Origin: an uncultured bacterium
GTDB taxonomy: Bacteria > Krumholzibacteriota > Krumholzibacteriia > Krumholzibacteriales > Krumholzibacteriaceae
Assembly: GCA_963786935.1 (NCBI GenBank)
Contig: CAWBAN010000001.1
Span: 897,158 to 961,157 of the forward strand
Length of the DNA stretch: 64,000 nt
Reading direction: 5' to 3'
The notes under the pieces are model-generated. The model made no database searches, was not told where the DNA came from, and saw only the letters and a program-made list of their open reading frames with translations. This document shows positions 1 through 64,000 of this stretch, piece after piece. The position numbers and the translations under genes were made by a program. Positions within the stretch are counted from its first letter, which is position 1; each line of letters begins with the position of its first letter.

Positions 1-1220
1 TTCGGAATGAGCCCCCGGTCGAGCGTCCCGCTCACGAGACAGTTGGCGCCGATCGTCACCCCCGCCGGAATCGCCGTGTGCTTCCCGATCAGCGTCACTC
101 CGAAATCGAGATAGCCGGGCTGCAGCTCGTTGGGCGTATCCCCGTTTCCGAATCCCACGGCCGCCCGCTTTCCGACGACGACTCCTTTGTCCATGATCGC
201 GTTGCGGACCCTCGCTCCCGGCTCGACCGCGCAGTCGTGGAACAGGATCGAATTCTCCACCGTCGCTCCACGCCCGACCCTGACGCCGGGGGACAAAACC
301 GACGACCGCACCTTTCCGTGTATGAGACAGCCGTTGCATACGAGCGAGTTCGAGATGCTCGCCTCCCCCGTCACGACGAACGGCGGCGCGTCGTCCGGAA
401 CCGTCAGAACCGGAGACGACCAGCTGTAGAGCTCCAAGCGCGGCCTCTCGGCGAGCAGCTCGAGACTCGCCCGATAGTAGCTCTTCAGGGTTCCGATATC
501 GAGCCAGTATCCCGGGAATCGATATGCCGAGATCGCACCCTTCGAAACGAGGTGCGTGATCACGTGCTTTCCGAAGTCGAGATCGCCATGGTACGGTTCA
601 AGTGCTTTCAGAAGTGATATTAAATATGCCTTGTCGAATAAATAGATACCCATCGACGCCATGGTGCCGGTGGTTTTTTTCGGCTTTTCCTCGAACTTCG
701 TGATCGCGCCATGCGCGTCCACCGTCGCGATGCCGAATTCACTCGTCATCCCCTTCGGCACGCTGACGACGCCGACGGAGGCCGGCTTGCCCCCCGCCTC
801 GTGGAACGCGATGAATTCGCCGTAATCCATGCGGTACACGTGGTCACCGGAAAGGATGAGCACGTTCTCGCAATCGATTTTCTCGAGCACGGGAATATTC
901 TGGAACAGCGCGTCAGCCGTTCCCCGGTACCAGTCGACCGCCTGATATCCGAGATGGGGATGGAGAATGCGCAGACCGCCCGTGGTCCTGTCCAAATCCC
1001 ATGCCTTTCCGATACCGATATGCCTGACGAGCGAGCGCGATATGTACTGCGTGAGCACGTATACCTCATCGATGCCCGATCTGATGCAGTTGGTCAGGGT
1101 GAAATCGATGATGCGGTATCTGCCGCCGAAAGGCACCGCCGGCTTCGCGCGATATCGCGTGAGGAGGCTCAATCGCTTCCCGACGCCCCCCGCCAGGATG
1201 AACGCGACGGTTCTCTTCAC
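1..1220 (-). CDS. glucose-1-phosphate adenylyltransferase family protein (GlgC paralog / GlgD-like), partial: 3' end beyond window
   Basis: Not in the ORF table because it runs off the edge. My own minus-strand translation from GTG at 1220 reads VKRTVAFILAGGVGKRLSLLTRYRAKPAVPFGGRYRIIDF...GTADALFQN...ILSGDHVYRMDY...GYWLDIGT... with a C-terminal left-handed beta-helix, and stays in frame to base 1. There is a 4-bp GTGA overlap with the upstream glgC. Confidence 0.8.
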   Translation of the reverse strand, partial: MKRTVAFILAGGVGKRLSLLTRYRAKPAVPFGGRYRIIDFTLTNCIRSGIDEVYVLTQYISRSLVRHIGIGKAWDLDRTTGGLRILHPHLGYQAVDWYRGTADALFQNIPVLEKIDCENVLILSGDHVYRMDYGEFIAFHEAGGKPASVGVVSVPKGMTSEFGIATVDAHGAITKFEEKPKKTTGTMASMGIYLFDKAYLISLLKALEPYHGDLDFGKHVITHLVSKGAISAYRFPGYWLDIGTLKSYYRASLELLAERPRLELYSWSSPVLTVPDDAPPFVVTGEASISNSLVCNGCLIHGKVRSSVLSPGVRVGRGATVENSILFHDCAVEPGARVRNAIMDKGVVVGKRAAVGFGNGDTPNELQPGYLDFGVTLIGKHTAIPAGVTIGANCLVSGTLDRGLIP

Positions 1221-2467
1221 GGCCGCCTCCCTCCCCTGACGCGATCGTGCGGCTCCACGAGCGCCCCGACGCGAACCCGAGCGCCCCGCGCGATGCACGC
1301 GCCCCTGCCGACCACCGCGATCGTTCCCGAGCCGCCGCCCTTTCGGCGCGTCCCCACCGCGTCCTCCCTCGCCCCCACTCTCCGCGCGGTCCCGCCGATG
1401 ACCGCCCCGTCGCCGACCATGACGAACTTGTCGAGAATCGCGCGCGTCACGCGCGCGCGGCTTCCGACCCGGGAGTAGGAAAACACGATGCTGTCCCGAA
1501 CGGACGCGCCCCGCTCGATCGTCACCCCGGGAAAGAGAATCGAGCCGGAAACCGAGCCCCGCACGATGCATCCGTCGGCGATGATGGAGTCGCTCACGCG
1601 CGAGCGCTCCGCGCACCGCGCCGGGGGCAGCTCGCTCCCCATCGTGTAAATCGGCCAATCGGGATCGGTGATGAGGCGGCGGTTCTTGAGGAGCTCCAGG
1701 GAGCATTGGTAATAGCTCTCGATCGAGCCGATGTCCTCCCAGTAGCCGTCGAACACGTATCCCGCGACGTCGTTCCGCTTGAGGAGCGGCATGACGATGT
1801 CGAAGACGACGTTCCATTTTCCGGGACCGAGCGCATCGAGCAAAAAATCGCGCCGGAACACGTAGATCCCGAGGGAGGCGAACCGGAAGGTGGAGGCGGC
1901 GGGCTTCTCCCGGAACGCGGTCACGTCGCCGTCCCGCGAGCGCCTCACCATGCCGAACCGGGAACGCTGGCTCGCCTGGACCTCCTTGATCGCGAGCGTG
2001 ACGGCCTTTCCCTTCTCGAAGTGGTATCGCAGGAGCGGGCGATAATCCATCACGTATATCTGGTCTCCCGACAGCACGAGGATCGTATCGGCCCTCGAAT
2101 TGCGGATGAGATCGATGTTCTGGTAGAGCGCGTCCGCGGTGCCGATGTACCAATTCGCCGCCTCGCCGCTGTGCGTCGGCAGCAGCACGGAGACGCCGCC
2201 GGTTCTCCGGTCGAGATCCCACGGCTTCCCCATGCCGATATGATCGATGAGCGACTTCGGCGAATACTGCGCGAGCACGGCAATCTCGTGAAGATCCGAA
2301 TGAACGCAGTTGCTGAGGCAGAAGTCGACGACCCGGTAGCGCCCTCCGAAGGGCACCGCGGTCTTCGCGCGATGGCGCGTGAGCACCGAAAGCTCCTCGC
2401 CGGTGCCGCCGGCGAGTATCAGGGTGAGGGTTTTCAAGAAATACCGATTCCCCTGCTTCGTTGCCAT
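1217..2467 (-). CDS. glgC: glucose-1-phosphate adenylyltransferase (ADP-glucose pyrophosphorylase)
   Basis: The 416-aa ORF has the LAGGTGEELSVLTRHRAKTAVPFGGRYRVVDF NTP-transferase motif, GTADALYQN, LVLSGDQIYVMDY, GYWEDIGS and a C-terminal LbH domain. This is a typical GlgC architecture. Confidence 0.9.
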   Translation of the reverse strand: MATKQGNRYFLKTLTLILAGGTGEELSVLTRHRAKTAVPFGGRYRVVDFCLSNCVHSDLHEIAVLAQYSPKSLIDHIGMGKPWDLDRRTGGVSVLLPTHSGEAANWYIGTADALYQNIDLIRNSRADTILVLSGDQIYVMDYRPLLRYHFEKGKAVTLAIKEVQASQRSRFGMVRRSRDGDVTAFREKPAASTFRFASLGIYVFRRDFLLDALGPGKWNVVFDIVMPLLKRNDVAGYVFDGYWEDIGSIESYYQCSLELLKNRRLITDPDWPIYTMGSELPPARCAERSRVSDSIIADGCIVRGSVSGSILFPGVTIERGASVRDSIVFSYSRVGSRARVTRAILDKFVMVGDGAVIGGTARRVGAREDAVGTRRKGGGSGTIAVVGRGACIARGARVRVGALVEPHDRVRGGRRP

Positions 2468-2486
2468 CCGCCCGCGGGACCGCCGA

Positions 2487-3542
2487 TCAATGAGCGGCGA
2501 TCAGCGATACGCGATGGGTCATGTCGAATTCATCGTGATGAAGCAGCGCGTAATCGAGCCCGAGCGACATGTGCCAGGGTCCGAAATCGCGCAGCATGAC
2601 GCCCATGCCCGCCGTCGGGCGCCCCATATCCATCCCGCCGCGCAACGCGACGATATCCCGGATGAGGATCTCGGCGCCGAGATGGAAATCCGCGCTCGCG
2701 CTGCCGATCCAGTACTGCGCCGCTCCTTGCCTGTTCTCGAACCGGAAATCCGCGTCGGCCGCGACGGCGAGCGTGCTCCCCATTCCCTCGAATCGGAACG
2801 GATACGCGATCCCGAGCTTGAGCGCGGGATAGATGAACTCGCGCTCCCCCGTGCTCCACCCGATGTACGTTCCGGTCGCGTCCTGCAGCTTCGCGCCCAC
2901 GGCGAGATCCCGCCAGAGGTCCCGCCTGAGAAATCCGACGTCGAGCCCGATGCCGAAACTGGTGACGCCGGTGATCTGATCGTTGCGGATGATCTTGACG
3001 TTCACCCCCGCCGATCCGAACGAGAACCGCTGGGCATAGGAAAAGAACGCTGCGATGTCGTTCGCGCTCTCGTACGTGATGTCGCCCGGGCCGAGATTCA
3101 ATCCTTCCGGCTGCGGGTTGCGCGGCTCGTAGATGTCATCGCCGTCCGAGTTCGTGATCATGCCCGGCTTGAGCAAGATGACCGGAATATCGGGGATTCC
3201 CATGTGGATGAGGGAGATTCCCCACCCCGATTCGCCCGGTTTGATCGGAAACGCGGCGGAGAGGAAGTTGTAGTCGATGAGATCGCCGAACTGCTCGGCG
3301 TGCATGAGCAGCGCCTCCCAGCTCCCCGAACGCTCCCGGAGAGACGGGATATCGACTATGCCGGCGGGATTCCAGAACGTGGTCGTCGCGTCGTTCGCGA
3401 CCGCGATGAAGGCCCCGCCCATTCCCATGGCCCGAGCGCCCCCGCCGAGGGCCATGAATTCTCCCGCATACTTCGCGCCGTGGGATGCGGATGGAGAGAC
3501 CAGGAGAGAGATACATGCGCCTGCTACGATGAGAAAACGCAT
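2487..3542 (-). CDS. outer-membrane beta-barrel protein, PorV/UPF0164-like
   Basis: A signal peptide (MRFLIVAGACISLLVSPSASHG) is followed by AKYAGEFMALGGGARAMGMGGAFIAVANDATTTFWNPAG, the N-terminal signature of the PorV/LptO-type barrel family. The rest shows an alternating hydrophobic beta-strand pattern. The start was chosen at the internal Met preceding the signal peptide. Confidence 0.6.
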   Translation of the reverse strand: MRFLIVAGACISLLVSPSASHGAKYAGEFMALGGGARAMGMGGAFIAVANDATTTFWNPAGIVDIPSLRERSGSWEALLMHAEQFGDLIDYNFLSAAFPIKPGESGWGISLIHMGIPDIPVILLKPGMITNSDGDDIYEPRNPQPEGLNLGPGDITYESANDIAAFFSYAQRFSFGSAGVNVKIIRNDQITGVTSFGIGLDVGFLRRDLWRDLAVGAKLQDATGTYIGWSTGEREFIYPALKLGIAYPFRFEGMGSTLAVAADADFRFENRQGAAQYWIGSASADFHLGAEILIRDIVALRGGMDMGRPTAGMGVMLRDFGPWHMSLGLDYALLHHDEFDMTHRVSLIAAH

Positions 3543-3672
3543 TGGTTCCTCCAATTTCCCAGGGGATTTATGCACACGGGCTATCGTCATACGTGCGGCC
3601 CAGGGTGGCCGGTTCGTTCTCTCCTTGAATTATAACAAGCCGGATCCGATAATTCAAATCGAATCGGAACCG

Positions 3673-5148
3673 TCAATCGAGCTTGTATTTCTTGATCCGC
3701 CGGTACAGGGTCCGCTCCGACAGCCCGAGCTGTCTCGCCGCCTTGCGCCGGTTGCCCCCGTGGGCCTCCAGCGCCTCCCGGATCGCCGCGCGCTCCATTT
3801 TCTCGAGATTCCGCGGCTTCCCCACCTCCCCCTCCCGCACTTCCACGAGCCCGCGCCACACTCCCCCCTCGGGCGGCTTCTCCCCCCTGAGGATTCTCAG
3901 GACCTCTCGGAGGTCGTTATGGAGCGACAGCAGGGAGTTGAGAATCAGCTCTCGTTCGGCCTCGTCCCTGTTCCGCGGAACGTGCACGGGCAGATCGGGA
4001 AACGTCTGCGAGGCGGTTTTCTCCGCGAGCCGCCGCTCGACGTCCGCGGCGCGGATCGTCTGATCCTTGCTCATGATCGCGAGGTTATCGACGATATTGG
4101 CGAGCTCCCGCACGTTCCCCGGCCACGGATAGCTCATGAGGAGGTCCATGCCCTCTTTCTCGATGCCCCGGATCCGGCGGTCGTGCTTGGCGTTCGCCGC
4201 GGCGATGAAATACCGCGTCAGGACCGGGATATCCTCGGCCCGCGCCCTGAGGGGAGGTATTCTGATCTGAACGACCCGGAGCCGGTAATAGAGATCCTTC
4301 CTGAATTCCCCCCGTTCGACCGCCGCGTCGAGCGGGCGGTTGGTCGCGGCGACGATCCGCACGTCGGAGTGCACGCGCTCGGAGCCCCCGACCCGCAGAA
4401 ACTCCCCCGTCTCGATGACGCGGAGCAGCCGGACCTGCATGTTGAGGGACATCTCGCCGACCTCGTCGAGAAAGAGCGTCCCGCGGTTCGCGCGCTCGAA
4501 CAGCCCCTGCCGTCTCGCCACGGCGCCCGTGAACGATCCGCGCTCGTGACCGAAGAGCTCGCTCTCGAGAACGCCCTCGGCGAGGGACCCGCAGTTAACC
4601 GCCTCGAAGAGCCGCTCGCGGCGCCTGCTCGCGAGATGGATCGCCCGGGCGGTCAGCTCCTTGCCGGAACCGCTCTCCCCCTCGATGAGCACGGGCACCT
4701 CCGTCGGGGCGACCCGCAGCACCGTCTCGAGCATCTCGTTGATTTCCGGCGACCGGCCGATGAATTTCGCCGCGCTCTTGATCCGGCGGACCGACGCCGT
4801 CTCCGCGAGCGCCTCCACCAATTCGCCCTCATGCAGCGGAAGCGGCAGGTACCGATCCACTCCGAGGGAGCGTTCGCGCAGGCAAGCGTCGGCCTGCTTC
4901 TGCGGGCCGATCACGATCACGTCAACGCCGAAGAACTTCTTCTGGAGACGGCCGAGGGAGGTGAGATAGTTCTTGAACTTTCCGGCGCCCTCGATGACGA
5001 GCACGGCGCCGCCGGCAGGCTCCTCCAGCGGCAGCAGGTCGGCGACGTCGCCGAACGAGCGAACCGGTATCCCGGCCGCCGCGGCCGCGCTCCGGAGCGC
5101 CGCTTCGATTCCCGGGCTCTGTACGAGGCTCCACAGTTCCGGATCCAT
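3673..5148 (-). CDS. sigma-54-dependent Fis-family transcriptional activator with degenerate N-terminal receiver-like domain
   Basis: It carries an AAA+ sigma-54 interaction domain (GESGSGKELTARAIH, GAFTGA-like ESELFGHERGSFTGA, and the RVVQIRIPPLRAR arginine finger) and a C-terminal Fis HTH (RKAARQLGLSERTLYRRIKK). The N-terminal ~120 aa lack the canonical receiver acidic pocket. Confidence 0.85.
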   Translation of the reverse strand: MDPELWSLVQSPGIEAALRSAAAAAGIPVRSFGDVADLLPLEEPAGGAVLVIEGAGKFKNYLTSLGRLQKKFFGVDVIVIGPQKQADACLRERSLGVDRYLPLPLHEGELVEALAETASVRRIKSAAKFIGRSPEINEMLETVLRVAPTEVPVLIEGESGSGKELTARAIHLASRRRERLFEAVNCGSLAEGVLESELFGHERGSFTGAVARRQGLFERANRGTLFLDEVGEMSLNMQVRLLRVIETGEFLRVGGSERVHSDVRIVAATNRPLDAAVERGEFRKDLYYRLRVVQIRIPPLRARAEDIPVLTRYFIAAANAKHDRRIRGIEKEGMDLLMSYPWPGNVRELANIVDNLAIMSKDQTIRAADVERRLAEKTASQTFPDLPVHVPRNRDEAERELILNSLLSLHNDLREVLRILRGEKPPEGGVWRGLVEVREGEVGKPRNLEKMERAAIREALEAHGGNRRKAARQLGLSERTLYRRIKKYKLD

Positions 5149-5163
5149 GCCGAACGCTCCGAA

Positions 5164-6523
<1,360 letters not shown>

Positions 6524-6531
<8 letters not shown>

Positions 6532-8638
6532 TCAGCGATCCTTTCACCCTGATCCCCGGGGTCGGACGCCCCGACGCGCCGAGCATTTTCCGCGGCAGTT
6601 CGATGAAGAAGCTCGTGCCCGCTCCCACGGCGCTCCGGTGGTACAAGCGCCCGCCGTGGCTCTCCGTTATCTTCCGGGAGATCGAAAGTCCCATGCCGGT
6701 GCCCTCCGGTTTCGTCGTGAAGAACGGATTGTAGAGCTTGTCGGCGACGTCGTCGGGAATGCCGCCGCCCGAGTCGCTGATCTCGATCTCGATCAACGCG
6801 GGATTCGCGCCTTCGCGCGCGATCACGTCGACCGATCCGCCCGAGTCGCACGCCTCGATCCCGTTCAGTGCGACGTTGAGGATAACCTGCTTCACCTGGT
6901 CGCCGTCCAGCATGCAGCGCTCGTCCCGCAACCGGCTTTCGAACCGGATCCGAACGCCCCGCTCGGCCGCCCGGTCCGAAACGAGCACAAGCGCCTCCTC
7001 GATGAGGCGCGCGATCGACACATCCCTCGGCCGCGGCGAGACGGGACGGGCGAAGTTGAGGAGATTCTTGATGATGTCGTCGAGCCGCGCGATTTCCTCG
7101 AGAATGACCGTCACGTATTTCCGGCGATCCTCGTCTTCGCCCAGCTTCTCGAGGAGCACCTGCGCCGTCGTCGCGATGCCCGTGAGCGGGTTCCTGATCT
7201 CGTGCGCGACGCCCGCGGACAGCTCCCCGAGCGATCGCAGGCGGTCCGCGCGACGCAGCTCCTCCTCCATCTCTTTCTGCGCGCTCAGATCCTCGAAGAT
7301 GACGACGACCGCGTTGCCGTGATGATCGTCGAGCTTCACGGAGCGCGCGCTCAGCCGGACCGTCACCGGATCCCCCTCCGTCCGGACGAGGGCGCATTCG
7401 AGCGAGGACGGCTCGCCGGCGCGCGAGACCAGATGAGCGAACAACCCGCCGCTCCCGAACGGATTCGAAAAGAGCGAGTCGAACTCGACGCCGATTCCCG
7501 CCCCCGCCCCGATGAGCTCTCGCGCGCGGCCGTTCAGGTAGGTTACCGATCCCCCGTGATCCGCCGTGAGCACGCCGCTCGTGATGTTCTCGAGAATCGT
7601 CTCGTTGAAGTCCTTGAGATTCCGCAGCCGGCTGATCGTTGACGCGTTCGCGACTTCTTCGGTCAGGATCGTCTGGATCGTATTGATAAAATGGTAATCG
7701 CTGATGTACGAGCGCCGCGAACGGTACGATTTCCTGATCAGCAGAAAACCGAGCCAGCGCCCCTTGTACAGGAGCGGCACGGTCGTGTGCTCCCACGGCG
7801 CCGTCATCTCGAGACACGTCCGCAGGCGCTCCCCCGCGGGGCGTTCGAGGTTGAACATTTCGGACGGGAGCGTGTCGTCGCGCTGCGCGTCGGACAGTCG
7901 AAGCACGGCATCCTCGAGGAAACCGCTTTCGAGCTGGTAGGCCGTCCGAACCTTCAACGCCCGCTCGTTGTTGCTGAACAGAAGGAGCGCCGCCCCCTCC
8001 GCCTCGAGGTATTTGCAGAGGGCCATGAGAAACCGGTCGAGCGCGTCGCCCCAGTTCTCGTTCGAGCTGATGTCGCGCCCCATCTGGTACAGTACGCGGA
8101 GCCGCGTGACGTGCCGATTCAACGACTCGTTCGCGCGCGTCAGCTCCGCGTTGATGGCGAGAAGCTTCTCCTCGAGCGCCTTCGCGCCGGCCTCGAGCGT
8201 CCGGTTCGCGCGGGACAGATCCTCGATGACGACGTCGTTCTCGGCGCGCGAGCGCGCCTGATCGACGGCGGCGTCGACGATCTCGCCGACCTTGAGAAGA
8301 TCGAACGGTTTCACGATGTAGTCGAAGGCGTTCAGCCGGAGCGCCTCGATCGTGCTCTCGACCGACGCGAACGCCGTCATGATGATGCATTTGGCGCGCG
8401 GATTCGAGCGGGCGACCGGCTCGAGGAGATCGGTGCCGGCTTGATCGGGCAGCTTGAGATCGATGAGCGCGACGTCGAAACGCTCATGTTCGATGACCGC
8501 GAGCGCTTCCGTCGCGCTCGCCGCCGTCGTCACGCGGCATCCCCGCTCCGAAATGAACTGCTTGAGGATCTCCAGTATCGCCGGCTCGTCGTCAACGATG
8601 AGGACGGAAGCCGATTCGGCAAGGGTTTTGTTCCCCAT
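6524..8638 (-). CDS. hybrid sensor histidine kinase (N-terminal receiver, GAF/PAS, HisKA, HATPase_c)
   Basis: A receiver (VLIVDDEP...DLKLPDQAG...KPF) is followed by a coiled coil, GAF and PAS-like regions, an H-box (AHEIRNPLTGI), and N, G1 and G2 boxes (NLLNFA, DSGGGIP, GTGMGL). It overlaps the downstream RR gene by 8 bp. Confidence 0.9.
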
Positions 8639-8671
8639 GAACCCCCTGGAAGAGAGCGGGAGTGCCGGAAT

Positions 8672-9028
8672 TCAGGACGACAGCTTCGATCTGATGAAGG
8701 AGTCGAGTATCTTGAGCGAGCTCTCGGAAACGAGCGTGAAGAGAATGGCCACCCGGTATTGCGCGACGGGGGGCGTCTTCCGCTCCGGCTCCACGCGCAC
8801 CACCACGCCGTCGCACTTCACCGGCGACTCCCCCCCACGCGGATCGGGGATGAGAAATTCGAGTCTGATCTTCGTCAAAGGCTCGATGTAGTACGGAGAC
8901 TCGAAGTAAATGCCGCTCGTGCTGATGTTGAGGGCCCTGCCCTTCGCCTCGCCGGGGCCGCCCCTGACCGTTACCGCGAGATCCGCCTCGACCCGCTGCG
9001 CTTTCCGTCGTTCGTTGAATGCCATCAA
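8672..9028 (-). CDS. PilZ domain protein (c-di-GMP binding)
   Basis: It has the RRKAQRVEADLAV...(D/N)ISTSGIYF pattern, which matches the PilZ RxxxR and D/NxSxxG motifs. It is the first gene of the kinase operon. Confidence 0.8.
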   Translation of the reverse strand: MMAFNERRKAQRVEADLAVTVRGGPGEAKGRALNISTSGIYFESPYYIEPLTKIRLEFLIPDPRGGESPVKCDGVVVRVEPERKTPPVAQYRVAILFTLVSESSLKILDSFIRSKLSS

Positions 9029-9062
9029 CGCCGCTCGATCTCCCCTGTGCTTATGAGCATCT

Positions 9063-9159
9063 CTTAGCGTTTTTTCTTTTTGTGCCGGTCCTTGCGGAGA
9101 CGTTTTTTCCTCTTGTGCGTTGCGATCTTCTTTCTCTTTCTCTTCTTTCCGCTTGGCAT
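9063..9159 (-). pseudogene. bS22-like (AURKAIP1/COX24-type) tiny basic ribosomal protein, apparently frameshifted by 1 nt
   Basis: A strong SD (GGGAGGAA) sits 2-4 nt before ATG at 9159. Translation gives MPSGKKRKRKKIA, then the frame is lost. Removing one T from the run at about 9119-9121 restores ...IATHKRKKRLRKDRHKKKKR*, which matches the conserved ~30-aa FCB-group mini ribosomal protein. As sequenced, the ORF reads 44 aa with an unrelated tail. Confidence 0.45.
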
Positions 9160-9201
9160 CGTTCCTCCCTGTCCGCCGCGCGCCGCGCGATCAGCTCTTG
9201 A

Positions 9202-9486
9202 TTACTTGTTCACGAGCGCTTTGAGCTCGTTCGAAGCCTTGAAATAGGGAACCAGCTTCGCCGGGACTTCCACGGAGGATCCGGTCCGGGGATTGCGCGC
9301 CTTCCGCGATTTGCGGCTTTTCACCTTGAAGCTGCCGAAACCGCGCAGCTCCACCTTGTCCCCCTCGGCGAGCGCTTTGATGAGATTGTCGATGATGAGG
9401 TTCACGACGATATTCGTGTCCTTCTTGCTCAGCCCCGTGTCCTTCGAAATTTCCTCGACGAGATCTGCCTTTGTCATCTCGGTCAC
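9202..9486 (-). CDS. hup: HU family DNA-binding protein
   Basis: The 94-aa protein reads MTKADLVEEISKDTGLSKKDTNIVVNLIIDNLIKALAEGDKVELRGFGSFKVKSRKSRKARNPRTG, with the HU/IHF arm motif R-x-G-x-NP-x-T. Confidence 0.9.
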   Translation of the reverse strand: MTEMTKADLVEEISKDTGLSKKDTNIVVNLIIDNLIKALAEGDKVELRGFGSFKVKSRKSRKARNPRTGSSVEVPAKLVPYFKASNELKALVNK

Positions 9487-10076
9487 CCCGCTCCTTGTTT
9501 GAAAGTCCCCTTCTGGTGATTCCCTAAATCAATGACAACACCGTATGCGGGCACGCGTAATTTCTTACCATAGCTAGCATATCGGCGCTGCGTTGTCAAA
9601 ATTTATTTTTCGATTGCGGCGCGATATGCGGCGCGCGCCTCGCGGATTGATGAGAGTTTTATCGGGAGGAATCGAATCGAAGTGTTGCGCGCTCGAGCGC
9701 ATCTGTGATATCATAAAATAAAGTTCCCCGTTTGTACCGTGTACCCCTGTGCGTGGGTTTCTACAACACGTGAGGATGAGAAACACGTCAGGAATAAAAC
9801 ACGGGTAAACAGGGAACTTTCCGCGTGCGAACAAATGGTCTTTCAAGAGTTGTGCCACTCCACGCCCTTTTAGGGCCGTTGGCCTATCTTATTGCATATA
9901 AATGCATTATAGCCTTCTCGGAGGGCGGCGGCGCACCGGCGCAAAGGCCCCGAAAACGTCCGGCGTCTTCATTCGTGAACGACGCATTGCGTAATACATG
10001 ATTCCCGCGCGCCGGAGTTACGTTCGAGGGGGAATGAATACGAAGAATCGCGGACGGCCGCTCGCGTTCGCTTCGA

Positions 10077-11474
10077 TCAGATCGCGCTCGAGCTCAGACG
10101 CGACAGCCGCTCGAGCGTTTTGAAGAGCTCCCCGTGAGCCGCCGTGAACGCGACGTTGCGGCGATCCATCATGATCTTCGCCGTCTCCAGCGCCGCATCG
10201 AGCTCGAATCGCTCGAGCTCCGGTTCCAGCTTCCAGGAAAAGCTCGGCACGAATTTCGGGGGAAATCCGACGGAGATCACGCTCGCGTTGAAGCCGACGA
10301 CGGTGCCCGTGTTGAGACGGGAGCCGATGGCGATCTTCGAATGGTCGCCGATCGTCGCGCCGAGAAACCGGCGCCCGGTGTCGCGCACGCGCCCCGCGCT
10401 CCACGCCCTGACGAGGCCGTAGTTGTTCTTGAGGTCGCTCGTGCAGCTCCCCGCGCCGATATTGACCCACGAGCCGATGTACGAGTGCCCCATGAATCCC
10501 TCATGCTGTTTGTTGCTGTACGAGGCGAAAACGCATTCCTCCACCTCTCCGCCGATCTTGCACGACGTGCCGATCGTCGTGCCGTGGCCGATCTTCGCGC
10601 CCCCGCGGACGATCGAGCCTTCGCCGATCGAACACGGTCCGCAGATGATCGCGTTCGGCTCGATGCGCGCGTTGTTCGCGATGACGATCGCACCTTCGCT
10701 CGCGTCGAGCACCGTTCCCGAACGGACCTCGACCCCGGAGCCGATCACGATGTCGTTTTCGTTGATGAGCTCAACGCCCTTGAACAGCTCCGTCTCGGGC
10801 GCGGTGCCGCGGAGGGGGTTCTTCTTGAAATCGTCGACGATGCAGTTCCGGTTCTCGCCGATCAGCTGCCAGTAGTGCGTGAGGAGCCGCACGCCGGTTT
10901 CCTCGAGCTTCACGCCGTTCTGCTGCGCCCACGCCCCGAGGGCCTTGCTTCGCGAAGCGCCCCGCTCCTCATCCCCGCTCTCGCGCGGCTTCCTCCCGTC
11001 CACGGCGGATGATCGCTTGATCTCCCTGATCGCCTTCTCGACGCTCTCGTCCGAGATCATCCCCCCGATGTAGGCGGCGAGGGAGGCGGCGCGGTCCCCG
11101 GGGAGCGAGGCCGCCACCACGGTGCCTTGCTTGTGGAGCGTGACGCCGCTTTTCAGGGAGGCGCACAGATCGCTCAATTCGTCGTCGTAGGCGAGGAGGC
11201 GGCCGTTGAGAAAGAGGATTTCCCCTTCGGGGAGCTCGTTCACGAGCGCCCCCCGCCCTCTCTCCCGCTCCTCTTCCCCGAGCACGCCGGCCAGATAGGG
11301 GCGGCAGAGAAGCGCCAGCGATTCCGGATTCAGCTCGTCGACGAGCCTGTTCCGGAAGGTCTGCGTTCCGATTCCGATATCGAAGACGGGGCGTCCGAGA
11401 GCGAGGGGAAAGAACGTCGGGAAGCGTTCGTCCTCAAACACGCAGAGAATGCGCGGCAACACATGAGAAGCCAT
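10077..11474 (-). CDS. putative sugar nucleotidyltransferase with C-terminal left-handed beta-helix (hexapeptide) domain
   Basis: An N-terminal MobA-like NTP transferase fold (PRILCVFEDERFPTFFPLALGRPVFDIGIG) is followed by multiple hexapeptide repeats (IGSGVEVRSGTVLDASEGAIVIANNARIEPNAIICGPCSIGEGSIVRGGAKIG). The start was chosen at M16, since the N-terminal R-rich extension is unlikely. Confidence 0.75.
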   Translation of the reverse strand: MASHVLPRILCVFEDERFPTFFPLALGRPVFDIGIGTQTFRNRLVDELNPESLALLCRPYLAGVLGEEERERGRGALVNELPEGEILFLNGRLLAYDDELSDLCASLKSGVTLHKQGTVVAASLPGDRAASLAAYIGGMISDESVEKAIREIKRSSAVDGRKPRESGDEERGASRSKALGAWAQQNGVKLEETGVRLLTHYWQLIGENRNCIVDDFKKNPLRGTAPETELFKGVELINENDIVIGSGVEVRSGTVLDASEGAIVIANNARIEPNAIICGPCSIGEGSIVRGGAKIGHGTTIGTSCKIGGEVEECVFASYSNKQHEGFMGHSYIGSWVNIGAGSCTSDLKNNYGLVRAWSAGRVRDTGRRFLGATIGDHSKIAIGSRLNTGTVVGFNASVISVGFPPKFVPSFSWKLEPELERFELDAALETAKIMMDRRNVAFTAAHGELFKTLERLSRLSSSAI

Positions 11475-11558
11475 GTCGACCGGGCCGGTCCCGGTTCGGG
11501 GGCGCCGGGCCGACGGCACGCCGGCACCCTCCGAGAGATGAGTGAATAAATAAAGAAA

Positions 11559-11634
11559 TGGTGGAGTTGACGGGGCTCGAACCCGTGACCTCTTGACTGC
11601 CAGTCAAGTGCTCTCCCAGTTGAGCTACAACCCC
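11559..11634 (-). tRNA. tRNA-Ala (anticodon GGC)
   Basis: The reverse complement folds as a cloverleaf, GGGGTTGTAGCTCAACTGGGAGAGCACTTGACTGGCAGTCAAGAGGTCACGGGTTCGAGCCCCGTCAACTCCACCA. It has the G3:U70 Ala identity pair, an anticodon loop CTGGCAG, a T-loop GGTTCGAGCCC and an encoded CCA. Confidence 0.85.
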
Positions 11635-11757
11635 ATGCGGATATAAGTTATCATGCAAAAGGCGGTCCAAGTCAAGGCGAAAGTTCGCCGGATTCCCATA
11701 TTGACGGTCGTGGGGAAAGACGATATCTTCTAGTGCCGAAGGCAGTTCCGCGAGCGT

Positions 11758-11844
11758 GCCGGAGTGGTGGAATTGGCAGACGCAGGGGACTCAAAATCCC
11801 CCGAGCGCAAGCTCATGAGGGTTCGATTCCCTCCTCCGGCACCA
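11758..11844 (+). tRNA. tRNA-Leu (anticodon CAA)
   Basis: GCCGGAGTGGTGGAATTGGCAGACGCAGGGGACTCAAAATCCCCCGAGCGCAAGCTCATGAGGGTTCGATTCCCTCCTCCGGCACCA is an 87-nt type II tRNA with a long variable arm, an anticodon loop CTCAAAA, a T-loop GGTTCGATTCC and CCA. Confidence 0.85.
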
Positions 11845-11876
11845 TACTATAGGGCCCGCGGCGCCCGAGGCGGGAT

Positions 11877-13604
11877 TCAGAAGCCGCTCGCCGCTCCGAG
11901 CTGTCGCGGCTGGTTCATCGAGGATTGCGCCTCGGCCGCCGGGCGCCGGTACGCCACCCATCCCGACCGGTTTTCCATCGCGCCGCAGACGATATCGGTG
12001 CAGGATCCGCCCGCCGCCGCGCTCAGGTCACCGAAGAATATCTTGAGAATGTCGGCGTGATCGATGACGACGTCGATCTTCTCATCGCAGAGGTAGCGAT
12101 CGATCGTGCCGCTCTTCATCGCCTCGAACGCCTCGCGATTCACCTTGCCGTCGAGGTTGATGATCTCGCGGCCCGAGAGGTAGCCGATCATCCCGCACTG
12201 GAACACGCCGATCCGCTCCCCCTTCTCCGTGTTTTCGTTCACCCACCGGGCGATATCGTAGAACGGGTAGATCGGCCGCGTCCGAAACGCCTGCGAGAAC
12301 GAGAATAGGACAAACAGCGCCGCGTAGCCTGCGGCGGCGGCGATCATCCCGCGCTTCAACGCGGAGGATCGGCTCCCGTACCAGTCCCGGATGTCCTGCA
12401 GGAAGAGGGCGAGATAAACGCAGGCGATGAGATAGACCGGATAGAAGTAACGGAGGAAGAAGAACATGCCGAACACGTACGTCGCGTACGACGCGATGAG
12501 AGCCGTCGAGAAGAGCGCGAGAAAATGCAGCTCCCCGCGGACTCTCTTGCGTTCGTCGCGCCGCCAGGCGAGCGCGGCGACGCCCGCGCCGCAGAGCGCG
12601 AGGAATCCGATCACGTTGCCCGCGGCGCGGAATCCGCCGGGCGAGCCGAGCATCGATCCGGCCCGGTCGATCAGCCGGAAGATCAGGTGCACGGGCGGAA
12701 TGACCTTCAGCGTCGAGATCGCATGCGTCATATGGGCGGTGATGAACCGGGCGTCGGGGCCCGCTCCCCCCATGTCCCCCGAGCCGTAGCCGAAGTACCC
12801 GGCGTACGCGAGCGAAAGAAGACGCGTGGCGCTGCCGCTGTCCTGCAGCGGGCTCCCGCAGACGGCCATAGTGACCGCGAGCCAGGGACCGTACAGAACG
12901 GCGATTCCGACCGGAACGAGGGAGAGCCGCGCGAGACGTCTCGCGGGTACCCGCGCGCGCCGCATCAGCACGAGGTAATCGAGCAGAATCACGAGGGCGA
13001 GCAGCGCCCCGTCGATGCGCGAGAGGATCGTGAGGCCGAGCAGAATCCCCAGCACCGCGAAACTCGAAGCGGGAGGATTCTCCCGCGAGCGAATCCGGCC
13101 GAGATAGTAGAACACGGAGACGGCGATCATGAACGAGGCGAGCGCCGTCTCGAGACCGTTCGCGGTCTGCTTCGTCACGATCGGCGAGAACGCCCAGATG
13201 AGCGCGGCGGCGAGCGACGCCCCCCATCCGACGTACCGGCGGCAGATGCGATAGAGAACGAAGGCCGTCAACGCGGTGAAAACGGCGAGCAGCGAGAGGG
13301 CGACGTAGATGGGAATCACGGGATCGTCGCCGGCGAGCGCGTACGCAGGCACCAAAAGCATCACGTAGAGCGGCTGAAATCCCGTGGTCGAATGGATGCC
13401 GTCGAAGGTCGCGCCTTCGCCGGCCGCGATGTTCCGCGCGATATTGAACGCGTAGAAGCTGTCGTCATAGAGGAAACCGTTCCTGGCGAGCGTCCCCATG
13501 TCCTGCCACGCGACAGCGAAATGAAAGACCAGAACGGCGAGCGCGGCGACGGCGATGAGCGCCGCCCGATGTTGCGCGAAAAACAAAAGCCCCCCCGATC
13601 GCAA
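11877..13604 (-). CDS. polytopic membrane glycosyltransferase, GT39/GT83 (ArnT/PMT-like) family
   Basis: The 575-aa protein has ~11 predicted TM helices, an N-terminal acidic motif (FLYDDSFYAFNIARNIAAGEG) typical of ArnT/PMT-type lipid-linked sugar transferases, and a C-terminal soluble periplasmic domain. Confidence 0.7.
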   Translation of the reverse strand: MRSGGLLFFAQHRAALIAVAALAVLVFHFAVAWQDMGTLARNGFLYDDSFYAFNIARNIAAGEGATFDGIHSTTGFQPLYVMLLVPAYALAGDDPVIPIYVALSLLAVFTALTAFVLYRICRRYVGWGASLAAALIWAFSPIVTKQTANGLETALASFMIAVSVFYYLGRIRSRENPPASSFAVLGILLGLTILSRIDGALLALVILLDYLVLMRRARVPARRLARLSLVPVGIAVLYGPWLAVTMAVCGSPLQDSGSATRLLSLAYAGYFGYGSGDMGGAGPDARFITAHMTHAISTLKVIPPVHLIFRLIDRAGSMLGSPGGFRAAGNVIGFLALCGAGVAALAWRRDERKRVRGELHFLALFSTALIASYATYVFGMFFFLRYFYPVYLIACVYLALFLQDIRDWYGSRSSALKRGMIAAAAGYAALFVLFSFSQAFRTRPIYPFYDIARWVNENTEKGERIGVFQCGMIGYLSGREIINLDGKVNREAFEAMKSGTIDRYLCDEKIDVVIDHADILKIFFGDLSAAAGGSCTDIVCGAMENRSGWVAYRRPAAEAQSSMNQPRQLGAASGF

Positions 13605-13710
13605 TTATCTCCGATAGAAATCCTTCCGGATTGATATGCGGAATTTCGTGCAAGGCATTGTACAAGATAATGATGCGAAAGTCAACAGAGGCTTTCGAGG
13701 CGAGGGCGCT

Positions 13711-15747
13711 TTATCGAAACGAGATCGTCGCTTCCCGCCGCCCCTCCAGCTCGAGAAGAATGAAGGGAACCGGATCCCGAAGCCGTCTCACCGGCGAGAT
13801 GCGGCACGGCGGCGACACGCGCAAGCCCTGGTCCCAGTGATACTTCAGCAGCACGGATTTCGGCGCATCCCGGCCGGTCCCTCCCGCCACGGACACATGC
13901 AGAGAATCGTACCCCGATCGGACCGTTACTCCTGTCTCCGAGGCGAAACCCGAATACGGCGTCGTGACGCCGTACAACGCGAACGGTTTCGAAGACCAAA
14001 GCGCCGCCACATAGGGCAGGTCCTCGACATACGCGGCGCTCTCCGGTGTGGCCGTCAGTATCCAGCGGATGTTGTACAGATCGAGGTATCCGAGGAGCGT
14101 GTCCGCCGGCAGCTCCCGGAGCGGCATGCCCATGGTCAGCCGCGTTTGGAACGTCGCGAATGCGTGCTTGATGAACATGAACGGATACGGCCCCCCGATC
14201 TGTTCGATGCCGGTGAACAGGGGGATCATCGAGGGGAGATGGCTGTCTCCATACGCCCACGCCGGTCCGTCCTCGACCATGAGCCTCCCCGAGCGATCGG
14301 CATGCGCCTCGATCGCCTCGATAGCCCGCGTAACTTCGGGCGTGAGCGTCGTCGAAAGGGTGTGGCGGTAGAACGAGCGCGCTTCGAGGAGCCCGAGGGC
14401 CGGAATGCCCGCGAGGAACAGGATGACGACGGCGGCCCGCGCGGGGAGGAACGCGCGCGGCACGGCGATCGACGCCCGGGCGCGATCCACGATCCATCGC
14501 CCGCCGGCCCCGGCGAGCGGCGCCATGAACACGAACGCCGGCACGAGAAAACGTCCCGGCTCCATCTGGTCGACGACCGGCAGCCGGGTTCCGAAAGCGG
14601 CGGTGAACAGGAAAAAGACGCACGAGACGGCCGGCGCGACGGCATCGCCGCCGCGTCCCCGCCGCGCGAGTCCTCCACATCCCACCGCGGCGAGCGCGAG
14701 GAGCAGCAGCGCCGGAAGATTCCCCGGCTTGACCATGAGCGCGAGCAGCCCCCGCAACCCGTCGATCTGAAAAAAGGATTCCGAAGCCGTCTTGATATGG
14801 AGGTATCTGAAGAAGGGGACGAGCCAGAACACGTTAGCGGCAAGCACGATCAGGCACCAGAGCGCGAATCTCGCCGGAAGCGGCTTCCCCTCTTCCCCTC
14901 TTTTCTTCCGCTTCGTCCGGCGGCTTCCCCGGACGATCCAGAGCGCGACGAACGGAACCGGCAGCAGAACGGCGGCCGTCGGATGGATGAGAAACGCCAG
15001 GGCGCCGAGGGCGTAGAACCGGATCACGCGCTCTCCGTCGAGAAACGATCCGAACAGCCCGGCGATATACAGGGACAGATGGCACACGAAGAGGTACGCG
15101 AACATTCCGGCGTACCGGAAATCCCCCGCGTACGGCCTGCCCCAATGCCAGTACGCGAGAAAGACCAGCGTGCCGAGCACGGACTCCTCGGGATCGAAGC
15201 GCAGCCGCCGGCATCCCGCGTAGATCGTGACCGCCGCGAGCAGATGCGCGAGCAGGATGAAGAGCTTGAACGAGCGCGCCGTATCGATGAATCGGAGCAG
15301 CGCGCACCAGAGCGATACCCCGACGGTGTCGATTTCGAACACGGTTCCTCCGGGATATCCCGCGAGGAAATAGGGATCGTACGCATCGAGCCTGAAGGAT
15401 TTCCAGAACACCTCCCTTCCCCGCTCGACTTCGTAGAAGTGCACCGCGTGATCGAGCGACAGGACCGGGCGATCGTTGGCGACGTCCTCGGGGGGGAAAA
15501 AGTACAGCGTCGCGATCACATGGCAGGCGACGAGGGCGATGACGATCGCCGCGCCCCGCGCGCCCGACGCGTCCCACGCCCTCGCGAGCCGGATGAGCGG
15601 CCCGAGCGCGAGGAGCGCCGCCGCGCAGAGGAGCGCCGCGGGCAGCGCGATGCCCGCCGTTCCGAACCCCCGCGCCGCCGAGGCGACGCCCATCGCCGCG
15701 GCGCCGCCGAGCAGCCAGAAATCGATCGTTCGAAGCTTGCGTGCCAT
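13711..15747 (-). CDS. large integral membrane protein of unknown function (putative membrane glycosyltransferase/polymerase-like)
   Basis: The 678-aa protein has more than 12 hydrophobic helices in the N-terminal two-thirds and a C-terminal soluble domain. It is co-oriented and tightly spaced with its two flanking genes on the minus strand. Confidence 0.65.
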   Translation of the reverse strand: MARKLRTIDFWLLGGAAAMGVASAARGFGTAGIALPAALLCAAALLALGPLIRLARAWDASGARGAAIVIALVACHVIATLYFFPPEDVANDRPVLSLDHAVHFYEVERGREVFWKSFRLDAYDPYFLAGYPGGTVFEIDTVGVSLWCALLRFIDTARSFKLFILLAHLLAAVTIYAGCRRLRFDPEESVLGTLVFLAYWHWGRPYAGDFRYAGMFAYLFVCHLSLYIAGLFGSFLDGERVIRFYALGALAFLIHPTAAVLLPVPFVALWIVRGSRRTKRKKRGEEGKPLPARFALWCLIVLAANVFWLVPFFRYLHIKTASESFFQIDGLRGLLALMVKPGNLPALLLLALAAVGCGGLARRGRGGDAVAPAVSCVFFLFTAAFGTRLPVVDQMEPGRFLVPAFVFMAPLAGAGGRWIVDRARASIAVPRAFLPARAAVVILFLAGIPALGLLEARSFYRHTLSTTLTPEVTRAIEAIEAHADRSGRLMVEDGPAWAYGDSHLPSMIPLFTGIEQIGGPYPFMFIKHAFATFQTRLTMGMPLRELPADTLLGYLDLYNIRWILTATPESAAYVEDLPYVAALWSSKPFALYGVTTPYSGFASETGVTVRSGYDSLHVSVAGGTGRDAPKSVLLKYHWDQGLRVSPPCRISPVRRLRDPVPFILLELEGRREATISFR

Positions 15748-15775
15748 GGTGCGCGTCCCGCGAAGGGGGATCCGG

Positions 15776-18700
15776 TCAAAGCGCCTTCACGACGACGACG
15801 GTCATATCGTCGTGCTGCGGGGCGGATCCGACGAACCGCTGCACGTCCGCGATGATCCGGTCCTTGATCTCGCCCGCCGACAGGGCGGACAGGTCGACGA
15901 TTTCGAGAAAGCGCTTCAAACAATCGTAATCGTAATGCTCGAGCGAGCCGTTGCGCGCGTCCGTCACCCCGTCCGTGAACAGGACGAGCACGTCGCCGCG
16001 CTCCATGCGGACGCTCCGCTCCTCGTACGCCGTGTCCTGCAGCGCGCCGAGCGGAAACCGCGGCCCCGCGCTCTCGAGCGGGCGGACCGCATCCGCCGTC
16101 TTGAGCAGCGGGGCGAGGAATCCCGCGTTGGCGTACGCGAAGGTCCGGTGCGCCACATCGAGCGCGCCGAGCCAGAGCGCCGTGTACGTCTCTTCGTTCG
16201 TCTTGATGAACAGCGGACGGTTCAATCCCGTCAGCGCGGCGGCGGGCGAGAAATGTTCGTCCGCTTTCGACGATATCATGCCGTTCGACATGATCGCGAT
16301 CATGGCCGCCTTCATCGCCTTTCCCGACACGTCGCCCACCGCGAGCCCGAATCTCGTGTGCCGCTCGTCCAGCCAGAAGTAATCGAAGAAATCCCCCCCC
16401 ACCTCGTGCGCCGGTATGCAGGCGCCGGAGACGCCGAATCCCTCGACGACGGGATCGCCCTGGGGCATGATCGACATCTGCGCGTCGTGCGCCGCCCGCA
16501 GCTCCGCTTCGAGAAAGATGGAGGTGCGCCGCCTCCGTGCCCACACGACGAGGAGCAGGGCCGCGAGCGCGACGGCGAGCGCCCTGAACCACCACGTCCC
16601 CCAGAACGGAGGCGTGATCGTGATGGCGACGGCGGTTCCCGCTTCGTTCCACACCCCGTCGTTGTTCGATCCCTTGACCCGGAACACGTACGCGCCCGGC
16701 CGCAGGGTGGTGTAGTTCGCGTAGCGCTTCGCCGCGTTCGTGTACACCCAGTCCCGGTCGAGCCCCTCCATCCGGTACGCGTAGAGATTCTTTCCCGGCG
16801 CGGTGAAATCGAGGGCGGCGAACTCGAAGGAGAACACGTAATCCCGGTACGAGAGCTTCACCTCTTTCAGCTCCGACACGGGCACATCCGTTTTCGCCTC
16901 GCGGTTGAGCTTCGTGAAGGACGTGATGACCACCGGGGGGATGTACGCGTTGTCCCTGATCCGCTCGGGGAAGAACGCGTTGAATCCGTTGATGCCGCCG
17001 AAGAACATCTCGCCGCTGCGGCCCTTGAAATACGCGCCGGCGTCGAACTCCTTGCTCTGAAGCCCGTCCTGCGCCGTGTAGTTCTTGAAGAACTCCGTTT
17101 TCGGATTGAACCGCGAGAGTCCGTTGTTCGTGCTGATCCAGAGATTCCCGTCCCCGTCCTCGAGCATGCCGTAGATCGCGTTGCTCGCGAGGCCGTCCCG
17201 GTCGGTATACCGCCTGACCGTCCCCCGGACCCGGTCGAGTTTCTGGAGGCCTCCCCCCCACGTGGCGATCCAGAGATCCCCGGCCTTCGATTCGTAGAGG
17301 GACATGATGAATTGCTCGTTGACGGCGCTCGAATCGGCGGAGCTTCCTCCCCGCCGCTCGAACGTTCGGCCGCGCCGGTCGAAGGTGCTGAGCCCGCCGC
17401 CCTGCGTGCCGACCCAGTACGTCCCCGCGGCGTCCTGATAGATCGTCCGCACGAAATCGTTGCTGAGGCTCGACGGATCGTTCGGATCGTGCCGGTAGAC
17501 GGTGAATTTCCTCGAGGCGGGGTCGAACGCATTCATCCCGCCGCCGTTCGTCCCGATCCAGAGCAGGCCGTCCCGGTCGATGAAAATGCACCGGATCTCG
17601 TCGTTGCTGAGGCTCGACGGATCGTTCGGATCGTGCCGGTACGCGGTGAACCGCCCCGTCCGCGGATCGAACGCGTCGACGCCGCCGCCGTTCGTCCCGA
17701 TCCAGAGAATTCCCGAACGATCCGGAGTGATCACCCGCACGATATCGCTGCTGAGGCTCGCGGGATCGCGCGAATCGTGCCGGTAATGGCGGAATTCGTT
17801 CCTCCGCCGGTCGAGCCGGTCCAATCCGCCCCCGTGGGTGCCGATCCACAGGATCCCGTCCTCATCCTCGTACAGCGACCAGACGAATTCGTGGCTCAGG
17901 CTGTTCGGGTTGTTCGTCTCCCGCTTGAAATGGGCGAATTCCTTTTTCTTCGTGTCGTAGGCGCTGATGCCCCCGCCCCACGTGCCGATCCAGAGCACGC
18001 CGGACCGGTCTTCGCACAGCGCGAAGATCTCGTTGTAGCTGAGGCTGAGGGGATCGAGCGGATCGTTTCGATACGCCGTGAACGTGCCCGTGCTCCGGTC
18101 GAAACGATTGAGCCCCCCCTTGTTCGTGCCGACCCAGAGCATCGACGTGTGGTCTTCGAGAATCGAATAAACCCCGTTGTTGCTCAGGCTCGAGGGATCG
18201 GCGGGATCGTTCCGATAGCGGGTGAAATCCCTCGTCCTCGGATCGAACGAGTTCAAGCCGTTCTCCGTGCCGATCCAGATGGTCCCCGCGCGGTCGCGAT
18301 AGATGGATCGAACGGCGTTGTCGCTCAAACTGCGCGGGTCGCCGGGCACGTTCCGGAAACGCGTCGATTCCCCCGTGGCCCGGTCGAACCGGTTGAGCCC
18401 GTCGTCGGTGCCGATCCAGAGGAATCCCGACCGGTCTTCGACGATCCCCCGCACCGCGTCGTTCGAGAGGCTCCGCGGATTGCGGGCATCGTGATGGTAC
18501 TGGACGAACGTGCCCGTCGTCCGGTTGAAACGGTTCAATCCGCCGTCCGTGCCGACCCAGAGCGTGCCTCTGCTGTCTTCGTAGATCGTCCGCACGAGAT
18601 CGTGGCTGAGGCTGCGCGGATCCCCCGCGGCCGCTCGGTAGCTTGTGAACCGGTCGGTCGCGGGATCGAAGCTGTTGAGCCCGCCGTTGAACAGGCCGAT

Positions 18701-19048
18701 CCAGATCAGGCCCGAGCGATCCTCGCAGAGCGAAAGCACCCAATTGCCGTTCAGGCTGTTCGGATTCGCCGGATCCTGCCGTAGAACGGTGAACTTGTAG
18801 CCGTCGAATTTGTTCAGGCCGTCCTGCGTGCCGAACCACATGAATCCCTTGCTGTCCTGCAGGATGCATTCGACGATGCTCTGCGAAAGGCCCTGCTCGA
18901 TCGAGAGACGGGCGAAGACGACCGCCTCGAGCTGCGCGCCGGCGCCGCTCGACGCGCCCGGGACGGCGCAGAGAAACGCCGCGAGCGCGAGCGCGGCCTT
19001 CCCGATCGCTCCCGTCCGGTTTCCGCGCGGGCGGGGATCTCGCTCCAT
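15776..19048 (-). CDS. sensor protein: two-component regulator propeller (Reg_prop) repeats + Y_Y_Y domain + TM helix + PP2C/SpoIIE-family serine phosphatase
   Basis: After a signal peptide there are about 13 repeats of the form DSxGxLWIGTxxGLNRFD..TGxFTxYRHDPxDPxSLSxN. A Y_Y_Y-like region (NLYAYRMEGLDRDWVY) and one TM helix (WWFRALAVALAALLLVVWA) follow. The cytoplasmic domain has PP2C motifs (GDFFDYF, GDVSGKAM, FTDGVTDA, QHDDMTVVVV). The start was set at M26 ahead of the signal peptide. Confidence 0.85.
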   Translation of the reverse strand: MERDPRPRGNRTGAIGKAALALAAFLCAVPGASSGAGAQLEAVVFARLSIEQGLSQSIVECILQDSKGFMWFGTQDGLNKFDGYKFTVLRQDPANPNSLNGNWVLSLCEDRSGLIWIGLFNGGLNSFDPATDRFTSYRAAAGDPRSLSHDLVRTIYEDSRGTLWVGTDGGLNRFNRTTGTFVQYHHDARNPRSLSNDAVRGIVEDRSGFLWIGTDDGLNRFDRATGESTRFRNVPGDPRSLSDNAVRSIYRDRAGTIWIGTENGLNSFDPRTRDFTRYRNDPADPSSLSNNGVYSILEDHTSMLWVGTNKGGLNRFDRSTGTFTAYRNDPLDPLSLSYNEIFALCEDRSGVLWIGTWGGGISAYDTKKKEFAHFKRETNNPNSLSHEFVWSLYEDEDGILWIGTHGGGLDRLDRRRNEFRHYRHDSRDPASLSSDIVRVITPDRSGILWIGTNGGGVDAFDPRTGRFTAYRHDPNDPSSLSNDEIRCIFIDRDGLLWIGTNGGGMNAFDPASRKFTVYRHDPNDPSSLSNDFVRTIYQDAAGTYWVGTQGGGLSTFDRRGRTFERRGGSSADSSAVNEQFIMSLYESKAGDLWIATWGGGLQKLDRVRGTVRRYTDRDGLASNAIYGMLEDGDGNLWISTNNGLSRFNPKTEFFKNYTAQDGLQSKEFDAGAYFKGRSGEMFFGGINGFNAFFPERIRDNAYIPPVVITSFTKLNREAKTDVPVSELKEVKLSYRDYVFSFEFAALDFTAPGKNLYAYRMEGLDRDWVYTNAAKRYANYTTLRPGAYVFRVKGSNNDGVWNEAGTAVAITITPPFWGTWWFRALAVALAALLLVVWARRRRTSIFLEAELRAAHDAQMSIMPQGDPVVEGFGVSGACIPAHEVGGDFFDYFWLDERHTRFGLAVGDVSGKAMKAAMIAIMSNGMISSKADEHFSPAAALTGLNRPLFIKTNEETYTALWLGALDVAHRTFAYANAGFLAPLLKTADAVRPLESAGPRFPLGALQDTAYEERSVRMERGDVLVLFTDGVTDARNGSLEHYDYDCLKRFLEIVDLSALSAGEIKDRIIADVQRFVGSAPQHDDMTVVVVKAL

Positions 19049-19292
19049 TCCGATGACCTCCCGATGCGGCGCCCGCTCGGCGCGCGCGGTTCGAACAGCG
19101 CCCCGGCCGGGCGCGGCTTGCATCCACTCCAGCGGCCCCCCATTCTATACGATAGCGCCCGCAGCGACAACATCGCAATGCGCGGGCGTCATCGGCGGCC
19201 GGCGGCTCCCGGATATATGCCTTGACCGTGGCGGCTTCGGGCCATAGCATTAATTGGCTTCGCGCGGAAGCGCCCCGTCAGGAGGATATGCG

Positions 19293-20237
19293 ATGAATGC
19301 GACAATCTCCCGGATCCGACATCGAGGAATAAGCGCGCTCCTTTTGCCGCTGCTCGTTACCACGCTCCCCCCCGCCTCGGGCTGCGTCCCCTCCTCCTAC
19401 CAAGGGGAGCAGGAGCTGGCCGACGAGATCGGCGACGTCGAATATCTCGAGGGCTACGGCGAGTGGTTCGAGGCTCCTCCCTACGGCATGGTGTGGCAGC
19501 CGTTCGTCGTATCGGACTGGGCGCCGTTTTCGCACGGGCATTGGCTCTGGACGGCGGACGGATGGGCGTGGGTGTCCTACGAGCCGTTCGGATGGCTCGT
19601 GTACCATTACGGCTTCTGGGATTTTCGCCCGGATATCGGCTGGTTCTGGATCCCGGGCGACGCATGGTCCCCCGCCCAGGTCGAATGGTACACGTTCGAC
19701 GAATACGCCGCCTGGGCGCCGCTCCCGCCCCCCGACGTGTACTGGCCCGCGCCCTGGGAGCCTTACGATACCCCTGTTTGGATCGTTGTCGGGATCGATG
19801 AGTTCACCGACGACGACGTCGGCAGCCGCCGCATCGCCGATCGTCTCCCGCGCGAGCTCGCCAAGCGCGGCACGAGCCGCGAACAGCCGCCCGACATTCG
19901 CGTCATCAGGGAGCGCGAGAACCGGCGGTTGGAACCCGTGCCGATCCGCAGGGAGCCCGTCGTAATCAGGCCGCAGCGCCCCGCCGCCCCGGAGCGGGCA
20001 AGCGCCCCCGCCGATTCGAGCCTCGAACGGATGATTCTCCCGCGGGAGGACGAGCGCAAGGTGGACAAATACGCGCCCGATATCCGGAGGGATGTCCTCA
20101 CGCCGCGAAAACCGGCGCAGCCGCCGGAGCAGGGACCCGCTCCTCCGCCCGAGCGCAGATCCTCACCCCCGCCGGAGCAGAAGCCGCCCGAGAAAAAAGC
20201 GCCCGAGGACAGTGTGCGGACACTGAAGCGGCGTTGA
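19293..20237 (+). CDS. Trp-rich repeat lipoprotein with Pro/Arg/Glu-rich C-terminal tail (uncharacterized)
   Basis: AGGAGG lies 7 nt upstream of ATG. The lipoprotein signal is MNATISRIRHRGISALLLPLLVTTLPPASGC. The core has W/Y/G-rich repeats (GWAWVSYEPFGWLVYHYGFWDFRPDIGWFWIPGDAWSP), and the low-complexity tail reads PPEQKPPEKKAPE. Confidence 0.6.
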   Translation: MNATISRIRHRGISALLLPLLVTTLPPASGCVPSSYQGEQELADEIGDVEYLEGYGEWFEAPPYGMVWQPFVVSDWAPFSHGHWLWTADGWAWVSYEPFGWLVYHYGFWDFRPDIGWFWIPGDAWSPAQVEWYTFDEYAAWAPLPPPDVYWPAPWEPYDTPVWIVVGIDEFTDDDVGSRRIADRLPRELAKRGTSREQPPDIRVIRERENRRLEPVPIRREPVVIRPQRPAAPERASAPADSSLERMILPREDERKVDKYAPDIRRDVLTPRKPAQPPEQGPAPPPERRSSPPPEQKPPEKKAPEDSVRTLKRR

Positions 20238-20336
20238 TTCGGCCCGCATTTTGCTCTTTTTCGCGTATCGGAATTCTCGTATACTCCGACTTCGATTCAT
20301 GATGCCCCCGCTTCCCGCCTGGAGAGAAGGCCGACC

Positions 20337-21335
20337 ATGGAATGCGCCGTCATAACGACCTACCGGTGCAACGCGCGATGCCGCATGTGCGAGGCGTGGC
20401 GCAATCCGAGCCCCTCGTCCGAAGAGTTCGATCCGGAAATCCTGCGCAAGATACCCGGCGGGATGAAACGCCTCAATATCACCGGGGGCGAGCCGCTCCT
20501 TCGCCGGGATATCGCGCGCATCGTCGAGATCCTCGACGCGAAAACGAAGCGCCTCGAGATCAGCACGAACGGCTATTTCTGCGACCGGCTCGAGGAGATC
20601 GCGCGGAAATTCCCCCGGCTCACGGTCCGCATCAGCGTCGAGGGGCTGCCGGCGACCAACGACGCGCTCCGCGGCATCCCGGACGGCTTCGACCACGCGA
20701 TGCGGTCCCTCCTGCGTCTCAAGCGCCTCGGGCTCGATGACATCGGTTTCGCCATGACGATCTCCGGGGAGAACTGCCGTGATCTGCTCGACGTATACAC
20801 CCTCGCCGCGTCGATGGACGTCGAGCTCGCCAACGCCGTCGTCCACAACTCGTTTTATTTTTTCAAGAGCGACAACGCGATCACGAACGCCGGCGAAGTC
20901 GACGAGGCGATGTGCCGGTTCATCGAGGCGCTGCTGCGCTCCCCGCGCGGCAACCCCCGGAAACGGGTCAAGGATTGGTTCCGGGCGTACCTGAACCTCG
21001 GGCTCCTCGCGCACGTGCGCGGCCAGCGCCGCCCCATCCCCTGCGGGGCCGGCACAGACACCTTTTTCATCGACCCGTGGGGCCGCGTTCTCGCGTGCAA
21101 CGGATCGGCTGAGCCGTGGATCATGGGGGACCTGCGGACGCAATCGTTCGACGAAATCTGGAACGGGGCGAAGGCAGCCGAGATACGAGCGCTCGTCGCC
21201 TCCTGCGGCAGGAACTGCTGGATGACCGGCACGGCGGTGCCGGCGATGCGCCGCGCGCCGCTCAAGCCGGCGCTCTGGGTGATGAAGAACAAGCTCCGCA
21301 TCCTCCGGGGCAAACCGACGACGTGCTCGGCGTGA
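20337..21335 (+). CDS. radical SAM protein with SPASM/twitch-like C-terminal Cys cluster
   Basis: The CxxxCxxC motif sits at residues 10-17 (YRCNARCRMCEAW), with GGEPLL nearby. The C-terminal cysteines (CGAG...F.IDPWGRVLACN...CGRNCWMTG) resemble the auxiliary-cluster motif. Confidence 0.85.
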   Translation: MECAVITTYRCNARCRMCEAWRNPSPSSEEFDPEILRKIPGGMKRLNITGGEPLLRRDIARIVEILDAKTKRLEISTNGYFCDRLEEIARKFPRLTVRISVEGLPATNDALRGIPDGFDHAMRSLLRLKRLGLDDIGFAMTISGENCRDLLDVYTLAASMDVELANAVVHNSFYFFKSDNAITNAGEVDEAMCRFIEALLRSPRGNPRKRVKDWFRAYLNLGLLAHVRGQRRPIPCGAGTDTFFIDPWGRVLACNGSAEPWIMGDLRTQSFDEIWNGAKAAEIRALVASCGRNCWMTGTAVPAMRRAPLKPALWVMKNKLRILRGKPTTCSA

Positions 21336-21352
21336 GCGCGGGGGCTCCATCG

Positions 21353-22450
21353 ATGAATATCGCGATTCTGGGAATAAAAGGCGTTCCGGGGCACCACGGC
21401 GTCGAGGTCGTCGTCGACTCGCTCCTCCCCCATCTCTCGGCGCTCGGCCACCGGATCACCGTCTACGGGTACGACAGCTACACGAAGCCGGCCGACGACT
21501 ATCGCGGCGCGCGCATCCGCACCGTCGGGGGGAGCGAGCGGAAGAACCTCGAGATGATCTCGCACATGTGGAACGCCGCGATCGCCGCGAGGCGCGAGCG
21601 CTTCGACATCGTGCACATTCACAGCACCGATCCCTGCCTGCTCGCCTGGCTCCCGCGCCCCCGGCACGGCGTCGTCGCCACCTCGCACGGCCAGGCCTAC
21701 CTGCGGAAGAAATGGGGACTGGCGGCGAAGGCGATGTCGAAAACCGCGGAGCGGATGTTCATCCGATATCCGAAGGCCGTCACGTGCGTGTCGAAGCCGC
21801 TCTGCGACTACTACCGCTCGCGGTACGGGAGGGACGTGGAGTATATTCCGAACGGCATATCGTTCCGGGACAAGCCCGAGGCGAGCTGGCTGCGGAAATG
21901 GAATCTTCCCCCCGGGGGCTACCTGTTCTCCTCGGCCGGACGCATCGAGCGGACGAAGGGGCTCACGACGCTGATCGAGGCGTACCGGCTCCTCGGCACG
22001 GAGCTTCCGCTCGCCATCGCCGGCGGCGGGAGCGCCACCGACACCTCGTACTTCGAGGAGCTCAAGGCCTCCGCGCCCCCCGGCGTCGTCTTCGTCGGTT
22101 TTCTCGAGGGGGACGAGTACTATTCCCTTTACGCCCACGCCCGCGTGTTCATCTTCCCGTCCGAGTACGAGGCGATGTCCATGACGCTCCTCGAAGGGCT
22201 GTCGTTCGGGGTTCCGACGGTGTACAGCGACATCCCCGAGAACGAGGCGGTCGCGCGCGGGCTCGGGATACCGTTCAGCGTCTCGGACGCCGCCGCCCTC
22301 GCCGCCGGGGTGCGGCGCGCGCTCGACGGCCGCGTGGAAGCCGAGGCCCTCGCGGCGAAGGCGCGCGAGACCGTCCGGCGCCATCACGACTGGTCGGTCA
22401 TCGCCCGTCAGTACGACGAGATTTACCGGAGAATCACTTCCCGTTCCTGA
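21353..22450 (+). CDS. glycosyltransferase family 4 (GT-B, group 1)
   Basis: The N-terminus reads MNIAILGIKGVPGHHGVEVVVDSL. The C-terminal half has the EX7E-type motif (FIFPSEYEAMSMTLLEGLSFGVPTV). The gene starts 18 nt after the rSAM stop. I chose the internal Met, because the 79-aa N-terminal extension of the ORF is in a different compositional regime. Confidence 0.85.
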   Translation: MNIAILGIKGVPGHHGVEVVVDSLLPHLSALGHRITVYGYDSYTKPADDYRGARIRTVGGSERKNLEMISHMWNAAIAARRERFDIVHIHSTDPCLLAWLPRPRHGVVATSHGQAYLRKKWGLAAKAMSKTAERMFIRYPKAVTCVSKPLCDYYRSRYGRDVEYIPNGISFRDKPEASWLRKWNLPPGGYLFSSAGRIERTKGLTTLIEAYRLLGTELPLAIAGGGSATDTSYFEELKASAPPGVVFVGFLEGDEYYSLYAHARVFIFPSEYEAMSMTLLEGLSFGVPTVYSDIPENEAVARGLGIPFSVSDAAALAAGVRRALDGRVEAEALAAKARETVRRHHDWSVIARQYDEIYRRITSRS

Positions 22451-22976
22451 AGACGCAGATGTCGCTCACCGCGCGGCGCTCCTTCGGCTCGGGCTCCGAG
22501 GCCGGAAAGCCGACGCTGATGAGCGCGGGAACGTCCCACCCCCGCGGGATGTCGAGAAGACGGCGCGCCGCCTTCTTGTCGAACCATCCGATCCAGCACG
22601 TGCCGAGGCCGAGCTCGGCGGCCCGCAGCACGAAATGCTCGCCCGCGATCCCCGCGTCGATGAGATGGTAGTCGATCCCCTTGATTCCGGCGCCGAGACG
22701 ATGCGTCACGACGCCGAGCTTCATCGCGAGCGCGACGATAACGGGAGCTTCGCCGGCGAATCGGTTCGGCACGATCGCTCCCCCCATCGCCTCCTTCGCC
22801 AGACGGTCCTTGAGCGCCCCCTCGGCGACGAAGAAGCGCCACCCCTGCGTGTTCGACGCGCTCGGCGCGAATCGTGCCGCGTCGACGCAGGATTCGATCA
22901 TCTCCCGCGGCACCGGATCGGGCCGGTAGCCCCGGATGCTGCGCCGCTTCCGCACGAGGTCCAGAAATCCGCTCAT
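22434..22976 (-). CDS. nitroreductase family protein
   Basis: The 180-aa protein reads MSGFLDLVRKRRSIRGYRPDPVPREMIESCVDAARFAPSASNTQGWRFFV, the classic nitroreductase N-terminus. The upstream 240 aa of the listed ORF is R-rich junk that overlaps the isochorismatase gene. Confidence 0.8.
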   Translation of the reverse strand: MSGFLDLVRKRRSIRGYRPDPVPREMIESCVDAARFAPSASNTQGWRFFVAEGALKDRLAKEAMGGAIVPNRFAGEAPVIVALAMKLGVVTHRLGAGIKGIDYHLIDAGIAGEHFVLRAAELGLGTCWIGWFDKKAARRLLDIPRGWDVPALISVGFPASEPEPKERRAVSDICVFRNGK

Positions 22977-23632
22977 TTCGCCCTCAACCCGGAGATCAAT
23001 CCGTCCGCCTCCGTCACGAACGCGAATCCGAACGCGAGATTGAGGAGGCTCGCGCGATGCATCTCCTCGGTGACGCTCGCCGTGCCGTCGGCCGGGATGA
23101 ATACGCGGAAGTCGCGATAATACGCGTCGCGCGCGGTAGACTCGACGCACATGTTCGTCATGATCCCGGCGATGACGAGGTCCTCGATCCCGAGGCATCG
23201 CAGAACGATCTCGAGATCCGTACCGAAGAAGGCCGAGTAGCGGTGCTTCTCGACGACCTTCTCCCCCGCCCGCGGCGCGATCGCCCGGTGAATCTCGCTT
23301 TCGCTGCTTCCCTCCACGCACATCCCCTTCCACCACCATCCCATGATTCCGCTGTCCAAATTGCCGGGATGATGCACGTGTTTCGTGAAGATGACCGGCC
23401 GGCCGCACTCCCTGAAGGCGTCGATCATCCCCCGCACCGTCGGGACGATCGCGGGACCGCCGCACGTGAACGTCGGCGAAGCGGGATCGAGAAAGAACTC
23501 CTGCATGTCGACGACCAGCAGCGCGCTCGCCGGGACGTCGAGCCGCATCTCGTGCTGATTGAACGCCGCGATGTCGCGAAGCCATCCTTCGGTTTTCCCC
23601 GCGAGCGTCTCGATGGTCACATACGCATCCAC
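22973..23632 (-). CDS. isochorismatase-family cysteine hydrolase
   Basis: It has ALLVVDMQEFF, KHVHHPG and IAGIMTNMCVESTARDA, with the catalytic D-K-C triad in place. A 4-bp ATGA overlap couples it to the nitroreductase. Confidence 0.85.
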   Translation of the reverse strand: MDAYVTIETLAGKTEGWLRDIAAFNQHEMRLDVPASALLVVDMQEFFLDPASPTFTCGGPAIVPTVRGMIDAFRECGRPVIFTKHVHHPGNLDSGIMGWWWKGMCVEGSSESEIHRAIAPRAGEKVVEKHRYSAFFGTDLEIVLRCLGIEDLVIAGIMTNMCVESTARDAYYRDFRVFIPADGTASVTEEMHRASLLNLAFGFAFVTEADGLISGLRAK

Positions 23633-23699
23633 GCGCGAACCTCCCCGCGGCGACCCCGCCGCAATCCGCCGAACGGCCGGCGGCGCGACGCATGTGTCG

Positions 23700-25109
23700 T
23701 CACCCCGGAAATACCGAGCCCCGCTTGCCGGCGAAACCGTCTTTCCCGGCCAGCAGCAGCGCCCCGGAGGGAATCGCCTCGGCGGCGAGCCGGCACATCT
23801 CGTCGGAGACGTCGCGGATCTCCCACTGGGCGGCGAGATCGCTCCGCAGCCGTGAAAAATGATACAGCTCGCGAAGATCGAGGCAGAAGAGCACGCGCCG
23901 CCGGTGCGCGTTCAGGAGGACGTATTCGGCAGCCCGACCGAGCTTCGGCCCGCGCAGCCGGTAAAACGCGGCCGCCCGTTTCGCCGCCTCCCGCAGGAGC
24001 GCCGTCTGCCGGGCCTTCCGGAACGTCGGGGGCACGGATATGCCGAGACGCGGATCGTACGGCTGGGCCAGAAGCGTGGCGATCCGGTGACGCTTGAGCT
24101 GCGCGTAGCATGACGCCGACAGGACGATCTCGAAGGAGAGATGGATCGTCTCGAACTCGCGCCAGACCGAATCGTGGCGCCCGAGACGCTTCAACGCCTC
24201 GCGGATGATCCGCGCCCTTCCCCTCGCGCCGAGCCGCGCGGCGGAAGACGCGGCATCCCGCATCGAGCCGCCGCTCGCGGAGAAGATGATGCTCGCGGCG
24301 AGCCGCTCGTCCGCGTCCGGCGTGACGTCGACGAGCCGGACCAGGGCACCTCCCGTTCCCACGCCCGCCCGCCGGGGCGGGACCATGGCCGCGATGTCCC
24401 GCATGGCAACGGGCATCTCGCGGTGATGCGCCCCCGGTTCGGTGTACCGGATCAGCGAAGGCATCAATCCCTTCGTCGCGCGATACATCCTGCGGGAAAG
24501 CTCGCGAAGCTCGCGCAGCGGATGCCCGGCGAGCCGCCTGATGATGTATTCGAGCTCGCGCGCGTTCACCGTCATGCCGAGCTGCGTCGAGGTCGCGAGC
24601 GGCATGAGATAACGCGCGTCCTCCTTGGCCGATCCCGGATCATCGCCGCACGCCTCGATGCGCCGGCAGGCCGTCTCGTACGCCGCGTGGAGCCCGCCGA
24701 CGAGGGAGCCGAACTCCCGGTCGAATCCGGCCTCCGCGATTTCCGGCGGGACGACGGTGTCGCGCCCGAGTCGGATGTAGCGCTGGGATTTTTCCGTGTA
24801 CGAGGCGAGGCGGAAGCGCTCGAGCTCCTCGACGGCGAGCCGCGACAGCCCCGTCAGATCGAGATTGACGACGGCGTGCTCCGCCACCGACGCGTGCCCG
24901 AGCCCGAAGACGATGCGCTCGTTCGATTTCCGCGCCTTCTCGACGGCGCCGCGCGCGTCCTTCCGGAGGGCCGCCACGTTTCTCGGATCCCTGCTGATGC
25001 GGGCGTACGCGGCGGATATGACCTCGGGGGTCACCGCCTCGCCGAAGCGCCGCCGCGTCTCATCGAGGAGCGCGGCTTCCACGTTGAATCCCGCGAGCGT
25101 CACTTTCAT
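23700..25109 (-). CDS. thyX: FAD-dependent thymidylate synthase ThyX, tandem two-domain (fused pseudo-dimer) form
   Basis: The first half carries a ThyX-like ARISRDPRN...ERFRLASYTEKSQRY (RHR-x7-S-x-RY type) motif. The second half carries LKRHRIATLLAQPY. The 469-aa length is about twice that of canonical ThyX. Confidence 0.7.
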   Translation of the reverse strand: MKVTLAGFNVEAALLDETRRRFGEAVTPEVISAAYARISRDPRNVAALRKDARGAVEKARKSNERIVFGLGHASVAEHAVVNLDLTGLSRLAVEELERFRLASYTEKSQRYIRLGRDTVVPPEIAEAGFDREFGSLVGGLHAAYETACRRIEACGDDPGSAKEDARYLMPLATSTQLGMTVNARELEYIIRRLAGHPLRELRELSRRMYRATKGLMPSLIRYTEPGAHHREMPVAMRDIAAMVPPRRAGVGTGGALVRLVDVTPDADERLAASIIFSASGGSMRDAASSAARLGARGRARIIREALKRLGRHDSVWREFETIHLSFEIVLSASCYAQLKRHRIATLLAQPYDPRLGISVPPTFRKARQTALLREAAKRAAAFYRLRGPKLGRAAEYVLLNAHRRRVLFCLDLRELYHFSRLRSDLAAQWEIRDVSDEMCRLAAEAIPSGALLLAGKDGFAGKRGSVFPG

Positions 25110-25128
25110 AACGGCGGCCCCTCCCGCC

Positions 25129-27428
25129 TCAGAAGCCGAACAGGACGCTTCCGTAGAATCGCCAGTCGTTCTTTTCGTATGCCGTTATCGATCCCCCGAA
25201 CGGAGCCTTGTATATGACGTCGTTGAGGCTGTACGCCGCCTCGAACGACGCGGCGATCGGGTAGCTGAAAAAGGTGAATCCCTTGAGCCGCAGATCGAAT
25301 CCGACGTCTTTCTGATTTCCGTTCAAATCGAACTCGTTCGAGGTCCACGCCTTGCCGGCCTCGGCGAAAACGGCCGCGTAGAGGGAGCCGAGATAGAGGA
25401 CGGACGCCCGACGATTGATGCTCCGCCAGAGGGGAAACCGATAGGTCAGCCGTCCGATCGCCATCCTCGTCCCGCCGAGGCTGTAATACGAATATCCCCG
25501 CAGACCGTCCCGTCCCCCCATGTACAGATAGAAGAAATCGTCGATGGTGTTCCGGTCGATCATGCCCCCGCGGGCCTGGAGCGAGAGCGCGTGGCGTCCG
25601 AACGGGATCGGGATATGCTCCTCGTAGAGAAACAGGTACCTGCCGAAGTTGTTCTCGTCGTAGACCGGCCTGAAAAGACCCTCCTCGAACTCCCCCGAGT
25701 GGAGCTTGTCGAAGGCCTTCGTGACCTCCACGTCGACCGCTCTTCCGCTTCGCGGGTTGATGTCCCCGTCGACCTCCTCGCGGACGCTCTTGTAGTGCCA
25801 CAGGAGCGATATCTCGTCGGCGACGTAGTAGGTCCAGCCGATCTCCCCTTTGAACTCCCGCTGCGCGGCGAGCTCCCACACCTCTATATTGACGCCGTAC
25901 TCGCCGTGGTTGTACTGCAGAACGGCTTCGTTCCTGCCGAACGGCGTCGTCGGCCGGAACTCCATCTTCGCCGTGAAGAAGGCGTCCCAGAGATCGTACC
26001 GCACCTGCAGATCGCATATTTCGTCCCCGGGATTATCCGGATTCACATCGAGCGAATCCCAATAGCCGTACAAGGTGCGGCTGCGATAAACCTCGAAACC
26101 CAGCGTCGGTTTGAACTGCCTCGTCTCGGCGGACAGATTGAGATCGAACTCGCCGTTGGCGGCCACCGATCCCCCGGCGAACACGCTCTGGCGCCCGAGA
26201 AAATCGCCGGTATCGAGAAAGAGGCCGATGCGCGTCTTTCCCTGATAGATGAGAAACCGCGGATATATGAACATCTTCGTGTACTCGATGCCGAATTTCT
26301 TCTTCTCGGCCGCGCTCGCCGCGCCGGCGCTTCCGCCTGTCGGAGGAGCGGCGATCGACATCCGCCGCGCCGCGAGGCCCGCGTCGTCGAGCGACCCATC
26401 GACGGGGACCGCGCCCGCCTCCCAACCGCGCACCGCGTAAATCTCGAATCCCGCGGCGCCGTAGCCGACGTACAGCAGGTCCGTCCCCGCGGGGCACGGC
26501 GAGAAGGCGCCGCCCAGCACATTCGTCACCTGCACGTCGTCCGGCCGCCCCATCCGGCGGTAATAGACGTTGAATATCCCCGTGCGGTCGCTCGCGTAGA
26601 AAAAGCCCGCCCCGTCGGCGCTCCACCGGGGATCCCGTTCGTCGGCGTCCGTCGCGACGACCGCCGTCTCGGCCCCCGTCGCCGGATCGACGAGAACGAT
26701 ATCCCTGCTCGTTCCCTCGAATCTCGTCGCGAGGATCCCGCCGGCTCCCCACGACAATCCCATATACTCGCGGCCGCTCACCGCGGGAGTCATGATCGTA
26801 TGCCGGCCGCCGGACGCTTCCACGATCGCGATTCGCCCCCCGCCCCCACCGTTCACGACACAGGCGATCCGCGTCCCGTCGGGCGACCACGAGGGATTCG
26901 ACGCGCGCAGCCCCCGCGTCAAACGCTCTTCCTTCTTCGACGCGATCGAATAGACGTACAGATCGCCCCGCAGGTAGCCGTGTTCGTTCGAGTGCGTCTT
27001 TCTCGCGAAACAGATGCGCCCGCCGTCGGGCGAGACGTCGAACCGCGATTCCACGTCCGGCACGATCGTCCGCTCCTTGCCCGCGCCGTCCCCCATCACG
27101 AGATCGAGATCGGAATAATCCCGCCCCCTGTTGGAAAGGAAGAAGCACGTCCCCGGCTCCCGCCCCGGAACGGGAAACTGGTTCATGAAACCCTTCCCGG
27201 CGATCCGCTCTCCGGCCGCCTCGCGGGCCTTCACGCGCGAAACGACCGGCTCGTACGCCGCCGCGAGATCCTCCCACCACAGGCGATAGAGCTCGTCGCC
27301 GCTCACGCCGAGCGCCTTCCGGGACGCCCCGCCGACGCTCCACGTCCTGAGCGAAGAAAACGCCAGGGCAAGCTCCCGCAGCTTGTCGGGGCCGAACCGC
27401 CGGGCCACGAAGCCGGCGAGAGAGAACC
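25129..27428 (-). CDS. C-terminal fragment of large outer-membrane protein: TolB-like WD40 beta-propeller + Omp85/BamA-like beta-barrel (frame B of frameshifted gene)
   Basis: The propeller shows DVSPDGGRICFARK, SWSPDGTRIACVV and RWSADGAGFFYASDRTG. The C-terminus has an alternating aromatic pattern (GYSYYSLGG...LYLGSLYAAVFAEAGKAW...FGF) that ends in F, typical of OM barrels. The N-terminal 130 aa of the listed 888-aa ORF is R-rich junk. Confidence 0.6.
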
Positions 27429-28184
27429 CTGGTTGTATACCATCTCGGAGAACCGGCTGTCCTTCCCGAAAACGCCCATATCGTCGAGCGTGAGGAGATT
27501 TCCGCTGACGAAGGCCGTCCTGAGCATCATATCGCGATGGGAATCCCACATATCGCCCCGCGCGCCGGACACCTGATACTGCGCCATCCCCTCGGCGAAC
27601 CACGAGGGGAGGATCTCTCCCGGGACCGGAACGGACACCTGGAGATTCGGATAGCCGTAGATGACGTCGGGGCGTTTTTCCTTCTCGAAATTGATCGCCT
27701 GCAGGTAGACCGCCGGGAGCCGCCGCGGATATTTGAACGAGCTCTGGACCGAAATCATGTGCGTGAACTCGTGGGTGATGACGTTCGAGAGCCACGCCGC
27801 CGAGCCGCGGAACCAGAAATCATAGGGGGTGACGGTGATATCGATGCGGTTGACGTAGTAATACGTGGATCCCTGCGATTCGTCCTCCACGTCCGAGAAG
27901 TTGATGTAGATCTTCCCGTCGGGCCGGTGAGCGTACATCTCGGTGATCGGTCCGTAGATGCTCTCGGCCACGACCGCCGCCTGCGCGGCGTACGCCTCGA
28001 GCCCCTCGTGATACTGAATGGAGAAATGCTCCGTCGTGATCGTGAACCACTTTATTTCCGATTGATTCCAGGCGGCCGACGGCGACGGGACAAGCGCCAG
28101 GGTGATCATCGCGGCGCAGATCAGCAATCTCTTCAAGGCGGGAGCCCCTTTCGGCCAGGGGAGGGTTCGTCTCTCTTCACGCAT
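27303..28184 (-). CDS. N-terminal fragment of the same protein: signal peptide + HExxH zinc metallopeptidase domain (frame A)
   Basis: A signal peptide (LKRLLICAAMITLALVPSPSAA) precedes NVITHEFTHMISVQ (HExxH). The frame becomes junk after ...SEMVYNQG at about 27426. Frame B picks up good sequence (GFSLAGFVARRFGPDKLRELA) at the same place, which indicates a -1 frameshift. Confidence 0.6.
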   Translation of the reverse strand: MREERRTLPWPKGAPALKRLLICAAMITLALVPSPSAAWNQSEIKWFTITTEHFSIQYHEGLEAYAAQAAVVAESIYGPITEMYAHRPDGKIYINFSDVEDESQGSTYYYVNRIDITVTPYDFWFRGSAAWLSNVITHEFTHMISVQSSFKYPRRLPAVYLQAINFEKEKRPDVIYGYPNLQVSVPVPGEILPSWFAEGMAQYQVSGARGDMWDSHRDMMLRTAFVSGNLLTLDDMGVFGKDSRFSEMVYNQGSLSPASWPGGSAPTSCGSLPWRFLRSGRGASAGRPGRRSA

Positions 28185-28285
28185 TTCAGGGGCTTTTCTT
28201 GAACGCTCGCCCAAATATGCGAAATAGACCGGGGGAATGCTACGAAAAACCGAGGCGCGAGGTCAACAGCTATCGCCGCCGGGCG

Positions 28286-29383
28286 TTACGCCGGCCGGTA
28301 TTCGAAACGAGCCCGGCACGTCCCCTCGCTCGAAACCATGCACGGCCCGTACGGATTTCGCGGCGTGCAATCCCCGCCGAACAGCGGGCACGTCTCCGGC
28401 TCTGCCTCACCGAGAATCACGAGATGGCAGCGGCAGCCCGGCCGGACGTCCACCGCCGCCGGCGGCTCGGGAAGATCGAGCCGGACGGCCGCGTCGAGCA
28501 TCCGGTATTTCTCGCGCAGAACGAGGCCGGATCTCGGAACCGTTCCGATGCCCCGCCAGGGGACGTCCGCCTCCTCGAATAACCGGGCGATCGCCTGCCG
28601 CGCGCGCTCGTTTCCGTCCTCCCGCACCACGCGCCGGTACTGATTCTCCACCGTCCCCTTTCCTCCCCCCGTGGCCTGGGCGAGCAGCTCCCGAATCGCC
28701 CGCATCACGTCGATCGCCTCGAAGCCCGCGATGACCGACGGGATGCCGAACTCCTCCTCGAGGAACGCGTAGCCGGAGCGGCCGATGATCGCGCTCACGT
28801 GTCCCGGAAGGATGAACCCGTCGATCATTCCGGCGCTTCGGCCGATGAGGAACCGCAGGGCGGGAGGCACCAGGCGCAGGGAGGGAACGATCGAGAAGTT
28901 CCGCGGCGGGTCGTCGGCGAGGGTGGCGGCGATCGGCGCCGCCGTCGTCTCGAAGCCGACCGCCATGAAAACGACCTGCTTGCCGGGATTGAGGCGCGCG
29001 AGACGAACCGCGTCGATGGGCGAATACACGACGCGGACGTCGCACCCCTCAGCCTTCGCGCGCTCGAGGGAGCTCTCCGAGGACGGCACGCGGACCATGT
29101 CGCCGAACGTCGCGATCACGACGTCTTTCCGGCGGCCGGCCGCGAGCGCCCGGTCGATGTCGCGCGCGGGGCACACGCACACGGGGCATCCGGGTCCGGC
29201 GACGAGCCGCACGCCCGCGGGCAGGAGCGCGCGCAGTGACGCGCGGCCGATCGTGTGCTCGTGCGTGCCGCAGACATGCATGAACACGAGCGGCCGCGGG
29301 ATGCGCACACCGCGGATATCGCTCGCGAGCGCCCGAACGAGGGCGGGATCGCGATAATCGCCGATGGCGTCGTCGCCGGTCAC
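28286..29383 (-). CDS. hypD: hydrogenase maturation factor HypD
   Basis: It has MHVCGTHE, GPGCPVCV and FETTAA motifs. 365 aa. Confidence 0.9.
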   Translation of the reverse strand: MTGDDAIGDYRDPALVRALASDIRGVRIPRPLVFMHVCGTHEHTIGRASLRALLPAGVRLVAGPGCPVCVCPARDIDRALAAGRRKDVVIATFGDMVRVPSSESSLERAKAEGCDVRVVYSPIDAVRLARLNPGKQVVFMAVGFETTAAPIAATLADDPPRNFSIVPSLRLVPPALRFLIGRSAGMIDGFILPGHVSAIIGRSGYAFLEEEFGIPSVIAGFEAIDVMRAIRELLAQATGGGKGTVENQYRRVVREDGNERARQAIARLFEEADVPWRGIGTVPRSGLVLREKYRMLDAAVRLDLPEPPAAVDVRPGCRCHLVILGEAEPETCPLFGGDCTPRNPYGPCMVSSEGTCRARFEYRPA

Positions 29384-29616
29384 GAGTCCGTCTCCCCCAT
29401 TCCGGCCCGGTATACCTGCCGGAGGAGCTCCAGCGTTTCGAGCGCCTCCTCCGTGTCGAGCTTTTCGATGGCGTATCCCGCATGTATGAGAACGTAGTCG
29501 CCGACCGATACCGTTTCGAGAAGATCGAGCCGGATGCTCTTGCGCACGCCGGCGCTCTCGGCGACCGCGTCGTTGCCGTCGCGTTCAACGATCAGCATCG
29601 GAATGCCCAGGCACAT
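29380..29616 (-). CDS. hypC: hydrogenase assembly chaperone HypC/HupF
   Basis: The 78-aa protein starts MCLGIPMLIV, with the invariant Cys2. I trimmed the listed 208-aa ORF to this Met, because the upstream part is R-rich junk that overlaps hypB. Confidence 0.85.
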   Translation of the reverse strand: MCLGIPMLIVERDGNDAVAESAGVRKSIRLDLLETVSVGDYVLIHAGYAIEKLDTEEALETLELLRQVYRAGMGETDS

Positions 29617-30278
29617 CACCGTCTCCCCGCCGAGGCGGCGAACGCCTCGATCCAGGCGATCCATCGATCGAATCCCGCTCCCGTCGCGCACGATATTTCG
29701 ATGATTTCGAGCTTCGGGTTGATCTCGAGCGCCTCCCGCTTCGCCTTCTCCATGTCGAACGAGACGTAGGGCGCGAGATCGATCTTGTTCAGCAGCAGGA
29801 GCCGCGACTCCCGGAACATGAGCGGGTACTTCTTCGGCTTGTCGTCCCCCTCGGAAACGCTCAGGAGCATGACGCGGGCGTCCTCGCCGAGATCGAACTC
29901 GGCGGGGCAGACGAGATTGCCGACGTTCTCGATGAAGAGCAGATCGATCGAGCCGAGATCGAGCTGGTGGAGCGCGCCGTGGACCATCGCCGCGTCGAGG
30001 TGGCATACGCCCCCCGTCTCGATCTGGTACACGGGCACGCCGAGCGTGGCGATCTTCTCCGCGTCGGTCCTCGTCTGGATATCCCCCTCGATGACCCCGA
30101 CCCGCAGCTTCCCCGCGAGAAGCGGTATGGTCCGGTAGAGGAGCGACGTCTTTCCGGCGCCGGGCGCGCTCATGACGTTGATCGTCGGAACGCGCCGCGC
30201 CCGGAGCATCTCACGGTTCTCCCCCGCGATCGCCTCGTTCCTGCTCCGGAGATCCTCACCGATCCGAATCTCGTGCAT
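29616..30278 (-). CDS. hypB: hydrogenase nickel incorporation GTPase HypB
   Basis: MHEIRIGEDL is followed by a P-loop (MSAPGAGKTSLL) and a CH...C metal site (GGVCHLD). The start was set at internal M61 of the listed ORF. Confidence 0.85.
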   Translation of the reverse strand: MHEIRIGEDLRSRNEAIAGENREMLRARRVPTINVMSAPGAGKTSLLYRTIPLLAGKLRVGVIEGDIQTRTDAEKIATLGVPVYQIETGGVCHLDAAMVHGALHQLDLGSIDLLFIENVGNLVCPAEFDLGEDARVMLLSVSEGDDKPKKYPLMFRESRLLLLNKIDLAPYVSFDMEKAKREALEINPKLEIIEISCATGAGFDRWIAWIEAFAASAGRR

Positions 30279-30298
30279 ACGATTGCTCCCTTTCGCCG

Positions 30299-30673
30299 TC
30301 AGGCGCCCGCATCTTCCGGCCCGCCGGCGGGGTCGCCGACGAGGATATAATCGACTTCCATCTCCCGCCCGGCGAGGATCTCGATATCCCCCGAACCGCA
30401 CGCCGGGCACCGGAAGACGAAATCGGCGGGATTCGAGTGCGCCCCGCACGCCGCGCATCGCGCGCGCAGCCGCACCTTCTCCACCTCGAGCTCCGCGCCC
30501 TCCGCGGCCGTCCCCTTCGACATCACCTCGAAGGCGAACCGGAGGGCGTCCTCGCTGACGCCGGCCATCTCGCCGATCCGCAGATGCACGACGCGCACGG
30601 GCCCTCCGCCTTCGGTCCGCGCCGCGCGGTCGACGATGGCGAGGAGGTCGCTCATGAGAGACGCTTCATGCAC
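30299..30673 (-). CDS. hypA: hydrogenase nickel insertion protein HypA
   Basis: The N-terminus is MHEASL and there are two CxxC pairs (CAACG...CPACG). Confidence 0.85.
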   Translation of the reverse strand: MHEASLMSDLLAIVDRAARTEGGGPVRVVHLRIGEMAGVSEDALRFAFEVMSKGTAAEGAELEVEKVRLRARCAACGAHSNPADFVFRCPACGSGDIEILAGREMEVDYILVGDPAGGPEDAGA

Positions 30674-31172
30674 CGGTGCTTCTCCTCTCCGAGAGGCCCT
30701 TCGAGACTTTCCGGTGCGGCGCGCCCGTGATCTCCCCGACGATTTCGTCGACGAGGGCCGGGATGACGCCGCTCACCGCTTCCGTGCACTCCTCCCCGAG
30801 CGTCAGGCAATCGGCCCCCTGTACCCCGAAGATAACGACTTCCTCGGGCATATGGAACTCCAAACGCCGCCCGAGCGCGAGTGCGGTGACGAGATCGATA
30901 TCGTGGAAGGAGGCGAGGCGAGGGGTGATCCGGATATCGTCGGGCCGCATCCTGAAAACGTCGCCGGGGCGCTCGCCGTCGAGCTGGATCGCGTCGACGA
31001 TGAACGCCCGGTCGTACCCCTTCAGCATTTCGAGGAGATCGAGGCCGGCGAGCTCGGCCTCGCGGACGTCCGCCGCGCCGCGGAGACGCTCCCCGAGGGC
31101 TCGCGCGACGTAGATGCCGACCCCGTCGTCGCGGAGAATCGTGTTGCCGAGCCCGAGCACGATGGTTTTCAC
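30666..31172 (-). CDS. hydrogenase maturation endopeptidase (HyaD/HybD/FrhD family)
   Basis: It has MKTIVLGLGNTILRDDGVGIYV, AFIVDA and EVVIFGVQG. It lies immediately downstream of the large subunit, whose C-terminal extension (after DPCFSCATH) it would cleave. Confidence 0.85.
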   Translation of the reverse strand: MKTIVLGLGNTILRDDGVGIYVARALGERLRGAADVREAELAGLDLLEMLKGYDRAFIVDAIQLDGERPGDVFRMRPDDIRITPRLASFHDIDLVTALALGRRLEFHMPEEVVIFGVQGADCLTLGEECTEAVSGVIPALVDEIVGEITGAPHRKVSKGLSERRSTGA

Positions 31173-31202
31173 GTTGCGGCGGCCCGTTCCGCCGAGGCGC
31201 CC

Positions 31203-32663
31203 CTACCTCGAGACGGTCCGGATCGTTTCCCCGGCCGCGTTCCTGATCTCGATCGTGAGCGGCATCTGCCCCGGGAGGCTGTGCGTCGCGCAGCTGAAGC
31301 ACGGATCGTAGATCCGGAACGCCATCTCCACCATGTTGAGAAGGCCCTCCTTGACCTCGCCCCCCGCGCCGATGAATTTCTTCGCCGCTTTCCTGACCGC
31401 CATGGATATGGGCGCGTTGTTGTTCGTCGTCCCGACGATGAGATTCGCCTTCGTGACGATCCCCCGCTCGTCGGTCTTATAGTGATGCGTCAGCGTCCCG
31501 CGGGGCGCTTCGACGATCCCGACGCCCTCCGACGGCGTCGTCGACGGAATCACGCGCACGTTCGGATCGAGGATCTCGTCGTCGGCGGCGAGCTCGGCGA
31601 GCCGTTCGGCCGCGTAGAGGAGCTCGATCAGCCGCGCCCAATGCATCGCCATAAGCTTGTGCACCGGCTTGCGGCCGAAGGTGGCGAACATCTTTTCGTA
31701 GGCCGCCTGCGCCCGCGGCGTCGCCATGCCGTCCGCAACGTTGAAGCGGGCGAGCGGCGCCGCCTGGTACAGCGAGGTCCCCACGCCTTCCTTGAACCCC
31801 TGCCACCCGAGCTTCTTGAGATAGGGGAACTTGAGATACGTGTACGGCTCGACGTGCTCCGCGACGTGGTCGAGATACTCGCGCTCGCGGTATCGGTCGA
31901 TCTCCTTCCCGTCGGGATCCACGACGCGCACCGTGCCGTCGTAGAAGGTGACCCGGTTCTTGTCGTCCACGAGCCCCATGTAATTCGTCACGAGCTCGTA
32001 GCCGTCGCCGAGGATGATGTCGAGGTACGTCTTGTTCTTGAGCACGACGTCGTCGAAGAGCTTCAGCCCGAACTCGCCGAACTGGATGAGACCGCTCGTG
32101 TACGCCCGTATCCGGTCCCGGTCCTCGCGCGCGAGCGGCCGCGTGACGCCGCCGGGGAGGTTCCAGACGGGGTGCGTGGCGCGCCCCCCGATCATCTGCT
32201 GAATCAGCTGGCTGATCTCCCGCTGGCGGATGACCTCGCGGCCGACGTCGATGCCGACCTTGTTCACGAGCCCGAGGATGTTGCGCTCGGCGGGCGGGGC
32301 ATCGGGCCCCACGACGAAATCCGGGGCGGCGAGCGCGTAGAAATGCGCCGTATGGCTGTGGATGTAATGCGCCATATAGTACATCTCGCGCAGCTTGGCG
32401 GCCGCCGCGGGAATCTTCACGTTGTATACTGCATCTACGGCCTTACCCGAGGCCATGTGGTGTGCGGCCGGTCAAACACCGCAGATGCGCGTGACCACCC
32501 GAGGGACCTCCTCGACGGGAAGGCCCTCCACGAACTTCTCGAATCCCCGGAGCTCCGGGATCTGGAGGTACGCGTTCTCGACGGCGCCCTCGTCGTTCAA
32601 GAAGATCATGATCTTGCCGTGGCCTTCCAATCTGGTGATCGGGTCGATCGCGATGCGCTTCAT
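31203..32663 (-). CDS. mvhA: [NiFe]-hydrogenase large subunit, MvhA/VhuA (group 3c-like), with in-frame UGA (putative selenocysteine) at 32472-32474
   Basis: Two listed ORFs are contiguous in the same frame and separated only by TGA. The first is the tail of 32472..33662, ending ...MKRIAIDPITRLEGHGK...VPRVVTRICGV. The second is 31203..32456, and it continues PAAHHMASGK... through to ...RIYDPCFSCATHSLPG. Read through, the N-terminal Ni motif is R-I-C-G-V-U-P-A-A-H, which equals RxCGxCxxxH. The C-terminal motif is DPCxxCxxH. Total 486 codons. An annotator ignoring Sec would call a 63-aa fragment plus a 417-aa ORF starting at M 32456. Confidence 0.75.
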
Positions 32664-33613
32664 GCTCTCCTCCTCTTCAGTATCGAAGCAGCGAGGCTGA
32701 ACCGGTGAAAGGTCCTCAGCGGATCCACGACCGTGTCCAGCGTCGCGTTGATATCCCGCTCCTCCTTCGCCTCGATGACGGAGGCGAGCGCGCTCACCAT
32801 CTTGATGCCCTGATCGGGAACATCGTCGAGCGGGCCGTAGCATCCCCGGCACGGCGTCCACGATTTGATGCAGCGCGAGCCGCAGCCGGACCGCGTCGCG
32901 GGGCCGAGGCAGATGAATCCCTGCTCGAGAAAGCAGATTTCCGGCTCGGGGAGCTTTTCGTGGGTCCGGTAAATCCGCTTGATCGTTTTTTCGCTCTTCT
33001 TTCGCTCGCATTCGTCGCAGAGCGCCCGATCCCCCGCCCCGATCACGGAGCCCTTCTTCGGCAGCATGTCGTCGGCGAGGAGCCCGAGCGCCGAATAGAT
33101 TTGGAGCGAGGCCGGCGGACAGCCCGGGATCGTGTAGTCGACGTCGACGACCTGATCGAGCGTCTTCACCGAATTGTAGAGACGCGGGAGCTCGAGATCG
33201 TATCCGCCGTCCTTCGATTGCTCGAGCGGCAGCACGCCCCCCTCGTTCGTCGTGGACTCGGATTCGAGGTACACGCGCTTCATGATCTCGTCCCGCGTGT
33301 ACACGTTCGCGAGCCCCGGCACGCCGCCGAGCTGGGCGCACGCGCCGAGGGCGATCATGGCCTTCGCCTTCTTCCGCAGGAGCAGCGCGATCTCCTCGTT
33401 CTCGGAATTGCGCACCCCGCCGCTGAAGAGCACGGCGTCGAGGTAACCGTCCTTCATGGCGCGAACGTCGCTGTATTTGAAATCCATCGCGACGGGCCAG
33501 AAATAGATGTCGGCGAGGTCGGCGATCTCGAGCAGCTTCTCGTGCGTGTCGAGAATCGCCACGTCGCATCCGCCGCACGCCGCGCCCCAGTATATCCCGA
33601 TCTTGAGCTTCAT
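32660..33613 (-). CDS. mvhG: [NiFe]-hydrogenase small subunit, MvhG-type
   Basis: It has IYWGAACGGCDVAIL, TIPGCPP and distal cluster Cys residues. The 4-bp overlap with mvhA is ATGA. Confidence 0.85.
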   Translation of the reverse strand: MKLKIGIYWGAACGGCDVAILDTHEKLLEIADLADIYFWPVAMDFKYSDVRAMKDGYLDAVLFSGGVRNSENEEIALLLRKKAKAMIALGACAQLGGVPGLANVYTRDEIMKRVYLESESTTNEGGVLPLEQSKDGGYDLELPRLYNSVKTLDQVVDVDYTIPGCPPASLQIYSALGLLADDMLPKKGSVIGAGDRALCDECERKKSEKTIKRIYRTHEKLPEPEICFLEQGFICLGPATRSGCGSRCIKSWTPCRGCYGPLDDVPDQGIKMVSALASVIEAKEERDINATLDTVVDPLRTFHRFSLAASILKRRRA

Positions 33614-34092
33614 CTCGCCTCTCCGGTTGATGCCTGCCGTTCATCGCCGTGATGCGCGACATCCGTTTTCATGCTCTCGAAGAGCGATTCCTTGATCCCG
33701 AGCGGGCCGAGCTTCCTGATTTCCTCGGTGAATTCGTCGACGACGTGCCCGAACCGCTCCCCTTCCGACGCCGAGACCCACTCGAGGCGCACGCGCTCCG
33801 GCTCGATCCCGTACTGCGGGAGCACGCGCTTGAGCATGAGATAGCGCCGGAGCGCCTTGTAGTTGCCTTCCTGATAATGGCAGTCGCCCGGATGACACCC
33901 GCCGATGAGCACGCCGTCCGCCCCCTCGAAGAGCGCCTTGACCACGAACACGGGATCGACGCGGCCGCTGCACATGACGCGGATCGAGCGGATGTTCGGG
34001 CTGTACTTGACGCGCGCCGTTCCGGCGAGATCCGCGCCCGTGTACGTGCACCAGTTACAGAGAAAACCCACGATTCTCGGTTCGAACGCCAT
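33610..34092 (-). CDS. mvhD: methyl-viologen-reducing hydrogenase delta subunit MvhD
   Basis: It has FLCNWCTYTGADLAG, CSGRV and GGCHPGDCHY, which is the MvhD/FlpD [2Fe-2S] signature. Confidence 0.85.
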   Translation of the reverse strand: MAFEPRIVGFLCNWCTYTGADLAGTARVKYSPNIRSIRVMCSGRVDPVFVVKALFEGADGVLIGGCHPGDCHYQEGNYKALRRYLMLKRVLPQYGIEPERVRLEWVSASEGERFGHVVDEFTEEIRKLGPLGIKESLFESMKTDVAHHGDERQASTGEAR

Positions 34093-34118
34093 TCCTCATT
34101 CCTCTCGTGCGAGGGACG

Positions 34119-36098
34119 TCACCCGGCGGACAGGATTCCCTCGATCTCGGCGAAGATCTGCCTGTTGCTGAAATGCTTCGCCCGTATCGCGTTGCTCGGG
34201 CAGGCGGCGACGCACGTGCCGCATCCCTTGCAGAGCGCCTCGTTGATGATCGACACCTTCTTCTCCTCGTCGAACCGGATCGCGAGATACGGACAGAGGT
34301 TGTTGCAGATCCGGCATCCGGAGCATTTCTCCTCCTCGATCTCCGCCGTCGCCGATTCGATTTCGATCTTCTCGCGCATGATCATCGAGAGCACGGCGCT
34401 CGAGGCCGCCGAGGCCTGCGCCACCGTGTCGGGGATGTCCTTCGGCGACTGGCACGCGCCAACGATGAAGACGCCGTCAGTCGCGGTCGACACGGGACCG
34501 AGCTTCGGATGCTTCTCGATGAGGAACCCGTCCTTGCCGATGCTCACGCTGCACATCTTGGCGACCTCGGCGAGCCCTTTCGGCGCCTCGAGGCCCGTGC
34601 AGAGCACGACCATATCGACGGGGATCCGCCGGACGACGCCGACGAGCGTGTCCTCGACGCGCACGACGAGCTTCCCCTGCTCCCCCTCGTGGATCGGCAT
34701 GTCGGTCACTTCGCCGACCTTGCCGCGGATGAACCGCACGTCCTCGCCGAGGAGCCGGTCGTAGAATTCCTCGTATCCCTTCCCGAAGCAGCGGAGATCG
34801 ATGTAGAAGTTGTACACCTCCGCCTTCGTCTTTTCCTTGATGAGATGGGCGAACTTGAGCGCGTACATGCAGCAGACGCGCGAGCAGTACTCGTGGTAAT
34901 CCTTGTCGCGGCTCCCGATGCAGTGGATGATGCCGATCGCCTTCGGCTCGGAGCCGTCGGCGAGGACGATCTTCCCGTTCGTGGAGCCCGCCGCGCAGTT
35001 CATCATCTCGAACTCGAGCGCGGTGACGACGTTCGGGAGAATCCCGTAGCGGTACCGCTTCATGACGGACGGATCGAACGTCTGGAGCCCGGCGGCGATG
35101 ATGATGTTGCCGACCTCGAACTCGTGGATCCGGTCCTCCATGTCGAACTTGATCGCGTGCCGCTCGCAGACCTTCTCGCACGTCCTGCACTTCCCCTTCT
35201 GGAAATAGGTGCAGGTGCTCCGGTCGATGACCGGCACCGCGGGAACGGCCTGCATGAACGGCATGTAGATCGACGTCGTCGGGCCGAGCGAGAGCTTCTC
35301 GTGCGCGTTGCCCTTGCGCGGAACCCGTGTGCCGGGGCATTTCTCCCAGCACATCCCGCACCCGTTGCAGAGCTCGCGGTCGACGTACCGCGCCTTCTCG
35401 CGCACCTTCACCTTGAAGTTGCCCACGAACCCGCTCACCTCGGCGAGCTCGGAGTACGAAAGCAGCGTGATGTTCTTGTGCTGGCCGACCTGCACCATGC
35501 GCGGCGTGAGAATGCACGCGGCGCAATCGAGGGTCGGGAACGTCTTGTCGAATTTCGCCATGTGGCCGCCGATGGACGGATCGCGCTCCACGAGGACGAC
35601 CTCTTTGCCCGCCTCGGCGAGATCGAGCGCCGCCTGAATGCCGGCGATGCCGCCGCCGATGACGAGGGTCCGCGGATTGATCGGAACGACCCGCTTCTCG
35701 AGCGGCTCGAGCCACGTCGATCGCGCCGTCGCGGCCGCGATGAGCGCCTTCGCTTTCTCCGTGGAGGCGGCCTCGTCGAGATGCACCCAGGAGCATTGCT
35801 CCCGGATGTTGGCCATCGTGAAGAGGTACGGATTGACGCCGGAACGCTCGCATACCTTCCGGAAGGTGTTCTCGTGCATGAGCGGCGAGCAGGAAGCGAC
35901 GACCACGCGGTCGACGACGCCCTCCTTGATGTCCTTCTCGATCATCGCCTGGCCGGGATCCGAGCACATGAACTTGTAATCGCGCACGATCGCCACGTTC
36001 TCGAGCCCCTTCGCGAACGCGACGACCGCGTCGATATCGACTTTGCCGGCGATGTTGGTGCCGCAATGACAGACGTACACTCCGATGCGCTCAGCCAT
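34119..36098 (-). CDS. hdrA: heterodisulfide reductase subunit A (HdrA; FAD, multiple [4Fe-4S])
   Basis: The 659-aa protein has YVCHCGTNIAG, an FAD GxGxxG (IGGGIAGIQAALDLAEAG), ferredoxin motifs CNGCGMCWEKCP and CSGCRICNNLCP...CKGCGTCVAACP, and a CCG-like segment. Confidence 0.9.
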   Translation of the reverse strand: MAERIGVYVCHCGTNIAGKVDIDAVVAFAKGLENVAIVRDYKFMCSDPGQAMIEKDIKEGVVDRVVVASCSPLMHENTFRKVCERSGVNPYLFTMANIREQCSWVHLDEAASTEKAKALIAAATARSTWLEPLEKRVVPINPRTLVIGGGIAGIQAALDLAEAGKEVVLVERDPSIGGHMAKFDKTFPTLDCAACILTPRMVQVGQHKNITLLSYSELAEVSGFVGNFKVKVREKARYVDRELCNGCGMCWEKCPGTRVPRKGNAHEKLSLGPTTSIYMPFMQAVPAVPVIDRSTCTYFQKGKCRTCEKVCERHAIKFDMEDRIHEFEVGNIIIAAGLQTFDPSVMKRYRYGILPNVVTALEFEMMNCAAGSTNGKIVLADGSEPKAIGIIHCIGSRDKDYHEYCSRVCCMYALKFAHLIKEKTKAEVYNFYIDLRCFGKGYEEFYDRLLGEDVRFIRGKVGEVTDMPIHEGEQGKLVVRVEDTLVGVVRRIPVDMVVLCTGLEAPKGLAEVAKMCSVSIGKDGFLIEKHPKLGPVSTATDGVFIVGACQSPKDIPDTVAQASAASSAVLSMIMREKIEIESATAEIEEEKCSGCRICNNLCPYLAIRFDEEKKVSIINEALCKGCGTCVAACPSNAIRAKHFSNRQIFAEIEGILSAG

Positions 36099-36975
36099 TG
36101 TTCGCTCCCTCGAATATCCGTTTCATGGGCCCGGTGAGCTTGACCGCGAGCCGGCCGAGGCCGAGATCGCGGAGCGGCAGACCGAGCGAAACGCCGATCA
36201 GCTGGGTGAAATAGAGAACGGGAATCTCGAATTTCGTTTTGAAGAGGCGGTTGACCTTGCCCTGGTACACGTCGAGGTTCATCTGGCAGAGCGGGCAGAT
36301 CGTCACGATGCAGTGCGCGCCGTTCTGCTGCGCGTCCAGGAGGAGGTTCTTGCAGAGCCGGAGCGCGAGATCCTCCTGCGTGCCCATGAGCGACGCACCG
36401 CAGCACGCCGTTTTCATCCGGTAGTCGACGCACTCGCCCCCGAGCGCCTCGACGAGCCTGTTCATCGTCGTCGGCTCGTCCGGATCGTCGAAGCCCGAAT
36501 CGGGCCTCACGATCTGGCATCCGTAGTACGGCGCCACCTTGAGGCCCGCGAGCTTCTTCTTCGTGAGCGAGGCCATCTTCTCGTAGCCGATGTCGTTGCA
36601 GATAACGTCGAGCAGATGCCGCACGCGCAGATTTCCGCTGTAGCTGAGCCCCCCCGCCTCGAGCGCCTTTCCGATCTTTACCCGAAGATCGGGGTAGTCG
36701 GCGAAGTAATGATTCGTCTTGTTGAGCACCGTGTAGCACGCGCTGCACGGCGTGACGACGTCGCGGTGGTGCTTCTCGGCGATCGCGAGATTGCGCGCCG
36801 AGATGGCGAAGCTCATGAGCTCCTTGACCGACATGTACGCGGTCGCGCCGCAGCAGTTCCAGTCCTCGAGCTCCTCGAGCTCGAGCCCCAGCGCGGGCGC
36901 GATCGCGGCGATCGAGTCGCGGTAGATGTTCGCGGTCGCGTTGACGGAGCATCCCGGATAGTAGGTGTATTTCAT
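36091..36975 (-). CDS. hdrB: heterodisulfide reductase subunit B (HdrB), two CCG domains
   Basis: It has YYPGCS...WNCCG...CSACY and YYGCQ...CCGAS...CPLCQ. Confidence 0.9.
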   Translation of the reverse strand: MKYTYYPGCSVNATANIYRDSIAAIAPALGLELEELEDWNCCGATAYMSVKELMSFAISARNLAIAEKHHRDVVTPCSACYTVLNKTNHYFADYPDLRVKIGKALEAGGLSYSGNLRVRHLLDVICNDIGYEKMASLTKKKLAGLKVAPYYGCQIVRPDSGFDDPDEPTTMNRLVEALGGECVDYRMKTACCGASLMGTQEDLALRLCKNLLLDAQQNGAHCIVTICPLCQMNLDVYQGKVNRLFKTKFEIPVLYFTQLIGVSLGLPLRDLGLGRLAVKLTGPMKRIFEGANNG

Positions 36976-37551
36976 CTAGATCTCCCCGAGCTCGTCCACT
37001 TTCCTGAGTATCTTCTTGAGCTGATCCATGTTTTTCATTCGGTGCGGCAGCAGCGGCAGGCGCTTGTTCACGAAAAGCGTCCAGCCCTGCGGCACGAACT
37101 TGAAGGCGTTGAAGAGATCGGCCTCGAGAATGTAGCGCGCCATCAGCTCCGTCTCGTGGTTGCGGCCGTACGTGTTCACCATCCGCGCGAAGTTCTTGGA
37201 AAGAACGACCGCTTTCTTGCCCTTCGTCTTGCCCTCCTTGACGGCGAGCCGCTTCAGCGCGTACATGACGTCCGTGATCTTGATATCCTTCGGGCACCGG
37301 ACCGCGCACGTGTAGCAGGAGGAACAGAACCAGATCGTGTTGGACGACAGCACTTCATCCCGGAAGCCCGCCCTGATGAGGGAAAACATCTTGCGGGGGC
37401 CGTAATCCATCACGTAGCTGAGCGGGCAGGAGCTGCTGCACGTTCCGCATTGGATGCATTTCTTGATCTCCCTCCCTCCGGGCAGCGCGTAGATCTCTGA
37501 GAGGAAATCATGATCAAGCTTGTATTCGGCGACAATGTCCCGGTCGAGCAT
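36976..37551 (-). CDS. hdrC: heterodisulfide reductase subunit C (HdrC), 2x[4Fe-4S]
   Basis: It has CIQCGTCSSSCP and CSSCYTCAVRCP. Confidence 0.85.
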   Translation of the reverse strand: MLDRDIVAEYKLDHDFLSEIYALPGGREIKKCIQCGTCSSSCPLSYVMDYGPRKMFSLIRAGFRDEVLSSNTIWFCSSCYTCAVRCPKDIKITDVMYALKRLAVKEGKTKGKKAVVLSKNFARMVNTYGRNHETELMARYILEADLFNAFKFVPQGWTLFVNKRLPLLPHRMKNMDQLKKILRKVDELGEI

Positions 37552-37887
37552 CGCGACTCCTGATCTTGTTGAGTGGCTCTACGTTTCACGCGGCGTCACA
37601 TGCCGGCTGCCGCCGCTATTCGAGTGACCCATCATACCGATATCTCTTGAAAAGTCAACGATAATGTAAGGGATTCGAGCGGCGGGCGCAACCGCTTTCA
37701 CCCCTGCCGGTTCACAACTCTTTGTCGTATGGATCGATATATCACCGCTTGAGCCCTTCCCCCCTCTTTTGTATTGTCCGGGAAGCCTCCGGCTGCGATA
37801 TTATTGATACGGCGGCCGTTGCCGAATCCGCGGCCCGTTTCGAAATATGTCCTCCGAAGCATGCGCACGGCGGATAAAGGATCCATT

Positions 37888-39030
37888 ATGAAACCTGCCC
37901 CGCTGATCTTCCTCGTTTTCGCGGCATTATCGACGGCCGCCGGCTGCGGTCCCGACAAGGCGATCAGGTATTACAATCTCGGCATCGAAGCCGCCAAGCG
38001 AGAGGATTATGCCGAGGCCGCCCGGCTGTGGAGCGAGGCGATCAAATATCGGCCGGACGATCCCGAGGCTCGGTACAACCTCGGTGCTGCACTCGTCCAG
38101 CTGAAGCGCTACGCGGAGGCCGAGCCGCACCTCCGGAGAGCCATCGAGCTCAACTCGCTCGACGCCGACGCGCACCAGATGCTCGGCGCGTGCCTCGAAA
38201 AGCTGGATCGACTGCCCGAAGCGAAGAAGGAATACGATTTCGCGCTGACCGTCAAGCCCACCAATGTCCCGTCGCTCGTCGGGCTCGCCAGAATCGCCCT
38301 CACGGAAGGCCAGAACCGATCGGCGGAGAACTACGCGGCTCGCGCCTCCGCCCTCGATCCGGGCAACCTCGAAGCGAACATGCTCCTCGCCGAGGCGTAT
38401 TTCCGGAACGGCGATTTCAACTCGGCGTACGGACAGATCCTCTCGGCCCAGAAGCTCGGCACCGCCAACGCCTCGCTCTACTTCCTCACCGGCAAGATCG
38501 CATACTCGCGCCGGATGTACGAAGACGCCCTCGACGCGCTGCGGTCGGCGCGCGCCCTCGGCTCCTCCACGGACGAGCTCTTCCGCTACCTCGGCCTCAC
38601 GAACCTCGCGCTCGGCGACTTCGGGGAGGCGGAAAAGGCGTTCCGGCTTTCGATCTACAAGAACCGGGAAAACGCCAAGACATGGAACGGGCTCGCCGAG
38701 ACCTACATCAGCGAGAAGCGCTGGCGCGAGGCGGGCGAAGCGGTCGACGAGGCCGCGCGGATCGATCCGTCCGATCCGGAGACGCTCCTCCACCGCGCGT
38801 CCGTGCGCATGGGGACCGGGGATCCGGCGGGCGCCGTCGGCACGCTCGAGACGCTGCGCGCGCAAGCGAAGTACCCGCCGATCGCCGACTATTATCTGGG
38901 GCACGCGTATCTCAGGATCGGAGAAAACGCCCAGGCCCGCGCCGCGTTCCAGCGGTTCATCGAGACCTGGGAAGGGGATCAAGCCCTCGCCGACGAGGCG
39001 AAAGCCACGTCGGACCGTCTAGCTCCCTGA
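37888..39030 (+). CDS. TPR-repeat lipoprotein
   Basis: MKPAPLIFLVFAALSTAAGC is a lipobox. About 9 TPR units follow (AEAARLWSEAIKYRPDDPEARYNLGAAL, among others). It is divergent from the hdr operon. Confidence 0.8.
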   Translation: MKPAPLIFLVFAALSTAAGCGPDKAIRYYNLGIEAAKREDYAEAARLWSEAIKYRPDDPEARYNLGAALVQLKRYAEAEPHLRRAIELNSLDADAHQMLGACLEKLDRLPEAKKEYDFALTVKPTNVPSLVGLARIALTEGQNRSAENYAARASALDPGNLEANMLLAEAYFRNGDFNSAYGQILSAQKLGTANASLYFLTGKIAYSRRMYEDALDALRSARALGSSTDELFRYLGLTNLALGDFGEAEKAFRLSIYKNRENAKTWNGLAETYISEKRWREAGEAVDEAARIDPSDPETLLHRASVRMGTGDPAGAVGTLETLRAQAKYPPIADYYLGHAYLRIGENAQARAAFQRFIETWEGDQALADEAKATSDRLAP

Positions 39031-39933
39031 CGCGGCCCGCTCCTTCGCCCGCGCCGCTTCCGGACTCATCCGCATCACGAGATAGATTCCCGCGAGAATC
39101 GCCGCGCCGCCGACGATCTCGGTCGCCATCGGCCGTTCCCCCAGAAGAACGAGTGCGAGCACACTCGCGCCGACCGGCTCGCCCAGTGCCGCGATCGCGA
39201 CCACGGTCGCCTCGAGATGCTTGAGCGCCCAGTTGAAGAGCGTATGCCCGACGATCTGGCACACGAGCGCCATGGCGAAGCACACCGCGTAGCACTTCCA
39301 CCCGCATCCGGCGAGGGAGGCGCCCGCACCGAGCGCCGCCGCCGCGAGCAGGACGGCCGCGCACGCGTACACCGGAAAGACGTATGCGAGGAGCGAGAGC
39401 CTGCCGCGCAACCGCGCGCCGACGAGAAAATATCCGGCGAACGCGACCGCGCCCCCGAGCGCGAGGATATCTCCTTTCCATCGCGCTCCCCCCGCGGCGG
39501 CGTCCCGCCCGCCGATGATCGCGCCCCCGAGCATCGCGACGACGAGACCGATCCAGCAGACGAGCGAGATCCGTTTCCGGAGCACGACGGCCGTGAACAG
39601 CGCGACCCAGAGGGGGTTCGTCGTGACGAACACGACGCTGCTCGTCACCCCGGTGTACGAGAGCGACGCGATCCAGAGGTAGAAATGGAGCGCGAGGAAG
39701 AGGCCCGAGACGGCGAGGAGCCGGCGGTCGCGGCCCGAGAGCCGCGCCATCTCCTCCCGCGTCGCTCGTGAGGCGAGCACGAACGGCAGGAGAATGAGCG
39801 CCGAGAAGATCATCCTGAGCGCGGCGACCGTCGGAGCGGGAGCGCCGGCGACGCGCACGAAAATGGAGCCGAACGAAACGGCGACGATCCCCGCCCCGAG
39901 CGCTTGAAACAGCAGCGCCGCGTGTGCTCTCAT
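39019..39933 (-). CDS. DMT-superfamily (EamA) transporter
   Basis: The 304-aa protein has 10 TM helices and two EamA-like halves. Confidence 0.8.
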   Translation of the reverse strand: MRAHAALLFQALGAGIVAVSFGSIFVRVAGAPAPTVAALRMIFSALILLPFVLASRATREEMARLSGRDRRLLAVSGLFLALHFYLWIASLSYTGVTSSVVFVTTNPLWVALFTAVVLRKRISLVCWIGLVVAMLGGAIIGGRDAAAGGARWKGDILALGGAVAFAGYFLVGARLRGRLSLLAYVFPVYACAAVLLAAAALGAGASLAGCGWKCYAVCFAMALVCQIVGHTLFNWALKHLEATVVAIAALGEPVGASVLALVLLGERPMATEIVGGAAILAGIYLVMRMSPEAARAKERAASGS

Positions 39934-40036
39934 ACCGGTGTTTCCCGCCGCGCCGGCCCGGCGGTCCGCCCCTTTCGCTTCGGCGGTTGAATTGTATTGA
40001 ACGGCCCGCCGCGTTCAAGTAGATTCTCCTTCCGGT

Positions 40037-40816
40037 ATGAACGAGGAACGCAAACCGATTCCCCCCGACAGGGTCCTCGGCGACGAATGGCTCGACTGGA
40101 AAGGGAGCGACGCGCCCTCCCGGATCACCGAGGGAACGCGCACCTATCTCGCGCTCTCGTTCGCCGTGCTCGCCGGATTCGTCCTCCTCGGGGCGCTCTT
40201 CTGGTACCTGGTCCTCCCCCGCTTCGAGCAGTACGGACGCCTCTACGCGGCGATCCTCACCGCCGCCGTCGCCGGCGGAGCCGCGTTCTTCCTCGTGTGG
40301 TACGCGCTCCTCATCGGCGCGGTCGTCTCCCAGCGAATCTACCTCGCGATCTGTCTCCGGCGCGGCGGCAACCTCCTCGTCATGCTCTTTCCCGCGGTGG
40401 CCCGGCTCGCGCGTTCGTTCGGCATCTCGCGCGACCGGCTCGGCCACTCGTTCATCGAGGTGAGCAACCGGCTGGCCGCGCCGCGGCGCGCGGACGGCGC
40501 CGTGCTCGCGCTCATCCCGCGCTGCCTGTCGAAGGACCTGAAACGCGACGTGAAGCGGATCTGCGACGAAAGCCCCGGGGTGATCCTGCATACGGCTCCC
40601 GGCGGAACGCAGGCGCGCTCGATCATCCGCGACATCAGGCCCCGTGCGATCGTCGCCGTCGCGTGCGAGCGGGACCTCGTCTCGGGCATCCACGACGTCG
40701 CGCCGCTCATACCCATCATCGGCATCCCCAACACGCGGCCGCTCGGCCCGTGCAAGGACACGGTGATCGACATCGAGAAATTCCGATCCGCCATTCTCTT
40801 CTTCACCCGCGCATAG
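40037..40816 (+). CDS. DUF116 family membrane-associated protein
   Basis: An N-terminal TM hairpin is followed by a conserved C-terminal region (LIPRCLSKDLKRDVKRICDE...GGTQARSIIRDIRPRAIVAVACERDLVSGI). Confidence 0.7.
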   Translation: MNEERKPIPPDRVLGDEWLDWKGSDAPSRITEGTRTYLALSFAVLAGFVLLGALFWYLVLPRFEQYGRLYAAILTAAVAGGAAFFLVWYALLIGAVVSQRIYLAICLRRGGNLLVMLFPAVARLARSFGISRDRLGHSFIEVSNRLAAPRRADGAVLALIPRCLSKDLKRDVKRICDESPGVILHTAPGGTQARSIIRDIRPRAIVAVACERDLVSGIHDVAPLIPIIGIPNTRPLGPCKDTVIDIEKFRSAILFFTRA

Positions 40817-40951
40817 CCCGCTCCATGGCACGGTTATTGAATGTACCCCCCCCGGGACCGGCGGCACACGCCCCGGACCGGCCGACATCCGACCGGTCCG
40901 GCCAATCGCCGTGCACACGCTCCGTCCGCTTCGGAGCAAGGAGTGCTCGCA

Positions 40952-41572
40952 ATGAACGATCGCACAACCGTCGCGAAGTCGGCCGACGCGCTCGCGCGCG
41001 GCATCAAGATCCGCATGCGATATCTCATGTTCGCGGGAATGCTCGCCGTGGCGCTCGTCTTCGGAACGTCCTTCTACTTCGCGCTCCTGTCGAACCAGTC
41101 CGCGCTGGCGCGCCAGTTTCCCGAGCTCGAGGAAGTCGCCGCGAAGCTCCGGAATATGCTCGTGCTCAACACGGCCGTTTTCGCGGCGATCATCATCGTC
41201 TCCTTCGTCCTGCTCGCCGGCATCGTGACGTCCCGCCTGTTCCATCCGATCGCCGCGCTGCACCGCGACCTCGTCGCGATGGCCGAGGGGAAGCTCCCGC
41301 GCCGCGCCGATTCGAGCGCTCACGGAGCCTTCTCCGCGATCGAGACGGCTTGGAGCGCCGCTCTCGCGCGAATTCACGAAAAGGAATCCGGCGAGATCAA
41401 GGAGATCGCCGATTGCGCCGCTTCGCTCTCGCGCGGAGCCGCCCCGGCGGAAGCCGCGCTGAAGCTTCAGGAAATTCTGGGGCGCAAGCGGGCCTTCGTC
41501 GGCGCCTCGGCGCCCGAAGAGGCCGGCGACAAGGAAACGGCGAAGGATCCGCTGTTCATCCAACCCGTTTGA
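40952..41572 (+). CDS. hypothetical membrane protein (two TM helices, HAMP-like linker)
   Basis: It has two hydrophobic helices (MFAGMLAVALVFGTSFYFALL; VFAAIIIVSFVLLAGIVTS) and a coiled-coil tail. The start was set at the internal ATG 40952. Confidence 0.5.
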   Translation: MNDRTTVAKSADALARGIKIRMRYLMFAGMLAVALVFGTSFYFALLSNQSALARQFPELEEVAAKLRNMLVLNTAVFAAIIIVSFVLLAGIVTSRLFHPIAALHRDLVAMAEGKLPRRADSSAHGAFSAIETAWSAALARIHEKESGEIKEIADCAASLSRGAAPAEAALKLQEILGRKRAFVGASAPEEAGDKETAKDPLFIQPV

Positions 41573-41715
41573 CGGATCGCCCTTCCGATTTTTCTACTTC
41601 TCCCTCTCGACACGCTTCTGCGCATATGCTATAATCATCTTAGAAAACAAGTGATTCATTCATTTGTTTATAAATTCTATCAAGTGCGCTTTCTAAGCAA
41701 TTGGGAGGAAAAGAG

Positions 41716-42111
41716 ATGCTAAGTGTCAAGCGCATGGGGTTCCTGCTTCTTGCATCGGCTCTGGTGCTGATTCTCAGCGTTCCGACGCTGGCAGCGCCTG
41801 CGACGGTCAAGAAGAGCGTGCAGGCGCTTGAAGGCGGCAATTTCCTTATTAAATTGGTAGTTACGTCATCGAAAGCCGGCATCTTCGGATTCGAGATCAA
41901 GGATCCGAAAGGCACGATCATCGATGTCTACGCTCCCGCGGGCTGGTGCATTCTCTCAGACGGAGAGCTCGGTTTCGCCAGGACGGGAGATAAGCCCATA
42001 AAGGCCGGCAAAAGCGCCGAGTTCCTGATCCACGCAACGTCGGCCGACGCAGCGTTCGTTTGGACGTTTTTCAGTGAAATGGAGCAGATAGGCAAGCCCG
42101 AAGTGCTCTGA
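41716..42111 (+). CDS. small secreted protein, uncharacterized
   Basis: An AT-rich promoter region and GGGAGGAAAAGAG precede ATG. The signal peptide is MLSVKRMGFLLLASALVLILSVPTLAAPA. The mature part is ~100 aa. Confidence 0.55.
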   Translation: MLSVKRMGFLLLASALVLILSVPTLAAPATVKKSVQALEGGNFLIKLVVTSSKAGIFGFEIKDPKGTIIDVYAPAGWCILSDGELGFARTGDKPIKAGKSAEFLIHATSADAAFVWTFFSEMEQIGKPEVL

Positions 42112-42205
42112 GGCCGGCTGCTCGCCCCGTCGATTGATTCACCCGGGGTGATCCTCCGCACGTGAGGATGGATCGCCCTGGGTGGTCTTTTGCCCCCGCC
42201 GCCGC

Positions 42206-43639
42206 TCAGCGGGCGATGTACTGCCCGATATCGATATCCCGGACCGCCTGATCGATAATGCGCTCGATCCGCCACTTCCGCTCGTTCGTCGAGGGATCGA
42301 TCTCGTTGAGATCGATGACGGCCTTTCCGTCCGCGCCGTTTCCCGACGCGTCGCTCAGGATGCGCGCGCACGGCAGGGAGCCGCTGCCGCCGCTCATGCC
42401 GATGACGATCACCGTTTCCCCCGTGGCCAGCCGCAGCATGCTCCCGATCGGAATGTTGCCGAGCGCGCGCAGGAACGACGCGAAGTAATCCGGGCTGAAT
42501 TCGCTGCCGCTCCCCCGTTCCATGAGTTTGATCGCCTGATACGGGCTGATCTGCCGGCGGTACGGCCGCCTCGTCGTCAGCGCGTCGTAGCTGTCCGCGA
42601 TGCGCACGATCTCGCTCGCCTTGTGCGGTTCGAATCCCTCTTTCGGCGACGGATAGCCGGCGAGATCGTGGCGCATATGGTGCTCGTACGCCACGCGGCG
42701 CGACACGAGATCGAGTCGCTCCTCGCGCAGGATCCGCTCGCCGTCGACGGGATGACGTTTCATCGCCTGCCATTCGCTCGGCGTGAGCCGCCCCGCCTTG
42801 TGAATGACGGCGCGCGGCACATAGATCTTCCCGATGTCGTGGAGAAGCGCGGCGTGCGCCACGGCGTCGACGAATTCGTCTCCGAGCCCGAGATTCCTCG
42901 CGATCGCCGCCGAAATGACCGCCACGTTCACCGAATGGGTGAACGTGTAATCGTCGTATTCGCGGAGGGAGTCGAGGAGCAGAACCGTCGCCGTGCCTCC
43001 ACGCTCCCGCTCGATGACCTCGACGATCTTCGCGCGGGCCGTCGTCCCGTCCGCGGACTGAATCTTCTCGAGCGTGCCGAGGATCCCCTGGACGACCGTG
43101 CCGATCGACCCCTGTTTGCCGGCCCCGTTCGCGGGCTTCGGCGGCCGCCGTTCGCCGGGTTCCCGGGGCCCCGCCCCGGCGCTTCGCTCGGGCGCGGATG
43201 CGCACGCGTCCCGTCCATGGCGCACCCGAATCTTCTCCATCCGAGCGACGGGGCTTCCGTCACGCTTCATCCCGCCGGTCGCGAGGAGCCCGGCGAGAGC
43301 CGCGATATCGCTCTTCTCGACGCCGCTCATGAATTCCATCTCGCCGATCCGCTGTCTCACGAGCGCCTCGCGGAGCAGATGAACGGCTCTATCCTCGGTG
43401 TCGGACAGGTCGAGCTCGTAATTGAGCCAGCATATGCGGCCGTTCGCGTGGATCAGCCTGACCGATTTCTTTCGCTGCAACGCGCTGTCGATATGCATGA
43501 ACGCCGATCCGAGAACGCGCTCGACCGACGGGTGCCGCGCCGGGAAGAGACGCGTCTGCAGCACGAGACCCGCGAGGCTCTCCACGACCTCCCTGAACTG
43601 CTGGAATTCGTGCGGAAGCGCGCTGTGAACGGCCTTCAT
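42206..43639 (-). CDS. HD-GYP domain c-di-GMP phosphodiesterase
   Basis: It has HSVNVAV...HAALLHDIGKIYVP...HH...GYP. The start was set at M118 of the listed ORF, since the upstream part is S/R-rich junk. Confidence 0.8.
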   Translation of the reverse strand: MKAVHSALPHEFQQFREVVESLAGLVLQTRLFPARHPSVERVLGSAFMHIDSALQRKKSVRLIHANGRICWLNYELDLSDTEDRAVHLLREALVRQRIGEMEFMSGVEKSDIAALAGLLATGGMKRDGSPVARMEKIRVRHGRDACASAPERSAGAGPREPGERRPPKPANGAGKQGSIGTVVQGILGTLEKIQSADGTTARAKIVEVIERERGGTATVLLLDSLREYDDYTFTHSVNVAVISAAIARNLGLGDEFVDAVAHAALLHDIGKIYVPRAVIHKAGRLTPSEWQAMKRHPVDGERILREERLDLVSRRVAYEHHMRHDLAGYPSPKEGFEPHKASEIVRIADSYDALTTRRPYRRQISPYQAIKLMERGSGSEFSPDYFASFLRALGNIPIGSMLRLATGETVIVIGMSGGSGSLPCARILSDASGNGADGKAVIDLNEIDPSTNERKWRIERIIDQAVRDIDIGQYIAR

Positions 43640-43835
43640 CGACGGCGGCCCCTTTCCCGGTCCCGATTTCGAGCGAAGACGGATCGATCCGCTTTCCACG
43701 GTGCAAATTTCGTACCGCCGGCACGCTCCGAGGCGCGCCCGCGGCCCACGAACGCACGATCCCATTGATTTTTCGAGCGATTTAGCGCACGATCGCGCGT
43801 GTACTGCGGCGTTCCGCCGCGAGAGGAGCCGTCCC

Positions 43836-45860
43836 ATGAGCCCCGGCCGCGCGCTGACGATCTCGCTCGTCTTTCTCCTGCTTACGTCAGGCGGATGCTC
43901 GTTCCGTCCCGGGGGGACGCGCGCCGTCGAGGAAGACGATTTCATCGAGCCTGTCGAGATCGAGGGAAAGCGCGAGGTCTGGAAGGACATCGCCGAGATG
44001 AAGGAGCGCGTCGACGCCGACTACGGAAACGTCGAGCTCCATCGGCAGCTCTCCGTCCTCTACCGGCTCGCCGGCACGCCCCGCGCCCGCCTCCTTTCGT
44101 CCGAGGAGATCGACAAGGCGATAGCGCTCGATCCCGAGAATCCCCTCCTGCACGTCGAGCGCGGGCTCACGCTCGTCGCCCGGCGGTTCGTCGGAGAGGC
44201 CGAAGCCGCGCTCGTCCGGGCGACCCAGATCGATCCGAAGTGCTTCGAGGCGTGGTTTCAGCTCGGCCGTCTCGAGCAGTACGAATACTACAAGACCATG
44301 TGCTTCGTCGACCATCTCGTGAAGGCGATCGAGTATTTCGAGAAAGCCTTCCGGATCGACAAGAAGAACGAAGAGACGCTCGAGAACCTCGCCTATCTCT
44401 ACTCGTGCCGCCAGATGTACCAGACCGGGCTCAAGTACGCCTCGCGGGCCGTTCAGTACTATCCCAAGAGCACGGAGGCGCAGCTCGCCTGCGCTATGCT
44501 CTACACGAGGCGCAAGGATTTCGAGAAGGCGCGGACCGCCTACGCGAACGCCTTCCTGCTCATGACGGACGAGGAGCGCCATCCCTACGACGATATCTCG
44601 CCGCTCCTCGACGCCGAGGAGCGGGAGCTCTACCTCGGCTGTTCGGACGCGAAGCGGGAGGACTGGAACCGCCGGTTCTGGATGGAGAACGATCCGACGC
44701 CCGCGACCGAGATGAACGAGCGCCAGCTCGAGCATTTCGCGCGCGTGACGATCGCGGACAAGGCCCTGTCCGACGAGCGCCGGAACTCGCGCGGCGCCCT
44801 GACCGACCGCGGCGCCACCCTGATCCGTTTCGGCCTCCCCGACCAGAAGCTCTACGATCTCGGCAGCAGCGGCACCTCCGGGGGCTGGGTCGTATGGCAG
44901 TACGCGGCCGGGAAAGGCTATTTCAACATGTATTTTCATGACGAGTTCCTCAACGGCGACTACCATTTCCCCATCAGCGATTATTACGGGGAAGCCTCGC
45001 TCAGGCTCCTGAACGCCGTTCCGCAGCGCTATACGTTCCCGATCCCCTACGCCTCGTTTCCGATCAGCTTCGAGGTCGCGGAGTTCCGCGGCGCCGACGA
45101 TCGCACGCGGCTCGAAATGTCGGTCGCCATCCCCGACTCGCTCCGGAGAACGCCGGGGGCCTCATGGGACATGTTCGTCACGTTCTTCGACGGGGACTGG
45201 AACCGCCTCTCCCGCGACCGGCTCCCGCTCGTGACCGACAGTCTCCCCGTCATCGAAAAAGGGGGCGGACGCTACCGCGTATCGAACTTCTCCATCGAAA
45301 TGCTCCCCCGCCCCATGGAATGCGCGTGCGTGCTCGAGGTGGTGAGCGACAAGGACCGCCGCAAGGGCACGCGCAGAATCCCGATCGAGATCAGGGATCT
45401 GTACGGCCGCTCGCTCAAGATCAGCAGCATCAAGCTGGCGCTGCCGGGCGCGCCGGGTTCGTGCTCGACCATCCTCGATCCCATTCCGCTTTACCGGGAG
45501 AAAAGCGCGCTCTGCATCGCCTACGAGGTGTACAACCTGCAGCTCGACGCCGGGGGCAGGTCGCGCTATCGCGTGAGCTACGCCATTCGCAAGCCCCCCG
45601 CGGACGACGAGAGAACGAGCGAGAGCATCAAGAAGACCCTCGCGTACATGTGGTCGAGCATGCGGGGGGAAAAGGGGAAGGACAAGCCCTATATCGAGAG
45701 CAGCATCGAGCAGAGCGTCGGCGCGGGAACGGCCGCCGATAACCTGCAGATCGATATCGGGGCCCTCGAGAAAGGCGTGTATATGCTCGTTCTCGGCGTG
45801 GAAGACCTCGCTTCGGGCCAGGTCGCGGCCGAGAGCAGAATCTTCACGATCAGCGAATGA
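43836..45860 (+). CDS. GWxTD domain-containing lipoprotein with N-terminal TPR region
   Basis: The lipoprotein signal is MSPGRALTISLVFLLLTSGGC. TPR-like helices occur through residue ~250. A GWxTD-type segment (RGALTDRGATLIRFGLPD...GWVVWQY) follows. Confidence 0.75.
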   Translation: MSPGRALTISLVFLLLTSGGCSFRPGGTRAVEEDDFIEPVEIEGKREVWKDIAEMKERVDADYGNVELHRQLSVLYRLAGTPRARLLSSEEIDKAIALDPENPLLHVERGLTLVARRFVGEAEAALVRATQIDPKCFEAWFQLGRLEQYEYYKTMCFVDHLVKAIEYFEKAFRIDKKNEETLENLAYLYSCRQMYQTGLKYASRAVQYYPKSTEAQLACAMLYTRRKDFEKARTAYANAFLLMTDEERHPYDDISPLLDAEERELYLGCSDAKREDWNRRFWMENDPTPATEMNERQLEHFARVTIADKALSDERRNSRGALTDRGATLIRFGLPDQKLYDLGSSGTSGGWVVWQYAAGKGYFNMYFHDEFLNGDYHFPISDYYGEASLRLLNAVPQRYTFPIPYASFPISFEVAEFRGADDRTRLEMSVAIPDSLRRTPGASWDMFVTFFDGDWNRLSRDRLPLVTDSLPVIEKGGGRYRVSNFSIEMLPRPMECACVLEVVSDKDRRKGTRRIPIEIRDLYGRSLKISSIKLALPGAPGSCSTILDPIPLYREKSALCIAYEVYNLQLDAGGRSRYRVSYAIRKPPADDERTSESIKKTLAYMWSSMRGEKGKDKPYIESSIEQSVGAGTAADNLQIDIGALEKGVYMLVLGVEDLASGQVAAESRIFTISE

Positions 45861-46275
45861 ACGGTGCCGGCACCCGCGCCGCGCCGGGAAGATCCGGCGG
45901 CTCCTTCCCGTTCGTTCCCGAATCGTCGGACGGCTCGTCATCCGATCCCAGCAGCACGATCACGGCGTATGCCACGACCGCGGTGATGATCGCGAAAACG
46001 GCGAGCTGCTTCCCGATGCCGGGCCCCTTCTCCTCCTCGATCTCAACGTCGAAGGTCTCGACGGTGTCCGCGGCGAACGCCCCGAAGCCCGCCGCGCCCG
46101 CCGCCGGCGCAAACGCCGGATCGAGCGGCGGCGCCGTCCGATCGGCCTCGATCACCCTGACCGCGTCGATTCCCTTCGGCGTGAAGACGCTCTCCGCCGA
46201 AACCTGCTGCGCGGAAACGAGCGTCCCGATGACGAGAAGGACGAGAACGCTCCGCGCTATTGCTCCGATCTTCAT
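45850..46275 (-). CDS. hypothetical secreted/membrane-anchored small protein
   Basis: A signal peptide (MKIGAIARSVLVLLVIGTLVSAQQVSA) and a C-terminal TM helix (LAVFAIITAVVAYAVIVLLG) are present. A 4-bp ATGA overlap couples it to the upstream nitroreductase. It converges on and overlaps the GWxTD gene by 11 bp. Confidence 0.5.
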   Translation of the reverse strand: MKIGAIARSVLVLLVIGTLVSAQQVSAESVFTPKGIDAVRVIEADRTAPPLDPAFAPAAGAAGFGAFAADTVETFDVEIEEEKGPGIGKQLAVFAIITAVVAYAVIVLLGSDDEPSDDSGTNGKEPPDLPGAARVPAPFIR

Positions 46276-46826
46276 GCTTTCCTCTCTTTTTCCGGCTGCG
46301 CGCCGGTTCCTCCCCACCGCTCATGCATGATGATTTCCTCGAGCGGCTTCCGCGGCCTCCTCACGCGATCCCCCTTCGGATACCCCAGCGGGGTGAGCGC
46401 CACGATCTTCACATCGGACGGGACCCCGAGGACGGCCCGCACTTCCTCTTCCAGGAACGCGCCGATCCAGCATGTACCGAGCCCCTCCGCGGCCGCGGCG
46501 AGCATGAGGTGATCGAACGTGATGCCGATGTCGACGGGAAGGCTGTTCCAGTAGCCGCCCATTTTCTGATAGGCGAGCTCCTCCCTGCCGCACGCGGCGA
46601 TCATGACGGGCGCCTCCGCGATGAAGCTCTGCCCCTTGCACGCGGGCACGAGACGTTCCCTGACCTCCCGATCCCGGATGACGATGAAGGTCCACGGCTG
46701 GCCGTTCTTGCCCGAGGGCGCGATGCGCGCGGCGTCGAGAATCCGCTCCAACGTTTCGTCGCTCACCGGATCGCTCCGGTAGCCGCGAACGCTCGTTCTC
46801 GTTCTCATCGCCTCGTACACATCCAT
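46272..46826 (-). CDS. nitroreductase family protein
   Basis: It has MDVYEAMRTRTSVRGYRSDPVSDETLERILDAARIAPSGKNGQPW and GLGTCWIG. Confidence 0.8.
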   Translation of the reverse strand: MDVYEAMRTRTSVRGYRSDPVSDETLERILDAARIAPSGKNGQPWTFIVIRDREVRERLVPACKGQSFIAEAPVMIAACGREELAYQKMGGYWNSLPVDIGITFDHLMLAAAAEGLGTCWIGAFLEEEVRAVLGVPSDVKIVALTPLGYPKGDRVRRPRKPLEEIIMHERWGGTGAQPEKERKA

Positions 46827-46994
46827 GGCGCGACGCTCCTTTCGCCTGCTCCGATCGTGATTTCCGCCGGCCAAAGCGGCCCCCGACTCTCACCATCAAT
46901 ATAATACCGAAATCCATCCATTTCTAGTCAATCGAGAGCCGGCCGGATGACGCGCTTTCTTGCAAATGCGGCGTCGCGAAACTATACTGAGCTC

Positions 46995-47642
46995 ATGAGG
47001 AAGGATCGCGAAACGCACCTCTCACACCGGAGCACCCGGAAACAATGGGCGATCATCATCGCGGCCGCCGTTGTCCTGCACGCGGTGTTCCTGCTGCTGT
47101 TCCAGCCCCGCTATCTCGAGGTGTTCAGGACCGAAATGCCCGCCGGCGAGGAAAGCACGGATCGTTCGCCGTTTCTCGACAATCCGTTTCACGTGCTCTC
47201 CCTCTCGGTGGAGCCGCAGCCGGCGCGCGCCACCGCGGCCGCTCCGCGGCACGCCGCCGAGGAAGCGGAATCCGCGCTCGAGGAGATCCCTCTCGGCGCG
47301 CCGGGCGATCTGCAGTCGGAGATGCTTCCGATCCAGGGAGGCGGAAGCCGCGGGACGAGGGGGACTCGAAACGCCGTGGTCGAGCCGAAGCCGCTCTACA
47401 TCCCGTGGCCGAAGTACCCGGCGGGCATCAAACAGCTGCCGCAGGGACGTGTCGAGCTCATGCTCCTCATAAATGAAAAGGGGGACGTCGATGACGTGAA
47501 AGTCACTCGAGCGCTCCCCCTTGAGGAACTCAACCGGATCGCCGTCGAAGCCGCCCGCAGGATCCGCTTCACTCCCGGTACGGAGGGCGGCGTGCGGAAG
47601 CCCATGTGGATCCGGCTCGCTATCGGATTTCAACCCCGCTAG
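46995..47642 (+). CDS. TonB-family protein (energy transducer TonB C-terminal domain)
   Basis: A TM helix (WAIIIAAAVVLHAVFLLLF) and a Pro/Ala-rich linker precede a TonB_C-like domain (PKPLYIPWPKYPAGIKQLPQGRVELMLLINEKGDVDDVKV). Confidence 0.65.
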   Translation: MRKDRETHLSHRSTRKQWAIIIAAAVVLHAVFLLLFQPRYLEVFRTEMPAGEESTDRSPFLDNPFHVLSLSVEPQPARATAAAPRHAAEEAESALEEIPLGAPGDLQSEMLPIQGGGSRGTRGTRNAVVEPKPLYIPWPKYPAGIKQLPQGRVELMLLINEKGDVDDVKVTRALPLEELNRIAVEAARRIRFTPGTEGGVRKPMWIRLAIGFQPR

Positions 47643-47654
47643 AGAGGCCTCCCG

Positions 47655-48338
47655 TTAAAACAGCGCCTTGATCGCCGTCCACGAGCTGTTCCGAACGCCG
47701 ACCTGGCAGTTCTGCAGGTTGAGCCAGCAGCTCCCCTCGACGTAGTCGTCCGCCCAGTTCGCGGGATCCGGGTTCTGGATCGAGCCGTTGAAGGTGCCGT
47801 CTCCGCAGTAACCGGCGAAGAGACCCGTGCCGTATTTCATGATGATCAGGTTCCCCGAGTACACGTCGAACATCCGCTCGTCGATATCGAGGATGCCGTC
47901 CTGATCCCAATCGGTGTACGTCACCACGACGACGAGGGTCCCGCCCATCATGCCGTTCGTCGCGTGCTCGAGCTGCCATACCGGCTTCGTCGCGCACGAG
48001 ACCTCGTCGAACACGATCGTCCAGCTGAACGAGTTGGCGTCGTACGAAGCGAAGTTGTTGAAGAGATAATCCCAGCGGGCCTGCGGATCGGACGCGGGCG
48101 GCCACGTCGAATCGTCGATCCTGATCCACCAGTCCGCGCCGAGAACGAGGGGATCCCCCGCGTTCACGAGTCCCGAATAGACGGGAAGGGTCGTGGTCAT
48201 CCCGTTGCCCGCTCCGTCGAATTCGAACTGGACGGAGAGCGCTTCGGGCAGCTGGGCCGAGGCGCTCAACGGCGAGATCATGTAGCCCGCGGCGAGAAAG
48301 AGGGCGATGAATATGTTGCCTTTCATTATCTCACGCAT
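47655..48338 (-). CDS. secreted protein, uncharacterized family (paralog A)
   Basis: It has a signal peptide (MKGNIFIALFLAAGYMISPLSASA). It shares the motifs W..DD..WP, R.DY....F..YDA, SGNL....YG.G.F...CG.G.F.G and C.VGV..SSW..IK with the adjacent gene. Confidence 0.6.
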   Translation of the reverse strand: MREIMKGNIFIALFLAAGYMISPLSASAQLPEALSVQFEFDGAGNGMTTTLPVYSGLVNAGDPLVLGADWWIRIDDSTWPPASDPQARWDYLFNNFASYDANSFSWTIVFDEVSCATKPVWQLEHATNGMMGGTLVVVVTYTDWDQDGILDIDERMFDVYSGNLIIMKYGTGLFAGYCGDGTFNGSIQNPDPANWADDYVEGSCWLNLQNCQVGVRNSSWTAIKALF

Positions 48339-48360
48339 CCTTTCGGCTTTACCGGATCCC

Positions 48361-49065
48361 CTATCGGTAGATGGACTTGATGGTGCCCCAGCTGCTCGAC
48401 TCGACTCCGACCGTGCAGCCGCCATCCTTCAAGTAAAGCCTGCCGGCGGGCAATGCCGGCGACGGAACGTACAGCTCCTCTTCCATCGTTTGCGCGTTGA
48501 CGACGTTCAGGGTGCCCGAAAAGCTCCCCGTGCCGCAGAAATTCCGGAAACAGCCGCCGCCGTAGTTGATATAGGCGACCAGGTTCCCCGAAATAACCTT
48601 CGCGGCGTATTCGCTCGCTTCCATGATGCCGTTCGCGTTCAGATCCCTGATCGTGATCGTGATCTGCGTGCAGCTCCCGCCGACCGTATCGCCGGCGGCG
48701 GTGTAGAAGCGCCACCGCGGCATCGGCTCGGCGGAACCGCTCGGCGGGAAATACCCGTCCCAGCTCTCCGAACCGGCCGACGCGTCGTAATGGAAGTAGT
48801 GGGAAATAACGTAATCCAAACGCTCGTTCTGCGGGGTGCCCGTATTGTCCGTCGGCCATCCCGTGTCGTCGAACGCGACCCAGAACGTCCCCGGAGACAG
48901 CGTCCCGCCGATGATCTGCCCGTAGAAAATCGGCTGATGCGCCATAAACGATCCGGTGCCGCTCAACGAGTACCGCTCCGTCCGAAACGTTATCGCGAGC
49001 ACGCTCGCAGCGGCGAACACCAGGATGCAGATCAGGGATGCGGCTAGCAGTCGCTTTTTGTTCAA
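48361..49065 (-). CDS. secreted protein, uncharacterized family (paralog B)
   Basis: The signal peptide is MNKKRLLAASLICILVFAAASVLA. It has the same motif set as paralog A (FWVAFDDTGWP, RLDYVISHYFHYDA, SGNLVAYINYGGGCFRNFCGTGSFSG, CTVGVESSSWGTIK). Confidence 0.6.
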   Translation of the reverse strand: MNKKRLLAASLICILVFAAASVLAITFRTERYSLSGTGSFMAHQPIFYGQIIGGTLSPGTFWVAFDDTGWPTDNTGTPQNERLDYVISHYFHYDASAGSESWDGYFPPSGSAEPMPRWRFYTAAGDTVGGSCTQITITIRDLNANGIMEASEYAAKVISGNLVAYINYGGGCFRNFCGTGSFSGTLNVVNAQTMEEELYVPSPALPAGRLYLKDGGCTVGVESSSWGTIKSIYR

Positions 49066-49209
49066 GACCCCCTCCTTCTTTTCCTCAGCGGATTCCCCAG
49101 CGGTTGATTAGGATTTGCGCGGGATTATACCATAACCGGCTTTGTTTGAAAATAGATATTTTGGCGCGATCGCTCCGGATCGCCGCCGCTCATCGATCGC
49201 CGCGCGGCG

Positions 49210-49980
49210 TCACCAAATCTCCCGCCTCGCGTAGGCGTCGAAGATCCGCAGCGAATAGTCGGAGAATTCGCCGATGATCTCGGGCATGCCGTCGTTGTTC
49301 ATGTCGAACAGCGTGATCCGGTCTCCGAACGGCTTGTCCCACGCCACGTCGACGTTATAGAACCGCGAATCGAGGATGAGCCCGCTGTTGAGGACGACTT
49401 CGACCTGCGGGTCCTTGTCGATGTTCTCGACGATGATCTCCGTCGCGTCGAAGGTCCGCTGGCTCACGACCTGCTTGCTCTTGCTCATGCCGTCGACGAT
49501 TATCATGCGGCCGTCGGCGATGAAGACGAACTCGAGCTGCGGATCGTCGTCGACGTTGGCGACTTCGATCGCCTGGATCGTCGTGAAATTGTCCTCGAGA
49601 TTCTCCCAGACGTTCTGATAGCTCCCCATGGCGTACATGAGGATGCGGCCGTCGACGGTCGCGATGATGATCTCGCGCGTTCCGTCCCCTTCAATGTCGC
49701 GGACGAAAAATTTGCGTATTTTCGATCCGAGATTCGTGAGCTCCCACTCGAGCTTCCAGCCTTTCGGCGTCGACCTGAGAATATGCAGCTTGCCGTTCAC
49801 ATCGGCGTAGATGATCCCGCATCCCCCCTGATCATCGAGCGATATGACCTGCGCGAACGGGAATCTGCAGAACTTCTCCGTCAGCAGGGAGCACGGAATC
49901 TCCTGCCCGCTCGCCGGAAGCGCCGCCGCCGGAACGAACGCGAGCACCGCGATAACCAGCGCGATCATTCGTGTTCTCAT
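49210..49980 (-). CDS. secreted FG-GAP/VCBS-like repeat protein
   Basis: AAAGGAG lies 11 nt upstream of ATG 49980. The signal peptide is MRTRMIALVIAVLAFVPAAALPASG. There are D-x-D/N-x-D-G calcium-loop-like repeats (IEGDGTREI, VANVDDDPQLEFV, ENIDKDPQVEVV, DMNNDGMPEI). Confidence 0.6.
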   Translation of the reverse strand: MRTRMIALVIAVLAFVPAAALPASGQEIPCSLLTEKFCRFPFAQVISLDDQGGCGIIYADVNGKLHILRSTPKGWKLEWELTNLGSKIRKFFVRDIEGDGTREIIIATVDGRILMYAMGSYQNVWENLEDNFTTIQAIEVANVDDDPQLEFVFIADGRMIIVDGMSKSKQVVSQRTFDATEIIVENIDKDPQVEVVLNSGLILDSRFYNVDVAWDKPFGDRITLFDMNNDGMPEIIGEFSDYSLRIFDAYARREIW

Positions 49981-49997
49981 TCTCTGTGCAACTCCTT

Positions 49998-51719
49998 TCA
50001 TCGAACATCCGGCTCCGCGGGATGAACTCCCCCGGCGCCTCCGTCCCCTCTCGGATCGCTCATGCCGCATGCGGCCGAACCCCTGACCTCGATAGCCTGC
50101 GCATCGCCGATCGGCCCCCGCTCCTCGATCCGGTGTCCCTTCTCCGCGAGGTTCCGCTGCAGATATCTGCCGAACGCGCCGTACTCGACGCTGATGCAGT
50201 CGGGCAGCCACTGGTGATGGAAGCGGGGCGTCGACACCGCCTCCTCGAGCGTCATGCCGAAATCGAGCATATCGACGAGAATCTGCGCTATCGTCGTGAT
50301 GATCGTAGCGCCTCCCGGCGTTCCGAGCACGAGATAAGCTTTTCCGTCCTTCAGCGCGATCGTCGGCGCCATCGAGCTCAGCATCCGCTTCCCCGGCGCG
50401 ATCGCATTCGCCTCCCCCCCCACGAGCCCGTACAGGTTCGGATGCCCCGGCTTGATGGAGAAATCATCCATCTCGTTGTTGAGAAGAAATCCCGCGCCGC
50501 CGACGACGAGCTTCGAACCGTAGCTGTCGTTGAGCGTATAGGTGACCGAAACGGCGCGGCCGTCCCCGTCGACGATGCTGTAATGCGTCGTCTCCCGCTT
50601 CTCCCGGTCCGCATCCGGGCCGCCTGAGATCTCCGCCGATGGGGTCGCCCGGGGGGTGATCGTCTCCCGCAGATCGGAAGCGTACCGTTTCGATATGAGG
50701 AGCGATACGCGATTGTCCGTGTGATCCGGATCGCCGAGATACCGCGCTCGGTCCGCGTATGCCCGCTTCTCGGCTTCGACCATATAGTGGATCATCTGGT
50801 CGGACATGAATCCCTTGCCCTGCAGATCGTAGCCCTCGAGAATATTGAGGATTTCGATGAGCACCGTTCCGCCCGAGCTCGGCGGGGGCGCGGACAGGAT
50901 CTCGAAACCGCGATAGCTTCCGCGCAGCGGCTCTCTGACGATCGCCTCGTATCCGGCGAGATCGCCCATCGAGATGATTCCGCCGCTCGCGCGCATCTCC
51001 TCGACGATGCGCTCCGCGATCGCCCCTCGGTAGAACGCCTCGGGGCCCTCGGCCGCGATTCGTTCGAGCGTGCCGGCCAGCGTCTCCTGCCTGAGCGTGT
51101 CCCCCGGCGCGAGGGGGGATCCGTCAGGTCTCATGAACTGCAGAAGCCCGGGGAACCGGTCTTTGTAATTCTGGAGCTCGCGGAGGGAGGACGCGAGCCG
51201 CTCGCTCGCCGGGAAACCGTCACGGGCGAGCGAGATCGCCGGCTCGATGAGATCCCGCCACGGAAAAGCGCCGTAGAGCGAATGCGCCCGGTGCAGGCCC
51301 GCGACGGTGCCGGGAACGCCGGCCGCCATTGCCCCGAGCGTGCTCAGCCCCTCGATCACGTTGCCGAGCGAATCGAGGTACATGTCGCGCGCCGCGCCCC
51401 CCGGCGCCGTTTCCCGAAAATCGATGAAGAAAGCCTCGCCCGAGGGGAGCCGCAGGAGCATGAACCCACCGCCGCCGAGGTTTCCCGCCTGCGGATGCGT
51501 TACCGCGAGGGCGAAGCCGACCGCCACGGCGGCATCGACCGCGTTGCCCCCGCGTCGGAGTATGTCGACGCCGACGGCCGTCGCCGCGGGGCTCGCCGTG
51601 ACGACCGTTCCCCCGTTCGCGCACAATTCCCCGCCCGCGGAAGAAACCGCGGGTGCGGCCGCCGTCAAACACACGCCGAGGATGAAGGCGCGCGCAAGCG
51701 CTTTCGATCGATACAACAT
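49998..51719 (-). CDS. ggt: gamma-glutamyltransferase
   Basis: It has a signal peptide, TTHYSIVDGDG (the catalytic Thr at the autoprocessing site), GGxxGG and MAPTI motifs. 573 aa. Confidence 0.9.
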   Translation of the reverse strand: MLYRSKALARAFILGVCLTAAAPAVSSAGGELCANGGTVVTASPAATAVGVDILRRGGNAVDAAVAVGFALAVTHPQAGNLGGGGFMLLRLPSGEAFFIDFRETAPGGAARDMYLDSLGNVIEGLSTLGAMAAGVPGTVAGLHRAHSLYGAFPWRDLIEPAISLARDGFPASERLASSLRELQNYKDRFPGLLQFMRPDGSPLAPGDTLRQETLAGTLERIAAEGPEAFYRGAIAERIVEEMRASGGIISMGDLAGYEAIVREPLRGSYRGFEILSAPPPSSGGTVLIEILNILEGYDLQGKGFMSDQMIHYMVEAEKRAYADRARYLGDPDHTDNRVSLLISKRYASDLRETITPRATPSAEISGGPDADREKRETTHYSIVDGDGRAVSVTYTLNDSYGSKLVVGGAGFLLNNEMDDFSIKPGHPNLYGLVGGEANAIAPGKRMLSSMAPTIALKDGKAYLVLGTPGGATIITTIAQILVDMLDFGMTLEEAVSTPRFHHQWLPDCISVEYGAFGRYLQRNLAEKGHRIEERGPIGDAQAIEVRGSAACGMSDPRGDGGAGGVHPAEPDVR

Positions 51720-51987
51720 GATCCCCTCTCCCCGCGCCCGCGCGCGGCCCGTGCACCCGCTCCCTTTAATTTACATTGTATCAGCCGCCTAACTCTTTGT
51801 AAACTCTGAAATATCGGCCATTCGCCCTCCCGCCGCAGGGCGGCCGGCCCCGTGTCTCTTCCCCCTTGACCGCCGGAAATAACCGGTATAGAATCAGCCA
51901 TGGGTATGACCCCATCGATATGGAAACGACCGTCGGCCCGGTCCGCGGTCCGGAGATCGCGATTCTTACTCTTCATAAGGCGGTAGG

Positions 51988-53580
51988 ATGATGATGCTTC
52001 GCGTTTGTGCCGCTGCCCTCCTGATGCTCGTTTCGACGGCCGCATCGGCTACTCCCGGAGACGTCTCGAAGAAGATCCCGCTTCGCATGAGCCACGCGAC
52101 GGGCGTGACCTGGGACGGACGAAGCGCCTGGGTCGCCGACCGGAAAACGGACATGTTCTACCGGATCGACCTCGCGAGCGGCGCGGTCAAGGATTCCCTC
52201 GAATCCCCGGGGTATTTCCCCTCGGGGCTCGCGTGGGACGGCACGCTGCTGTGGAGCAGCGACCCGACGGATGCGAAGATCTACGCGACCGACGTGGCGT
52301 CGGGAAAGACGGTCCTCGCCGTCGACGCGCCGGCCTCGGGCCCCATGGGCATCGCCTGGGACGGCGCGAACCTCTGGGTGTGCGACAACGCGGAGAAGAA
52401 GATCTCCCGGATCGATCCGAGCGACGGCACGACCATCACGGCGTTCAAATCCCCCGCGACCGATCCCCGCGGCATCGTTTTCGGCGGCGGCTACCTCTGG
52501 TGCTCCGACCGGCTGAAGGACCAGATCTACGGAATCGATCCTTCGAACGGCATGGTCGTCATCACGCTCGACGCGCCGGGGAGATTCTGCTGGGGGCTCG
52601 CGTGGAAAGACGGGCGGCTCCTCGCCGTCGACTATCAGGATGACGCGCTCTACGAGATCGTCGTCAAGGACGGCAAGCAGTACAAGACGTTCGATCCGAG
52701 ACGCGCGGTCGTCGCCTTCGCCAACGAAGCCGCGACGTCCGGCGAAGGGGAGATCGTTTCCCTCGACATCAACTGCGCCGTTCCGGCCGACCGGCCGAAT
52801 CAGAAGATTCTCGGCCCGATCGAGTATTCCCCGCAGCCGGCGCGCTTCGCGAAAGACCGATGGGGCCAGGAAGTGGCGGTGTTCCACTTCGAAGCGCTCC
52901 AGCCGCCCCGATTCGTCGAGGCCTCGATGAGGATCTCGCTCGAGACGTCGGCGATCCGTTACTTCATCTATCCCGAGGACGTGGGATCGGCCATCCCGGC
53001 GGACATCAAGAAGCTGTACCTCGCCGACGAGATCAAATACGACCTCGCGAATCCGTATATCCAGAGCGTCGTCCGGGATGTCGTCGGCTCCGAGACGAAC
53101 CTGTACTGGAAGGCGCGGAAGCTCTTCCAGCACCTCATCGCGAACATGGAATACCTGATGGTCGGGGGCTGGAACACGGCGCCGACCGTGCTGCAGCGCG
53201 GCACCGGCTCGTGCTCGGAGTATTCCTTCAGCTACATCGCGCTCTGCAGGGCCGCGGGCGTTCCCGCGCGGTACGTCGGCGCCCTCGTCATCCGCGGCGA
53301 CGACGCGAGCTACGACGACGTTTTTCACCGCTGGTGCGAGATATACCTCCCCGGCTACGGCTGGGTCCCCGTCGACGCCAACGCGGGGGACCGCGAGATC
53401 CCCGCGGAGCAGGCCGCCGCGTTCGGCGGCGTCGCGAACCGGTTTCTCGTCACGACCGCGGGGGGCGGCGCGTCCGAATACCTCGATTGGAACTACAACG
53501 CGCAGCCGGAATGGATTTCGACCGGCAAGTGCCGGGTGAAGCTGGAAAGCATCGCCGAATGGGAGCCTATGGCGAAATAG
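51988..53580 (+). CDS. transglutaminase-like cysteine protease domain protein with N-terminal beta-propeller repeats
   Basis: A signal peptide is followed by about 5 repeats of the form G(I/L)AWDG..LWxxD....KI..ID..G. The core is a transglutaminase Cys-His-Asp fold (GTGSCSEYSFSYIALCRAAGVPARYV...HRWCEIYLPGYGWVPVDAN). Confidence 0.8.
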   Translation: MMMLRVCAAALLMLVSTAASATPGDVSKKIPLRMSHATGVTWDGRSAWVADRKTDMFYRIDLASGAVKDSLESPGYFPSGLAWDGTLLWSSDPTDAKIYATDVASGKTVLAVDAPASGPMGIAWDGANLWVCDNAEKKISRIDPSDGTTITAFKSPATDPRGIVFGGGYLWCSDRLKDQIYGIDPSNGMVVITLDAPGRFCWGLAWKDGRLLAVDYQDDALYEIVVKDGKQYKTFDPRRAVVAFANEAATSGEGEIVSLDINCAVPADRPNQKILGPIEYSPQPARFAKDRWGQEVAVFHFEALQPPRFVEASMRISLETSAIRYFIYPEDVGSAIPADIKKLYLADEIKYDLANPYIQSVVRDVVGSETNLYWKARKLFQHLIANMEYLMVGGWNTAPTVLQRGTGSCSEYSFSYIALCRAAGVPARYVGALVIRGDDASYDDVFHRWCEIYLPGYGWVPVDANAGDREIPAEQAAAFGGVANRFLVTTAGGGASEYLDWNYNAQPEWISTGKCRVKLESIAEWEPMAK

Positions 53581-53635
53581 CAATGGTTTGATGTGCGGAC
53601 GGATTGAATTTTCGTAGCCGGGAGGTCAGCGCGAA

Positions 53636-55033
53636 ATGGGAATCCGTGAACGTGCAGCGAACTACGCGAAAGAAAAGATAATCGCCGAGATCACGACCCT
53701 CAGGCCGAGAGCCTCGACGAAGAACATCCTGCGCATGCTCGCGCTCGGCGAGCGCCTCACGAACGATCCCGAGTACAAGAGCGGCGCGCGCAATCTCCGC
53801 AATCTTTTCATTCAAGGGCATCCTTCCTCTATCGTCGTCAAGGACGTCATCGGCCGGCTTTCGCCCCGGTGCCGCGAGAAGCTCATCCGGAACCTTCTCA
53901 TCAATGCGTTCCTCACGGGGATCGACCGGCGAAAGCAGATCCTTCGCGACGAAGGCTTTCAGCCGCCGCAGTTCGTCGTCATCAGCCCCACCATGCGGTG
54001 CAATCTCAAATGCCCCGGCTGCTACGCCGGCGAATACGAACAGGAAGAGGGGCTTCCCTTCTCCCTCATCGACCGGATCCTCACCGAATGCAAGGATCTC
54101 GGCATGTACTTCAACACGATGAGCGGCGGCGAAGTGCTCATGCGCAAGGACATCTTCGACATCTGGGAAAAGCACAACGACATGTATTTCCAGATCTACA
54201 CGAACGGAACCATGATCAACGAGAAGGTCGCCGATCGGCTCGCCGCGCTCGGAAACGTCGCTCCCATGGTGAGCCTCGAGGGATTCGAGGAGGAGACGGA
54301 CGCCCGGCGCGGCCCGGGCACGTTCGCCAGGGTCATGCGCGCGTTCGACCTCATGAAGGAGCGCGGCATGGTTTTCGGCGCCTCGGTCACCGAGACGCGC
54401 CACAACATCGAGACGCTCGCGAGCGACGGGTTCGTCGACCTGTGCATCGAGAAGGGCTGCATGGTGATCTGGTACTTCCAGTACATCCCCATCGGCCGGC
54501 GGCCGTCGCTCGATCTCATGCCCGCTCCCGAGCAGCGCGATTGGCTGCGAAAACGGGTTCACGAGCTTCGCGAAACGCGTCCGATCTTTCTCGGCGATTT
54601 CTGGAACGACGGCCCGTACGTTCACGGATGCATCGCCGGGGGCCGCGAGTACTTCCACATCAACGCGAACGGCGACATCGAGCCGTGTGTCTTCTGCCAT
54701 TTCGCGGTCGACAATATTCGGGACAAATCGCTCAGGGAGGCGATCAACTCGCCGTTCCTCAGGAGGATCCGGTCGCTCCAGCCGTACCGGGAGAACCTGC
54801 TGACGCCGTGCATGCTCATCGACGCGCCCGATGTGCTTCGGAAGGTCATCGGAGAGTTCGACGCGCGGCCGACGTGCGAGGGGGCCGCGGAGCTCATCGA
54901 GGAATTCGGGCCCGAGCTCGACCGGTATGCCCAGGCCTACCGCTCGTACGCGGACCCCGCGTGGCAAACGGAGTGGAAACGGAAGCAGCCGCCGAACGCG
55001 GCGGTCAACCTTTCACGCACACTATCGGTTTGA
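53636..55033 (+). CDS. radical SAM/SPASM-domain protein with ~125-aa N-terminal extension
   Basis: It has CNLKCPGCY (CxxxCxxC) at about aa 131, then SGGEVLM. The C-terminal auxiliary-cluster motif (CIAGGREYFHINANGDIEPCVFCHF) is SPASM/twitch-like. Confidence 0.85.
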   Translation: MGIRERAANYAKEKIIAEITTLRPRASTKNILRMLALGERLTNDPEYKSGARNLRNLFIQGHPSSIVVKDVIGRLSPRCREKLIRNLLINAFLTGIDRRKQILRDEGFQPPQFVVISPTMRCNLKCPGCYAGEYEQEEGLPFSLIDRILTECKDLGMYFNTMSGGEVLMRKDIFDIWEKHNDMYFQIYTNGTMINEKVADRLAALGNVAPMVSLEGFEEETDARRGPGTFARVMRAFDLMKERGMVFGASVTETRHNIETLASDGFVDLCIEKGCMVIWYFQYIPIGRRPSLDLMPAPEQRDWLRKRVHELRETRPIFLGDFWNDGPYVHGCIAGGREYFHINANGDIEPCVFCHFAVDNIRDKSLREAINSPFLRRIRSLQPYRENLLTPCMLIDAPDVLRKVIGEFDARPTCEGAAELIEEFGPELDRYAQAYRSYADPAWQTEWKRKQPPNAAVNLSRTLSV

Positions 55034-56459
55034 GCCGCGCGACGCGCTTGTTCACCCCCGCGCCTTCCATGATCCCCACGACGTTGTCGACGTCCTTGTA
55101 AGCGCCCGGGGCCTCCTCGGCGACCCCCGGCTTGCTGTGAACGCGAACGACGATGCCCCGCGCGGCGAGGTCGGCGATGATCCGCTCCCCGCGGTATTGC
55201 TTGAGGGCCTGCTTTCGCGAGGTGCGCCTCCCCGCGCCGTGAATGGCGCTGCCGAACGTCTCCCGCATCCCCCGTTCGGTGCCGATGAGGACGTACGAGC
55301 TCGTTCCCATCGTCCCGCCGACGAGAACGGGCTGCCCCACGGCGCGGTACCGCTCGGGGAGACCGGGGCTCTCCGGGCCGAAGGCGCGCGTGGCCCCCTT
55401 GCGGTGGACGAGCAGATCCGTCGGCTTCCCATCGAGAACGTGCCGCTCGAGCTTGAGGTTGTTGTGGCCGACCTCGTACATCGTCCGCATCCCGGCCCCG
55501 GCGGCGCCGAAGACCTCCCGGAACGCCTTCCGCACGAGATGGGCGATCGCCTGCCGGTTGGCGAAGGCGCAGTTGATTCCCGATTTCACCGCGGCGATGT
55601 AGCGTTTCCCCTCGGGGCTCGTGATCGGCGCGGCGACGAGCTCCGATTCCCGGACCGGGATCTTGTATTTTTCGCTCGCCCGCCGAAGCACCGACTGGTA
55701 ATCGGTGCCGATCTGATGGCCGAGAGCCCTGCTTCCCGTATGGATGCTCACGACAACTGTATCCGGGGCGAGACCGAAGGCGGCGGCGGCCCGCTCGTCG
55801 TACACGGCGTCGACGTACTGCACCTCGAGGTAGTGGTTCCCCGAGCCGAGCGTTCCCACCTGCTTGAACTGCCGCTCCTTGGCGGTGTCGCTCACGCACG
55901 ACGGATCGGCGCCTTCGACCACGCCCCCCTCCTCCACGTACGCGAGATCCTCGGCCGACTCCCAGCCCCGCTCGATCACGAACCGGGCGCCGCGCAGGAG
56001 CACCTGATCGATCTCTTTCGCGGAGAGCTTCAGCGATCCGGTGGACCCGATTCCGGCGGGCACGATCCTGAAGAGCGCGTCGGCGAGATCCGTCTTCCGC
56101 TCTTCGACGTCCCGTTTCGGGACGCCCGCGATCATCGTCCGCACGCCGCAATTGATGTCGAATCCGACCCCGGCTATCGTCACCACACCCTCGTCGATAT
56201 CGAAGGCGCCGACGCCGCCGATGGGAAATCCGTACCCCGGATGGATGTCCGCCATCGCCAGCGACGCCATGCGGATGCCGGGGAGACAGGCGACGTTCCG
56301 CACCTGGAGCAGCGCGTCCCACTCCTTGCTCTTACTCTCGGACAGGAGAAACCGGATCGAATCCTCGTCGGCGTAGATGCGGCCGGGCACGTTCATCTCG
56401 CCGGATTTCGGGATCTCCCAGAGGTAATCGTGGATCTTCTTCAACTCGACTCGAGACAT
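55005..56459 (-). CDS. rtcB: RNA-splicing ligase RtcB
   Basis: It has DIHPGYGFPIGGV, FDINCGVR, GSGNHYLEV and HNNL motifs. 484 aa. Confidence 0.9.
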   Translation of the reverse strand: MSRVELKKIHDYLWEIPKSGEMNVPGRIYADEDSIRFLLSESKSKEWDALLQVRNVACLPGIRMASLAMADIHPGYGFPIGGVGAFDIDEGVVTIAGVGFDINCGVRTMIAGVPKRDVEERKTDLADALFRIVPAGIGSTGSLKLSAKEIDQVLLRGARFVIERGWESAEDLAYVEEGGVVEGADPSCVSDTAKERQFKQVGTLGSGNHYLEVQYVDAVYDERAAAAFGLAPDTVVVSIHTGSRALGHQIGTDYQSVLRRASEKYKIPVRESELVAAPITSPEGKRYIAAVKSGINCAFANRQAIAHLVRKAFREVFGAAGAGMRTMYEVGHNNLKLERHVLDGKPTDLLVHRKGATRAFGPESPGLPERYRAVGQPVLVGGTMGTSSYVLIGTERGMRETFGSAIHGAGRRTSRKQALKQYRGERIIADLAARGIVVRVHSKPGVAEEAPGAYKDVDNVVGIMEGAGVNKRVARLKPIVCVKG

Positions 56460-56471
56460 GTTCCGGCCCCC

Positions 56472-56909
56472 CTATAGATCGACCACGCAGCGGGCGACCC
56501 ACGTTCCCGGCTCGCGCTCTTCGACCGACGCGCCGTAGAACGTCGCCGCCTTCACCTCGACGAGGAGCCGATCGCGGACCTCGCCGATCGGCAGCCCCCC
56601 GGCGACCGCCGCGAGCTTCCAAGTCCCGTCCACGCGCGCGAGATTCTCGACGGCGACCGCGAGCACCGCTGTTTCGGCCAGATCCCCCTCGGCCAGAATG
56701 CCGTTGAGAAACTCGAGGAGGAGCTCGACGAGATCGGCCCCCTCGCGCTCGATCCTCAAGCGTTTCGACGGGACGAGCCCCTTCCCGTCGATCATGATCC
56801 CGATCATCGCCGCGGCGGCCTCCTCGAACGCCTCTGCGGGCGTTCTCCCCCATCCGCGGATGCCCATGTCCGCCGTGTGATCGATCGTTTCGTGTCCCCG
56901 ATTATTCAT
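56472..56909 (-). CDS. archease (RtcB activator)
   Basis: The 145-aa protein starts MNNRGHETIDHTADMGIRGWGRTPAEAFEEAA, the typical archease N-terminus. I trimmed the listed 416-aa ORF to this Met. Confidence 0.85.
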   Translation of the reverse strand: MNNRGHETIDHTADMGIRGWGRTPAEAFEEAAAAMIGIMIDGKGLVPSKRLRIEREGADLVELLLEFLNGILAEGDLAETAVLAVAVENLARVDGTWKLAAVAGGLPIGEVRDRLLVEVKAATFYGASVEEREPGTWVARCVVDL

Positions 56910-56947
56910 GGCTCGGCTCCCGCGCGGCGCGCGCCGCCCCGGCGCCG

Positions 56948-58036
56948 TCACGGATTGAAATAGTAATGGACGACGTCGCCGTCCCGGATCACGTACTCGT
57001 GCCCCTCGGTCCGCAGAAAGCCGTGCGTGTGAACAGCCGCGCGCGAACCGAACTCGACGAGGCGCTCGAAGCTCATCACCTCGGCCTTCACGAATCCGCG
57101 CTCCATGTCGGTGTGTATCCTGCCGGCCGCCCGCGGGGCGCTCGTTCCGCGGGGCACCGACCATGCCTGGAGCTTGTCGTGCGCCGCGGTGTAATAACGG
57201 ACGAGCCCGAGAAGATCGTGGCATTGCTCGATGAATCGCGTCTTCCCTCGCGCGTCGGCGCCGAGCTCCCGCACGAACTGCGTCCGCTCCTCCTCGGAGA
57301 GCGCGTCGAGCTCGTCCTCGAGCTTCGCCGAGATGATAAAGACGTTCTTTTCGCCGAACCTCGCGGCCGCCCGCGCGCATTCGTCTCCCCGTCCCGCCGG
57401 ATCCTCGTACCCCGTATTGAGGACGACGATCCGCGGCTTCGACGTGAGGAGCTGGAGCTCGTCGTAGAGCGCCGACATCGGCGCCGGCACGCGCTCCGGT
57501 CCCACCCGTTCGCCACGCTCGAGGGCGGCATGAACGGATTCGAGAAACTCGAGCTCCTTCCGCTCTTCCTTCTTGAGCGCCTTCGCGCGCGTCCGCTCCT
57601 TCTCGAGCCATCGCTCGACGCGCTCGACGTCGGAGAGGAGAAGCTCGTTCTCCACGATCTCGAGATCGAGGAGCGGATCGGCCGTGCCGTACATATGGCT
57701 CACGTCTTCTTCCCGGAAACACCTGAGCACGTGGGCGAGCACGCTCGCCTCGCGCACGTGATGGAGGAACTTGTTCCCGAGGCCCTCCCCCCGGTGCGCC
57801 CCCTTGACGAGCCCCGCGATGTCGATGAACGTGACGGTGGCGGGGATAACCTCCTTCGGCTTGAGAATCTCGGCGAGCTTCTCGAGCCGCTCGTCGGGCA
57901 CGGGAACTGTGCCCCGATTCGCGTCGATCGTGCAGAAGGGATAGTTTGAAGCGGCCGCTCCCGCGTGGCAGAGCGCGTTCATGAGCGTGGACTTGCCGAC
58001 GTTCGGAAGGCCGATTATTCCGACAGAGATTCCCAT
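56948..58036 (-). CDS. ychF: redox-regulated/ribosome-binding ATPase YchF
   Basis: It has GIIGLPNVGKSTLMNAL, an NxxE-type G4 and a C-terminal TGS domain (GFVKAEVMSFERLVEFGS). 362 aa. Confidence 0.9.
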   Translation of the reverse strand: MGISVGIIGLPNVGKSTLMNALCHAGAAASNYPFCTIDANRGTVPVPDERLEKLAEILKPKEVIPATVTFIDIAGLVKGAHRGEGLGNKFLHHVREASVLAHVLRCFREEDVSHMYGTADPLLDLEIVENELLLSDVERVERWLEKERTRAKALKKEERKELEFLESVHAALERGERVGPERVPAPMSALYDELQLLTSKPRIVVLNTGYEDPAGRGDECARAAARFGEKNVFIISAKLEDELDALSEEERTQFVRELGADARGKTRFIEQCHDLLGLVRYYTAAHDKLQAWSVPRGTSAPRAAGRIHTDMERGFVKAEVMSFERLVEFGSRAAVHTHGFLRTEGHEYVIRDGDVVHYYFNP

Positions 58037-58104
58037 ACGAGGCTCTCAGGCGTCATGAAGAACGAGCGATACCGGGCACCGACAAGAGTCTATGGCAAAG
58101 ATCG

Positions 58105-58146
58105 CCGCAAGTCAAAAGACAAAAAGATCTCCGGCCCTCGGGGACC
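58105..58146 (-). terminator. rho-independent terminator downstream of YHS-repeat gene
   Basis: A 9-bp perfect inverted repeat GATCTCCGG...CCGGAGATC has a 10-nt loop. On the minus strand it is followed by TTTTTGTCTTTTG. It lies 65 nt after the stop at 58210. Confidence 0.5.
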
Positions 58147-58209
58147 GGAGATCTCGATGCGTTGCGTTCCTGCGGCGCCGCTCCGTCGAGGGGAGCGCGC
58201 GCCGGCGCA

Positions 58210-58977
58210 TCAGCTCTTCGTCTTGCCGCAGGTCTTCGCCTTCGGACAGGTGCCGTCTTCGGCCGCGGCGCAGCCTTCCTTCTTGCCGCCCGCTTCCGTT
58301 TTCTTCATCTCGCCGTGGCCGCACGCCGCCGCAGCGGCCGCCGGGCCCGAGTACTTCTTCGGATCCGCCTTGAATTTCTCGAGACAATCGTTGCAGCAGA
58401 AATAGGAGGTCTTACCGCCGTGCTCCAGCTTCGCGGGGGCGTCCTTGCGGAGGAACACCTTCCCGCTCACGGGGCATTCGGCGTAGATGTAGGCGTCCGG
58501 ATTCTTCTCGAACGCCTTCTTGTTCTCCTCGCTCACGAACGAATAGGGCCGCCCCTCGAACTTCGCCGTGTACTTCATTTCCTTCTGCGGCTTCACTTCG
58601 TTCGACACGACGTCATAGTTGATCTCGTAAGCCGCCGGATTGGCGAGATATTTATCCTTGCAGGCCTCCGCGCAGAAATGCATCTGGCGACCGCCGTGGA
58701 CGATTTCGATCGAACCGGCCTTCTTCACCGTCATGCCGCAGACCGGGTCCATGTCCATGCCGGCGGCGAAAGCGGCGGGATTCTGAAGGAAGTAGGCCTT
58801 GCAGCCCGCTTCGCAGAAGTAGTAGATCGTTCCCTCGTACTCGGCCTGGAGCGCCTCCGCCTTCGGAATCATGTAGCCGCACACGGCGCAGGGAACCATT
58901 TCCTTATCACCGGCGAAAGCCGCGCCGGCCGTAAGGAGCATCGACGCGAGAGCCGCAAAGAGAATTAACCGCTTCAT
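58210..58977 (-). CDS. YHS/TRASH-domain repeat protein, periplasmic (putative metal-binding)
   Basis: GGAGG is 8 nt upstream of ATG. The signal peptide is MKRLILFAALASMLLTAGAAFA. Four YHS-like units (VPCAVCGYMI...YYFCEAGCK; DPVCGMTV...HFCAEACK; ECPVSGKV...YFCCNDCLEKF) precede a Cys/Lys-rich tail. Confidence 0.7.
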   Translation of the reverse strand: MKRLILFAALASMLLTAGAAFAGDKEMVPCAVCGYMIPKAEALQAEYEGTIYYFCEAGCKAYFLQNPAAFAAGMDMDPVCGMTVKKAGSIEIVHGGRQMHFCAEACKDKYLANPAAYEINYDVVSNEVKPQKEMKYTAKFEGRPYSFVSEENKKAFEKNPDAYIYAECPVSGKVFLRKDAPAKLEHGGKTSYFCCNDCLEKFKADPKKYSGPAAAAAACGHGEMKKTEAGGKKEGCAAAEDGTCPKAKTCGKTKS

Positions 58978-59093
58978 TTTCAACCTCCTTGAAACCCAGA
59001 CACAAATTATTCTTCTATGAATTAAATATAAAACCGAAGCCCCCGCAAGGCGTTTCGCGGGGGCTTCGACTGCAACAATGGAACCGGCTCTTC

Positions 59094-61070
59094 CTACCGG
59101 ATGAAGAGCGGCGCGAAAACGAGCGCCACAACCGACATGAGCTTGATCAGGATGTTCATGCTCGGACCGCACGTGTCCTTGAACGGATCCCCCACGGTGT
59201 CGCCCACGACCGCGGCGGCGTGCGTCGGCGTTCCCTTCCCGCCGAGATTCCCTGCCTCGATCCACTTCTTGCTGTTGTCCCACGTGCCCCCGGCGTTCGC
59301 CATGAAGATGCCGAAGAGCACGCCCGTCGCCGTCGCGCCGGCGAGGAAACCGCCGAGCGCCGCGGGCCCGAGGGTGAACCCGACGATGAGCGGCAGGGCG
59401 ACCGCGAGCGTGCCGGGGATTATCATTTCCCGGAGCGCGTTCTTCGTCACGATATCGACGCATTTGCCCGTATCGGGCTCCGCGGTCCCTTCCATGAGCC
59501 CCTTGATCTCGCGGAACTGCCTCCGTATCTCGATCACCAGCTTGTTGGCAGCTTTGCCCACGGCCTTCATCGTGAGAGAGGCGATCACGAGCGGCACCGC
59601 CGCGCCGAGGAAGAGCCCGATGACGACCGTCGCCGACGAGAGGCTGATGCTCTCGAGCTTCACCGTATTCTGGTACGCGCTGAAGAGCCCGAGCGCCGTG
59701 AGCGCCGCCGATCCGATCGCGAAGCCCTTCCCGATCGCCGCGGTCGTGTTGCCGAGCGAATCGAGCCGATCGGTGATTTTCCGAACTTCGGGACCCAGGT
59801 GCGACATCTCCGCGATGCCGCCGGCGTTATCGGCGATGGGACCGTACGAATCGGTCGACATAACGATGCCGATGGTCGCGAGCATGCCGACCGCGGAAAG
59901 TGCGATGCCGTAAAGACCGCTCGTCATGTACGCGATATAGATCGCGGCGCAGAGGGTCAGCATCGGCAGAATGACGCTCTCGAATCCGACGGCGAGCCCC
60001 GTGATGATCGTCGTCGCGGGTCCCGTCGTGCTCGCGTTCGCGACCGTCTTCACCGGGGAGCCGGACGTGTAGAACTCGCTCTCGAGCCCGATGAGGATCC
60101 CCGCGAGGATGCCGGCGAGCACCGCATAGAACGGATTCAGGACGCCGACGATCGCTTTCGTCGCGAAGAAGGCGCCGATGATGAATATACCGCCCGAGAC
60201 GTATGTCGCGTAGCGAAGAGCCGACTGCGGATTCAACCGCTTGAGGAACCCGATCGACGCGATGCCGAGGAGCGAGGCAATGAGACCGATCCCGATCAAC
60301 ACCAGCGGCAGCGACATATACTGCAGCGGCGCCGCCAAAACCGCGCCGATCGCCATCGTCGCGACGACGCTCCCCACGTAGCTCTCGAACAGGTCCGCTC
60401 CCATGCCGGCCGTATCGCCGACGTTGTCGCCGACGTTGTCCGCGATGACTCCCGGATTCCGGGGATCGTCTTCGGGGATTCCCGCCTCGACTTTGCCGAC
60501 GAGGTCGGCGCCCACGTCGGCGCTCTTCGTGTAGATGCCGCCGCCGACGCGCGCGAAGAGCGCGATCGAGCTCGCTCCCATCGCGAAGCCGTTGATGATG
60601 AGCGGATTCTGCGTGAAGAGATAGAAGAAGCCGAGCCCGACGAGCCCGAGCGCCGCGACGCTGATTCCCATGACCGAGCCGCCCCTGAACGCGACCGAGA
60701 GGGCGTTCGATATTCCTCCGTCCATCGCCGCCTGGGCCGTGCGCGCGTTGCTCCGCGTCGACGCCTGCATCCCGAGGAGCCCCGCGGTCATCGAGCACAG
60801 GGCGCCGCCGAGGAAGGCGACGGCGGTCCACACGCTCAGCGCGAGCGAAAGGACCGCGAAAACGACGACGATAAAGACGGCGATGATCTGGTATTCCCGT
60901 CTCAGGAACACGAACGCTCCATGATGGACCTTGTCGCAGAGCTTCTGCATGAGCTCGTTCCCGGCCGGCTTTCTCATGATATCGAAGTAGGTGATCACCG
61001 CGACGATCATCCCGGCGACGCCGAGCCAGGGGATCAATCCGGTCAACGTCCTCAACGCATCGACATTCAT
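59094..61070 (-). CDS. hppA: membrane-bound proton/sodium-translocating pyrophosphatase
   Basis: It has [28 protein letters not shown] and [11 protein letters not shown] signature motifs. 658 aa, 16 TM helices. Confidence 0.9.
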
Positions 61071-61192
61071 CCTGCCCTCCCTTGCGATGGTGTCCGAAAA
61101 CCCGAGAAATATATAACGCGCTGCACAATCGCGACAGATATAATTCGAAAAGTAATACGGTCATCGCGCGCGAGTTGTCAAGCAGTTTTGCT

Positions 61193-62077
61193 TCAGGAGA
61201 GCGCCGCCGGAGCCTCGCGGAACCGCTGCGACGCTTCGCGCAATTGCTTCACGTAGCGGATGGTCTTTTCGTCGACTTCGATCCGCGCCGCGACCTCCGC
61301 GTCGCCGAGCCCGCGGCCCATGAGGCAGAGAATCCCGTCGAGCGTTTCGTACGGCATGCCGAATATCTCCTCGTCCTTGACTCCGGCGAAGAGATCGGGG
61401 CTCGGTTTCTTCCGGAGGATCGGCTCCGGGAGAGCGATCTGCCCGCCCATTCGGAAGACCTGCATCTTGTACAGGTGCCGGATCGGGGCGATCTCTCCGG
61501 AATCGTCCCCGTACCGCACGAAGAAGCCGATCTCGAATTCCGTTCGATTCGCGCAGGCCGCGACGACACAATCGCGCCGCTCCGCCTCCCGGTACAGCTC
61601 GACGAGCCGCAGCCGGTGCTTTATGCGGACGAACGCGACGAACTCCCGGAACTCCGCCGCGCCGCCCCCGGTGAGGCTCGCGAGGAAGTTCGCCCGCGCC
61701 GCGCCGGGGAAGAGCCGCGCCGCTCCGCGGGCGATGCCGCGCAGGCGGACGAACGCGCTCGCGCCGCTCCGGTAGCACCCGAGATCCTCGAGAGCCTTGG
61801 TGAGGTCGCGTGTCTCAAAGGGGATTCCGAGTTTCCGGGCGAGCGCGAGCGCGTCATCGGCGCTGTCCGGGGAGCTATCGCGTTCGGGCAAGAAAAAGGC
61901 ATGAACGCGATCGGGAGGGAGCGCCCTCGCACAGAGGGACGCGACGACCGCCGAATCGATGCCCCCGCTCAGGCCGAGACAGACGCCCTTCGCGCCGCGG
62001 CGCGCGACGAAATCAGCGACGAAGGAAACGATCCGCTCCGTCTCCCGCCCGCAATCGATTGCAAGCTCGGGAATCAC
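61193..62077 (-). CDS. nadE: NH3-dependent NAD+ synthetase
   Basis: It has a GLSGGIDSAV PP-loop. 294 aa. Confidence 0.85.
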   Translation of the reverse strand: MIPELAIDCGRETERIVSFVADFVARRGAKGVCLGLSGGIDSAVVASLCARALPPDRVHAFFLPERDSSPDSADDALALARKLGIPFETRDLTKALEDLGCYRSGASAFVRLRGIARGAARLFPGAARANFLASLTGGGAAEFREFVAFVRIKHRLRLVELYREAERRDCVVAACANRTEFEIGFFVRYGDDSGEIAPIRHLYKMQVFRMGGQIALPEPILRKKPSPDLFAGVKDEEIFGMPYETLDGILCLMGRGLGDAEVAARIEVDEKTIRYVKQLREASQRFREAPAALS

Positions 62078-62089
62078 GGCAGACCCATC

Positions 62090-63289
62090 TCACTTGATGA
62101 CGCCGAGCCTCTTCCCCACCTTCGTGAAGGCCGCGATCGCCTTGTCGAGCTGCTCCGGGGTATGCGCCGCGGAGATCTGCGTCCTGATGCGGGCCGCGCC
62201 CTTCGGCACCACCGGATAGAAGAAGCCGATGACGTAGATGCCCTCGTCGAGGAGCTGCGCCGCCATCATCTGAGCGAGCTTCGCGTCACCGAGCATGACC
62301 GGCACGATCGGATGCTCGCTCGGAATGATATCGAAGCCGGCGGCGGTCATCTTCTCCCGGAAATATTTCGTGTTCTTCCGCAGACGTTCCCGCAGGTCGC
62401 TCGTCCGCGAGAGCATGTCGAGCACCGCGATCGACGCGGCGACGAGCGCCGGCGCCATCGTGTTCGAGAAGAGGTACGGCCGGGACCGCTGCCGCAGGAG
62501 GTCGATGATCTCGCGCCGGCCAGTCGTGAAGCCGCCCGACGCGCCGCCGAGCGCCTTGCCGAGCGTCGACGTGATGATGTCGACCCGTCCCATGGCGCCG
62601 GCGTGCTCGACCGCCCCGCGCCCCGTCGGGCCGAAGAATCCGGTCGCGTGGGAATCGTCGACCATCACCAACGCGCCGTACTCGTCGGCGAGGTCGCAGA
62701 TCTTATCCACCTTCGCCACGATGCCGTCCATCGAGAAGACGCCGTCCGTGGCGATCATGATGCGCTTCGCTCCCGCGGCTTTCGCCTCGTCGAGCCTCGC
62801 GCGCAGGTCGGCCATGTCGTTGTTGTTGTACCGGTACCGCTTCGCCTTGCAGAGCCGCACGCCGTCGATGATCGAGGCGTGGTTGAGGGCGTCGGAGATG
62901 ACGGCGTCCTCCTCCCCGAGCACCACCTCGAACAGGCCGCCGTTCGCGTCGAAGCACGAGGAATAGAGAATCGCGTCGTCGGTCCCGAAGAACTCCGAGA
63001 TCTTGCGCTCGAGCCGCTTGTGGATGTCCTGCGTCCCGCAGATGAACCGCACCGACGAGAGCCCGAAGCCGTGGGTCCGCATCGCCTCGCACGCCGCGGC
63101 GGCGAGCTCCGCGCTGTTGGAGAGCCCGAGATAGTTGTTCGCGCAGAAGTTGAGGACCTCCTGCCCCGACTCCACCCTGATCGCGGGGCGCTGCTCGGTG
63201 ACGATGATCCGCTCCGTCTTGAAGAGCCCCGCGTCCCTGATCTCCTGAAGCGTCGCCTGCAGCTCTTTTTTCAGCTTATCCGAGTACAT
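62090..63289 (-). CDS. kbl: glycine C-acetyltransferase (2-amino-3-ketobutyrate CoA ligase)
   Basis: It has [11 protein letters not shown] and a PLP lysine region ([13 protein letters not shown]). 399 aa. Confidence 0.9.
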
Positions 63290-63311
63290 CGATTCCTCTC
63301 TTCGTGCGAGT

Positions 63312-64000
63312 TTACACGAGCAGCCCTTGCTCGTGCCGTTTCCCGAGCACCGCGATCATATCCGCCGCCATCGCCGCGAGATCGTAGTCGGGGCGCCAAT
63401 CCCACTCGTCCCGCGCGGCGCTGTCGTCCATGTAGTTCGGCCACGAGTCGGCGATCCGCTGCCGCATCGGATCGACGCGGTACTCCATGGTGAATTCGGG
63501 AATGTGCTTCTTGATCTCCGCCTCGAGCATTTCGGGGGTGAAATGCATCGCGGTGACGTTGAAGGAATTCCGGTGCTTCAACCGCGCCTGATCGGCCTCC
63601 ATGACCCCGATGGCCGCCTTGATCGCGTCCGGCATGTACATCATGTCGAGCGAGGTGCCCTGCTTGAGGAAGCAGGTGTACTTCCGCCTCTTGATCGCCT
63701 CGTAGAAGATCTCCACCGCGTAATCGGTCGTCCCGCCTCCGGGGAGCGTGCCGTTCGAGATGATCCCCGGGAAGCGGACCCCGCGCGCATCGACGCCGAA
63801 GCGCTTGAAGTAGTAGTCGCAGAGCAGCTCCCCCGACACTTTCGTCACGCCGTACATCGATTCGGGCCGCTGGATCGTGTCCTGAGGCGTTCCGTCCTGC
63901 GGCGTCGAGGGGCCGAAGGCGCCGATGGAGCTCGGGAAGAAGATGCAGCACTGGTTCGCCCGCGCGGCGTCGAGGACGTTGAGGAGACCGCCCATGTTGA
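63312..64000 (-). CDS. tdh: L-threonine 3-dehydrogenase (NAD-dependent epimerase/dehydratase family), partial: 5' end beyond window
   Basis: It has [15 protein letters not shown] (a YxxxK active site). It pairs with kbl in a threonine-degradation operon and runs off the window end. Confidence 0.85.

Follow-up and report, generated by a model that had tools for sequence, protein, structure and literature searches.

Introduction

In the canonical [NiFeSe] hydrogenases, such as Vhu and the group 1a Hys enzymes of Desulfovibrio and Desulfomicrobium, selenocysteine (Sec) is the first residue of the C-terminal DPUxxC motif, where it is a terminal nickel ligand and takes part in proton transfer. An N-terminal CxxU motif is of a kind already known, from reports of 2007 and 2011 and for Group 4 in 2026, and is barely documented. 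Zhang & Gladyshev (2007; PMC1976440) reported a new Sec in FrhA in metagenomes of Olavius symbionts, within a CxxU motif that is not specified as one or the other of the two motifs. Baltazar et al. (2011), in the account given in PMC13582414, noted exceptions with an N-terminal CXXU, two of them in Group 1 and one in Group 3. Takano et al. (2026; PMC13582414) described membrane-bound energy-converting [NiFeSe] hydrogenases of Group 4, with N-terminal Sec as a rare form (∼0.2%), and gave the Sec of Group 3 as predominantly C-terminal. The Group 3 example of Baltazar et al. is described differently in PMC8020662, which cites purported natural examples as C579, a C-terminal bridging cysteine, in contrast to the N-terminal CXXU of PMC13582414. 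According to both papers, the second cysteine of the N-terminal motif acts as the bridging ligand between nickel and iron (PMC13582414; PMC8020662). Selenium at this bridging site has so far been approached only through the engineered C79U variant of Escherichia coli Hyd-1, which is active with 13% of the native H2 oxidation (Evans et al., 2021; PMC8020662). It was the best of four single Sec variants; its KM for H2 was lowered and its O2 tolerance did not improve (PMC8020662).

The locus described here lies in a stretch of 64 000 nucleotides (the window) and contains a gene for an Mvh-type hydrogenase large subunit with an in-frame UGA at codon 64, the position of this second cysteine. The gene, mvhA, is very probably one continuous selenoprotein gene in which the UGA is recoded as Sec by means of a minimal SECIS element.

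Reading frame and nickel-binding motifs of mvhA

The mvhA-like [NiFe]-hydrogenase large-subunit gene (31203..32663, minus strand) runs from an ATG at 32663–32661 to a TAG at 31205–31203 and comprises 486 sense codons with a single internal stop, the TGA of codon 64 (32472..32474). A first-pass annotation had joined the open reading frame 31203..32456 and the tail of 32472..33662 across this TGA into 486 codons, and frame translation confirms the joining. The start codon is preceded by a strong Shine–Dalgarno sequence (GAGGAGGAG, 32667..32675) and is overlapped by the stop codon of mvhG in an ATGA (32663–32660).

Codon 64 lies in the context R-I-C-G-V-*-P-A-A-H-H and aligns with the second cysteine of RICGIC in the structures solved for MvhA and VhuA. 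The earlier reading of this region as R-I-C-G-V-U-P-A-A-H-H, with the UGA at the second cysteine of RxCGxC, agrees with both the translation and this alignment. The corresponding residue of E. coli Hyd-1 is Cys79, at an offset of +15 (residues 17–140 of 3uqy_L align with residues 2–125 of the query). The first cysteine of RxCGxC, a terminal nickel ligand, remains a cysteine in the window (Cys61; TGC, 32481..32483) and is a cysteine in 163 of 163 homologues. Codons 65–69 (P-A-A-H-H, 32457..32471) include the conserved histidine of RxCGxCxxxH. The C-terminal nickel-binding motif DPCFSCATH (31281..31307) contains only cysteines, as had been noted before, and is followed by a 25-residue extension of the kind expected for cleavage by a maturation protease. 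The cysteine ligands retained by the large subunit are Cys61, Cys455 and Cys458.

Among solved structures, the closest homologues are VhuA (9sfi_g) and MvhA (5odc_F), with E values of ∼1e-114 and an alignment that is unbroken across the TGA. The best NCBIfam match is VhuA (NF041785) at 423 bits, short of the archaeal equivalog cut-off (800). Judged by its sequence, with both nickel-binding motifs present, the protein is assigned as an Mvh-type, group 3c-like large subunit.

Operon organization

The gene forms part of a cluster on one strand with the order hdrC–hdrB–hdrA–mvhD–mvhG–mvhA–protease–hypA–hypB–hypD. Upstream of mvhA on the minus strand are mvhG for the hydrogenase small subunit (32660..33613; Pfam Oxidored_q6, NCBIfam VhuG), an uninterrupted mvhD (33610..34092; Pfam FlpD), an uninterrupted hdrA (34119..36098; identified by Pfam and NCBIfam searches), hdrB (36091–36975; NCBIfam HdrB) and hdrC (36976–37551; NCBIfam HdrC), the last two also matching Pfam CCG/Fer4_8 (hdrBC). 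Downstream on the same strand are genes for a hydrogenase maturation endopeptidase (30666–31172; Pfam HycI), HypA (30299–30673; Pfam HypA), HypB (29616–30458; Pfam cobW) and HypD (28286–29383; Pfam HypD). By analogy, the large subunit is most likely the H2-oxidizing module of a cytoplasmic electron-bifurcating complex of the HdrABC–MvhADG type. The coupling of H2 oxidation to reduction of ferredoxin and disulfide is predicted from homology to the solved Hdr–Mvh complex (5odc).

The first-pass annotation also stated that hdrA and mvhD of this operon use cysteine at positions that are Sec elsewhere. This holds for Cys66 of MvhD, where 20 related loci have TGA, and for Cys195 of HdrA, where nine do. 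Of the loci with a TGA in mvhA, 15 have a further TGA in the adjacent mvhD, at its known Sec site, and seven have one at the known site of hdrA; the hairpins that accompany the mvhD and hdrA TGA codons lie at distances from the UGA similar to that in mvhA. Since TGA occupies the known Sec site of mvhD in these 15 other loci, their organisms decode Sec. Among the loci from Krumholzibacteriota a TGA was seen in mvhA alone, and mvhD and hdrA use cysteine.

Recurrence of the UGA codon in related loci

Across 163 related sequences, codon 64 is TGA in 53, TGC in 78 and TGT in 32. The TGA type comprises 49 distinct sequences and spans four or more phyla; its hosts include Krumholzibacteriota, Bacillota, a Myxococcales MAG and Dehalococcoidia, and two of the Bacillota are cultured (Desulfotruncus alcoholivorax DSM 16058 and Desulforudis sp. 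Tu-874). Sec and Cys forms are interleaved on the tree, having switched at least 11 times, a pattern that is typical of Sec/Cys pairs. The C-terminus carries DPCxxC in 52 of the 53 TGA-type loci, that is, in every locus with a readable motif; one locus gave no such motif, and at least one contig (L014) stops short of the C-terminus. No UXXC or UXXU form was seen among the 163 sequences.

The sequence of the window, with both the TGA and the hairpin described below, is found identically in two independent Logan assemblies (L001 and L002), and TGA and hairpin occur together in 50 further loci, a recurrence far beyond chance. These data bear on the reading of the TGA as a sequencing or assembly error or as the product of a genome-wide reassignment of UGA. 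Apart from their prior probability, the source being a high-GC MAG, nothing favours such explanations; their probability is negligible given an identical TGA from two independent read sets, its presence in the further loci and the use of TGA as the stop of 32 of the window's 46 genes. From this usage TGA functions as a stop codon in the genome, so that any recoding must be local. A TGA/TGC polymorphism, which the first-pass annotation had listed among the possible objections, is likewise excluded by the two identical assemblies and by the TGA in 53 of 163 homologous sequences.

Selection across the UGA codon

Public gene calls cut mvhA into products of 63 and 417 amino acids (the NCBI call is MCX5753823.1). 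Truncation at the same Met70 affects about 63 of the top 120 protein clusters, and every public gene call inspected for TGA-type homologues is either split or truncated. These calls are one argument for taking the UGA at face value as a terminator, which would leave a 63-residue peptide and a separately initiated 417-residue fragment, comparable with the VhuA/VhuU split, or else a pseudogene. An ATG does lie 15 nt downstream of the UGA, and the same large subunit is genuinely split in Methanococcus (VhuA and VhuU). Termination would, however, remove the essential bridging ligand and leave PxxHH untranslated. Codons 65–69 follow the UGA and precede the annotated ATG, so that their translation depends on read-through, yet they are under strong purifying selection, with invariant first and second positions and variable third positions; in 51 TGA-type genes pS is 0.73, pN 0.067 and pN/pS 0.09. 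The 63 N-terminal codons are as conserved as the remainder of the gene and evolve like it (pN/pS of 0.18 for codons 2–63 versus 0.22 downstream), so that protein-level selection is in frame on both sides of the UGA. At codon 70, the supposed start, 11 of the 51 genes have CTG and four have TTG, with no Shine–Dalgarno sequence ahead of it, and the hairpin tracks the UGA and not the ATG. A pseudogene is ruled out since the arrangement has been kept in several phyla, with synonymous divergence at saturation. Termination at codon 64 is accordingly very improbable, and the conserved two-gene split that the first-pass annotation had named as a possible refutation is itself refuted.

On the evidence given in this and the preceding section, sequencing error, genome-wide reassignment, a pseudogene and a two-gene arrangement with termination and reinitiation were all rejected.

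The SECIS-like hairpin

Downstream of the UGA, the consensus fold contains a mini-hairpin, 5′-U GGCC U (CGGGUA) A GGCC G-3′ (32438..32455, minus strand), which occupies nucleotides 20–37 counted from the U of the UGA. The stem begins 16 nt after the UGA and has six base pairs, closed by a six-nucleotide loop with G at position 2. A stem-loop had previously been placed at 32437..32456 with the ORF finder's ATG (32456–32454) inside it, and it is indeed present in the minimum-free-energy fold. This wider form, AUGGCC/UCGGGUAA/GGCCGU (32456–32437), has one extra A–U pair, which is present in the window and not conserved.

The presence of the hairpin goes with that of the UGA. A GGCC-N8-GGCC hairpin occurs in 52 of the 53 TGA loci versus ten of the 110 Cys loci (p = 4e-31). 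Where the same peptide ASGKA is encoded, all 32 TGA loci use GCC-UCG-GGU-AAG-GCC and none of the 42 Cys loci does, the latter using 38 other codon combinations. Third-position entropy in nucleotides 21–36 is ∼0 in TGA-type genes versus 1.8–2.0 in Cys-type genes, with equal variability of the two types at flanking third positions, and pS of the hairpin codons is 0.07 versus 0.76. Over the hairpin, all 288 cells from the 48 distinct sequences are paired, compared with 0–51% pairing in slid controls. All changes in the stem preserve pairing (U·G to U–A in 24 of 24 cases and G–C to G·U once) and are one-sided, with no double compensatory change in the 48 sequences; the support is thus from conservation of a near-invariant stem and not from covariation. 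The loop has the consensus C-G-K-G-Y-A, with G invariant at positions 2 and 4, and the G at position 2 agrees with the consensus for bacterial SECIS elements given in PMC13582414.

Within the 64 kb window the GGCC hairpin motif is unique. The hairpin is short and its local fold energy is not exceptional: the single-sequence fold of 81 nt has a non-significant z score of −0.64, and a competing fold exists in the 51 nt context of the window sequence. A scan of the window at Rfam gathering thresholds returned two tRNAs only and no SECIS-type family. The comparative evidence, above all the freezing of synonymous sites specifically in TGA-type genes, strongly supports the assignment of the hairpin as a bacterial SECIS element, which the first-pass annotation had proposed from its geometry.

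Proposed decoding of codon 64

SelB binds the minimal upper stem-loop of the bacterial SECIS. We propose that the hairpin U-GGCC-U/CGGGUA/A-GGCC-R, 16 nt past the UGA, would recruit SelB·GTP·Sec-tRNASec, and that the SelB complex bound to the ribosome would insert Sec at codon 64 of mvhA in place of termination. We predict as product an Mvh-type (group 3c-like) large subunit of 486 residues in which, from the geometry of its homologues, a selenolate would take the place of the second ligand of RxCGxC, normally the Ni–Fe bridge, while Cys61, Cys455 and Cys458 stay cysteines. Taking the sequence data together, we infer that selenium is very probably incorporated at codon 64.

The same SECIS/SelB route could in principle deliver cysteine from a Cys-charged allo-tRNA of the tRNA-ReC type, in which case the enzyme would be an ordinary all-Cys [NiFe] hydrogenase. 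This caveat was raised in PMC13582414 for the N-terminal UGA codons of Group 4 hydrogenases. The sequence data would look alike for the two amino acids, and the Krumholzibacteriota operons contain no other UGA-using gene. Cysteine insertion is nevertheless unlikely. Transfer RNAs of the tRNA-ReC type are not known to be common, the identical hairpin occurs in organisms with UGA at the classical Sec sites of the neighbouring mvhD and hdrA, and a UGA with a frozen hairpin would bring no obvious benefit over TGC, which is one mutation away and common in relatives. Sec therefore remains the preferred reading of codon 64. With respect to the first-pass annotation, its observations are confirmed in every detail and its interpretation as Sec is supported.

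The genes for Sec decoding were also sought, and their absence from the window counts against the reading as Sec. A Pfam scan of the ∼46 genes of the 64 kb window contained no selA, selB or selD, and ARAGORN detected no tRNA-Sec in the window or in 162 related loci. A tblastn search with approximate queries for E. coli SelD and SelB, which is a weak test, gave no match in the window or in any of the loci. A scan of the window for other split reading frames joined by a TGA gave long spurious open frames throughout, as occur in a genome of 64% GC.

Implications

If the UGA encodes Sec, selenium is placed at the Ni–Fe bridging ligand and not at the terminal, proton-relaying ligand of the well studied [NiFeSe] enzymes. 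We lean slightly towards a broader view, in which a [NiFeSe] class with bridging selenium is common and not exceptional among bacterial Hdr-linked Mvh-type enzymes, a dedicated 18 nt mini-SECIS dictates residue 73, surveys miss the class and the bridging selenolate confers a catalytic advantage. Were the class this common, surveys that list MvhA only as UxxC and the Sec of Group 3 as C-terminal would overlook the bridging form, and the selenolate would have a selectable catalytic advantage unseen in Hyd-1 C79U. Since gene calls split or truncate TGA-type mvhA, annotation-based surveys of hydrogenases and selenoproteomes under-count it, and they may score the catalytic subunit as devoid of the N-terminal nickel-binding motif. 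A very short, sequence-invariant SECIS common to several phyla would provide a handy search handle and a clean case of an RNA signal that constrains protein sequence. The enzymes themselves, two of whose carriers are cultured, would be natural, evolutionarily optimized templates for selenium at the bridging site.

Comparison with known systems

The hairpin resembles the SECIS of E. coli fdhF in being located directly 3′ of the UGA inside the open reading frame and in having G/GU in the apical loop. It differs in being shorter (6 bp with a 6 nt loop), in the absence of a conserved lower stem or bulged U, and in the start of the stem, which is 16 nt after the UGA compared with ∼11 nt in fdhF. 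Archaeal SECIS elements are found in the 3′ UTR, in contrast to the bacterial-type element inside the coding region here.

The group 3c [NiFeSe] enzyme Vhu of Methanococcus (VhuA/VhuU) belongs to the same protein family as the protein described here. As predicted here, canonical Vhu and Hys enzymes have a single Sec among the four nickel ligands, and the partners are in both cases MvhD/VhuD and HdrA, which can be selenoproteins in their own right. The present protein stands apart from the canonical Hys, Vhu and Fru type in that its C-terminal motif is DPCFSC and the Sec would be the N-terminal bridging ligand.

Hyd-1 C79U has Sec at the same structural position as residue 64, but it is an artificial variant of a group 1d O2-tolerant enzyme with insertion by means of UAG and EF-Tu. 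The natural CxxU enzymes are presumably co-adapted to Sec. In weighing a selective benefit, the drop of C79U to 13% activity (PMC8020662) was counted against the reading of a bridging Sec.

A further likeness is to the CxxU variants of 2007 and 2011, in which Sec also replaces the second cysteine of the nickel-binding CxxC, the predicted Ni–Fe bridge, in bacterial hosts with an operon of the hdrA–mvhD–mvhG–mvhA type. The window is a Krumholzibacteriota-like example of the N-terminal CxxU variant. The first-pass annotation had regarded an N-terminal Sec as an unusual ligand arrangement; unusual it is, but precedents exist (Baltazar et al., 2011, as cited in PMC13582414; PMC1976440). In these accounts, the two earlier reports cover one to three sequences and present no SECIS or evolutionary analysis, compared with 49 distinct sequences and one shared mini-SECIS here.

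The Group 4 CXXU enzymes (PMC13582414) share with the present case a Sec at the homologous bridging position, discovery through UGA read-through of truncated annotations and a sporadic distribution of Sec and Cys across phyla. In both cases the SECIS also has a conserved apical-loop G, which Cys-type relatives have lost, and residues are shaped by SECIS constraints. The present enzymes differ from them in being of the cytoplasmic Mvh type, in their Hdr–Mvh operon and in the frequency of the Sec form, which accounts for about one third of the nearest 163 sequences.

Reading frame and identity of mvhA

The minus-strand mvhA frame starts at an ATG (32663-32661) 3' of a strong Shine-Dalgarno sequence (GAGGAGGAG) and is closed by a TAG (31205-31203), giving 486 sense codons with a TGA at codon 64 (32474-32472; R-I-C-G-V-*-P-A-A-H-H-M-A-S-G-K-A) as the sole interruption. 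The first-pass annotation had described such a frame, with the TGA at the second cysteine of RxCGxC and an all-cysteine C-terminal motif; minus-strand translation bears out the frame and gives DPCFSCATH as the C-terminal Ni motif. With Cys placed at residue 64, the joined MvhA can be aligned over its whole length to the solved structures of VhuA (9sfi_g) and MvhA (5odc_F), both at E ~1e-114. There is no break at residue 64, whose counterpart is the second cysteine of RICGIC, as proposed. Residues 17-140 of Escherichia coli hydrogenase 1 (Hyd-1; 3uqy_L) align to MvhA residues 2-125 and, owing to this offset of +15, C61 corresponds to Hyd-1 C76 and U64 (codon 64 read as selenocysteine, Sec) to Hyd-1 C79. 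In [NiFe] active sites, this second cysteine is a ligand bridging Ni and Fe. The top NCBIfam model is VhuA, with a score under the archaeal equivalog cut-off, and the enzyme is a bacterial Mvh-type hydrogenase; the nearest genome records are Krumholzibacteriota MAGs (90-92% identity), from which the taxonomy of the window is inferred.

The gene lies in a co-directional cluster, hdrC-hdrB-hdrA-mvhD-mvhG-mvhA-endopeptidase-hypA-hypB-hypD. Overlaps of a few bases (the mvhG stop and mvhA start as ATGA at 32660-32663, mvhD/mvhG at 33610-33613, and hdrA/hdrB) suggest translational coupling along the operon. Two radical-SAM/SPASM-domain genes in the window (20238-21335 and 53618-55033, both plus strand), one of which adjoins a DUF6600 gene (19254-20237) and a glycosyltransferase gene, are unrelated to the mvhA finding. 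An HD-domain gene (42206-44020, minus) and a TPR gene (43629-45860, plus) have stop-to-stop frames that overlap by ~390 nt; their true starts probably lie further in. Owing to its GC content of 64%, the window has long spurious ORFs on each strand.

Recurrence of the TGA and translation across it

Codon 64 was mapped by alignment on DNA fetched for 160 related loci (handles beginning with L) and is TGA in 53, TGC in 78 and TGT in 32 of the mapped sequences. Hosts of TGA-type genes comprise Krumholzibacteriota/Latescibacteria-type MAGs, Ca. Desulfopertinax, Peptococcaceae, one Myxococcales MAG, many Dehalococcoidia, Desulfotruncus alcoholivorax DSM 16058 and Desulforudis sp. Tu-874 (complete genome). 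The all-cysteine DPCxxC is kept in 52 of the 53 TGA-type loci, that is, in every one with a readable C-terminal motif, and the upstream segment of 63-64 codons is intact in all of them. A sequencing artefact is contradicted by this recurrence and by two independent Logan assemblies (ERR10755939 and SRR17477873) that are identical to the window at the TGA and its flanks, which disposes of the TGA/TGC error considered earlier; reassignment of UGA is contradicted by the stop codons of 46 inferred window genes, of which TGA is by far the commonest (32, with eight TAG and six TAA). Both are effectively excluded, their probability being negligible. As TGA is an ordinary stop here, recoding must be site-specific.

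Full-length 486-residue relatives in the protein database have Cys at site 64, and ~63 of the best 120 protein clusters are 417/418-residue proteins starting at the same MASGKAVDAVY. Termination at the UGA would deprive the protein of an essential ligand and of the His conserved in RxCGxCxxxH. A split gene, the two-gene arrangement that the first-pass annotation had named as a refutation, is not upheld: across 51 TGA-type genes, codons 2-63 show a pN/pS of 0.18 (pS 0.76) and codons 65-69, between the TGA and the supposed restart, one of 0.09 (pS 0.73), so this interval is under purifying selection and therefore translated. Codon 70 is ATG in 36 of these genes and CTG or TTG in the other 15 (11 and four, respectively), with no ribosome-binding site ahead of it. 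Termination or a split gene is thus very improbable and effectively excluded.

Bacteroidota-type loci (e.g. L033-L038, L041-L043, L130-L141) form a large Cys-type clade with the motif K-I-C-G-V-C-P-G-C-H-H, in which Lys replaces Arg before the first Cys and an additional Cys lies two residues past the second; none of its loci has TGA at codon 64. The TGA-type mvhA on contig L007 (DATKWS010000035.1), whose label reads 'Patescibacteria group bacterium', resembles those of Krumholzibacteriota (77% identity). It matches metagenome locus L087 exactly throughout the 84 nt compared around codon 64, and mis-binning of the contig is probable.

A stem-loop tied to the TGA

The stem-loop noted 3' of the UGA is present at 32456-32437 (minus; AUGGCC/UCGGGUAA/GGCCGU) and encloses the ATG taken by ORF finders for the 417-residue fragment; the first-pass annotation is accurate in all its details. 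GGCC-N8-GGCC occurs at a fixed offset in 52/53 TGA loci versus 10/110 Cys loci (Fisher p = 4e-31). The cleanest control for this link is the comparison at identical peptide: ASGKA is encoded by GCC-UCG-GGU-AAG-GCC in 32/32 TGA-type loci, and among the 42 Cys-type loci that encode it, 38 different combinations occur, this one in none (0/42). Counting from the U of UGA, third-position entropy at nt 21, 24, 27, 33 and 36 is ~0 in TGA-type versus 0.4-2.0 in Cys-type genes (1.8-2.0 at nt 24, 27 and 36), and at nt 30 it is 0.59 versus 1.77; third positions flanking the hairpin are equally variable in both sets. Synonymous divergence over codons 70-75 is 0.07 versus 0.76.

RNAalifold gives a single consensus helix, nt 20-25 with nt 32-37, with the loop C-G-K-G-Y-A. 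Pairing holds in 288/288 cells (48 distinct sequences; slid controls, 0-51%). No double compensatory changes occur among these sequences because the stem is invariant; its only variants preserve pairing (U20·G37 or U20-A37 in 24/24; one G·U). Loop position 2 is invariantly G, in agreement with the consensus for bacterial SECIS elements given in PMC13582414. The fdhF SECIS is far larger than this hairpin, which has no match among Rfam families.

Residue 73 (32447-32445) is Cys (UGU/UGC, peptide ASCKA) in all TGA-type Dehalococcoidia genes (e.g. L025, L030, L108, L142) and Gly (GGU) in the remaining TGA-type genes; Cys64-type relatives of the former have T, A, V or S, never Cys. The amino acid here is dictated by the SECIS loop. 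Some Cys-type genes have a near-intact hairpin mutated in loop or stem (L100, TGT, AUGGCCUCGGUUAAGGCC; L091, TGC, UUGGCCGCGGGUAAGGCA; L051); these look like fossil SECIS elements from recent Sec-to-Cys switches, or pre-adapted sequences.

Probable selenocysteine decoding, and evolution

No tRNA-Sec, selA, selB or selD is found within the 64-kb window. Related loci carry TGA aligned to window Cys66 of mvhD (20 loci, 15 also mvhA-TGA) and to window Cys195 of hdrA (nine loci, seven also mvhA-TGA), the classical Sec sites of these families, each with a hairpin 3' at similar distance; those organisms, Desulforudis included, therefore decode Sec and share the mvhA hairpin. Krumholzibacteriota operons have Cys in both genes, as had been reported for the window, and the case for Sec in this group rests on the identical hairpin and selection signatures.

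Sec use across hdrA-mvhD-mvhG-mvhA is mosaic (e.g. L022, L030, L032, L044, L119, L142, L144, L157; window mvhD 33610-34092, hdrA 34119-36098): five loci combine Sec-type mvhD with Cys-type mvhA, and among loci with mvhD on the fetched contig 22 with mvhA-TGA, the window included, have Cys-type mvhD. Dehalococcoidia hdrA genes (L030, L032, L119, L142, L144, L157) contain UGA-N15-AUGGCCUCGGUGAGGUCAC, and AUGGCCUCGG is common to their hdrA and mvhA elements at the same offset (nt 19-28), which suggests either a shared preference of SelB or that two genes in the same operon have recruited a similar motif. With RNAfold, the obvious GGCCUC/GAGGUC hairpin is not the MFE structure of the 51-nt hdrA context.

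Sec-type and Cys-type genes are intermingled in a neighbour-joining tree. The state changes at least 11 times, a count that is only indicative because the tree is rough; certain Sec/Cys pairs are 88-89% identical. Sec-type Krumholzibacteriota genes group with Sec-type Bacillota genes, which suggests lateral transfer.

The TGA-tracking hairpin, selection across the TGA and its recurrence support the candidate N-terminal Sec of the first-pass annotation. The best explanation, in our judgement highly probable, is that SelB and a SECIS direct Sec to the bridging-ligand position of this Mvh-type hydrogenase; insertion of Cys at the same UGA is the main residual alternative and is unlikely.

Comparison with known systems

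Canonical [NiFeSe] hydrogenases carry Sec as the first residue of the C-terminal motif, a position occupied by Cys in the window MvhA (DPCFSCATH). Reviews still give MvhA/VhuA/VhuU as UxxC only (PMC13188914). Zhang & Gladyshev (2007) mentioned 'a new Sec in FrhA giving a CxxU motif' (PMC1976440); Baltazar et al. (2011), as cited in PMC13582414, found N-terminal CXXU in two Group 1 sequences and one Group 3 sequence; and Takano et al. (September 2026) gave a systematic account of N-terminal Sec in Group 4 (PMC13582414). Both PMC13582414 and PMC8020662 describe the second cysteine of the N-terminal motif as a Ni-Fe bridging ligand, and engineered Hyd-1 C79U was active at 13% of native without gaining O2 tolerance (Evans et al., 2021; PMC8020662). 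The frequency and phylogenetic breadth of CxxU in Mvh-type enzymes and their shared mini-SECIS seem undocumented in the literature searched. Given these precedents, the CxxU arrangement is of a kind already known but barely documented.
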